A stretch of 64,000 bases of DNA, from positions 20,090,001 to 20,154,000 of the forward strand of contig CM119372.1 in NCBI GenBank assembly GCA_051294905.1, in the 5' to 3' direction. This document shows, in pieces, positions 1 through 64,000 of this stretch (position 1 is its first letter; the number at the start of each line of letters is the position of its first letter). Source of the stretch: Botryllus schlosseri. Its lineage: Eukaryota. The position numbers were made by a program, and so were the translations under genes. Below the pieces are notes generated by a model. The model was given only the letters and a program-made list of their open reading frames with translations, searched no databases and was not told where the DNA came from.

Positions 1-69
1 AGTTCACTTTCGCCGTCGTGCGAATAACCCATGTTACGGTTCCATGTTTGTGCGTCTGTATGTCATGCT

Positions 70-793
70 TCAGATTGACTCAGAGTCATTGCAATGTGGC
101 TTATTGGTATTGTTATCAGGTGACATTCGATCTACATCAAAACTACCGGTTATGATAATGTCTGTGGATCGATGTTTGTATACCAACACATTGCATGCAA
201 TGTCACACACCTCCATTTGCGCGTATACTGGTGTGGGCAAACAAGCGCGACGTATGTCTGGATGGTATTTTTTCGTGGAAACACAGGGTGTAACATGTTT
301 ACTTTGAATATTGTTCATTGGTTTATCGATTCACAGTTGATATCCGGATCCGGTTACATACTTTATCATTTCCGATTTCAAACTGAATGTCGAGACATAC
401 ATTGACCAATAAAGACACAATATAGCAAACATGCAGGAGGAAAACTCGACCAGGAATTGTTATCGCGATGGGTGACATAAATCCAACCGTTTTCCGAACA
501 CCGTTATCCACATACCAATCGTCGTCGAGGAGGTGTTTTATTCAGACATTTTGACTCTGGAAAATCCAAAGCACGAACCCGGACATCACAGAACTATCGC
601 AGTCTATTGTCCAAGTTTCCAAAACATGCATTTCAGTGTACAAGAGCATATTGTATGTGGTTAACCGATGATATTGATGTGATACGACCGATGGGGTATA
701 CTCTGAAACCGGTTGTCTGTGTATATTTCCGTCACTGTTTGTTGTAACAATATACAAAATATCAAATTGACTGGTGTGGTTGTCAGTTTTCAA
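70..793 (-). pseudogene. Decayed AP-endonuclease (EEP-fold)-like coding remnant
   Basis: Broken minus-strand frames give LTTYN...MHVLETW (cf. N...DIIxLxETW) and VLVYKH..DIIITGSFDVD (cf. vYR...IIxGDFNxD), in EEP order. Recognised by eye only. Confidence 0.4.
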
Positions 794-809
794 AACGAAA
801 ATGGTATTG

Positions 810-1480
810 TCACCCAGGGAAAAAATGTATTTCCAAGTGAAAACGGTATTGGTACTCAGTTAAATGATAGTTTCCAGACGAAAAGGGATTGTTACCCAGG
901 AGAAAATGATTAGTTACTCTGGGTAAAAGTATTTTTCCAAGCGAAAATGTATAGTTACACTGGGTAAACGCCGGATCTCCAAAGGAAAATGATATTTTTA
1001 CTCGACTAAACGACGGACCACCAAGTTAAAATGGTTTGTTGCTCAGGGAAAAAGGTTTGTTACCCGGGGAAAAAATATATTTCCAAGTGAAAAAGGTTTG
1101 TTAACCAGAGAAAAAATATATTTCCAAGTGAAAAAGGTTTGTTAACCAGAGAAAAAATATATTTCCAAGTGAAAAAGGTTTGTTACCCTGAGAAAAAATA
1201 GATTTCCAAAGGAAAAGGGGTTTGTTACCCAGAGAAAAAATAGATTTCCAAAGGAAAAGGGGTTTGTTACCCAGAGAAAAAATATATTTCCAAGTGAAAA
1301 AGGTTTGTTACCAAGAGAAAAAATATATTTCCAAGTGAAAAAGGTTTGTTATCCAGGGCAAAAATAGATTTCCAAGTGAAAAGGGGATTGTTACACTGGG
1401 TAAACGATAAATCTCCAAAGGACAATGGTATTTTTAGTCAGGTAACGGCTGACCTCCAGGTGAAAATGGAAATTTTACTT
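810..1480. repeat. Tandem minisatellite, 41-42 bp unit
   Basis: Unit ttccaagtgaaaaaggtttgttaaccagagaaaaaatatat recurs at 1081 and 1122 (41 bp); 42-bp variants at 1201 and 1243; degenerate copies at both flanks. Confidence 0.9.
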
Positions 1481-3131
1481 GGGTAGGTATCGTATGTTTA
1501 GTGTCGTTGGTATTGTTAAACGTTGTCGCCGGTAGCCGTTGGTATACTATTACGAGTGTGAAAAGGATTTGCACGCCCTGTGCAGAGTATCGCGGTGGTG
1601 AACATATTTTTCGCGTGACGAAACACGATCGCTGTTTAAATGTTAATGCATGCATTTCGATTTCCGAGTTGCTGTACAATAGAGATGACTCCGCGTTAGA
1701 CCGCGCTGTGTACTTCGATTAAAACCACAAGACCACGTGTAAATCTATTCGCGCAACTAGATGATGTTGATATATTGTTACTAAAATTAATTATTACCTA
1801 TTTACACAACATAAAAAAATACCAATTCATGTCGTAGCAGGTTTTTTGAACACGTGCTTGATGAAAACGATTGGCGACAAGTATGCGTTTGTGTTTGAGT
1901 GAAAAATAATTATTTAGAGTAGTGACATTTTGTGACCAACGAATGCAAATCGATCATGATATTACAATATACGCTTTCGTCAACATAACGACTTGGTGCA
2001 GGAGAAACACTTTCATGTTTTTTCAATAACTGGATTCTCGAGACTTGTTACTTGTACCATGTACCGTTGGTGACTATAACGGCCATTTTGTATGATAGTA
2101 CGTTTAGCTGTTTTGTTGTTAGGGCAATCACTTGATGACTCAGCACTTTTTTTAGTAAAGTAGATTGATTTGTGTGTAAGATGTAAGCACCGTAACTAGA
2201 AAACATATGTACTCTGTTGTTGGAGTAGCTGATTTATTGCTATGACACGGACATATCCTGAAACCTTGGTTGGTTTGTTGTCTTACGAAAGATGAGGTGA
2301 CCTCGGTGTCGTAAATTGTGTTAACTAAACCGGATGGATACCACAATTGTGCTGGACTTACACATGGTATTCGCATACTGCACGCATACAAACTTTTGTG
2401 TAAACAACTCTGATGTTTCTGTTGGTACTAGTGTTGTGTTGAACTATTTGGTTCTTAAGACACATGAACACCCATTCAGACAATAAAGGTCATGTGATAT
2501 CGAAACAGTTTGTAGAGTCTAACCAACCATTCTTTAGTTTCGTAATGCGAGAATATCGAGTAAAGTTAATTACTTAGTGCGATGTTAATATCCTTCGTAC
2601 TTTTGTAAGAGTTGTGGAGTAACATACCAAGTAACTAGTTGACACAAACAAAATATTGAATGACTGCTAACGCATTGAGTTCATAATCCAAGAGGGTGAA
2701 ATTTGTTTACTGTTAAACTAACATAACTCGTATCCAGCGAAACAGATACAATCCGGTGATGTGATGTTGGTCAATATCCATTTTGTAAAGATTGAGTAAA
2801 TCCTCTTCCGTCAGGTGGGTGTGGTTCAAATCAATAGCATGTTACACATAAACATCATTTGTATTGAGGGTGATATTGTTGAGTGATGATGCCGCAACAA
2901 CACAACAAGTATTATTTTGTATCGTGTGTTTGTGCTTTAGGAATAGCGAAGTGTGTGATATTTTGGATATCTGTGTTCGGCTGAAACTAGGGTTGTCCTT
3001 GGGTCTTGTGTTGGGTAAATCAGAACTATGTCTAGAATTCAAGCACGTCCAAGTAACGTCTTTTAGTGACAGAGTATTGTGATGACATTTACTTTAGCGA
3101 ATGACAACGGAAAAATTTCCAATTTCTCTGA

Positions 3132-3133
<2 letters not shown>

Positions 3134-3166
<33 letters not shown>
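3134..3166. repeat. (GT)n microsatellite
   Basis: Perfect GT dinucleotide run. Confidence 0.95.
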
Positions 3167-3170
<4 letters not shown>

Positions 3171-3199
3171 ACAAATAATTCCAGTACACCTAACTATAG

Positions 3200-4960
3200 G
3201 ATACATTTAGTAAACATCGTGCAAATTGTTTCTTTGTGATGGTAACGACTTTCGGTGGCTTAGTTTCATGTCGGGAATTATTATTTGAGGGTTCAAAAAC
3301 AATTTCAATCAATACTAGAAATGAACAACAATGCAAAACACGTTTAGCAAATAACGGTGTAGCGAGTACTTTTTTGATATTACGAGTGTTGGATACTAGA
3401 CACTTCTAGTTGAATTGGATGCATCTAACAAGCATATCACAATTTACTTTTACAATAATCAAAGTCTTAGAGTGTATAACCTCGCGATATTTTACATTTA
3501 GCACGCACAATGGGGAGTTACTGAAATGATTAAGAATTGATCGCTAGCTTCGAACGGTACTCGATACTCAAAGTGATATTTTCACACTCTGTAAAGTGCA
3601 TATGTTTCAATTCTCTGTCGCAAATTCCGACAGTAACGACATTGATGTTAAATCCTCACCCGTGGTTATTGTAAGTGAATCCTAAACATCGCAACAGTCG
3701 GTATGGAAATCGAACGCGTGCGTACTTTTAGATAGGTGACACTAACAAGTTTATTACACCGTGAAATACTCTGAAACGTCGATTCGTGATTGTGTTAGCT
3801 ATATTCATCTTCCATATCTGTGGACACAAAGATATCTTGACTTTGGTTACAACTCACTCGAAACGAATTGTCGCGGGTAATCTAGAAAAGCACAAGTCGA
3901 AGACGAATGATTTGATTTCAATAAACTAAAAAATTCCTTTTGTTTTGATGTTGGATTTAATGCAATTTGTATGACTATACCGAATTCGAATCCGAAAGTG
4001 CAATGTTACTTTAGTAGAAAAATTGGATGACTCGCATTTTGATATTGATAGATGTGTAGAGTAATATGACTAGTTTATAAAATCTCGGTAATGTTTTTTC
4101 GTCATGTCTGTGATCAACAAATATGTGATCAAGTCTTACCATTCGATATTAACTTTCGCAGTCGGTGTAATTTGTTGAAGTAACAATACCGACGAGTTCA
4201 ATAATATTCCCCATCGATGCATTCGAATAATCCGTCAGCTGCAAGCGGATTTAAAACTTGATGGTGTTTCGCGGTTAACTCAAGTCAGTGGTCGTGTTTG
4301 TGTTGATTTCAGGAATGATCATGACGAGTTGCCTGGGTAGATTAGTTAATGTGGTTGTAACTACGACCGTACAGAGTTGCTGACACCCCAATATCTTTTA
4401 TGCTGTAATATACGGATTTATTTGTGATAAATTAATTCTCAGTTATTGTTCAGACATTCAAATCTCGTATACTCAAAATATAATATGTCCAAGTCAAATC
4501 GTATATGCACCGATTAGTAAATACTTTGTCTTCAGAATAGTAACAACCTTTACAATTGAATAAAAAGATAGAGCATACGAATACAACCAGGATGAATTAA
4601 TTCAAATTTGTGAGTTGTAATGATATATTCAAGTAAGGGAAACTAGATTTTTAACAATTGTTAATGTTGTGAATAATTCTTTTGAGTTTGAAATGTGGCT
4701 GGATCAAAGTTGGTAGTCATGTTTGTCAAACCTATTTCACTTCACGCAATGTCAAAGTCCAAATATTTCATTCTGGATTATTTGGATTTATCTTTAGTAC
4801 ATCCCGCGAATGGATTTAAAGTTGGCAAATTACCAAAATGATTGAATAATATCGGGTCAGAGATAGTTGGTATTGATTCTATAAGTGTTAAAACAGCGGC
4901 GTGGAATGTGTGAATGATCCGATGAGGGTGAATGTTGGTGTCAGTAATATTCAGGTTACG
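3200..4960 (-). pseudogene. Decayed ubiquitin-specific protease (peptidase C19)-like remnants, possibly two tandem domains
   Basis: Stop-interrupted translations GCQQLCTVVVTTTLTNLPRQLVMII...IKF*IRLQLTDY...IELVGIV...VIQFFY, and downstream QSRIDVSEYF...GICDRE...ENITLSI, follow USP box order. Catalytic residues not evident. Confidence 0.35.
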
Positions 4961-5054
4961 TTCGATTCAACAGATCGCGTTAATAGGATTTGAGTTGGGT
5001 CGAATCAATACATTCAAATACGATTCAACTTGATTTGTGTAGTGAGTTACACTG

Positions 5055-5690
5055 ATGACTCCCACTTTATCAAACGATATGACATCGAACAGCGTCAACA
5101 CTATGCAAGTCGGAGCAACTTCAAATTTTCACGTCGGCGTCAAATTCGTCTCATCACCCAAAAGAGGTGGCGTTAGCCAATATCTCAAAGGTATATTCAT
5201 CGATGGTAATAACGAAGAGATATCTTTCACGTGTTTCAATCGTGATTTGTTCGGGAACATTGAGAAAGCATTCACCAAACGAAAAAAACTCATGGTCAAA
5301 TCCGGTTGGGTTCAAATTGATAAATTTACTGGAAAACCCACTGTATTACTTGTTCGGGCTTCGTCAGTAACTCTACATGGAAAATCGAGACATACGACTG
5401 AAGAATACCCATTATTGACCTGTGAATCGGTATACGGAAATAAAGATGAATACGTCTCGATCGCCGCTACTTGTGTTTCTCGAGAAGAGAAGATGGTCAA
5501 TTCTGGTGCCGGAAAGGAGTTGAAATTATACAGTTTTACATTGAAGGATGATACTGGCGAGGTGGTTTTGGATCAATGGAACAAAGCCTCGCTCGTACCC
5601 GGGAAGAAATATCAACTCACTCGTGTTAAAAACTGTGTCGACAGATTGAGAATCGATCAGTTAACTAGACTTGTCGAATTGAAAGAATAG
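5055..5690 (+). CDS. Intronless 211-aa protein with two putative OB-fold (RPA/SSB-like) domains
   Basis: Intact ORF. Motifs YLKGIFIDGNNEEISFTCF and LYSFTLKDDTGEVVLDQWN...LVPGKKYQLTRVK resemble OB-fold DxTGxI.xTxW strands. Confidence 0.65.
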   Translation: MTPTLSNDMTSNSVNTMQVGATSNFHVGVKFVSSPKRGGVSQYLKGIFIDGNNEEISFTCFNRDLFGNIEKAFTKRKKLMVKSGWVQIDKFTGKPTVLLVRASSVTLHGKSRHTTEEYPLLTCESVYGNKDEYVSIAATCVSREEKMVNSGAGKELKLYSFTLKDDTGEVVLDQWNKASLVPGKKYQLTRVKNCVDRLRIDQLTRLVELKE

Positions 5691-5949
5691 TTTGCTTATT
5701 TGTATCTTGTAATACAATATTTCCATTGGCAAGAAATGTATGACCTATGTGATTCGACAACTGGGTTAGCGCGGTGTTGTTCTACTGATCGAGGTGCGAA
5801 AATTACACTATCGCGGTGAAGTCGCGGTTGTGAACAGCAGCATATTCTGTAGGTGCGGAACAGCGGTATACAAGGTGCGAATAATCCGATCTGAAAGTCA
5901 GCGTGCTATTAAGGTTACGTAGGAATCAATAGGCACAGTGCGAAAAGAC

Positions 5950-6295
5950 GCCGCGGTCTATATCCACAACGTTAGTTCACTACCAAACAAGCCATGGCAG
6001 GTCATCGCCGCAGCCTATACCCACAACGTTAGTTCACTACCAAACATTCCATGGCAGGTCATCGCCGCAGCCTATACCGAAAGGGTGGGGTCACCAACAC
6101 GAGTTTTCAAGGTATATCATCACCGCAGCCTATACCTGAAAGGGTGGGGTCATCACCGCGCCAATAAGAAACAATGGCAGGTCACCACCGCAAGGGGGGT
6201 CTAAAAGGGTGGGGTCATCACCCCGGGTTTTCAGGCAGGTCACCACCCCGCCCATAAGAGCCCCAGGCACATCATGAGAGATCTACTATACTACT
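5950..6295. repeat. Subterminal GC-rich repeats ending in a putative Polinton/Maverick-type terminus
   Basis: Two ~57-bp direct copies at about 5955-6075, three aaagggtggggtca units, then agatctactatactact ending at 6295 (reverse complement AGTAGTATAGTAGATCT). Confidence 0.5.
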
Positions 6296-6432
6296 TTCGC
6301 CCACCACAGCCTGAATATAAAAACGCGAAGCCTGAAATGCCAGTTTCAGGAAATAATCCTGTAGTTTAACTTTGAAAGACCATATGCTCAATGCTCAAAT
6401 ACGCCTGTGTGAGTACAGGCCTATATATAGCG

Positions 6433-6778
6433 TAGGCTTACCATATTTTGGAAATCTAAAAAGAGGACACTTTTTCAGAAATTTGAGACTTGCAAAACCG
6501 GAGAAGAATTCTAAAAAATCGGTGAATTTTTCCCACTTTGTGATCGGTTGACTAAAAAAAAGATCATCTTTTCGCTCAGAGCTCAAAATACCGTTTGAGC
6601 GTCACCGCTGTGCTAATTTACGGCATATCACTCGCATTTTGCTGTAAATATGACCTAAATTTTCAAAAAAGAGGACAAAATCTCATAAAAGAGGACAAAA
6701 GGGCGTCCCTCGAGGACACTTTCAAAAAAGTCAAAAAAGAGGACAAATCCTCTTAAAAGAGGATGTATGGTAACCCTA
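6433..6778. mobile_element. Non-autonomous hAT MITE (family copy 1)
   Basis: TIRs taggcttaccata / tatggtaacccta; 8-bp TSD atatagcg on both sides; internal aagaggaca repeats. Confidence 0.9.
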
Positions 6779-7190
6779 ATATAGCGTGACAATCCGATCC
6801 GATCAGCTGCATACGCAATCGTTTTACCCTACGCTGCACCTTACCTCGCCCAGTTTCACCAGGATTGAACTCCCGATTGGCAGTAAAATCTATTTCTCGA
6901 TAATAGTCAACCGGTATATCTATAGAAAGAACATACATCCATAAAATAGGTTTCTTAACATCCGGAAACAAACAAAGGAATGCCAACAGTAAAAACGATT
7001 GATGATAGCAATCTGTTTCAACTTACAATAATAATTTACGAGATATATTGTCCGCGAAATGGTGCAGTGTACGCGAGAAGTGCAAAATGAACGAAGCCGA
7101 TTGACTAAAACACTGCGGCGAGACGCAGTTCTAACGCGTCAATGTGGAAATTGATGAGACGTATGCTTTATAGGCCACCGCTGACCGCCT

Positions 7191-10100
7191 TCAATGACAC
7201 GGTGAGCGGCTAGCAGTACCGAAAGGAGACGGGCAATTGCGAAGGAGCGGGGTATTGCGACGGAAGCCGAAGCTTCCGTTGTAGCTGTTCATGGGCCCGA
7301 TTTCCGACAAGAATTGGTCGTGGCCGTCGATGCTGTCTCTTGAGTAGCCTGGGGAGAAGAATGCATACAATTATGTGTATATATAATATAAATATCTACG
7401 CGTTTTAGATAGTCGAAGGGTTGAATTTCATGTAAGAGCAGACGGATGTCAATTGTTTAACGAACCGCAAGGAATATTGACAAACTAACAGCAATGCAAT
7501 CAGAGATGGTGAGTAACGAAGTACTTAAACCAGGGGTGTCAAACTCAACTTGGGTCGCGGCCGAATTCAAACATTTTGATCGCTCGCTGGCCGGATCGGC
7601 CAATTGATTGCAAAATGTTACCTTCAAACCCACACCATTTTCACTAGAATGCCTTATTATCAAAGCTATACAGCATACATAATAGTCCAATAGTATATAA
7701 TATAAATTTGAGATCATATGACTATGCTAGCAACGACGTTTTTGTTGTTGTTGTTGTTGTTAGTATTGTACATGTACAGTACAGTACATACGGCGTTCGG
7801 CTACTAAGGCATTTTACACCACGTTATTTAGTATCGAAACTATAATTCTCGTATATAAATTAACTTTCAGTGGTGAGAAGCGTATATAATTTCAGTCTTT
7901 TACTACTCGACTTGAATCATTAAAATTAATACTCAATTCAGATTCGAGTATACTCGAATCATCGTGCCTAGACCTAGTCGTGATGCGGCGTTGGCCTGCG
8001 CATTCGTTGTGAGGGATACAAGAGATTTAAAAGTAAACGCGAATGATGGAATTCAATTGAATATTAGGCCTATCGTTCATTTTTCATTTTTCTTCGTTCA
8101 TTCGATTCATGCTTTCGGTGTACGCAAGCAGTCAGAACCGTCGAGTTGCCTTGATGTAATAAGATGGCGAAAAATTGGGCTAGAAATAGACTTCGGGTCT
8201 CCCAAACGTTATTTTCCCGACTCGCGTTCACGTGATATACATGAGATAGATTCTCCGGCCCACACAAATAAACAGATCGTCTACGCACAAGCTCCAAAAC
8301 TCCATGCAGTCTCCTGACAACCGCACACCACCACTGAGAATACACGAAAGTCCTATTACCTGCGCCCGACCTATTTCTCTTCTCCATGTAGATATGACCA
8401 TCGCCAATATTGTGGAACCGATCTACAGCCTTGCCTTGTATAGACTCGCTCCTGCCGCGAAGCTGTTACAGTGCATCAGTCGCGGTATTGGATAAAATAG
8501 AAGATGTATTGGATTCGACTCGACTCTTACCTGACCGGTCTTCCTCAGGTTTTGCTTCACTCCGTGGTACTTGAAATAGTTCTGCACGTGCTTGTCGAAG
8601 TGGGAATTGTAAGGGGGGATGGCGGGGCCCAGCTTAGGCTGGACTCTGGCGTAGTCCGTCTGTAACAAATAAGCACAGATGGCGGATGAAGGCAGATTTT
8701 ATCGGTCACATCCAGAGGCTGGGAGTTACGACGGCTACTTTCTCGAAGTACTCAAAGTAGGTTTTGACTACTGCAGTCGAGTGGGAATGTTTTAGACTAC
8801 TCCCATTTCTACTTCAACATTTCTGCAGGCAAAAGTACTTACTTTTTACGCTTTTGGTTTTGAAAGGTAGAAAGTATTGGGATAAGTTCTACCACTTACA
8901 TGGGTAAAATATAGTCCCTGTATAACAGTAAATGAATATATTTTGGAAAATTGCGCAGATTTGCAGTGCCGGTACAATCATTTTGCGTTGGTCGCGAACT
9001 GATCCATCTTGAGATTTCAAAAGTAGCAACCTCCCATTAACTGCTGAAATTATGCGACCTCTCGACCAAATCTATCTCTCAAAATTACTTACTTGAGTAC
9101 TTTTCAGTCCTTTCATTTTCTACTTCTACTTGAAGTAGTTTTGACATGTCTTGTATATCGCTACTTCTACTTCTAATTGAGTACAGATTCATGGTGTTAG
9201 TTCTACTTCTACTTGAGTAGCAACGCTGACCACTATGATCTCCGTATACAAAACGCAACCTCATTCCCAAAAGACAACATAAGTAATTGATTTCACTGGT
9301 CTACAAACCGGTTAGCATACAACAGCAACAGATCAAATATTGTTATTAAATCGTCTATCATGAAACCTGGGTTGTTGTAGTACAGAATGAGTGAGTTTTC
9401 GATGAACTTAAATCCAGTGATTCTCTATCTATCTATCTGCTGTTTCGTAAAACGTAAAAGTTTGCAAAACAACAAACATTGTATTGTTGGTATATTATGT
9501 AGAATAGAATTGTTCCCTCCGGTACATGACCTAAATATGTGCCCCTTTAAGCTTGCTTTGAATCATTAGAAGAAACAGGATGCCTGCTTTTCCAAAGAAA
9601 AAAGGGCTTATCATGATAACTTGCAAGAATTTATCATTATTAATCCACGCCTGTACTTATCATGCTAATTCTTCTCCGCCAGTTTTCATATTCTGTTACA
9701 TCTTATCGGAATCGAGGAGAGCTGTTTCCGAACGCTTTTTTTTGGTTTATTGCCATGGTATAATGGGCTTATTTTGCATTGTCTATTATAGACAACCAGA
9801 TGAATGGAGATTGCATAATAACAGCTTAACACGAAACCTGAAGTGCGTGTTACTTCACAATAGAAATAAATATACATCGTTTCGACATAGGACATTTTGT
9901 GACCTACGCCAAATATCATGTGTTCTATGCTGGAAGAGAGCCAGAGATGAGCATTGATTCATTTTTGATTAATTAGTGATGTTTTTATATGGTTTCGAGG
10001 CTTTTCCTTGCAGGATTAAATGCCAGTTCTAAATACAAACAGCTTACATTCTGGGTGGTTTCTGATTTGCCGTAATATTTTGCTGCGAACTAGAGTTGGT

Positions 10101-13100
10101 TGAAGGGATCGGCGTTGCTACTCAAGTAGAAGTAATAATTTCCAAGACATCTGAAAACTATTTCAAGTGGAATGCGAAATGAAAGGTCTGAGGAAGTCAA
10201 TAAATGTCTAAGTATATTTAGTCGGTGGGAGGATGGTCGCATACATTCAACAGTTAGTCGGATGTGGCTACATACGAAATCGCAAGATGCATCGATGTAG
10301 CTAACGCAAAATGACTATGATGACACCACCCATGGGTAGAATCTATGAAAAATATATTAAGTTACCGTGATTCAGAGGCTATTTCAAGCGTTTCTTATGA
10401 CAATTTACCTCATGATAGTGGTGGAATATCATCTTGGACTACTTTCTACTTAAAAAAAACCTAATTGCAAATGTAATTAGTTCATCCAGAATACTGTTCA
10501 GGTAGATGTTGAAGTAGTTGTAAAACGTTACCAATTTCAGTAAGTACTGCAAGTAGCCTAAATATTCTTGATTACCTCGAAAAAGTAGAAATATTAAACA
10601 TATATAATATTTCAACTATGTGATGTGATAGAGCAGGGGTTCTCAACCCGCGGCCCGCGGGCCGCATGCGGCCCGCAGACGGTTATTTTGCGGCCCGCGA
10701 CATCTTTCATTATAAACGCAATTCCTACTGACACGATATTGTTACATAATAATTTAGCTACTTAGAACTCTTATCGCACCGTCTCTGTCTCGTTTGATTT
10801 CTGATTCTTTGATATGTTCTGGTTTCTTGATATATGCTCGAGTGTAGATTGTTATTGTTTTGAATCGGTATTCGGCTGGATTCTGATTGAAGACAATTTC
10901 GTCGTGTAGTATACTTTTAAAGAGCGTTTCACTCACCGCGAACGGTTTGCACGGATACAAGCACAAAGAAGGGGAAATTAAACGGCGGAAACTGGGTTTG
11001 TAAGTCTGCGTGGAAAAATTAATTTGCTTTCTCAGATATAAACGGAAAACCTGATGTGACATATTTGTCGAAGATCAGTTGTCGTAACGAAGTGTAGAGG
11101 CTTAAAATTATACCACGACACTTTCTTCTGAAGTTATACGTATCGCCTGATGTTAGAAAAAACATTGCTAGCTAGGTGTCACGCTCACCAATCCATATTT
11201 CGAGGCATTGTTAAAATTGTCGACGATGTTACAGACATATGGTTCAAAATTGCTTGGAATATCGCCAAATCCATGAAATTTGCCAGAGAAGGTGTCATTT
11301 CAACAAAACCTAAACATACTATGCGAATATTCGCTGCTTCCAGAACTTAACAGCAAGGACAACATCATCTGACAGATGTTAAAGCTACAGTTATCTGATT
11401 GAACCGTGACCAGAAGAGTAACAGCAATGTCAGTCGATCTTTCATCGCATGTTCTGAAATACGTTGCCGCGTAGACTACTTTAACCTAGCATCGGACGAA
11501 TCCACTGACTCCACAGACACTGCAAAGCTAGTTATCTGAGTGCTTTTTATCAGAGTGGAAATGCTGGCAGAGAAAACGCGGGGAGGGCTGAGCGAAAAAC
11601 ATCATCAACTTAACAAAGCTGACTCCTATATGTACGACTATTGGTGCAGGGCTCCAGCCATGGAAGGAAAGGAGTGGTTGATTGATTTGTTCAGAAATGA
11701 CCCGAACGCCAGACTTCTTCTCATATCACTGAGAGCTCAAAGTGATGATGGCCTTTGTAACGAAAAATTCCCGTAAATTTATACTTGCTCGCTCACGTAT
11801 TGAAAGAGAGAGTTTGGTTTTCTGGTGGACGGGTTTGAAGGTGGATATACCGACTTGGCAACTAATGTAATACACGCTCAATGACGGGTTATACTTTCGC
11901 CGCTGGAAGATAATATTCTCACAGAAAACAACAACTGAAAACTTACGAACACTGCTTTAGAATGCCTAAAAATGTACTAAACGACGGTATACGACTGGTA
12001 AATAGGCTACAGTAGCCTACATTTAATAGTAGCCCACAAATACATGGAAATAATGTTCTGCGGCCCGCAACGTCTTTTGCTGTTAAAATGCGGCCCGTTA
12101 TACAAGGGAAGTTGAGAACCCCTGTGATAGAGCAAAAATAACGTCAGATTCGTATTCAGCGCCCCAAATTAAGTATAATTGACCCGAAGAAGTCCTGGAG
12201 CAAAAATCATGTGTGTTTTAATAAGTAGACATTAATTAGTTCGTCCGACTTTGGCTGCCCTTTGGTCTACCTCATCTTTCAACAACCTCGAGGTCATTAA
12301 TAGGAATCGAGATCAAATGCGCCGACATACCTGAATGCTACTTAGTGCCACGCCGTCCAAAATAAAGCCCTTTTCCTTGGCCAGAAGTTGAGCTTTGGTT
12401 TGCGAGGGAGCGACGGTTTTCGGTCGCTGTAGCTTCTTTGGGATTGGGTAATCAATCCGTGTTGCGCCCTGTAAAATCACGTGCTAGTCATTGGTCAAAA
12501 TTGGCAGCAATCGATTTCCAGCACTACCGAGCGTCAAAGGTACGGGGCTATCACTGGACTCGCGTATCGGGGGCTCATTGCTGGGGCTTTTACGAATTGT
12601 GAAACACCCTCAAAGCCGCGTGTTGCAACTTGCAACAAAGGCGTATCTATAGCCTGACTATGTAGTAGGCAGTGGACACGCAAATGGGTCCAGTCTACAC
12701 GCGACGCGGACCCCAAGACGCAAAGTGCATTAGATAATCCGATCAAAGCAATTCCACAACTAAATATGGTAATACCGTAACTGCAAACCTTTGGGATTGT
12801 TTCTTCCCTGGAAATAAAGGCTTTCTAGTCGTTTAAACTGGCAACCACGCGCGCTTAGCGAAAAATACTGCGTATTACCACCCTAAAAAGCGGTTCATGT
12901 AATCATAAGTTCCTCCACCCGTGATATATATCTCCATATTATTATTATTATGACTATAGTAGCAATTTCAAGCTGAGGTGGTCAGTAACGAAGTATACAT
13001 CTACTTTCGGAGTATTTAAGTCGCGGTTATACCCGCATGCACTACTTACTCGGACGGTTATGATGGTTATGACGGTTACTTTTCTTCTACTTAACAGCTT

Positions 13101-26869: not shown

Positions 26870-28091
26870 ATCTACTGAATATGCGACAAAATATAGAATT
26901 TTTTAACCGCAAAAACGAGACACGTTTACCTACCCTACCGGTAGTTTACGAAATATGGTTCGAACTTGTTTCGTCACGAAACCCTTATCACGAGCACTTA
27001 TTCTAATTCAGCAATCTAGGTATCAACTGAGCAAGGTTGTATGCAGCACTCACATCATATTTCCCAATACAAAATAACGGCACAGCAAACAACGTCACGC
27101 ACAGGCCAACAAAAGGAGCCGATAGTGATTGGGCTTTTGCTCATGCTGGTAAGAAATCGTGATTGTGACGTCACACAATCAAAAGTCTGTACCATTCCGA
27201 TTTAGGAGGCAACGACTTTCTCTGCGCGTCCTTGCGGAGTGGAGTTTGTTACGTGTGCTCAACACGCAATCGTCCAAAGGCCAGGCACAACTCTCATACA
27301 GGCAGCACGGTTATTCTACTAGCCCTCGTTGATGACTAGACTACTTCGTTCGGTCCATTAGCAATTTTTATTAACCCAATACACCACAAAAATAGCGATA
27401 CAATGAAAAGACTATGCCTGCTTCGGAGTATAATCGAAGTAACCGGATGAAAAGATCTGAGTTCGGTATATTATTATCTCAAATAAGATCCAGATACGAC
27501 GTCAAACATATCCTCCTCTGATCCTATGCAAAATGGCTTTGAAGTATTCAGCTTCAGCTGCGCAAAGCATAACCGCGTAGAGTACGTCCTACCTCGTGCT
27601 GCCACACTAACATAATTGAAGCTGTAATCTACGTAACCCTGTCGCAGGACTGGGTTTCTGAAGTATGTTGTAAGTTGTAACTCCTAAATAATGTTGCATA
27701 AAGCGTTCGCAATGGAAGGAAAAACACAGAAAGCTATGTCCTTAAATATCCAAACACCGTTTTACTAGATCGGATGAGCTTGATGCTACCCTATGAGCAT
27801 ATCTATTCATTGAAGTGTTTTGGAAAGGCACACGAATAAGTTATGTTCAACGGAGCCTGGCACGAACTGTCCTCTTCGTGATGTACAAGCTTGAAATCCT
27901 GCTCACAAGTCAAAAGTGTAAGGTGAGGATAACAGCTGACGACTGTTCATATCCAGTGTTCACGCATATTATGACATCGCTAGATATTTTACGATAGTAG
28001 ACCGGTCCCATAAAAAGGATACCCTGCGTACCGTTCTACAATATATAAAGAAACTGATGATTGCAACTGAAATCTAGGATCTACTAGTAGC

Positions 28092-28440
28092 TAGGCTCAC
28101 CATATTATGGAAATCTAAAAAGAGGACACTTCTTCAGAGACTTGAGACTTGCAAAACCGGAGAAGAATTCTTAAAAACCGGTGAATTTTTCCCACTATGT
28201 GGTTGGTTGACTAAAAAAAAAAGTCATTTTTCCGCCCAGAGCTCAAATCACAGTTTTTCACCCTGAAATAACCGCCGGAGCGTCACTTCTGAGCTAATTT
28301 ACGGCATATCACTCGCAATTTGCTCTAATTCTGACCTAAATTTTCTAAAAAGTGGACAAAATCTCAAAAAAGAGGACAAAAAGGGCTTCCTCCGAGGACA
28401 CTTTCGAAAAAGTCAAAAAAGAGGACGTATGGTAACCCTA
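28092..28440. mobile_element. Non-autonomous hAT MITE (family copy 2, same family as 6433-6778)
   Basis: Colinear with 6433-6778; TSD ctagtagc. Confidence 0.9.
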
Positions 28441-28704
28441 CTAGTAGCCCTTCATATTCAACAGACGCCACTAGTCCCCGCATTCCATTTGAACGACACC
28501 CTACCTATAAAGTTATAATAGCGTTGGTGATGCCACATCAAATTTCAATCACATAGATTTCTACCCCTTTACCAACGTGGAAACTTTTAAATGCAAAACA
28601 CAAGGTACTGTATTGTTTCATAAATGGGCAGTAAATTTGCACGATGTCATTACAGGCAATGCACACCAGTAAGTCGAATTGAAATAACGGGTGCCGTTCG
28701 ACAA

Positions 28705-31700
28705 TCAGGACGTGTGGAGCCTGATAATCCTCTGAAGCCGTCTGACGATTGGTCTCACGAAGACGCAGTTTCGTCCCGCATTCCACTGTGACTCGATGTC
28801 GCAGAGCTTTGCGAGGAACGCGTCGGTGAGGCAAGTCGGAAGGACTCTTTTCAGCTGGAAAGATAGAAACCGTTGGCTTTTCAAGAGCACGATTGAACAA
28901 TTTTGCGAATCACATTGCGAATTCGCAGGAGGCAACAGTTCTATTCAGTTACCGTGATACAGAAGCTTTTTCTCATGATTCTTATAACAATTTCACTTTG
29001 CTCCAAATTCATTCAAAACTACTTTCTACTTTTTCAAATCCTAAGTGTAAAAAGTAGTTTTGGCCAACAGCTGTTCAGGCAGAAGTATGACCGGTTGAAG
29101 GAGTGGTGCAAGTAGACAAAATCTGCTCTAGTACTAGCAAAAAGTTGAAGACTTAGTCACTGACGAATGACTAAATTGCGACTGACAAATATATGTTGAA
29201 AACAATCGATCTTTAAGTGGTATTGCCACCAGTAAAACGTATTGGGAAGACCGAATCTTTGTTTCCAGGACAATGGTCTTAGTATGGACCTAAGAGGTTT
29301 GCACATTTCGCAAGTCAAAGAACAGAACTCAGATAAATGACAAGAACAGCAGTTGAGCAGTCCGCCATTATACGTAAGAAGCAACTCACTTCGTCGACAG
29401 TGTCTCGACCAATACCAAGAGAAGGCTTTGCAAAAACAGGCGCAGCAGGAATCTCCGCGACTCCAGAAATATCTGTCACAAACAGACGAGACTTACAAGA
29501 CACATAAACAGCTGAAACGTCCGTACGTACCAGGTAGTTTTCTCATCGTGCCTTGCGATAACTTGCCGCTATTTTTGCGAAACAGAATCCCTTCCGCAGA
29601 GTCGCCGACGTTCGAAGCATGCAACACAAACGAGTCGAGATGACGCCAAAGCAAGAGCAAACAGTTCTCCATAATGAAGTGAAGGTTGGACAGCAACTTC
29701 TCCTGCGGAAGCAATGAATCGTCGCGACACAAAGCCGGAAGGCGAGATCGAGTCTTACCCGGGAAGCGATGCCGTTGCGCAGTTTTATGGCGGCTACAGA
29801 TCGACGCTGCGGTATGGACAGGTTGTCGTCTTCAGTGGCGGTGATCTTAATTGCAAAGACAGCACGCGTATGCTAATATTTGTGGTGAATAGTTCCGAGG
29901 TAGAAGTATTACTGAAGCGGTGAGCTGCTCTAATTAAGACCGGTCAATTGCCATCGAGTGACTAGGCTAAAAACAACAGTTGTACATATAAATTGAACAG
30001 GCAGCAGACACATTTCGCCAGTAACCGGATCAATAGAATTTTAGGGTCGTTACAATGCTGTGCATTTCTACAAAAGTAGAAGTACCAATTTCAAAGATAT
30101 GTTAAAACTGCTTCAAGTGAGAGACCTCAAAAGTCCTCACAAGTAAGTAGTTTAAAGAACACAAAATGAATACTCGAACGTGAATGGGATTACTTTTCAA
30201 AAAATCGACTTCGCTCGATTGTTGTGTCACTTTCACTGGTAAAAGTGATGCAAACCTGTCCAAAAACTGCTTTGCACTTCACAAAATCGAGTCTGAGTGG
30301 AAGCAGACTAAAAGTACATCCGCTCGCGTATGCTGTGCAAGCACGCAAAGCAGAGTACTCCCAAAAAGTTCAAGTACTCCGTTACTGGCCACCGCAGGAA
30401 TGATTATACAGTCACAATATACTTGTATTCCCCACAAAATCAAAACATTACATGGGATTTCTAACTCGGTTTGAGTACCATCGAAAATTAGCACATTGAG
30501 CTCAATTGCTTTCTACCCCCGATTATTTGAAATCTCATGTCGGCGACGTCATGTTTTGTGATACGATTGTTGATATACAATTTTCTTTCCAACACTCTAC
30601 TAGTTGCTGAAGATTACCCCTGACGAGTGTCAGCCAAAAACATTCGGCATCATTTCAATATGACTTGGCTGGGTGACGAGTCCCTACATCTTTACAGGAA
30701 GAGACGCAAGCTTACTTCTTTCAGTTCTTGCGTCGTCAATATGGTGATGTCGGTCAATTGCCTTTTGTGCGATGATAACAGATCCATCGACGTCGAAAAT
30801 TCAGAAACTGCGTTTTTCAAGATACGGACTAAAAGTCCCATGCTCGGCGGCCGGACAGAGGTGGCATAATCTGCTTCCGAAAAGAAAATACTGGTTACGA
30901 AGATCTCGTTCACAAAAGACGTTGAAATACGACACCTCTTCTGAACATGGTATCCATATCTGCGGCCTCGTCGAGACGCGGTGCAAACAACAGCACCGGA
31001 ACATCCAGATTTTTAGCAGTTTTCCTCACGACGGCAGTGCAGTAACTAAGCAGGTTTGCGCAAATCTCATGGACCAGCAAGTAGATCTGCCAAGCAAGTA
31101 CAAAAAATTAGGAGCAAATCTAAACACCAGATGTATACGCAACGATAGCCATCAACCACTTGATGTGATGTTCGTTACACAGATACCGATGTTATTCGGG
31201 GATTGGGGTATGCCAACACTGACATCGAACGAAAGTTCACGAGCAGGTAGGTTTGCGGTTCTCAACTGCCGGTCCGCGTCAACTTAACCACCCCTTGGTC
31301 AAATATACCGAATGTTATTCTCAATTATAATATATATGAGGTTGAAGGCTTGATCAGGAATTAGAGAGATATAACACCAAGTTTTAAACTGGTATACTTC
31401 CGTCGACTTCTCCTACGTCACAATGCTGTAAGAGCTGTACCAAACTGCTTTAAAAGTGACCCGCAAACAGTAATATGTGAAAGTTGAGATACCTTTTTAA
31501 ACAAAATTTGTAAAATTTCGACGGTACAGTTTAGCGATGTTTCACATTATAATAGAATCTATCAAACATCATGCCAAATATCTACTGTTAGAGCGACTCG
31601 TAAGCATTCAATGTCCCTGTTACTTACCCAGCCGAGAAAAAAGGAGGGTTGAAAAAGGTGGTTTGAAAAAATTTCAAATTTACCAGGTAATATCCATTTA

Positions 31701-34700
31701 TAAGGGTCAAACAAGCTTCCTTATGTTGATGACCTTACTGATATTTATGTATGATGTATAAAATGCTGGTTGAGGCATGTATACGATAACAACTCGAAGA
31801 GAAACAAATTACCTTTGCACATCAGATTGCCAGCAAGGTGCATGTCATCTATATGCCACACGTATATCAAATTACAAACAATCGCATTATTCGATGTACA
31901 ACTGAATACACATCCTCAAACCCAGAGGAGAAATTCCATCGGGTGTAGAAATCAACGTCTTTAATATCGAGATTGGGGTTTTGGCATCACACGTTGCGTT
32001 TTCTAATCACTCGCGTTCGATCAATGTGTTGCTAATTTGCTCACATAGTCGGAAGCACACAGAGTACAGAACAAATCCAATCCATAGATAAAAAATAACA
32101 TCCACCTCTTGCGTATCTTCCGCTCCGTCGCGATTCTGATTGTTCCTTTCCAGATCCCTCAGCCACTGACCGTTCACGCAATAGTGAGGAAGAAGAGCGA
32201 CGAGCTGACGCTGTGAAACAAACATGAAAAATCTCCTTACAAAAATAACGCTAAAAATTTGTCAGTAAACAATGAGGAATCTGGAAAAATGCATCTTTTG
32301 GGACAGATGGTGAAGTACACATTCCACTTCTTTTGGCATAAAAAAGAGTTCTATAATGCCACGAGCCACAGAATTTGTCGCCCAAGTATTCCAGACAACA
32401 TCGCAAAAACATTTTTAAAGTTAATTTTGCGACCAGAGACTTTATAAAGAAGTGATTGATTTATTATATTCTTTATTCACAGTAAAACTGGTAGATACAC
32501 ACATAATCCGGGGAGCAACCTGCCCCCAAAGGAAAATGGCGAGATTGGAGTAAATTTTTAAAATTTCAGTAATACATTCAAATTGTTATTCCTATGCAAT
32601 ACACGGAGAAGTCAGATTACAGAATTGCAGCAGATGAAGAATTGGCAAGGGTTACAGAGCAGAGGTAGAGATGATTGAAGATGAAGAATCGAAATTACAG
32701 AAATTATGCTGTGATTCACAAGCGTAATTTTAGTCCAGTGGTGCATTCAAGGCCTTCCGAAGAATGTGCACAGTGCCCAATAATGTGATCTTTTGGATCA
32801 TGTCGAATCGAACGTTACCCGGAATTTGTTGGATATGTCTCATGAGTTTTTTGCTCACGACCCCTGTAGCACCAATGACTATCGGTACAATGTTTATTTT
32901 GCATCGCCACATTTTCTCACATTCCATTTTGAGGTCTGCGTATTTGGAGTATTTTTCTGATTCTTTTTGCTGTAGGTTGTGATCAGCTGGGACAGCCAGT
33001 TCAATGAATAAGCATTCTCTTTTCTTTTTTAGTTTGACGATTATATCCGGGCGGTTGCTCCTGATTTCGCGGTCAGTTATAACTGGTACATCCCACAGAA
33101 TTTTTACTTGTTCGTTTTCTGTCACTGGTGCTGGGCTGTAATCGTACCAATTTTTTGTCGAAGTGGTGATGTTAAAATGTTTGCATAATTCAAGATGAAT
33201 GTAGTGACCAATCCTATTGTGTCTCCATGTGTATTCGGTAGCTGCAAGTGCACCACAGCCGGACATGAGATGTGCTACAGTTTCATTTTGGTTGTGGCAC
33301 ATTCTGCATTTGCCGTCCGTGTTTTGCTTCAGAATTCTTTTGCGATAGTATTTTGTAGGAAGCGATTGGTCTTGTGCTGCGAAACTGAATCCTTCGCTTG
33401 CCGGTTTCAGGCCAGAGCTGGATAGCCACGTCCATGAAAGCTCGTCTACATGGGGCTGTGAAGTTAACTTCTTGTGCTGTCCATGAAGAGGCATCGACTC
33501 CCATATCGTTTCTCTCATTTTCAGCGTTGCATTTTTGTATCGGACTCGTGCTGCTTTTGCTATTGTTGTGGGTTTAGCAACAGTGTTTTCTGCAGTGTAC
33601 AGGTTAGCTGTTTCCAAGTTGACTTCTCTGGCGTACTTGTCGTGACGATAGCTCAGAGATTTTGTTTTGCGCTGTTTGTCTTCCTGTGCAATGAGTTTGC
33701 AGTAAATGTTATCGCTGTTGTTGATGTACTGTGACAAGCCGATGATTTCTGTTTTGAAGGTTTGTTCAATTTCTTGTAGTCCTCGACCACCTTTTTTTCT
33801 GGGGATGTACAGTCTTTGTGTATCAGATTTTGGGTGATGCATGTGGTGCATTGTCATCAGTTTTCTCGTCTTTGTGTCCAATTTTTTAATTTCATCTTTA
33901 CGCCAGTTCACCACACCAAAGCTATATCTCAAGACAGGCACTGCAAGACTGTTTATGGCATTGATTTTGTTTTTGGAATTGAGTTCAGTTTTGAGAATTG
34001 ACTTGAGCCTGCTGATGTATTCTTTTTTTAGACTTGATTTCATTGCAGCATGTTTAATGTTGTCGCTTTCACAGATCCCTAGATATTTATAGTGATCTTC
34101 GGCATTCAATTCTGTTATGGTTTCGTCCATTTTGAAGTTCATGTCGCCAGTGCTGGTGGCTCTTCCGCGTCGTATGGTAAGTTTTGAGCATTTATCCAAG
34201 CCAAATTTCATTTTATATCTTCCGAAAACTCATGAACAATTTTCATTTGGTTATTCAGGTCTGTGTCGGATTTCGCATACAGTTTCAGATCATCCATGAA
34301 CAAAAGGTGATGAATCTTTTGACCTTCAGAATTTGCTGCTTTTTTCATCACGTATCCTGTTTCATTTTTTCTCAGCAACTCACTGAGTGGAGCTAAGCTG
34401 AGGCAGAATAGAAGTGGTGAGAATGAGTCGCCTTGGAAGATACCATTGCATATCTGAATTGTACAGGTTTCTGTTTCACCTTGGTCATGTTTGATCAACA
34501 GTTTTGTATGCCAATTTTTCATTGAATTTTCAATAAATCTGATGATGATCGGATTCATTTTGTACATACGCATTGTTTTCAGTATCCACGTGTGAGGGAC
34601 TGAATCGAAAGCTTTTTTGTAATCTATCCATGCCATGCTGAGGTTAGTGTGTCTCCTCTTGCAGTTTTATTATTATATTCTTTATTCACAGTAAAACTGG

Positions 34701-37700
34701 TAGATACACACATAATCCGGGGAGCAACCTGCCCCCAAAGGAAAATGGCGAGATTGGAGTAAATTTTTAAAATTTCAGTAATACATTCAAATTGTTATTC
34801 CTATGCAATACACGGAGAAGTCAGATTACAGAATTGCAGCAGATGAAGAATTGGCAAGGGTTACAGAGCAGAGGTAGAGATGATTGAAGATGAAGAATCG
34901 AAATTACAGAAATTATGCTGTGATTCACAAGCGTAATTTTAGTCCAGTGGTGCATTCAAGGCCTTCCGAAGAATGTGCACAGTGCCCAATAATGTGATCT
35001 TTTGGATCATGTCGAATCGAACGTTACCCGGAATTTGTTGGATATGTCTCATGAGTTTTTTGCTCACGACCCCTGTAGCACCAATGACTATCGGTACAAT
35101 GTTTATTTTGCATCGCCACATTTTCTCACATTCCATTTTGAGGTCTGCGTATTTGGAGTATTTTTCTGATTCTTTTTGCAGTAGGTTGTGATCAGCTGGG
35201 ACAGCCAGTTCAATGAATAAGCATTCTCTTTTCTTTTTTAGTTTGACAATTATATCCGGGCGGTTGCTCCTGATTTCGCGGTCAGTTATAACTGGTACAT
35301 CCCACAGAATTTTTACTTGTTCGTTTTCTGTCACTGGTGCTGGGCTGTAATCGTACCAATTTTTTGTCGAAGTGGTGATGTTAAAATGTTTGCATAATTC
35401 AAGATGAATGTAGTGACCAATCCTATTGTGTCTCCATGTGTATTCGGTAGCTGCAAGTGCACCACAGCCGGACATGAGATGTGCTACAGTTTCATTTTGG
35501 TTGTGGCACATTCTGCATTTGCCGTCCGTGTTTTGCTTCAGAATTCTTTTGCGATAGTATTTTGTAGGAAGCGATTGGTCTTGTGCTGCGAAAATGAATC
35601 CTTCGCTTGCCGGTTTCAGGCCAGAGCTGGATAGCCAGGTCCATGAAAGCTCGTCTACATGGGGCTGTGAAGTTAACTTCTTGTGCTGTCCATGAAGAGG
35701 CATCGACTCCCATATCGTTTCTCTCATTTTGAGCGTTGCATTTTTGTATCGGACTCGTGCTGCTTTTGCTATTGTTGTGGGTTTAGCAACAGTGTTTTCT
35801 GCAGTGTACAGGTTAGCTGTTTCCAAGTTGACTTCTCTGGCGTACTTGTCGTGACGATAGCTCAGAGATTTTGTTTTGCGCTGTTTGTCTTCCTGTGCAA
35901 TGAGTTTGCAGTAAATGTTATCGCTGTTGTTGATGTACTGTGACAAGCCGATGATTTCTGTTTTGAAGGTTTGTTCAATTTCTTGTAGTCCTCGACCACC
36001 TTTTTTTCTGGGGATGTACAGTCTTTGTGTATCAGATTTTGGGTGATGCATGTGGTGCATTGTCATCAGTTTTCTCGTCTTTGTGTCCAATTTTTTAATT
36101 TCATCTTTACGCCAGTTCACCACACCAAAGCTATATCTCAAGACAGGCACTGCAAGACTGTTTATTATTATATTCTTTATTCACAGTAAAACTGGTAGAT
36201 ACACACATAATCCGGGAAGCAACCTGCCCCCAAAGGAAAATGGCGAGATTGGAGTAAATTTTTAAAATTTCAGTAATACATTCAAATTGTTATTCCTATG
36301 CAATACACGGAGAAGTCAGATTACAGAATTGCAGCGGATGAAGAATTGGCAAGGGTTACAGAGCAGAGGTAGAGATGATTGAAGATGAAGAATCGAAATT
36401 ACAGAAGTTATGCTGTGATTCACAAGTGTAATTTTAGTCCAGTGGTGCATTCAAGGCCTTCCGAAGAATGTGCACAGTGCCCAATAATGTGATTTTCTGG
36501 ATCATGTCGAATCGAACGTTACCCGGAATTTGTTGGATATGCCTCATGAGTTTTTTGCTCACGACCCCTGTAGCACCAATGACTATCGGTACAATGTTTA
36601 TTTTGCATCGCCACATTTTCTCACATTCCATTTTGAGGTCTGCGTATTTAGAGTATTTTTCTGATTCTTTTTGCAGTAGGTTGTGATCAGCTGGGACAGC
36701 CAGTTCAATGAATAAGCATTCTCTTTTCTTTTTTAGTTTGACGATTATATCCGGGCGGTTGCTCCTGATTTCGCGGTCAGTTATAACTGGTACATCCCAC
36801 AGAATTTTTACTTGTTCGTTTTCTGTCACTGGTGCTGGGCTGTAATCATACCAATTTTTTGTCGAAGTGGTGATGTTAAAATGTTTGCATAATTCAAGAT
36901 GAATGTGGTGACCAATCCTATTGTGTCTCCATGTGTATTCGGTAGCTGCAAGTGCACCACAGCCGGACATGAGATGTGCTACAGTTTCATTTTGGTTGTG
37001 GCACATTCTGCATTTGCCGTCCGTGTTTTGCTTCAGAATTCTTTTGCGATAGTATTTTGTAGGAAGCGATTGGTCTTGTGCTGCGAAAATGAATCCTTCG
37101 CTTGCCGGTTTCAGGCCAGAGCTGGATAGCCAGGTCCATGAAAGCTCGTCTACATGGGGCTGTGAAGTTAACTTCTTGTGCTGTCCATGAAGAGGCATCG
37201 ATTCCCATATCGTTTCTCTCATTTTGAGCATTGCATTTTTGTACTGGACTCGTGCTGCTTTTGCTATTGTTGTGGGTTTGGCAACAGTGTTTTCAGCAGT
37301 GTACAGGTTAGCTGTTTCCATGTTGACTTCTCTGACGTACTTGTCGTGACGATAGCTCAGAGATTTTGTTTTGCGCTGTTTGTCTTCCTGTGCAATGAGT
37401 ATGCAGTAAATGTTTTCGCTGTTGTTGATGTACTGTGACAAGCCGATGATTTCTGTTTTGAAAGTTTGTTCAATTTCTTGTAGTCCTCGACCACCTTTTT
37501 TTCTGGGGATGTACAGTCTTTGTGTATCAGATTTTGGGTGATGCATGTGGTGCATTGTCATCAATTTTCTTGTCTTTGAATCCAATTTTTTAATTTCATC
37601 TTTGCGCCAGTTCACCACACCAAAGCTATATCTCAAGACAGGCACTGCAAGACTGTTTATGGCATTGATTTTGTTTTTGGAATTGAGTTCAGTTTTGAGA

Positions 37701-40700
37701 ATTGACTTGAGCCTGCTAATGTATTCCTTTTTCAGACTTGATTTCATTGCAGCATGTTTAATGTTGTCGCTTTCACAGATCCCTAGATATTTATAGTGAT
37801 CTTCGGCATTCAATTCTGTTATGGTTTCACCCAGTTTGAAGCTCATGTCGCCAGTGCTGGTGACTCTTCCACGTCGTATGGTAAGTTTTGAGCATTTATC
37901 CAAGCCAAATTTCATTTTTATATCTTCCGAAAACTCATGAACAATTTTCATTTGGTTATTCAGGTCTGCATCGGATTTCGCGTACAGTTTCAGATCATCC
38001 ATGAACAAAAGGTGATGAATCTTTTGACCTTCAGAGTTTGCTGCTTTTTTTCATCACGTATCCTGTTTCATTTTTTCTCAGCAACTCACTGAGTGGAGCT
38101 AAACTGAGGCAGAATAGAAGCGGTGAGAATGAGTCGCCTTGAAAGATACCATTCCGTATCTGAATTGTACAGGTTTCTGTTTCGCCTTGGTCATGTTTGA
38201 TCAACAGTTTGGTATGCCAATTTTTCATTGAATCTTCAATAAATCTGATGATGATCGGATTCATTTTGTACATACGCATTGTTTTCAGTATCCATGTGTG
38301 AGGGACTGAATCGAAAGCTTTTTTGTAGTCTATCCATGCCATGCTGAGGTTAGTGTGTCTCCTCTTGCAGTTTTCAAGAATGGTTTTGTCAAGGAGCAGG
38401 TGGTCCTTACAGCCAAGGGCACCTTCCTTGCATCCTTTCTGCTCAGGCGGAAGGAGGTTTTCTAGGTGTTTGTAGCTTCGTTTTGCCAGGATTTTGGTCA
38501 GTGTTTTGTACATGGTTGTCAGGCATGTTATCGGCCTGTAGTTCTTGGGGTCCCTGGTGTTTTCATTTTTTGGAATAAGATAGGTGATCCCTTGTGTGAA
38601 CCAGGCTGGGATCTCGTGCGAGTTGGTTGAGGATAAAAGCTCATTGTAGATCGCCGCTAGGTAATTATGTGTTGCAGTTAGTTTTTTTAGCCAAAAGTTT
38701 TTGATCTGGTCAGGACCAGCTGCTTTCCAGTTCAGTGAACTTTTTAGGGCCTCCTTGATTTCTTGTTTTGTGATTTCTGACCATTGTTGTTCTGGTGTTT
38801 GTAGTTGGTCAGTGTGGAGGTCTTGTATCCAAGTTGCATTTGAGTTGTGCAATTTTTCGGTTTCCCATATTTCTTTCCAAAATGATTCCAGATCTGCAGT
38901 GGCTGGAATTTTGCTGCTGGTAATTTTGTGGTTTGACTTTTGTTTCATCATTCGGAAAAATTGGCCAGGTTTGCGAGTAAATAACAAGTTTTGGCGATAT
39001 TGTGTTTCTCGTTTTTTATATCGTTTCAATCGTTGTGCTTTGGCGCATATTCTCATTTTTAATTCCTCTTGCAACATTGTCACTTTTTCTGTTGACTGCA
39101 GTTTTGTTTGGTGCTCCAGTTCTATTTTTTTTACTTTATTTTTTACTTTGCGGGAAACATTTCCTTTTTTTAGTTCTGAGAGTATCGCAACATCACACCT
39201 TAGTTTTGCGATTTTGTTTTCAATTCTGCGTTGCCAAGCTGGCGTGTGGCTTCCCCTTTTTTTGTTGACAGGTCTTGGTATTTTGCAGTGCCTTTCCGAG
39301 ATAACTGCCGCAGTGCTGTAAATGAGGTTGTTGATTGTCGTTAAGGGACATTGTGGTCTTTCTCCTTTTTTGTCATTTATTGCAGGTAGTATGGTTTCTG
39401 TCAAAATTTTGTTCGCTACTGCAATATCAGTTTTCAGTTTCTTTGTAATTTGTAGGTCAGGTAAATTCACTCTGTCATTTATATCCAATGTGGAGTTCAT
39501 TCGGTCGATAATTTTATTTTTGATCTCCAATTCTAATTCCGTGTCCATGTCATCAACGTTAGGTGATGTTGGTTCATTCGGGTGCCCGATGGTGTTTTGT
39601 GATTCTACCACTGGGATGTTCAGGTCTTCAAGTGGTTGTTGAGGATTCAGGTCATCTTGGCCTAATTGAAGTTCTAGTGCCTCAGAGTTTTCTGTGTTTT
39701 TGTTACAAATTATTATTATTTCCATTATTATTTCCATTCCCCTAATGCAGCTGTGCAAAGATGCGAACACTATCCCCTACCTGTATCCGCGACTGATGAG
39801 CTTGCAACTCGACGAGGACAGGCTGCGGAATGGTGTGCACCACCGCTTCGCTGGAAAAATCCAGACTGGCCACTTGACACAGGATTCCGGTGACGTATTT
39901 CAACTCCATGAGAGACTGAGAAAAAGAATCAACTTTAACGACCGCTGTTAGACTGACAATCGGCCACTGCAAACAATACAGACTGTCGGTTGTTGCCAAA
40001 AAAGGTTTAGAGCCGCTGCTCTATTTCACTTTTGTCTTCAGAATCGAAAATACCAGAAAGTTACTACAACAACAACAATGAAAAAAATCAGTCACCTGCA
40101 CGTCGCCAGGTATCGGCTGCAGCTTCAAAACCGGATTCACGACCGAGTCCATATGCGCCAGCATAAATTCAAACACCAGCCCGCCGGCTTCAAAGTGCGA
40201 CGCGCCCCCGAACGTGGACAGCACGGCCTGGCAGATCTTGAGCGCGGGGAACAGCAGCTGTCGATAACGCGACGTAGCGCTCGGCAAAAACGAGTCCGGG
40301 GAAACGGCGTCGTGCTGTGTCGGTCTCGCCTCCAGGAAGGAGCACTCGGAGAGCTTGGCGAGGACGCCGGCGTCGAGCACGGCTCTGGCGCCGGCCGGAG
40401 TGCGGGCGATCGAGCATAGGAAGGCCATCTTTTGCTCGTAGACGTATAGAGATCGGACAGCGTCTGTGTTTGGCGAGAGGGCTCGCTGCAGGGACTCGTC
40501 CTCTTGACGGAAGCTGGAGACGGAAGATATGATCGTGAGGTTGACCTTTATAACCCTAAAACTAGCCCTAACCTGGAACCTGAGAATGACATAACGAAAA
40601 AAATCAACAGTTGAGCACATCACTTTATACCCTAAAGCTAACTCAACCCTAACCGAATTTGAATTTTACACATGTGAGACAATGGAAATCGACATTTCAG

Positions 40701-43700
40701 TTTGTGCCGCTTGAACGTGCGAGGTTATAACCACCAAAACTAACTCAAACCAAAACACAAAATTAACCCTAACCCTAACAGCAATCACGATATTAATCAT
40801 TACCCGGACACCAACCCTGACTGTAACTTAAACCGTAAGCTCATAATGTCCAAGGACAGATAATAAAATTGATCATCGCTCAGAAATTCAAACCCGACGC
40901 AAGGGGGCGTAACATCCTTGAATCCTTGGTGAGAATCAATTACACCCAAAAAACGGTCATTCCTGCCTTACTTAGTGTTAGATTCAGAGTGGGAAAAACT
41001 ACCGTAATATTCCATGTATAATGCGCAAAATTTTCACGATTTTTTGCCCCAAAATAGGGGGGTGCGTATTATACATGGACACAACAAGCCTTGAAAAAAT
41101 TTCCTTCGATAAAAAGCTTGAAATCACCCTATTATTCATGTTCGTCTCCAATCGCGCATCACTTTCAGCGATCGCGCACAGTAATTCGTATTATAGTATA
41201 ATGCGCTGCAATTAGCGGGAAGCGTGTTGCTAATTAACGAGAGACGTGTGCAAAAGCACGCGATCTCCTGCTGAGTTGGTTTGCCGTTTGTACGCGAGCG
41301 AAATTAGGTCACTCATAGGCAATTGCGCGCGGCAATTCTCGCTGATTCAGCGCGTCAACAACAGCCCCGAACAATCGCATATATACAAGAGACCATGTGC
41401 GCAAGATATAATCGCTTGCGTAATCAGTCGCATCTCCAACAGACCCGGTGCGCACGACATAACCGTTAGCCTGAGCAATCGCATCTGTAATAGGCGTCGT
41501 GCGGTTCGTTGGCCTAAACTATCTCGCCGCCGGCCTCGCAGGCTTAGGCTGCTATCTACTATCGTTTAGAGACAATGCCAATAATTGTGTAATGATTAGC
41601 AATCGCATATGTAATAGGTCTTGTGCTCAAGATGCCGTGTCGCTAGCCTGAACTATCGCGCCACCCGCCTCGCAGGCTCTGGCTGCTATCTGCTATCGTT
41701 TAATGACAATTCCGGTAATTGTATAATGATTAGCGATCGTTATGCCATGATTGTTTAACAGTGATATCGCAAACCAGAATGACATCGTATACTAAATCGG
41801 AACTATTCATGTACTGAAATGCAGGGTGCGTATTATACATGGGTACAGGCTTTTTTCCAGAATTTGCATGCTATTTTAGGGGTGCGTATTATACATGGGG
41901 GCGTACTATACTTGGAAAATTACGGTATTCAAATCTATTTCTAAGTGGTGATTGGCGATTTGTATTTTCCTATATTCCCTGCTAATCACAACTTATTGGC
42001 CCAAATATTGACGTATACGGTCAGCGGTCAGTGTCACGCAGAACATCAATTTCGTTCTGTGCATAATGACCTCAAGTCGATTACGTGCTTTTTCATAGCC
42101 TAATCTGCCAACATCATTTCAGAGGGGCCGGCAGAGTTTTCCTTGGTCTCGCATAAAAAGCGCTCGTCAATCATAAAAAGTAAAGTATAATCGGGCAATG
42201 GAATTCGCCCGGCATGTACCTGCGTGCAATAGCACCGACGTATCCGTTTTTGATCATAAAATTCAACCACGTTTGCTCGTAATCAATTTGAACGATGGCA
42301 TCGAGCACGGAAAATGCCAGAATCCTACAGATGTTATGACCTGGAAACAAGCAAACACTTTCAACAGACACCAACATTAGCCGAGCGAGCTGGGCAGCAT
42401 ACCGTCGCAAGAATCCTTGCATATCAATTCCATCAAGGCGTCGCCGTAAGTGCGCAAGAGCTTGACGTTGTCTCTCGATAATTTCGAGTAAATGTCCATC
42501 GTCAAGGCCTGAAGTCCGATCAGAGACGTTGATTCCTCTGAAATTTAGAATAGAATTGACAATATTCGAATTTGTGTTAGCTTGTTGTTCAAAGATAACG
42601 TTTTCAGAAGCCCGACCGACATCATAAGTTTGAGCTGATGTGACAGTCGGTATGTAGGTCGCACGTCTCAGCGCTTGCAGCAAAGAATTCGCCAGCGTGT
42701 CCCACGGCAAATTAGAATAACTAATGTTTCTCCAACTCCTTCATCGCAGTCTGTTGACACACTGCGTGATTATGATCAAGTTACTGCTTGTAATTCGGCT
42801 ATTGGACAGCATCTCTTATCCCATCCAGAATGTGCTGATCATTACAATGACAGTCAATTTTCTATACTTGATCGTGGCCGTTCTCTTTTTCATTTAAAGG
42901 TCCTGGAATCTACGATCATAAAGCTACGAAAGCCGATTCTCTGTCGCCAGAGGGAACGCCTCTACGCTCTTGGAATATTTCATTAATGTTATGTGTTGTG
43001 TTTTCGGTTATTTATAACCGAATATGTACTCGCTAACGTTTGTTTTGTACCGTTATTACCGTATCTTGCCCGTCTACTAGTTGTTTGTTATGTTATTATT
43101 ACGTCATACAGACAAAATAGTTCTTACATTTCGAATTTGATTCACCCTATCACTGACGTTCGCTACTGATGAGAGTCGGTCGAAAAGCTTTTAGCGAATA
43201 AATCAACAATATGAGGTTATTGTTTCGCGTTATTCTGAAGTCCTGTACCACAAATCACTTGCTCAGATATCAATATAGCGTATTTTTGCCGATGAAGCCT
43301 ATATTATCGTTCAAAATGTGACAGATGCCTACCAGAACCTCTAATTCAGTGGTTCATAACCTCTTTTAAATATACTCCAAAATTTATGGTTACGCGGACC
43401 CCCCAACCGTGCCCACACCCAAGATAATTTTTTGAAGTGTACAATCGGGGCTTAATTCCGCGAAATCTAGGCCATGACTTTCGCCCTAATTCGTGCCATT
43501 AGTGTTCGTTTCGTCCATGTGGCTACTGTGTCTTGTGGCGAGCACATAAAATTAGACAAAATATGGACAAAGTCAAACATAGTAGGTAGTTTTATAGTTC
43601 GTAGTTGTAAGTTGAACATTGGCCTCACACTTGAACCCAGACCAAAAGGGATCCATGGACACTAGGTTAAGAACCCCTGCTCTAAATCAATGTTGGCTTT

Positions 43701-46700
43701 TTAAAATAGATTTTTTATATCAACCCTGGCTTCCAGTTCGCCATGTGCATATTGCAGTCCAGGAGCAGAGGTGTGAGGATTAGCAGAGAGAAATATTCAG
43801 AGAAAGATTTGCATTTTGGAGCGTGATTGTGCAACGATATAAGACAAACCGGCTTTGTCCTGATCAGCTTTTGGCTTTTGGCACATTTGCATATAATAAA
43901 GTAGTGCGGCGTAAAGGTTTGCTCGCACGCTGGTGCCAACGCCGGCTCGAAGAATCCACTCGATAATATCCTTCACAATAACCTGTCGAGATAATGTATA
44001 TCAAAATTACAAGGTCGCATCCAGGAGGCAGCAATTATGGCTTCATGCAAAATTAATCGGCACATGATATCTAAAAAGAAACGGCGAATATAGAAAATAA
44101 AATCAAGATAACGATCAAAAGCAATATCAATCCCAATCCATTCGATCGTGCGAAGAGATGGTCAGTAACAATGTAATTCTTTGTAGTATTATTTTCACTA
44201 CATGAATATCGGTACACTTTTAGACCTCTACTTCTACAGAACAGTATTTGAAGCAAAACTACTCACTTTTTACACTTCGGATTTATTTAAGTAGACAATA
44301 GTTTTTAGAAAAATTTGCATCACTTGTGCAAGTAAAATTGTCACAACAACTGAGGGAAATAGCCCTTGTTTCATTGGAACAGAATATGTTTTTTTCATAT
44401 CATGCCACGCCATGTCATTAGTCTTTGCTAGCAGTGATGATCAGATGATGTGTCATTCAATTTCCAGTAACTACCTACTCTTTTGTGACTACAGTTCGAC
44501 CGAAACTACTTTTTAAAAGTACTTTTCAGACGTCTCACTTTCCACTTAAAATAGTTTTGTCACATCTTGGAAATAGCTACTTGTACCCGTCATTATTTAG
44601 ACATTTACTGTATTACTTCTAGTTCTACTTAGCACCAATGCAGACTACTTTGATCACTTCTGATCTCACCCACCCGAAACATTGATGAAGATCTAACACG
44701 ACGGGTATCATTTTTACCAACAAATGCCGCGTCCAAATAGAACACAAACTACGGTCGAAACTGCGAAAGAAAGCAATTGTTTAGGAAAAAAATCAGAAAT
44801 TTGCTCACTTGAAGTGAGCTGGCTACGTTTGCCGGGATGGTGGCGACCGGCCCGCCGTGAATAATTTGCGACAAGTTTAGGTCCTTACACGCGGATACGT
44901 CAGAAACGAGGCCGGATCGTCTGAAATTGTATGCAAAATTTAAGGCTCTGTAGAGAAATCTCAAAACTTTGATACAGCGACAAAAAAATATATTCATATC
45001 GTCAAATTAAATCTCCTGAAAACTTTTTGACACTCTCATCAGTACATCTGAACGTCAGTAAATACTGTTAGCCAATTTCAAAACATGGAAAAGTTTTGTC
45101 GTTGAAATGCAAGAATGGCAAGTAAACAGACTCATGAACGCCATATAGCAACATACAGTAAACGGTAACACCAGGGTTGCGATACTGTCCTCAATTCTCA
45201 AATTTTTAACCTGATTTTGATGAAGCTACATTTTCCTTATTCATTAGATTTGTTCTTATTGTGACATGTGTCGTCTGTTTGCCCTTATTTTCGGCAATAA
45301 GGTCATGATTAGGACGAAGTGTAAATTAACATGTCAAAAAGGCCATGGACGGTGATAATAGGACTGGATAAAAGTGTTGACCTTTCTTTATAGTCATCAG
45401 CCACTCAAAGTGTTCGGCTGTTGATAGCTTTTGATCAATGTCGACGGCAATCCTGGGTGGATAAGAGAGACACATTCGACTCAAGTCTTATGTCCATTTA
45501 TACCCAGACGTCCTCTGTAACTACTTTGGCCACCCAAGTTTACCGAGACCAGAACGTCTATCCAGCCTCATTCCCTCACCTTTGGCCTTCGCCGAATCCT
45601 TGACTAGCGAAACAACTTCTCAAATGCGTAATCAGAGTGAGACATATCGGCGCTACGGGCGCTGTCAACTCTGCCATAGCATCTGGATGCAATACGCGAC
45701 ACAGCAGCTCTTGCAGAATATCCAATAGTATCTGAAACAAGTCAGCTGCTTATCAAGATTTAGTCCACGGTCACACTAAACGGTCGCCACCTGTTGCTTT
45801 GCGTCTTTGCTGATCAAGTCCGCCGGGCAAGCGTTGAGAGACACTTGCAACGTGTGGCGCCACGCGTTTAACAGCGCCAGCTTCGAGTGAACGCTTTGTC
45901 TGGTCTGGTTTCTTTCAATGGCGGCGCGGAGTATCTCCTAAAAACGCAAGCGACACGACAATCAGCCTAGACTCCAGACCAGGTGCGAGGCAAATCTAAC
46001 AACTCATAGCTAGGACTGGGGACAACGATTCGGGTTGAGTATTGATTGTAATGATTTGAGTCGAGAATTAGCCTAAGAGTCACTTTGTTCGAGTACCAAA
46101 ATTATAAATTCTTTTTGACAATGAAACATTTCGACACGGTCTTCCCGCCAATGCACCTTGCAACTTCGGTTTATCAAGGGATCAAAAGCATGTAGCTGTA
46201 GCCTGAGGCTACGCATGTTTGCAGAAAAGATGATTTTCCGCAAGTGTAACTGGCATTATTGCCTTCGCAATCGTACGGAACATATTTGAACTTTGAAATT
46301 TGCTCGAACTATGCATGATGCCGTAGTGAACGGAACCCGAGTGTCGAATCAGACAGTTCTAGAATCTTATGAGAGAAATCGCGCAGACAAACTTATACTG
46401 ACGGATACCAGACTTTGCAAAAAAGACACAAAGCTACGATCTAACCTCTACATCACGACTGGCGCGAGCCCGCCTTTCCACATCGTCGTTTCCCTGCAGC
46501 GCGCTAACGTTGGCCTGCAGCAAATCGCTCAGAGCCTGCAAGACAAAGACAGTTTACGGAGCAGGCCTAGACGAAAACACCACTCACCAAAGTACCTTCA
46601 GATCACAATAGACAAGCCCGCTGTCGTCGGTGGTTTCGCACGACCGCATGGCGCCTTCCACGTGGTCCAGGACAAATTCGTCGAGGACTAGAGGCTCGGG

Positions 46701-49700
46701 AAATTCCTGAAAAGCAATGTCAGACATGAAACGACATCGATCGATTTTACTATCGACAAAAATCTGAAACGGAGGCATCCAAATTAGCCATCGAGTCCAA
46801 TAAAACTTCTGCTAAAATACAAAAACTAGCCATTTCCAAGATGGTCAAAGTGGTCATCGTTGGTACTCACGTAGAAGTTGACGCAACGTCGTAATTTTCT
46901 ATTCAAGTAGAGATTTCCAAGCAAGTAAAAAACCCGGGCCTCGATACATTTCTCTGTATTTTCCAATACCCAAATTAGTTTTTTTTCTACGAGGTATCGC
47001 CGTTCTACGTAACTAATTGAAAATACAGACCACAAATCTAATGCATGGATAGCAGGTCGATTGAATCGATGAAAATGACTGAAATCATTAGCGGTTGAAA
47101 ACCGATCACTTGCTTGAATAAAATCCAATTCCTCCAGAACGCGGAGAATCAGCGGCAGGTCGTGCTGCGGAAGCGTGGTCCTGCTCATATTCAACCCGGT
47201 CACGGATGACATTGTCATTTCCAATCCCAGACCGCCGCCGCCAACGGAGCTGGCACCTAGACCGGGAAACGCGGTGGTCGAATTGGCGCTGGTCGGCATC
47301 GCAGACGCAGCCAGCACGGAGGAAGTGTTGCTTTGCTTCTCAAACAATATCTGAAACGACATAAAAGATTTTGTAGCTGTCATGAAGGCGCTCTGCCAGT
47401 CATTCGAAAAGCAATACTAAATATATATCCTACACAAGCATTGCTTCATTCTCACAATCCGCACTGAAAACACATCATAGGAGCCGGTGCGTTGTGTGCA
47501 CAGTAGGGTTGTCCAAAATTTGGAAAATCTTAAAAAGTCTCCGTGATTGTGTCTCATTCTATAGATTATTGATGAAAAACAACAATTAGCCTGAAAGAAG
47601 CTTACAGAAATGCCGTTAAGATTTCGGTCAAAGCGTTTGAAAGTAGCTGCTCAAGAATGGGCGTGCCACCGACCATAGAACGGCGAGAAGACTAGTAATC
47701 AAACAACAACGGCTCTTGATTGGCTAATCGTCTATGCTCCAATGATCACGCCAGCAGCAGCTTGCTGATTAGGTGTTCAAGAAGTCTGCTACCGGCGGGG
47801 ATTCTGAGTGCGCATTGTTAGTATTTTGGCAGGTGGTGATTTAAAATTGATTCAGGACATGTTGAGTTACGAAATACATGATGAACACACAACACCTGCT
47901 TCACAGAAGCTTTTACAGCATGACTGCTTTATTGTGAAGGAAACGGCTGAAGCCTACATGCCGTGTTTTCATCGAGGTAAAGCAAAGGCGCTCATGCAAG
48001 TGTTGAGCGAATTCACCGTTTCAGTACGCATCCATCATCAGTGAATACAAATATAAATAGCTTAACAATGACACTATACTTTGTGTGATCTTATTGGGCT
48101 GAAGTTGTAGTATATAGGTGACGTTTTGAATGCTCTAGGGATTAGCGTAATCAGCCGGTTATGCTTGGCACTTATCAGATGCTTACAGCAAATTGAATGC
48201 ACTTGTAGGCGTTGTTTAAGTCATTAATGAAAACGCAGAAAAGAGGTGGTAATGTACGCACACTCGTACAGGCTATGCTGGATATGGTATCTCAAAGTCC
48301 CTATTGATCCCGCTGAAAAGAGGTGAGAAGAAAAGCACAGACTATGCTGCATATAGTATCCAGCATAGTTTGGATATCATATCCAGCATATAGCCTGTGC
48401 TTACCTTACACCTCTTTTCTGCAGCATTAGTAAGGACTTTGACAACTCTTATAAAGTGAATTCAATTTGCTGTAAGTATAACTGCCAAGCATAACCGGCC
48501 GATTCAGTCGATCCCTAGAACCTTCAAAACTTAAACTATATACTACAACTTGGGTCCAATAAGATCACACATATTAGTCAAGCTTTATATTTGTATTCAC
48601 TGATGATGGATCCCTTCTTAAACGGGGAATTCGTTCACCACTTGCATAAGCACCGTTGATTTTCCTCGTAAAAAACACGGCACGTAGGCTATATAGCCGC
48701 TTCCTTCACAATAAAGCAGTTATGCAGTAAAAGGTTTTGTGAAGCAGGTGTTGTTTGTTCATCATGTATTTCGTAACTCAACATGTCCTGAATCAATTTT
48801 AAATCACCACCTGCCAAAATACTAACAATGCGCACTCAGAATCCCCGCCGGTAGCAGACTTCTTGAACACCTAATCAGCAAGCTGCTGCTGCCGTGATCA
48901 TTGAAGCATAGCCGATTAGCCAATCAATAGCCGTGGTCATAGGCGCTGAACTCTAATTTTCCCTAGGTATGCGGGATCGCTGATGTCACAAAGGGGTGAC
49001 GTCATAGTGCGTCATAATTGACAAATGAGCGTTCAATATCACCTGTCACTTATATACGGTCACAAAATTACGATAGTATTAAGCAGGCGCGCAGCCTGCC
49101 GGCCGCTTGCTGAATTGATTGAATTCATTTCAAATTTACCAAGGTAGCATCAGTTTATTATGGTCACGTGCATGCACCAATGTCGATAATACATCGAGCG
49201 GATCAGCATCTTTGTGTAACGGACTCGCACGTAATTCTTGACACTACGACGACACATCACGCTACTATAGGATTACCAGCGAGTCCGACTACGCAGTCAA
49301 CTCGCCTCGAGAGCAAACGAATACGCATCTGTGGCGACGGTCGACGGCTATTCTCACAAATGGAAAGCCTGTGCGTGCTGGACTCTATTCATTAGTCACT
49401 CTGATTTCAGGGGAGTCAGAAGTTTCGATATCAAGAGCCTGCAAGACAATTTTCTGATTGTTCTGTTTTAGTATTAGCGTTAATCAAAATCAATTACGCC
49501 GCTGTGTGTTCACGATCAGTATGTATTTTAATCAATTGCGTCCATGTTCAATGTCTGAGCCAGTCTGACATCACAATCTCAGAAAACGGGATAGTTTCGA
49601 CAGGCGCATCAGATATCATATTCCGACACAGCAGGAGATGACAATCGCCACATTTCGCCAATAGAAATTGACATTTTTAGTAACTCGAACCTTGAGACAC

Positions 49701-52700
49701 ATCTTCTGATGGTTATGTTCAAGTATTTGCGGAAATCAAGTACGCATGTACGCTCGCGTCGAACATGCTTGCGGATATTCGATGTCATGAAGTTTCGCGA
49801 TGTCAATCTTTAATCACAATCGAAAGTCAAAGCATTCTAGGCACGAGACGCGATCGTTAGGCTAGTGATGATATATTTCGTAACAGGCCTATTGCACACG
49901 CAATTGTGTAGGCCAACGATGGTATCGTGTGCAGGCCAGCGACGGTATAGTGCGCACTGGGCCTATTCAAGATGCGATTCTCCTAGCCAGCGGAACGGGC
50001 TTGATGGAGGCGCGATAAATCAGGCCAGCGACGATTGCAGAGCGCGCGGCAATCAATGACTTCGCAATCATCTCAGCGCGAGATCGCGTTGCGTTACATT
50101 GTGCACAAACTATTCTCGCTAATTGGAAACACGCTTCTCGTTAATTGGCCGTGGCCGCGCACAACACTGATAAAATACAACTTACGGAATTGCAACTGAA
50201 TATTAGCGTCAGAATGGTCATTTCAAAAGGACGGGGTTTTGCTACGCGCGAGAATGTATTGCTGCTGATTTGCTCAAGTGTTCAGCAGCAGTACGAAATA
50301 CATTGCTTAATTCTAAATCGATCAATTCACCAGCCAGTCAGTTACAGGCCTAGCCTAATTCTGGGTATGCCGCATACCCAACAAAATTCCTAGGTATGCG
50401 CGGCATACCTAGCATACCTGAGTTCAGCGCCTATGGCCGTGGTTGTTTGATTACTAGTCTTCTATGGTCGGTGGCACGCCCATTCTTGAGCAGCTACTTT
50501 CAAACGCTTTGACCGAAATCTTAACGGCATTTCTGTAAGCTTCTTTCAGGCTAATTGTTGTTTTTTATCAATAATCTATAGAATGAGACACAATCACGGA
50601 GATTTTTTAAGATTTTCCAAATTTTGGACAACCCTAGTGCACAGTAAAGTTCAGAAGGGTGCACCGAATGGTAGTAAAAAGTAACACATGTTAAAATTAA
50701 AGAGATTAATTGATTCAATTTTTAGTAGTGATCTTGACCACAATGCTAAGGTGTACGAACTTTTCGCCAGGGTTGTAACCAAGTCACAAGGCTCCGAGTC
50801 ACAAGTCAATCTCACTTTTATAGTTTTGACTCTAGTCAAGTAGAGTCACCGAGTCAAGTCCGAGTCCAAGTCAGCGATCAGAGGGTGGAGTACGAGTCAT
50901 GGTATTATGACTCGAGTCCGAGTCATTGTGTTGACTGCGTAGTTTCCAGTTAAAGTCTCGTTAACTCACTTTTTATAACTCTGTTTGGTGATATTGAACG
51001 GTTCGCATTTATAATTTACTGATTTTTATCACTTTTAGCAGTTTCTGGTTGTATTTTCAAGTACCAGTACCAATAGACGATATCCCAATAGTGTGGTAAC
51101 TTTGCTATTCTTATAAATTACATTCAAACGTAGGTCTTGGCCGTCTCAGTCTCGAGTCATATGACTTGGTTCGAGTCACGCGCAATGACTCGAGCATAAG
51201 TCGAGTCAACACACAGATTGACTAGAGTCGAGTCAATTCCAAATTTTTCGAAAATGACTTGAGTCAAGTTTATTCATCAGAAAACCGTGACTCGTGTCGT
51301 TGCAACCCTGCTTTTCGCGGACCAGCAACGAGCTCGTCCTGGAACACCAGCGATCCGCCGATTGCCGACCACTGCCGTAACGGGACATCTAAAGACAAGC
51401 ACGCATAGCGGAACCGGCAAGCAAACCTGTATCAAACGTTGCGTGTGAGATCGCTGCCTGTTCGCAGCAGTCGAAAACAGTTCAATGGCGGTCGTTCGCA
51501 AGAGCCACGATTGCTGGAGCAGAAGTTGATTTTCTTTCACGATTCCTGAAACAAGGCGTCAAACAGGACGCTCGCTACGTCAGCGATAATATTCAGGCAA
51601 AATCTCACCTCCTGCTTTGAAAGGCAAATGCTGCAAGTGCCGATATACGAAGTCGTGCGAAGATCTTAAATACCTAGAAAACCCAAGGGTTTACAACATA
51701 CATGGCCGGCATATTGAAACATTTGCACATGTACAGTCTAGAACTAGATCATGCGTCCTTGAGCTCCATTGATTTTAAATTTGACTTTTCAAAAGAAAAA
51801 AAATGAATTTCAAATTTGAATTCGAAGTAAAGATTGGATTTTACGCATGATCTAACGTAAATTCGAATTTTCATAGGAAAAATTGGATTTTACCTTTGGA
51901 TTTGTAGAACAGATTCGGTATATCCGCGCAGACTGACAATTATCAAAAAATCCAAATAGCTTCCATCGATAACCGAAAACCAGCAAACGCTCCGGCACGA
52001 AATCCAACCCAAACTCATACATAATTTTGTGCGTCTCACCTAAGAACGGGACCCGTGGTATCAGCGTTTGCCGACAATCTGTAAACCAGTTGATAGCACA
52101 ACTCGGCCGTGGCCGGCGTCTCAGTAACGGCCGCGGGCTGAGCGGGCAGGCTGTTTTTCCCAATTTCTTGCCCAAACAGAAGAACCGACAGGACGGAATG
52201 TAAGCAAGTCCTCGGAGAGTCCATGATGCCGGCATCCTGCCGTCGAGAAATAACACCTATGTGACGCGCGGTTACATATGGTGGTTAGGACGATATTGCT
52301 TTACCTGAAGGCTGGACTTGCATATTGGCTTTGTCAAGTTAAATCCGAGGAAGAAATGCGACAGGTTCGGTGCGGGCAGGTCGACGCAAAGGAGTAGCAA
52401 ACGGAGTATCGTCAGGCGGCATCGACTGTGGCACAACGCAGTCGGATCGTAATCTGTAAACATTGAATATGAATTGACTGCACAGACTTGGTGCACGCAT
52501 CCCCACTAACTATGACACAGAATTCCAAAAATACACGAACTCGCGATTTGAATTGAATTGACAACTCCTACCTTTATCATCGTCTTCGTCGATTTCCGGA
52601 TGTGCGCTCTCGATGACCTCCACGAATCCGTGCAGTATTCTCTGCTTGGTTTTCGTGTCGGAAAGCGTGGTCAGAATCGAAAATACCTCGCGCTGTGTGG

Positions 52701-55700
52701 AATTCGATATACGACATAGGGAAGATATGATTTCGCTGGCACAAAGCGCCAGACGTGGATGACCGGAGCTGTGGCAAACGTATCTGAAAAGAAAATCGAT
52801 ATGCTTTGTTGACATCGTTCCACGCAGCGATGATCGGTGTATTGTATTTTGTGTATAGCAGCAAGGGTGCACAACTGGACATATGGGCAACGTACAGCCC
52901 ACAGGATATATCCGTCCAAGGTTTTCCAATTCAGGATACTTGATACAATTTGAGCTAAGCTAAGGTGGGCAAAGAGAAGGAACAGAAAACACCAAAACGC
53001 TTACGACGCAAGGCTTCTGATATTCATGGCACTAAATTTCTATCAAGAAGTGACCCACCCTCACATTCCTCACAACATTTGGTAACAGGTGGTATGAAAT
53101 AGTCATGGTCCAGATATACAAAATTATTTTGGACGATATGTATGGGATCATTTTCCTCGTTCAAGTCCGTATTACTGTTATGGTATTGTAACAGTCGGTA
53201 CTCAAATACTCTACTTGATGCCTAATGCTCAAATCGGAATAGAACAAACTGGAAACTTGATTTTGTTCAGTCCTAATAAAGACCCATGTCCTAATATCAC
53301 TTTAGGAACAGGAACACCGAGCAGAATAGGACTTGATACATGACACACAGTGCTCCAACGTCAGTGCAAAATACAACAGTTTCAAGATTTAAAAAAAATA
53401 ATGATTCAACCAAAACGATTCTACTCCGAGAAGTCAAACTCCCGTCGAGGTAACTTTGTGACGACCGCATTCGCCGAACTTACTTTGTGATGGTGACGAT
53501 GTAGTCGGCTTTAGAGGTTCGAGGGTTCACGCCGAGCAATAACTTATCGAGCGTCGTCACCAGGACAGGACATCCGCCTTCCCTCATGCACGACAAAAAC
53601 GAATCCTGCAACAAGGAATTCAGAAACTGGTGACGAATTATGTAATGACAGTAACTCATTTTTATTATCATTATATTATATATGATTGTAAAGTATTATG
53701 CGAGAAATTGTCACAACAACTGGGCGAAATAGCTCTATCATAACAGTAACTGAAAATAAATTCGAAAATCGCTGCTATCTGTATCGTCATTTGTTACTTT
53801 GCAGCACTCACAAATTCAGTAGTTCTAATTCTAATCTAATTAAGGAAAGATGAAAATTTTCTAGTTGTAGAAGTCTGCTACCAACGCCCAACCTGAAGGT
53901 TTAAAGCGTGCTGTATCAATCGCAACGCGAGGAAGCCGGCTTCAAGCAACGGCTTCTCGGCGGCCCGGTCCACATAAAACCGATCGAGGTACGAAACACA
54001 ATTCTCGGCGACTTCCATCACCTGACAAAAACAAAATCTGTCACGCCGCCGCACATACAAGGCGCGACCAGAAAACTACCGTTTTGAAAAAGTTTCCTTC
54101 GTTCATGACGTGCAGCAGCAGAAGGTATCCGGGCGGTTTGCCTTGGTTTTGCGACATAGGGGCGGCGGCGCCTAGCGTGCTGTTCATCGACATGTTGAAA
54201 GAGTTCTATAAGAGTGATTGCAGGTTCCTAAAACCAGCTGCTCGAAAGTAATGCAAAGCAACCGACAAGAGAATGACGCCGGGTCAATAGTAAAGCGGGA
54301 CAAAATCAGAGTACCAAGTCGAGTATCGGAGTACCGCCAATTATGACATAAAAACAGCGAGACGAGACTTGGAGGTGTTCAAATACGTGTTTTTATTATG
54401 ATCACAAATTAACTTATGTCACAGACTCTAATAGCAAAAATTGCCACTCAGATTCGGGCGCACGAGAATCATTGTGCCCAGCCATAGTCAGAAGCCTTCA
54501 AAACATCACTGATCATAAAGATTGACAGGCATTCCGAGTCAACCAGAGTCACACCAAACTCGGACAACTCTTAGGGCGGAGTTCGTAAAGTTAGCTTACC
54601 CGGGAGAATGCTAATCGTCCGATTAAAATTGTTTAATTGCGGCGCATAAAGTTGAGTAAGATTTCGCGCGAGGGTTGTCCAGAGTCGTCTGGTGAAATTT
54701 TGAAATCCAGTCAAGGAGAACTCAGTCAGCCACGATTAACGGTTTTTAATCAGGCAATTAGCATTCTGCCGGATAAGCTAACTTTATGATCACCCACCCA
54801 CGGAAACGTCGTTTTGTGATGAGGATAAAAAGGCATCAGTAACTCGGTAAGCTTTATGCATTTCCAACAGAGCCAACAGCAAACGGACACCGTTCAAAGA
54901 GCACTAAAGACGACACTGAAAACGGATACAGCACCTGGCTCATAGACCCGGCAAACCTCGAAAAGCTACTTTCGACAGGTTTTGCATCTGCGCTGAAATG
55001 CTCCGGATGCGGGACGTACTGCTCCAGCAGTTTGATGAAGATCCTTAAACTGTCAGCGGCGACCTGCAACAGTTTACCGTCACGAATAAAAGCCCATCAA
55101 CGTTGGCATAAAGTATTTTTTTGTCAATCGGTCGTCTCTCAACACTGGTTTCATATCAAACGGGCGACAAATGAACATTGTATAGATACTCCCCCATTAT
55201 GAATCGGGCTAAACGCAGCAACAAGAGAAATCAATGTCTATTTACAAAGATGAAAGCGTCAAAACAGTGCCCAATGCCTAAAAGCTTGAAATAGTGCCAA
55301 AAGGTGGAATTAGGCACCCTAGCCTTCCGATTGGCAACACTGGACGACACATTCTTTACCAAATTTGTAAAAAAAATTGCAGACTAACAGGAAAACATTC
55401 ACAGTTAGCGATACAATACCGCCACATCCCACTGCTAAACAGCTTTGCAACTCTTCGAGTATCAAGTCAAAACCATAGCCACCTCATATTTCTCTTCGAC
55501 TCTTTTATACGACCTCGACATGAACTTGAAGAACACGTGATCCACCGCGAAACGTAAATACGGCTCGAATCCGATAGCGCGCGATCCCGATATCAAACTA
55601 AAACGAAAGCTGACATGAGAAGGTCTTGTTGACAAGACAAAGTCACGATGTACTTGACGAGGTTCTCGGCATCAAGCAAGGAGCCGGTCAGCTTCAAGAA

Positions 55701-58700
55701 GGCGCGGGTCATGTGATATTGTTCTTCTCGAGCCTCCACGTCTTCCAGCTCGGCGGAAATCGACCTTCTCATCGCAACGGCGGCTGAAAAGATGAAAAAT
55801 TGACCGAAGGCTTGAGCATATCGGGATTCGTAAAGCTTTGATCTGCTTTCACCGTACCAAACTACTGATTACTGCACTTTCGTGTCGGTTTTGGCAGTCA
55901 GCTTCATATCAACATTGCACAGCCTCTGATTACATCAAGAATTGGTTGAAGTAGTAACATTGTTGATATTCAAGTAGTAGTAGAATAGAAGTAGATTTAT
56001 ACACAAGCAGGTGTAGAAGTAGTGATTCCCGAGTCATCTCAACACTACTTCAATTGGAAGAAGAAAATGCTAGATCTCTAAAAGTACTAAAGCAAGTGTA
56101 TGTGTTCTATACCTTATATGGGCAGAATTTGGGATCTATTGAGTCACCTCCATAATAATGAATATCAGCAAAATTTTACACTGCGTGTAAGTCCTTAAGT
56201 TCTCTGAATCATTTCCAAATATGAGTAGCCCAAACACACAATCGCTTGAGTTAAGCAGCACAAGTAGGCAAAACCTACGCGTGTACTTCTAAAATGTAAC
56301 GGCACACTGTCACAGAGAGCGTTAATAACATGTAGTACGAGTTTTCGTGCAAATAACCTGTCTGCGGATTCGCGTCGACGATGGTGTCCATGGCTTGCAG
56401 CAGTCCTAGCGATATCTCCGGTATTCTGGCGAGCTGATTCAAAGCGAGCAGGATGTCGCCTTTGAGAACGGCCGGCACGTGACACTGCAACAGTCCCAGC
56501 AGGCCGCTGCACGCGTTCCAAGTCGGATGCTCGTGAACAGCGACGCAAGCCGTGTCATCCTGTTAGAGATGGCTCTAAAAGTCCTTGTTCTATGGTTGCA
56601 ACTACTAAACCATACATCAATGACTTCATTGCAGCCAAAGAAATATGTCCATCACATTAAACCGCGGGTTCTTAAATTGGGGTTCGCAAACTAGTTTTAG
56701 TCCATGAAAGAGCAGTGTTGAAATCCATCATAAAGACACTGCAAAAGTAGATTGTCCTTTGGTAATGAGGCCACGAAGGGGACTGTGAAAGTAACGCCCC
56801 TTTTTTAGTGATTAGGTAGCTATTCAGGCATGAAGTAGCCTAGCGATGACCTCTTTTATAGTTACCAGCTTTCGAAATTTGCAGTGTACACGCAACCACG
56901 AAAACTTGAAGGGTATCCGCGCTCATAATAGAAAACTACCGAGAGCCATCCAAAAAGGAGCTTACGTATCGCACTATCTTTGCCAGCAACTGAAGAACCG
57001 CACGCAGCCCTTCCACTTCCTGCGGCGTTATAACCATCTGCGCAGTCTGCTACAATCAAAAAACTCCAGGTTACACAGATTCCCGACTGTTTAGCACCAA
57101 CGTCACTCACTTGAGGCAAGGTCTGTGCCGAGGCCGGGCCCAGCGTTTGGACAAACTGACCGGGCTGGTCGCGAAAAGACTGCTCCTGCTTCAGGTTGTT
57201 GTAGTAACGGTGGATGGACGAGAAGAAATGGTCCCAAGACACGGTGCTACCCTCGGAGATACCGCCTGTGAAAAAATATCGCAATTTTGACGCCATTCAA
57301 CTCGCGGTGGTTCAGACTGGTCCATCAAAAACCGAGCAAGTCGAACTGCCACTGTCGACGAAATACGGAAAAACAAACAGCCAATTGTAAATGAAAGATC
57401 TGAAAAGTACTCAAGTAACTACTAGATCTTGTCAAGGGTTCGGATACTATTAGCAGTTAATTGGAGGAGGACACCTCCGAAACTACCTGGCGCATCTTCG
57501 TGACTATCACAAAATGACTAATGGCAATAATGCATAATGCAAATAGGTAGAATCTTCAAAAATATATTCACCTACCATGCTACGGGGGTTATTTCACAAT
57601 GGTCACAATTTCTAAAACTTGGAAGCTATTGGAGCGCTAGTAAGTAGTGCAATACATTTAAATTGCCGTCGCTCCATTGCCAGGCTTTTTTTCGATTAAT
57701 CTCAAGTGGTACCGCAGGTTCAATTATGATAATATTCGGTCTAGTAAATTCAAATCATTCCCATATCTGCTTAGGTACGTACTCGAGGTCAATTGAAAAT
57801 CCGGCATTGCCGTTGAAGAATTCCTCAGAATAATTCAATGTTATTCACAACAAGGTAAATGCCATCAATCGAAACTGCACGGCAGCTAGCGAAGGTGACA
57901 ATTACGAAACCACTTTATCAGTCGGCAGCCTGAAATCAAACGAACCAAGGCGAGTCAAACCTGAATTGGATCCATTTGCTCTCAACATTTCAAACGCCAT
58001 CCTGGCGCTGTACGGCCCGGTCGAGAGCGCCGCCAACATTTTCAAATACGGAATATATAACAGTGGCGGGAGCATATCGCCAGATTGCCTCAGAAATTTG
58101 AAAAGCGATATCTGTGAATGGAAAAGCGGCAGTGAATTTACAAAAACTCGACCGAGTCAGTGTGCGAATTGTACATAAATCCATGCGTATATATTTATCT
58201 GTTAACCAAACCGAACGGATGACAGCATGAGATAACAATAGCAGACTTTGAATCCGCATCATTTGACTGGCAGTGTCGCCGATAAAATATTCAATACTGT
58301 TGTTACATGACAATCCCAATTTCAGTTAGAAAGACTGATTTTTTGGACAGACACCGGTTCGGATTTGATTTTGCAGAATTGCCCCCACGTAAAATCCAGT
58401 ATACTAACCGATTTGATGATTTGCTCTCAAAAGTTTTATCTACTGGTAATACTAATTTCAAGTTTGACGGTGTTTATGCAAGTCCCCTTAAGCGTCGTCG
58501 TGTTGATCAGTCGAGACGCAGCGATGCAATAGGAATTACTTAATGACACCACTAAAATGACTGTTTGCAGTTATGAGTCAACTTATAATACACTAATTTT
58601 GTATTTTTCAATTCGGCCAGAACTAACGGCTGCATAAATTACTAGTACCATTTACATAAAGAAAATATCAGTACAACGTTGCAGAACTCTCACGGACCAT

Positions 58701-61376
58701 GAGATCTTACACATTCGGATATATATTGGCCGTCTGTATGTAAGGTCACAAAACATCATTGTGCAATTTATTGCGCGTGTACGAGAGCAGGATGCTTGGG
58801 CTGTCGCGCACACACACGTCTTGAACGATGATAAATGCCAACAATGGCCTCTTGATTACACTGGACTTTCCCCCGGGTCATTTTCAAGGTTTTTAGAATT
58901 AAAAAAGGTGTGTCGGAGGCTTGGTCACACCAGTTAATATTACTACACCCGGTGATTTTTGTGGTGAATTACGGAAGTATATGCAAAGGTACGTTCAGAT
59001 GTGTTACAATCGATAACCAAATCAGATGGATCGGAAACTCTACGTAATCAATAGCCTAGTTGCCCGAAAAGGAGGTGTGAATACAATGGCTTAATAACAC
59101 TATGTAACAAAACAGGTTGAATTTTTTGTTTGTCTTGATATTATAATGTGTTTGGCATATTTAGGAGCGCTGGTTCCATTAATGCCATTAGTTTTTCGCT
59201 ATCATCTATCATTACCCCTCTGCGGGGTGGGGAATGGAGTAGGGCTAAACTGCACTACATAATGAATACACAAATAACATTTAGCATTATGTCATTATTA
59301 TTGAGCTGTGGATTTAGGTCTTTTATACATAGATTTGGATAAGTGAATGAACTCCAAGGCTTATTTAACTCATAAATGCTGCATTGTTGTTATAATCTGC
59401 GTGAGGAATGGTGGATTTTGGCTAGTATTGCAAAACTCTGCTTAAAAACTATTTCTTTCTCCGTTCAAGGATTTAATGCATTAGTAGATATTATCATGGC
59501 AGAGTCACTTCATTATTAGTGGGATAACTTTCATTGCAAATTCATTTCACGTTGTTGTTTTCGATACAGAATTCGAAATTTGTAGTAGTCAATGCAAAAT
59601 TCACTAAATTTATTTTGTTCATTATTGTGGATATTTTGTTAGAAGTAAACACATTTCAAATAAGATAGAGATAGAAGACAAGTAGTGGGCAGGTCCGGAC
59701 TGCATATCGTCATGCCTGGAGAGTACCAAAATAATGGCTGGACTCAAGAGGTACAGGAGTTCCGGCAAGTTGGGTTATATCATTTGTCATTCTGACAGTT
59801 CAGAGAGAGAGAGTAAATCATTATGACTACTGTCATACCTTTTGTATGATAAGCATAACAAAGTACTAAAAGGTCAAGGGAAGAAAAGAACTGACTTATC
59901 TAAGTATATCATCATCTATTGCACATGCACATTTTCGCAGTAGGGGAGTTTGGCAGTACCAGCCCACAACAAAACGTAGACCTATAATGATGATAGCTAA
60001 CATTGCTTTAACATGTTGATCATGGCCATGAAATAGAGTAGGTATGCTTTTGATGTCTATCTATGTCTATATCTATGTCTAATGATGGTTCAGAAAAAGC
60101 TCTTCATGCTGAATTGAAAATCTCTTCCCTGACCAAATGGGGTCGGTTTTGCACTCAATAGTTTTCAAAATAAGAAAGTAACATATCATATGACAGCTGA
60201 CTTCAAGGGGCACCCACTTGTTATATTTTAGTCATTGATATTTGATTCCTAGTTGGTCTAAATTAATTTGAAAACGAAACATTGTAAACTAACAGAAAAA
60301 AAACAAATACAGTTGTAAATATAAAAGTATCTATGACACGAAAAAACTATTTAGATTTTCAAACTCAGCGCCCGATAAATCACACACGTCAAACATCAAA
60401 ATCTGGAGTTCAACAATAATGCACTAGTGTAATAGATGCATGTAACCTAATTCACAATCATCACGAGGCGTCGAAGCCTTCAGACGTAAACTAATGAAAT
60501 GCCGGGTCACATCTCAGATTATGGCATTGGTCCATGTATTTACATGTGAGGCGCTATCGCTTGTCCAACTGTACCTTAGCGTCGAACAACGGCAAACACC
60601 TGATAATGTCGGGCGCTGCTACGTCAGAATCAGCACTTTGCAAACCCTACTCGCAAAGTGTTGTCTGAACGCGCCCCACTACAGATCCATATCTACACTA
60701 CCCATTAACAAAGTAATGATACTCAAGAAAATCACCTGTCTTTGAGGTAGCCTCTGATGCAGCCTCGACGATCCAAAATAAGAGCTGGTCTGAAAAGCAT
60801 CGGAAGCGGGACACCAAAATTCGACGGAAAGTTGAAGGTCGGCTTCGTCGCTTTTATACAGATCGGTGATCAGTTCGACAAGCTGAAAAAATAGTTAGAA
60901 TGAAACTATTATCGCGACTCCTTACAGCATATTGACATCTTCGAGAACCGAAACCATAATTTGCCTGTATTTCTCTCACAACAGATAAGAATGAACTCAG
61001 AGACCTGTGGTTCTTCAACAGAAGCCCTGCAGAATCAGGACGGTAGGACATGTCTTCGTAGTTCGGATATGGCATGGAACCAGGTTTAACATTACAAGTT
61101 TGATGCAGTCTGGCCAATATCAATGTGCAATTGTGGATATATATCCGCACAATGAAACAGATGAAAACCGCTCGCGATTAGGCAAATGCTTGATTTTGGG
61201 CGATTCAAGTCAACAAACACCAGTCGTATATTGCCGAAACATGCGGGTGCAGAAGAAAAAAATCCAGCGGTTACGTGTTTGAAATCCTCGCGTAGAGTTG
61301 GAGGCTCCTCTTTCTGCATGACGTGAAGAAGAATGATACGAGCGACCTCGTCGCCACGATTCTTCATTTCTTTCAC
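28705..61376 (-). CDS. NUP205: Nuclear pore complex protein Nup205 (5'-partial, 35 exons traced)
   Basis: In-phase exons: 61275-61376, 60736-60882, 57961-58111, 57111-57265, 56966-57037, 56358-56559, 55654-55783, 55483-55597, 54935-55063, 54080-54205, 53893-54021, 53484-53605, 52572-52783, 52305-52453, 52040-52236, 51609-51673, 51427-51545, 47114-47350, 46596-46706, 46446-46535, 45791-45937, 45580-45731, 44809-44920, 43850-43982, 42403-42537, 42220-42340, 40096-40513, 39781-39915, 32106-32210, 30936-31086, 30716-30870, 29759-29872, 29531-29702, 29390-29472, 28705-28854. Peptides match remembered human NUP205 in order (LYIPYLKML, VSWDHFF, GLLQC, PRTCLH, NRQRSHTQRL, LYVYEQKMAFL, RYRQLLFPAL, LWRHL). 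Confidence 0.95.
32461..34668 (-). mobile_element. R4/Dong-clade non-LTR retrotransposon, 5'-truncated copy C
   Basis: ORF pieces 34208-34636 and 32730-34211 (1-bp frameshift); RT motifs IDYKKAFDSV, GIFQGDSFSP, FMDD; CCHC knuckle; RPDIIV..IE..K RLE; ~270-nt 3'UTR ending AATAAAGAATATAATAA. Confidence 0.92.
32730..34211 (-). CDS. RT C-terminus/thumb, CCHC and restriction-like endonuclease (copy C fragment)
   Basis: 493-aa ORF with CRMC..ETVAHLMSGC and NRPDIIV..IELAVP..EKYSKY. Confidence 0.8.
   Translation of the reverse strand: MKFGLDKCSKLTIRRGRATSTGDMNFKMDETITELNAEDHYKYLGICESDNIKHAAMKSSLKKEYISRLKSILKTELNSKNKINAINSLAVPVLRYSFGVVNWRKDEIKKLDTKTRKLMTMHHMHHPKSDTQRLYIPRKKGGRGLQEIEQTFKTEIIGLSQYINNSDNIYCKLIAQEDKQRKTKSLSYRHDKYAREVNLETANLYTAENTVAKPTTIAKAARVRYKNATLKMRETIWESMPLHGQHKKLTSQPHVDELSWTWLSSSGLKPASEGFSFAAQDQSLPTKYYRKRILKQNTDGKCRMCHNQNETVAHLMSGCGALAATEYTWRHNRIGHYIHLELCKHFNITTSTKNWYDYSPAPVTENEQVKILWDVPVITDREIRSNRPDIIVKLKKKRECLFIELAVPADHNLQQKESEKYSKYADLKMECEKMWRCKINIVPIVIGATGVVSKKLMRHIQQIPGNVRFDMIQKITLLGTVHILRKALNAPLD
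34669..36165 (-). mobile_element. R4/Dong-clade retrotransposon, 5'-truncated copy B
   Basis: ORF 34939-36150 nearly identical to copy C; same 3'UTR and TAA tail. Confidence 0.92.
36166..39710 (-). mobile_element. R4/Dong-clade retrotransposon, longest copy A
   Basis: ORFs 38031-39710 and 36434-38008 separated by a 1-bp frameshift in a T run; KAAGPDQI, NYRPITCL, EQKGC, FMDD, CCHC, RLE; 5' junction abuts host (TAA)n repeats. Confidence 0.93.
36434..39710 (-). pseudogene. Frameshifted RT-RLE polyprotein of copy A (~1090 codons)
   Basis: The 579-aa and 524-aa ORFs join if one base is removed from the T7 run near 38045; copy C has T6 there. Confidence 0.85.
41002..41925. mobile_element. Tc1/mariner-pogo-type MITE
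   Basis: TA-flanked termini ccgtaatattcca / tggaaaattacgg; gggtgcgtattatacatgg repeated near both ends; internal ~120-bp direct duplication. Confidence 0.85.
42636..43205 (+). mobile_element. Penelope-like element 3' fragment (GIY-YIG endonuclease plus LTR-like tail)
   Basis: CDSRYVGRTSQRLQQRIRQ...SAIGQHLL...FSILD...LKVLESTIIKLRKPILCRQ, then a hammerhead motif and aataaa. Confidence 0.85.
43159..43198 (+). ncRNA. Minimal type I hammerhead ribozyme
   Basis: Stem I ttcgcta/tagcgaa; core CTGATGA; short stem II ga-gtcgg-tc; GAAA; palindromic stem III AAGCTT; UH site. Confidence 0.8.
43347..43679. mobile_element. Degenerate hAT MITE
   Basis: TIRs cagtggttcataacct / aggttaagaacccctg; TSD ctctaatt / ctctaaat. 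Confidence 0.7.
47504..50636. mobile_element. Foldback element with ~0.8-kb inverted arms and 8-bp TSD, interrupted by a nested insertion
   Basis: Termini tagggttgtccaaaatttggaaaatc and its reverse complement; TSD gtgcacag; left arm 47504-~48290 pairs with ~48375-48937 plus 50444-50636. Confidence 0.92.
48938..50435. mobile_element. Nested non-autonomous hAT-type element
   Basis: Perfect 16-bp TIR cataggcgctgaactc / gagttcagcgcctatg; TSD gccgtggt. Confidence 0.92.
50768..51310. mobile_element. hAT MITE with gactcgagtc-type subterminal repeats
   Basis: TIRs cagggttgtaac / gttgcaaccctg; TSD cttttcgc. Confidence 0.88.
54585..54790. repeat. Imperfect inverted repeat (~60-bp arms), MITE-like
   Basis: taaagttagcttacccgggagaatgctaat...gcggc pairs with gccacg...attagcattctgccggataagctaacttta. 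Confidence 0.7.
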
Positions 61377-63087
61377 CTAAAAGGACGTAGAAGGTACATA
61401 TTTCAACTTTAGTAAACACCGACGCTACGGATGAACAGGAAACAGCCATCACGTAAACGCTTTCCCGACATTTGAGCATGCGTCACTTGAGCATATGACT
61501 TCATGAGCCTAAAACTAACCCAGACGCCAGCCCTAACCCTTATACATCCTAACCCCAACCAAAAATGTAACCCAAATGCTCAAGTGTTGCATGCCTAACT
61601 GTTGGATGCTGCTGCGTCACAGGTTATGATGTCGTATGCTCATATGACCTAGCAAATTTGTTTTCTTCCAGGAATGCAGAAGATGTTTGAAATCAAAGTG
61701 GAAGAAAGCAATACTATCCTACGTGAACAGCCGCACTTGAGTATGAGCGCCAGATGAGGTGATATCATTGTTTTAGGTTATTGCGGTTTACACATATGGA
61801 CAATGGACAGCTTTTATTTGTACAAATTTATCAATACCAACATCATGGATATTGTTCTGGTACAAGATAGTCTACAGGCGTGCTGCGACAGCACAAATGA
61901 GCTCCGAGCATGTAATGACAATGCCACCTAAACAGTTACATCATAATATCCAGATGTTGTAGGTTACATTTACTTCTATGAATACATGTTGATACTTTGC
62001 GTCTAATGATACCTTGCTATTGAGCAATAGTCGTGCATGTTCAGTTTTCACACACATGCAGGGGTTTTACTGGGGAATCTTGTCGTTGGTTGCAAGAAAT
62101 TAAATACTACACAGTAAAGTTCGAACCTTCAACGGCATGTTAACAATGAGATCGGTGATCAAACCGTGGATACGTCGGATGAAAAATTCTTCGGATCGAA
62201 ACTCTAGACACGACACGACGTTGTCCTGAAACGAAATACGGAGATTTTGACGAGTAATTCCACGAGCGATTGGAAAAATACCAGTTCACAAAGACACAAA
62301 TATTGATCAGATAAAACAAAACCATGACTAGGCCACACGTCAACATAAAAACATCACTGCGTGAAGCTTCATTGGTGTTCAACCGATACCATATTCTCAA
62401 AACTTTTCACGTAAGGCAAGTACTTCCTGTGCCAATTACAGTAATTATTAAAAGTTATTTTCAAGATAGCAGTTGCTACCGAATGTTTTGATCGCAATTT
62501 GTGAATACGCTGGTATTTATCAGGTGATCCCCCGCACTGAGAGAAAGGGGAAATTCGTCGTCGTGGATGAATAGCTCGGCCGTAGGTACTTATAAAAGAC
62601 ATAAGATCATAACTGAAAAAGGTTGCTATTTCATGTACACTGTACATTATGTATACAGTCTATTTAGCAGTAAGATAAATATGCGGAATTGCTGATATAA
62701 TATTAAGAACAAAGGTCGAAAATTTGAAAGTTATTATCTTGAAGGTATCTATATACCGTACATACGCAAATGACATGAATGTGCTGATGCCATTGCCCAT
62801 GACAAGTATAAGCCACTGGTCAACATGAAGACAAAAGCGTTTGCTCATAAACCTTGACTCAACGTGGTAAGGAACAAATAAGCAGATGGCACAAGACAAT
62901 ATCTACTCGTAACTAGTCCAAATTCTTCTATATCGTAAAAGGTAGGATAAACTTGAAATGAACAGTAGTGGTAATGGCCTGAAACTCCAGTAGTAAGTTC
63001 AGCGACAAGCCGTTGATATTCCGTGATATTAGTAGCTGATCCTTGAGGGCAAGCAGATATGGTAAGTTTGAGCATTGTGATGTGAAC

Positions 63088-63145
63088 AGTGGCGTATCCA
63101 GGGGGGGGTTTTAGGGGGTCGGAACCCCCCCCTTTTCAAAATCCT
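63088..63145. mobile_element. Left end of a probable DNA transposon/MITE (right end not seen)
   Basis: cagtggcgtatccagggggggg...ggaacccccccc terminus-like motif with a G/C-run hairpin. Confidence 0.45.
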
Positions 63146-64000
63146 AAAAATTGATGTCAAATATAGCCTCTAATATTTGCTAATTTATTAGTTTAACATA
63201 TTAGTTTTTACGTATGAGAAGGCGAATATGGCGTCTTAATGTTATTTAAGGGGACTAACACCCCTACAAAATATTGGAATTATGCGCCGAATTAGTCGAA
63301 AGGATAAAATAGGTCATTATAATTCGCTAATTCCATACGAATTCTGCACTTGTTCAGCTACATTTCAGCTGTGGCAATTGCCGACGTTCTCAACTTTCTT
63401 CCCTCGATTTCTCTCTCGCCTTGCTAAAACGAGAGACTCATTTTAGGAAAATCTAATCTAATTGGCCGACGCGATACGTAATTGCAAAGACGAAGTTGTC
63501 GGCAATCAACATCGCTCGCGAATTCGCTCCACCTGCTCGCCTTGAAATCCTAATTAAGAATTGCACGCAGCGGCGTGTTGATTGATCAGCGAGACGCAGA
63601 CACGACGGCACCAGTACGACAATGCTATTCTCAAATCCACATTGTATTCGCGATTATTGGCGAGAAATGGCCTAGGATTGACATTCACATTTCAAAATAC
63701 AAGCCTAGCAATCCACGTTCCCGATTGTTAGGTGGCTTGCTGTCGTCCAAATACAGGTCTATGTTGTCGCTGAACGGGAGAATTGAGTAGGCCTAGTAGT
63801 AAAGCCTAATTATATCGGCTGACAAGTTTCTCTGTCGATCAAGTTATTATCCCAGTGTGTACTCTGTATTAGTTGACTGACTTGCGTGCTTGCAATTAAG
63901 GTCTAATTATCTTCGCGCGTACTACACGCTCAGCCGTACGGCTAGTAAAGCCATCGAAAAGCACACATTCGTGTACGACGTACACGTCGTACACTGTTCA

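Follow-up and report, generated by a model that had tools for sequence, protein, structure and literature searches.

The first 6,295 bp of the window, a stretch of 64,000 nucleotides of Botryllus schlosseri DNA, constitute the visible right-hand part of a large mobile element, and our analysis supported the presence of both a Polinton-type end and a gene resembling those for proteins that bind single-stranded DNA (SSBs). This block probably represents the right arm of a Polinton/Maverick derivative that is non-autonomous, helper-dependent and likely near-palindromic. Its features are as follows.

1..6295, no strand: high-copy large DNA element, visible right-hand part, continuing to the left of the window start.
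1..5045, no strand: devoid of open genes, no frame running beyond 105 codons without a stop; perhaps eroded coding DNA, identity unassigned.
785..1469, no strand: tandem array of degenerate 41/42-bp units, with a core of 8.4 copies at 1048-1394 (91% matches), varying between copies of the element.
3134..3167, no strand: (GT)17 microsatellite within the element.
5079..5690, plus strand: open ORF of 203 codons for a putative single-stranded-DNA-binding protein with a tandem, RPA70-A/B-like OB fold, pointing to the terminus.
5941..6289, no strand: GC-rich subterminal repeats (57-bp unit, 2.3 copies, and three GGGTGGGG boxes); putative origin or binding region.
6290..6295, no strand: (ACT)2 end motif, (AGT)2 from outside; candidate Maverick/Polinton-type terminus, by its match to the motif in the available text of PMC8097293.
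6296..6301, plus strand: candidate 6-bp target-site duplication TTCGCC, right side, following the 6-bp rule of Mavericks in the same text.

The block 1-6300 is real and repetitive rather than single-copy host DNA. Depth per 300-bp bin, summed over contigs, ranged from 28,000 to 560,000 in DNA run X1 (18-26 in three host bins), from 850 to 28,000 in X5 (3-7 in host bins) and from 22 to 400 in X7 (0 in host bins), although depth across the element bins does not equal copy number. Repeat-level depth, far above that of the host flank, was observed in all 21 element bins in each of the three runs; it persisted at 6149, and host depth was back at the single-copy level by 6901.

The 13-mer at 6283-6295, unique in the window, was CTACTATACTACT (AGTAGTATAGTAG from the outside) and was directly followed by TTCGCC, in agreement with the predicted terminus. 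In the available text of PMC8097293, (AGT)2//(ACT)2 is the commonest end motif of vertebrate Mavericks, (AGT)2 or (AG)3 ends are a feature of autonomous Polintons/Mavericks, and Mavericks have a 6-bp target-site duplication; the ACTACT at 6290-6295 corresponds to the (AGT)2 type and was the sole ACTACT between 6149 and 6432. The hexamer by itself is weak evidence, because ACTACT/AGTAGT occurred 46 times in the window and the 284-bp interval holding the boundary would contain approximately 0.11 copies by chance. No loose end at 6295 was found among the matches listed (24 of 3,612), and no strand-change joint among those listed (15 of 179). The terminal 20-mer was absent from metagenome contigs, and seven viral-contig matches to the terminal 16-mer were attributed to chance. 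Helitron ends start with 5'-TC/TT, or close at the 3' side with a hairpin and CTRR. Unlike these, the present end was ACTACT, reading AGT from the outside, and 6200-6310 held no hairpin of unusual stability (z 0.13). Rfam gave no match in 1-7000.

Directly inside the end, 5941-6295 reached 53.5% GC, compared with 35-43% elsewhere, with the 57-bp repeat at 5949-6078 and the GGGTGGGG boxes at 6083, 6142 and 6207; the GC-rich repeats claimed for the end of the block were thus located. As for the further claim that the block is unlike the rest of the window, the window's other repeats matched no part of 1-6400, and GC skew was steadily positive over 1-6000 (0.06-0.18 per kb), a clearer contrast with the host than GC content, which was near that of the host. 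The tandem array at 785-1469 appeared as skips and go-backs in the read-contig comparison.

The ORF at 5079-5690 (alternative ATGs at 5055 and 5103) was the sole ORF longer than 105 codons in 1-6295. Its Atlas features scored 0.95 to OB/RPA clusters, and a Foldseek search with a structure model of its product (pLDDT 66.9) retrieved Teb1 AB (E 1.9e-8), RPA70 (2.2e-8) and LEF-3 (1.5e-5). The first OB domain matched Teb1 OB-A with a Z of 9.4 and an rmsd of 2.6 over 91 residues, and the second gave a Z of 8.7 and an rmsd of 3.1 over 82 residues. Folding from the single sequence gave a poor model (pLDDT 40), with which a structure search returned nothing. HIN-200 domains, several of which have been solved with double-stranded DNA, equalled RPA as a fold match (Z 9.7 vs 9.4). 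The protein thus resembles RPA70 DBD-A/B, Tetrahymena Teb1-AB and baculovirus LEF-3 in its tandem OB fold, whereas it differs from them in its low identity (7-16%) and in having no RPA trimerisation domain, single-strand binding being predicted. The product is likely a protein that binds single-stranded DNA; the SSB-like gene of the original prediction stands on an open frame and on both Atlas and Foldseek. As for relatives, P0001 was a 96% copy of the protein and P0003 a relative at 24-26%; P0002 was rejected as a chance match within a repetitive 2,620-residue protein. Three scans of viral contigs yielded no relatives, and no known mobile-element context of the SSB was found.

Among between-copy variants in this ORF, 7 of 10 were synonymous against 22-27% expected (p about 0.002-0.005; the 10 matches tested came from 40 listed of 694), and this bias suggests selection on the SSB gene. 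RNA depth was approximately 20 in the two ORF bins, compared with a median of 1.5 and a maximum of 6.6 in the 19 other element bins of the one run; the reads over the element derived from other copies or alleles and from both strands, with 2,442 of 2,480 fitting only partly.

In the remaining 5 kb, the longest ORF was no longer than in shuffles (p 0.63), and frames of at least 80 codons numbered nine against 4.2 expected (p 0.015). Comparison of 1..5045 with Pfam, PHROGs, PDB and Helentron-derived profiles gave nothing significant, nor did the Pfam searches in six frames and 30 sub-frames, the PHROGs searches (8 sequences) or the PDB sequence searches. Neither pPolB, integrase, ATPase, protease nor capsid was detected in 1-6295 by six-frame Pfam at cut-offs or among the ORFs, in good agreement with the prediction that pPolB, integrase, capsid and Rep/helicase are absent from view. 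The broken left-hand frame met none of 106 candidates in a comparison with longer proteins, and Atlas offered no lead for the minus-strand ORF 73-330 (scores 0.80). A high-depth contig of run X7 was identical to 2629-2854, where the window has at least three stops in every frame, and the closed frames are therefore common to copies. High copy number together with closed frames common to copies, as expected of a non-autonomous palindromic Polinton satellite, was thus observed, and we infer that the erosion is older than at least part of the amplification.

The original prediction had taken the block for a Polinton end combined with Helentron-like cargo; of its parts, the mobile element, its Polinton-type end and the SSB-like gene were retained, and the cargo was not. 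According to the available text of PMC6431247, Helitrons/Helentrons carry RPA, OTU and AP endonuclease (AP-EN), and the Helentron reference loci indeed possess RPA-like, OTU and AP-endonuclease genes; like some of them (locus L015), the block has an RPA-like single-stranded-DNA-binding gene. The predicted AP-endonuclease module failed, however, against a profile built from 22 Helentron-type endonucleases, which gave 21.6 bits at best (null maximum 23.9, host maximum 22.3). This profile recovered 42 of 44 held-out genes at 20% erosion and 15 of 44 at 30%, and therefore any endonuclease in the block would be a heavily eroded or unrelated one, a true gene being hidden in about two thirds of trials at the latter level. 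The local bests of the profile (21.6 bits ending at 524, and 17.7 bits ending at 4043, near its last motif) fell in broken minus-strand frames holding endonuclease-like words by eye; by-eye candidates for OTU, USP-like and two endonuclease remnants in such frames were discarded, since their scores were within the null. The OTU module, at 18.7 bits against a null maximum of 20.1 with a weak one-sequence profile and with Pfam silent, remains unconfirmed. The RPA-like Helentron profile gave 21.0 bits on the block against a null maximum of 29.5, and the 203-residue SSB could hardly be aligned with the RPA-like ORF linked to a Helentron (a marginal, 15-residue match). With metagenome-locus ORFs of at least 80 codons, tblastn gave nothing convincing, its matches having E values of 4e-4 at best and falling in frames that were unrelated or of low complexity, and neither a match to real RepHel proteins nor a Rep/helicase remnant appeared in 1-6400; the two matches from an endonuclease motif scan of viral contigs were both chance. 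A chimera of a Polinton end with decayed RPA-like, OTU and AP-endonuclease Helentron cargo is thus not supported, because the endonuclease and OTU remnants scored within chance against real-Helentron profiles, and it appears highly improbable; a gene-poor, helper-dependent Polinton derivative is the simpler reading.

The features shared with Mavericks/Polintons (polintoviruses, adintoviruses), as described in the available texts of PMC8097293 and PMC8502044, are the (AGT)2//(ACT)2 end, large size, an intronless gene close to the terminus, subterminal repeats rich in GC and an animal host. The block differs from them in that its visible 6.3 kb lacks their core genes and contains a gene for an RPA-like tandem-OB protein; the main text of PMC8502044 mentions neither SSB nor RPA, and the available text of PMC11071308 neither SSB nor OB-fold. 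Its very high repeat depth also departs from vertebrate Mavericks, for which PMC8097293, in the text available, gives a median of eight copies. The same end motif would fit a non-palindromic Polinton, full-length or internally deleted, in which the block is an eroded accessory region plus an ordinary terminal inverted repeat, the SSB belongs to the accessory genes of the autonomous form and the core genes lie left of position 1, outside the window; that source also reports that accessory regions flank the core and that most copies are degraded. We regard this as unlikely: an element of approximately 17 kb with eight core genes (same text) leaves little room for a gene-free stretch of about 5 kb, the closed frames are common to high-depth copies, and depth did not double consistently over the last 600 bp (it rose in X5, stayed level in X7 and fell in X1). 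It is more doubtful still that the block is not Polinton-related, but a large repeat of no assigned class (some other DNA transposon or the unit of a macro-satellite) whose edge falls near ACTACT by chance. The boundary is known to an interval only, and the chance expectation of the hexamer, the lack of a loose end among the matches listed and the SSB without a known mobile-element context are all compatible with such a repeat, whereas the position of the motif directly behind the GC-rich terminal repeats and the return to single-copy depth by 6901 argue against it.

For the preferred Polinton derivative, a more specific model may be offered tentatively, at somewhat less than even probability: a giant fold-back Polinton satellite contributing an RPA-like SSB of its own, selected and transcribed, to the protein-primed replication of a helper. 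An autonomous helper Polinton would supply the protein-primed polymerase and integrase, the former initiating on the AGT repeats with a jump back and the latter making the 6-bp duplication. Strand-displacement synthesis would free a long single strand, which in a palindrome would be prone to snap back upon itself, and the SSB encoded by the element would coat and protect this displaced strand, as the SSBs of other protein-primed replicons do. Adenovirus DBP is the SSB of one such replicon. The proposed role on displaced strands also resembles that of the SSBs of protein-primed viruses (Bam35 SSB and phi29 SSB), as far as the sources available describe them. By coating the displaced strand, the SSB would have remained under selection as the remainder of the arm eroded.

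Polinton replication has been inferred rather than shown. The literature searched, through listings and the openings of abstracts, yielded no account of palindromic Polinton satellites and none of a Polinton protein that binds single-stranded DNA. A gene-poor passenger with exactly one selectively maintained gene would point to a replication step poorly covered by the helper or the host, and the SSB is a small protein open to direct assay. P0003, at 24-26%, hints at a wider, undescribed SSB family. If the model is true, it links an SSB to Polinton replication for the first time in the literature searched, and the element would directly support, through its anatomy, the copying of Polintons by strand displacement and snap-back.

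When four of the 24 sequencing runs listed, namely the DNA runs X1, X5 and X7 and one RNA run, were compared with window 1-9000, the block at 1-6295 proved to be a high-copy repeat. The summed contig depths, which are not equal to copy numbers, were 28,000-560,000 in the 21 bins of 1-6300 against 18-26 in the three host bins in X1, which may be the sample of origin, 850-28,000 against 3-7 in X5, and 22-400 against 0 in X7. The block was hence not the single-copy host DNA that had been named as one outcome contrary to the original prediction.

The terminal sequence and GC-rich repeats described in that prediction were confirmed at the right end of the block, the final 355 bp of which had a GC content of 53.5%.

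Features of the right end of the block
6283-6295: CTACTATACTACT, with TTCGCC directly after it
within the terminal 355 bp: a 57-bp repeat, 2.3 copies
within the terminal 355 bp: three GGGTGGGG boxes

In the main text of a study on vertebrate Mavericks, the commonest end motif was 5'-(AGT)2//(ACT)2-3', accompanied by 6-bp duplications (Barreat and Katzourakis, PMC8097293). The end hexamer ACTACT by itself proves little about a terminus, because it occurs 46 times in the window (both strands counted). Repeat-level depth was still present at 6149 and single-copy depth was regained by 6901, and since the bins in between were masked by a miniature element (MITE) at 6433-6778, the boundary most probably falls within 6149-6432, an interval in which the sole ACTACT is that at 6290 (0.11 expected by chance). 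Counting against this terminus, no loose end at 6295 appeared among the 24 rows listed of 3,612, though the edges of the MITE were among them; identical young ends may give junction contigs too short for placement. As also predicted, the block was unlike the rest of the window, having no sequence in common with its other repeats.

Other features of the window
6433-6778: high-copy MITE, presumably hAT-like, with ends TAGG..TACCATA / TATGGTAACCCTA, an 8-bp duplication (ATATAGCG at this copy) and varied flanks at both edges in the sequencing runs; second copy, 84% identical, at 28088-~28460
~7828-7950: a further repeat, short and likewise high-copy, whose ends are loose in both DNA and RNA runs
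~32461-39776, minus strand: non-LTR retrotransposon arrayed in tandem, which we take to be R4/Dong-like, with RVT_1, zf-RVT and, by eye, a C-terminal restriction-like motif; one long and several 5'-truncated copies (97.5-99.7% identity), adjoining the next feature
40024-42740, minus strand: exons of the intron-split host (eukaryotic) Nup192/205 nucleoporin gene
47495-47713 and 50436-50643: inverted pair (219 bp at 94% identity), a small element probably present twice

The one demonstrable gene of the block is the 203-codon ORF at 5079-5690 (plus strand), the sole frame of more than 105 codons and longer than any ORF in 200 shuffles; a 96% identical copy was found on an ENA contig. A single distant relative (P0003; E 5e-5, 214 residues, 24-26% identity) was encoded on a Logan contig of 12,767 bases, and a profile search yielded no further relatives. 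Atlas features of the ORF pointed to OB/RPA clusters (0.93-0.95). A structure model built on the three-sequence alignment (pLDDT 66.9, pTM 0.49) matched Teb1-AB (E 1.9e-8) and RPA70 (E 2.2e-8) in the PDB and baculovirus LEF-3 (E 1.5e-5) among viral models, and each half aligned with OB domains, the first at Z 9.4 over 91 residues (rmsd 2.6) and the second at Z 8.7 over 82 residues (rmsd 3.1). The SSB (a protein binding single-stranded DNA) of the original prediction thus held as a tandem OB-fold ORF, for which single-strand binding is a putative activity, because HIN-200 domains matched the model equally well (Z 9.7). Among the 40 variant rows listed of 694, ten fell within the ORF, 8/10 at third positions and 7/10 synonymous, where a share of 22-27% would be expected (p 0.002-0.005 in a binomial test on the listed rows). 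In the RNA run, of which ~6% was read, depth was ~20 in the two ORF bins; the other 19 element bins had a median depth of 1.5 and did not exceed 6.6. Since every read over the ORF mismatched the window copy at some sites, and the reads came from both strands and fitted mostly in part, these data hint weakly that some element copies are transcribed.

The other proposed cargo, an endonuclease and OTU/deubiquitinase-like modules, was not recovered, and gene loss was evident in the visible part of the element. In 1-5000 the longest frame was at chance level (p 0.63) and frames of at least 80 codons were mildly enriched (9 vs 4.2 expected, p 0.015). Pfam, PHROGs and PDB sequence searches of the block gave no significant match. 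An endonuclease motif retrieved 104 metagenome loci and was in frame in 51 ORFs. All five long motif-bearing ORFs checked were Helentron RepHel-endonuclease proteins, with an OTU domain in one, a herpes-tegument-type protease domain in two and an RPA-like ORF beside one. One of these metagenome loci (L015) carried at 781-10541 such a RepHel-endonuclease ORF of 2,495 residues with the tegument-type domain and, after it, a distinct RPA-like ORF of 473 residues. No convincing tblastn match linked the ORFs of these loci to the block. When 22 endonucleases were made into a profile and scored against the block, stops and frameshifts being tolerated, the best matches had 21.6 bits (to position 524 on the minus strand) and 17.7 bits (to position 4043), below the null maxima of 23.9 bits in 150 shuffles and 22.3 bits in 94 host windows; held-out genes exceeded the null in 42/44 cases at 20% erosion and 15/44 at 30%. 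Profiles built on one OTU sequence, two tegument-type sequences and three RPA-like sequences, which make weak tests, also scored within their nulls.

A Polinton-Helentron chimera could accommodate the OB-fold gene, given the RPA-like ORF beside one of the Helentron proteins. Heavily eroded cargo may be present in the block, but nothing supports naming it, and an OTU domain is no marker of Helentron origin because pPolB itself carries one (PMC11071308, main text); we consider the chimera very improbable. An unrelated large repeat would suffice for the copy number while leaving the ACTACT at 6290 to chance, and is distinctly unlikely. An ordinary Polinton with its core genes upstream of the block would share the end motif, and the element does run on to the left of window position 1; this too is unlikely, the spread of copies with closed frames being more in the manner of a helper-dependent element.

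We lean towards the block being the right arm of a palindromic, helper-dependent Polinton satellite, the SSB of which would act on the displaced strand. The protein-primed polymerase of a helper Polinton would begin at the AGT repeats via jumping back, a start proposed for Mavericks (PMC8097293, main text), and displace one strand. The displaced strand of a palindrome could form a giant hairpin, whereby the duplex end would be restored, and the product would be inserted by the integrase of the helper. In the meantime, the putative SSB would coat the displaced strand, the role played by adenovirus DBP; such coating is also described, in the sources covered, for Bam35 and phi29, which are protein-primed phages. 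Polintons in non-autonomous and in degraded form are already known. Neither a Polinton SSB nor a palindromic satellite was found in the literature searched, which included the main texts of PMC6431247, PMC8097293, PMC11071308, PMC8502044 and bioRxiv 10.1101/2024.01.15.575659; either could still be described in supplements or in Repbase.

In X7, a run bearing another organism label and almost lacking host DNA, which we take to be low-coverage sequencing of this or a closely related species, 6/8 listed pieces showed 0-3 substitutions relative to the window (depth 27-40). One piece was identical across 2629-2854, where every frame contains at least three stops, which argues that at least part of the family was amplified after its frames had closed. 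Such spread would be the behaviour of a helper-dependent element.

Follow-up and report, generated by a model that had tools for sequence, protein, structure and literature searches.

Dong elements insert at TAA repeats, according to the available text of two papers (PMC3812793, PMC7998251). In the portions available, Dong of Bombyx mori, DongAg, DongBg, and the ostracod elements Dong1 and Dong2 possess a single ORF with RT, CCHC knuckle and RLE, like the element considered here. No head-to-tail stacks of Dong were found among the open-access papers listed by literature searches.

Tandems are known from other non-LTR elements. R1 reinserts into its target duplication in the 28S rDNA of Drosophila, giving 2-3 copies per unit in some species, and, as at the present locus, the target survives insertion, so one site may be hit repeatedly (PMC2718515, part of the text). 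R1 differs in that its site in the rDNA is fixed and is duplicated over 14 bp, whereas the array element occupies a dispersed microsatellite resembling its own tail. The R1 nuclease is of the APE type, while the array element has an RLE. Dimers of jockey with distinct 5' truncations have been interpreted as double insertions (PMC5932611, in the part available). Tail-to-internal tandems like those described below are formed by jockey, DMRT1B and the majority of non-LTR families in Drosophila, but without a strict microsatellite target, in contrast to the explicit TAA tract at each junction of the array. R2 (R2Bm, avian and other R2 structures) has the RT plus RLE architecture in common with the array element, but its target is 28S, where the array element does not lie. 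Truncated 5' ends of R2 exhibit microhomologies of 1-5 nt (PMC2718515, same part).

The Array and Its Host Intron

The window (the whole 64-kb stretch of DNA analyzed, free of any N) contains three 5'-truncated RT+RLE (R4/Dong-like) copies, arranged head to tail on the minus strand:

36165-39711, minus strand: copy 1 (c1), 5'-truncated R4/Dong-like element, 3547 bp
34670-36164, minus strand: copy 2 (c2), 1495 bp, truncated at the c1-equivalent of 37660
32461-34669, minus strand: copy 3 (c3), 2209 bp, truncated at the c1-equivalent of about 38374

The three copies have a common 3' end and different 5' ends, as an earlier note had described. That note gave the array a span of 32461..39740, of which the start is correct, but the array stops at 39711. 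A BLAST search of the 64-kb window with c1 found no copy besides c2 and c3.

About 165 N-terminal codons are missing from c1, its truncation point lying inside its own ORF; beyond 39711, the family sequence runs on in frame in at least two contigs of public run X5. The ORF of c1 is split over two frames (39710-38046 and 38050-36434) by a break at a homopolymer near 38045. In order, c1 contains RT, a CX2CX8HX4C knuckle, RHN, an RPD..IE..K RLE, a 270-bp 3' UTR and a TAA tail. A 1-bp deletion is found in c3, in a T run near 34210.

The placement of the array in an intron of Nup205 also holds, with Nup205 exons matched on both sides:

40096-40545, minus strand: Nup205 exon upstream of the array (human NUP205 residues 1526-1665, E 8.7e-25)
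32211-39780, minus strand: Nup205 intron, GT..AG, phase 0; 7570 bp, or 319 bp without the array
29580-29705, minus strand: portion of a Nup205 exon lying downstream of the array (Xenopus Nup205 residues about 1885-1924, E 2.4e-5)

The two exons that adjoin the intron were assigned from splice sites and frame, without a database match of their own (phmmer with the upstream one, 39781-39960, gave 0 matches). Another small Nup205 exon candidate, 30695-31009, likewise gave 0 phmmer matches. The array is in the sense orientation relative to Nup205, and the allele adds 7.25 kb and 12 sense AATAAA hexamers to the 319-bp intron. This addition could lower the amount of full-length Nup205 mRNA. Nup205 exons are covered at almost zero depth in RNA runs X24 and X22.

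Junctions and the TAA Tract

The junctions of the array, in element sense, are as follows:

host/c1 start: GGAAATAATAATGGAAATAATAATAATTTGTAAC
c1/c2: GAATATAATAATAAACAG
c2/c3: GAATATAATAATAAAACTGC
c3/host: GAATATAATAAATCAATC

They include these tracts:

39710..39738, minus strand: host target tract, GGAAA-TAATAAT-GGAAA-(TAA)3 in element sense
36162..36170, minus strand: (TAA)3 in the c1/c2 junction sequence
34667..34675, minus strand: (TAA)3 in the c2/c3 junction sequence

The 5' end is directly preceded by (TAA)3 at all three junctions (this 5'-flank preference was examined at the Nup205-intron locus only), and the final 3' end, at c3/host, has only (TAA)2 plus A. Host sites of (TAA)3 or longer occur in the window about once per 11 kb. 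A TAA that follows a tail may belong to the tail rather than to the target.

Each 5' end overlaps the upstream TAA tract by a microhomology of 2-4 nt: AAT in c1, ATAA in c2 and AA in c3. With random breakpoints, the chance of an overlap of at least 2 nt is 0.29, of at least 3 nt 0.059 and of at least 4 nt 0.011, all calculated post hoc. For the site before insertion, X2 suggests (TAA)3T followed by host, with a duplication of 2-3 nt, and X5 suggests (TAA)2, with a 7-nt duplication.

Identity of the Element

Pfam matches to RVT_1 and zf-RVT were obtained with c1, and the layout RT, CCHC knuckle, RLE is present; c1 itself is broken by one frameshift. C347, C350, H359, C364, R375-H376, P433-D434 and K465 are conserved in an alignment of 33 proteins. 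In full-length relatives, a single ORF encodes about 950-1500 aa. The family profile aligns to R2 structures from RT through RLE (E 5e-65 to 1e-31); phmmer of the C-terminal piece of c1 alone against PDB gave 0 matches, none to R2 at E<=1. Pfam found no APE endonuclease in c1 (from which the first ~165 residues are missing) or in any of four full-length relatives.

The R4/Dong clade is characterized, in the available text of PMC7998251, by an N-terminal SANT/Myb-like domain without zinc fingers. The relatives have a conserved N-terminal block, c1 beginning downstream of that region, and Pfam gave 0 matches to SANT in the same four full-length relatives. The closest relatives are 34%-49% identical (best 120 listed), and no protein named Dong, R4 or Rex6 was present among the 120 matches listed or in the 10 clusters examined. 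An RT of Pediculus humanus is 41% identical; the R4/Dong alignment in PMC7998251 (available part) includes this species, a correspondence at the level of species only. The Dong lineage carries an HDV-like ribozyme at its 5' end (PMC3774820); Rfam found nothing in 32000-40200, neither ribozyme nor rRNA, and all three copies are missing the element's 5' end.

An insertion in 28S rRNA, as for R2, was not found: the flanks are Nup205 intron, without rRNA match. Insertion at (TAA)n, as in the Dong lineage, was found at the three 5' junctions, and tail flanks elsewhere continue in TTA. The earlier description is supported in that the element is R4/Dong-like, with RT plus RLE, and in the presence of TAA at every junction.

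Divergence among the Copies

Pairwise identity is 99.7% between c2 and c3, 98.2% between c1 and c2, and 97.5% between c1 and c3. The differences between c1 and c2 comprise 15 synonymous and 8 non-synonymous changes (pN/pS 0.14, p=6e-6), those between c1 and c3 31.5 and 17.5 (pN/pS 0.14, p=1e-11). Because the differences of c1 are mostly synonymous, the pattern of substitution shows c1 to have come from an active source lineage other than that of c2 and c3, and not from local duplication, so that the earlier conclusion against simple tandem duplication is supported. The differences between c2 and c3 (5 of 1495 sites, 3 synonymous and 2 non-synonymous) are too few to prove separate sources.

Of 25 listed sites of c1 at which other copies depart from it, 16 segregate in the family, 11 of those synonymously. 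Within the shared 1.5 kb, family-rare changes number at least 4 in c1, at most 4 in c3 (plus the deletion outside) and at most 1 in c2, and exhibit no gradient of age along the array. An attempt to order the copies from private changes (c3 vs c2, 4 vs 1) failed.

The Family in Public Sequencing Runs

Contigs of public runs contain roughly thousands of 3' ends of the family, mostly adjoining unrelated DNA. Tail ends at three tail positions occur in at least 88 contigs of X5, with diverse flanks (consensus agreement about 0.4), and at three positions in at least 97 contigs of X2, again with diverse flanks. The self-targeting proposed in the earlier note thus finds no support in its stated form, most of the listed tails having unrelated neighbors, and the label is too strong for the array. 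The consensus at 36162 continues into more TTA repeats in each of the two DNA-type runs, built from 76 contigs in one and 52 in the other.

Joints from tail to internal sequence occur at other truncation points as well, at least 12 of them distinct among those listed, and one (37018) was found in X2 and X5 alike. The gap between copies is at most 9 letters, or unstated, in 7 of the 12 listed joints; several joints of the family have 20-33 letters between copies, two of these TTA/TA-rich. The c2/c3 joint was not among the matches listed (15 out of 89 joints and, for those with intervening letters, 12 out of 87), and the c1/c2 and host/c1 junctions were crossed by none of the contig pieces listed (16 of 38,032).

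At the host flank, contig 7 of X2 departs from the reference at 39709 and contig 14 of X5 at 39713. Because the latter does so at depth 97, about the sum of the two haplotypes of 50-59 nearby, the c1 junction is likely missing from both alleles of the X5 sample, and the insertion is therefore likely polymorphic. Intermediate alleles with one or two copies were not seen, the other samples giving putative empty alleles only. Two RNA loose-end motifs are absent from the 64-kb window, so the transcripts that bear them likely come from copies elsewhere. Among the listed datasets that contain the stretch, none is recorded as RNA. The tail pattern gave 0 matches to metagenome contigs, and a protein scan gave 0 confirmed loci out of 40 candidates.

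Origin of the Stack

I consider it probable (roughly 0.72) that the stack represents separate insertions of one abundant R4/Dong-like element at a reusable TAA repeat. Separate arrivals are likely because TAA repeats are the predicted target of the nuclease and every insertion leaves one behind, which could be cut anew. By analogy to Dong and R2, the RLE would nick the (TTA)n strand, and RT would prime at the nick with the TAA/A-rich 3' end of the RNA and stop early, the truncation itself being observed. The end of the cDNA may then anneal to the TAA tract through the observed overlap of 2-4 nt. Each junction retains (TAA)2-3 from the tail plus the remnant of the target, by which the site would stay usable, and new copies may enter either the upstream host TAA or the downstream tail of the previous copy. 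Stacking would then result incidentally from TAA targeting, the family having thousands of tails, with no separate self-recognition.

A single event with template jumping, which the earlier note does not consider, is unlikely. In it, RT would run off or stall on one RNA, the end of its cDNA would anneal to a second element RNA at the TAA tail, and synthesis would go on to build a concatemer of two or three copies; possibly c3 and c2 arose in one such event and c1 separately. According to the available part of PMC11371274, R2 proteins jump in vitro from cDNA to the 3' ends of further RNAs, and head-to-tail repeats arise in cells with endonuclease-dead R2. Overlaps of 2-4 nt with the tail are compatible with jumping, which is expected to give the same junction pattern, and the missing age gradient, the near identity of c2 and c3, and the putative empty alleles all fit. 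Jumping would, however, require RNAs from two source lineages at one nick. The host/c1 junction cannot have arisen by jumping to an RNA tail, yet its (TAA)3 form matches that of the inner junctions. The gaps of 20-33 letters, two of them rich in TTA/TA, look more like pre-existing microsatellite. Somewhat more doubtful still is the broader proposal that stacks are written in single germ-line events, an R4/Dong RT passing from one truncated RNA onto RNAs of other source loci at their TAA tails. If true, it would amount to serial template jumping in trans under natural conditions, measurable at many stacks of one animal's genome.

That the array is a misassembly, made from reads of a very high-copy family, is improbable. 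The family is indeed very abundant, the junctions of this locus were not among the rows listed, a host-flank contig leaves the reference in both DNA-type runs, and the frameshifts of c1 and c3 both fall in homopolymers; but each copy has distinct variants and ends exactly at a tail, with microhomology of an insertion-like kind, the intron flanks make a clean join with the TAA tract, the window is free of N, and contigs of independent runs contain the same type of junction. Less probable yet is that one copy was multiplied by local DNA duplication or unequal exchange, with deletions afterwards: this might account for c2 and c3, adjacent and nearly identical, but drift after duplication is not expected to produce the synonymous bias of c1, and the tails of all three copies are intact, while their 5' ends differ from copy to copy, each lying at a TAA tract.

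Targeting of TAA by Dong and the formation of tandems by repeated insertion (R1, jockey) have already been published, and the behavior of the element is in that respect ordinary. With repeated insertion as the preferred reading, the array illustrates cleanly how a TAA-targeting element reuses its site, and its importance is modest. Because the family is young and abundant and is likely polymorphic, counts of alleles with zero, one, two and three copies could tell repeated insertion and template jumping apart in vivo.

Structure and identity of the array

Three head-to-tail copies of an R4/Dong-like retrotransposon with one common 3' end lie in an intron of Nup205, as the earlier note had reported, and neighbouring copies adjoin without a spacer. 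The stack is real and well-formed.

Copies in the array
36165-39711, minus strand, copy 1 (3547 bp)
34670-36164, minus strand, copy 2 (1495 bp)
32461-34669, minus strand, copy 3 (2209 bp)

A BLAST search with copy 1 as the query found no further copies in the 64-kb window. Copies 2 and 3 mismatch at 5 of 1495 sites, while copy 1 is 98.2% identical to copy 2 and 97.5% to copy 3; in both copy 1 and copy 3, a T run contains a 1-bp frameshift.

Copy 1 encodes a reverse transcriptase (RVT_1, E = 5e-21) as well as a CX2CX8HX4C knuckle, RHN, and an RPD..IE..K endonuclease core. Its relatives (the best 120 of 821) share 34-49% identity with it, have lengths of about 950-1700 aa, and are for the most part unnamed. 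As a single sequence it found no match in PDB; a profile from 33 relatives had R2 structures as its top match (E = 5e-65), with L1 ORF2 weaker. The element is of the restriction-like endonuclease type, other than R2, and R4/Dong-like is the best provisional label. Copy 1 is 5'-truncated, starting about 165 residues into the ORFs of its relatives, and two contigs from X5, a public DNA run, extend beyond 39711, the extension being readable in frame.

Origin of the copies

Within gap-free codon blocks, copy 1 differs from copy 2 by 15 synonymous and 8 non-synonymous changes (pN/pS 0.14, p = 6e-6) and from copy 3 by 31.5 and 17.5 (pN/pS 0.14, p = 1e-11). Because these differences are synonymous-biased, the active source of copy 1 differs from that of copies 2 and 3, and the bias bears out the earlier note's view that a simple tandem duplication is unlikely. 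Local duplication is thus a poor fit and very improbable. Copies 2 and 3 themselves differ by 3 synonymous and 2 non-synonymous changes, a number too small for a judgement on source. Other copies differ from copy 1 at 25 of the sites listed. At 16 of these, 11 of them synonymous, the variants segregate within the family, whereas copy 1 has a rare change at the other 9 (5 non-synonymous, 3 synonymous, 1 UTR) and has therefore slightly decayed as well.

Junctions and probable mode of growth

All three 5' junctions (host tract/copy 1, copy 1 tail/copy 2, copy 2 tail/copy 3) are preceded by exactly (TAA)3, and the final 3' end, that of copy 3, is (TAA)2 plus A, followed by host DNA. Tract and element overlap by AAT, ATAA, and AA at copies 1, 2, and 3; at random breakpoints the chance of an overlap of at least 3 is 0.059, of at least 4, 0.011, and of at least 2, 0.29 (calculated post hoc). 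Truncated R2 copies typically show 1-5 nt of microhomology at their 5' ends (excerpt of PMC2718515).

I consider repeated insertion at a TAA tract that stays reusable the probable origin of the array (about 0.72). By analogy with Dong and R2, the element would nick TAA repeats and insert by target-primed reverse transcription; the copy would become truncated, as observed, and the tract would remain to be struck again, in keeping with the tracts, overlaps, and separate sources observed. Dong elements target TAA (excerpts of PMC3812793 and PMC7998251), and non-LTR tandems with distinct 5' truncations are described as a common outcome of double insertion (excerpt of PMC5932611). A search of open-access literature listings found no report of Dong stacks specifically. 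When contigs of four runs (X2 and X5, DNA; X22 and X24, RNA) were compared with 36110-40700, none of the array's own junctions was among the matches listed, which counts against repeated insertion.

Template jumping within a single event, documented for R2 in vitro (excerpt of PMC11371274), would also yield identical junctions, but it requires RNAs from two lineages at one nick, and I regard it as unlikely. A misassembled stack fits poorly and is improbable. In R1, tandems extend when a new element enters the target copy at the previous element's 5' end (excerpt of PMC2718515). Growth of that kind would fit the (TAA)3 common to all the 5' junctions; against it, copy 1, furthest upstream, lacks the appearance of the youngest copy. 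Under repeated insertion, the growing landing pad of the earlier note survives in the loose sense that a TAA tract is left and hit again. Its preference for the element's own tail is hypothetical: host sites of (TAA)3 or longer occur about once per 11 kb (5 in 56.7 kb of the window), and tails add to them.

The family elsewhere

At the tail, summed contig depth, which is not equivalent to copy number, reaches about 404,000 in X5 (97 in host DNA) and 141,000 in X2 (13-38 in host DNA), dropping steadily toward the element's 5' end; a family of thousands of mostly truncated copies is suggested. At three tail positions, the flanks entered by 88 X5 and 97 X2 contigs are diverse, with an agreement of about 0.4; at 36162 the consensus finishes in additional TTA repeats. 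The matches listed include at least 12 distinct tail-to-internal joints at truncation points other than the array's (36259, 36294, 36332, 36403, 36598, 36668, 36944, 36953, 37018, 37110, 37197, and 38100). The copies are separated by 20-33 letters in 5 of these 12, and one joint was found in both X2 and X5. Set against the 88 and 97 tail contigs with diverse flanks, these joints make head-to-tail stacking a minority pattern family-wide.

X5 contig 14, with a depth of 97 that corresponds roughly to both haplotypes, departs from the reference at 39713, with 218 letters unplaced, and X2 contig 7 at 39709, with 22. Both are read as putative alleles without copy 1, and the array is therefore likely polymorphic. 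Another X5 joint (36596-39704) connects the 430 bp at the 3' end with sequence near 39704; the contig represents a derivative that has lost an internal part and kept 5' and 3' parts. Many short deletions are also present in the family's 3' UTR.

X24 and X22 contain a spliced and polyadenylated antisense transcript from a family copy (37779-38259, plus strand, copy 1 coordinates), with an acceptor at 37778, GT..AG introns at 37880-37962 and 38010-38079 (169 and 267 reads in X24, 95 and 356 in X22), AATAAA near 38238, and poly(A) at 38259. Since its upstream exon motif is absent from the window, the final exons of a host transcript likely come from a family copy elsewhere. At a loose end in X22 (36164), 49 single-cell reads extend beyond the tail into a single unique flank, also absent from the window, likely representing one transcribed copy elsewhere.

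Other features of the window

787-1440, 41-bp tandem array
5046-5690, plus strand, 214-aa frame with a weak OB-fold match (E = 0.09), possibly a transposon-borne single-strand binding protein
6428-6744 with 28088-28426, dispersed repeat pair, 84%
42639-42986, plus strand, 115-aa frame in another Nup205 intron, by eye presumably a GIY-YIG (Penelope-type) endonuclease fragment; no match in Pfam
47495-47713 with 50436-50643, inverted repeat pair, 94%

The host gene

Nup205 lies on the same strand as the array.

Nup205 exons
40096-40545, minus strand, matching human NUP205 1526-1665 (E = 8.7e-25)
near 29580-29705, minus strand, matching Xenopus Nup205 1885-1924 (E = 2.4e-5)

Pfam Nup192 matched weakly in two of the three upstream ORFs tested, and the upstream array-adjacent exon found no match in its own database search. 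The intron runs from the GT donor at 39780 to the AG acceptor at 32211, which join in phase 0; its length is 7570 bp with the array and 319 bp without it. The intron holds 12 AATAAA hexamers on the sense strand, all inside the array (32461-39711) or at its junctions, and premature polyadenylation of Nup205 is thus possible.
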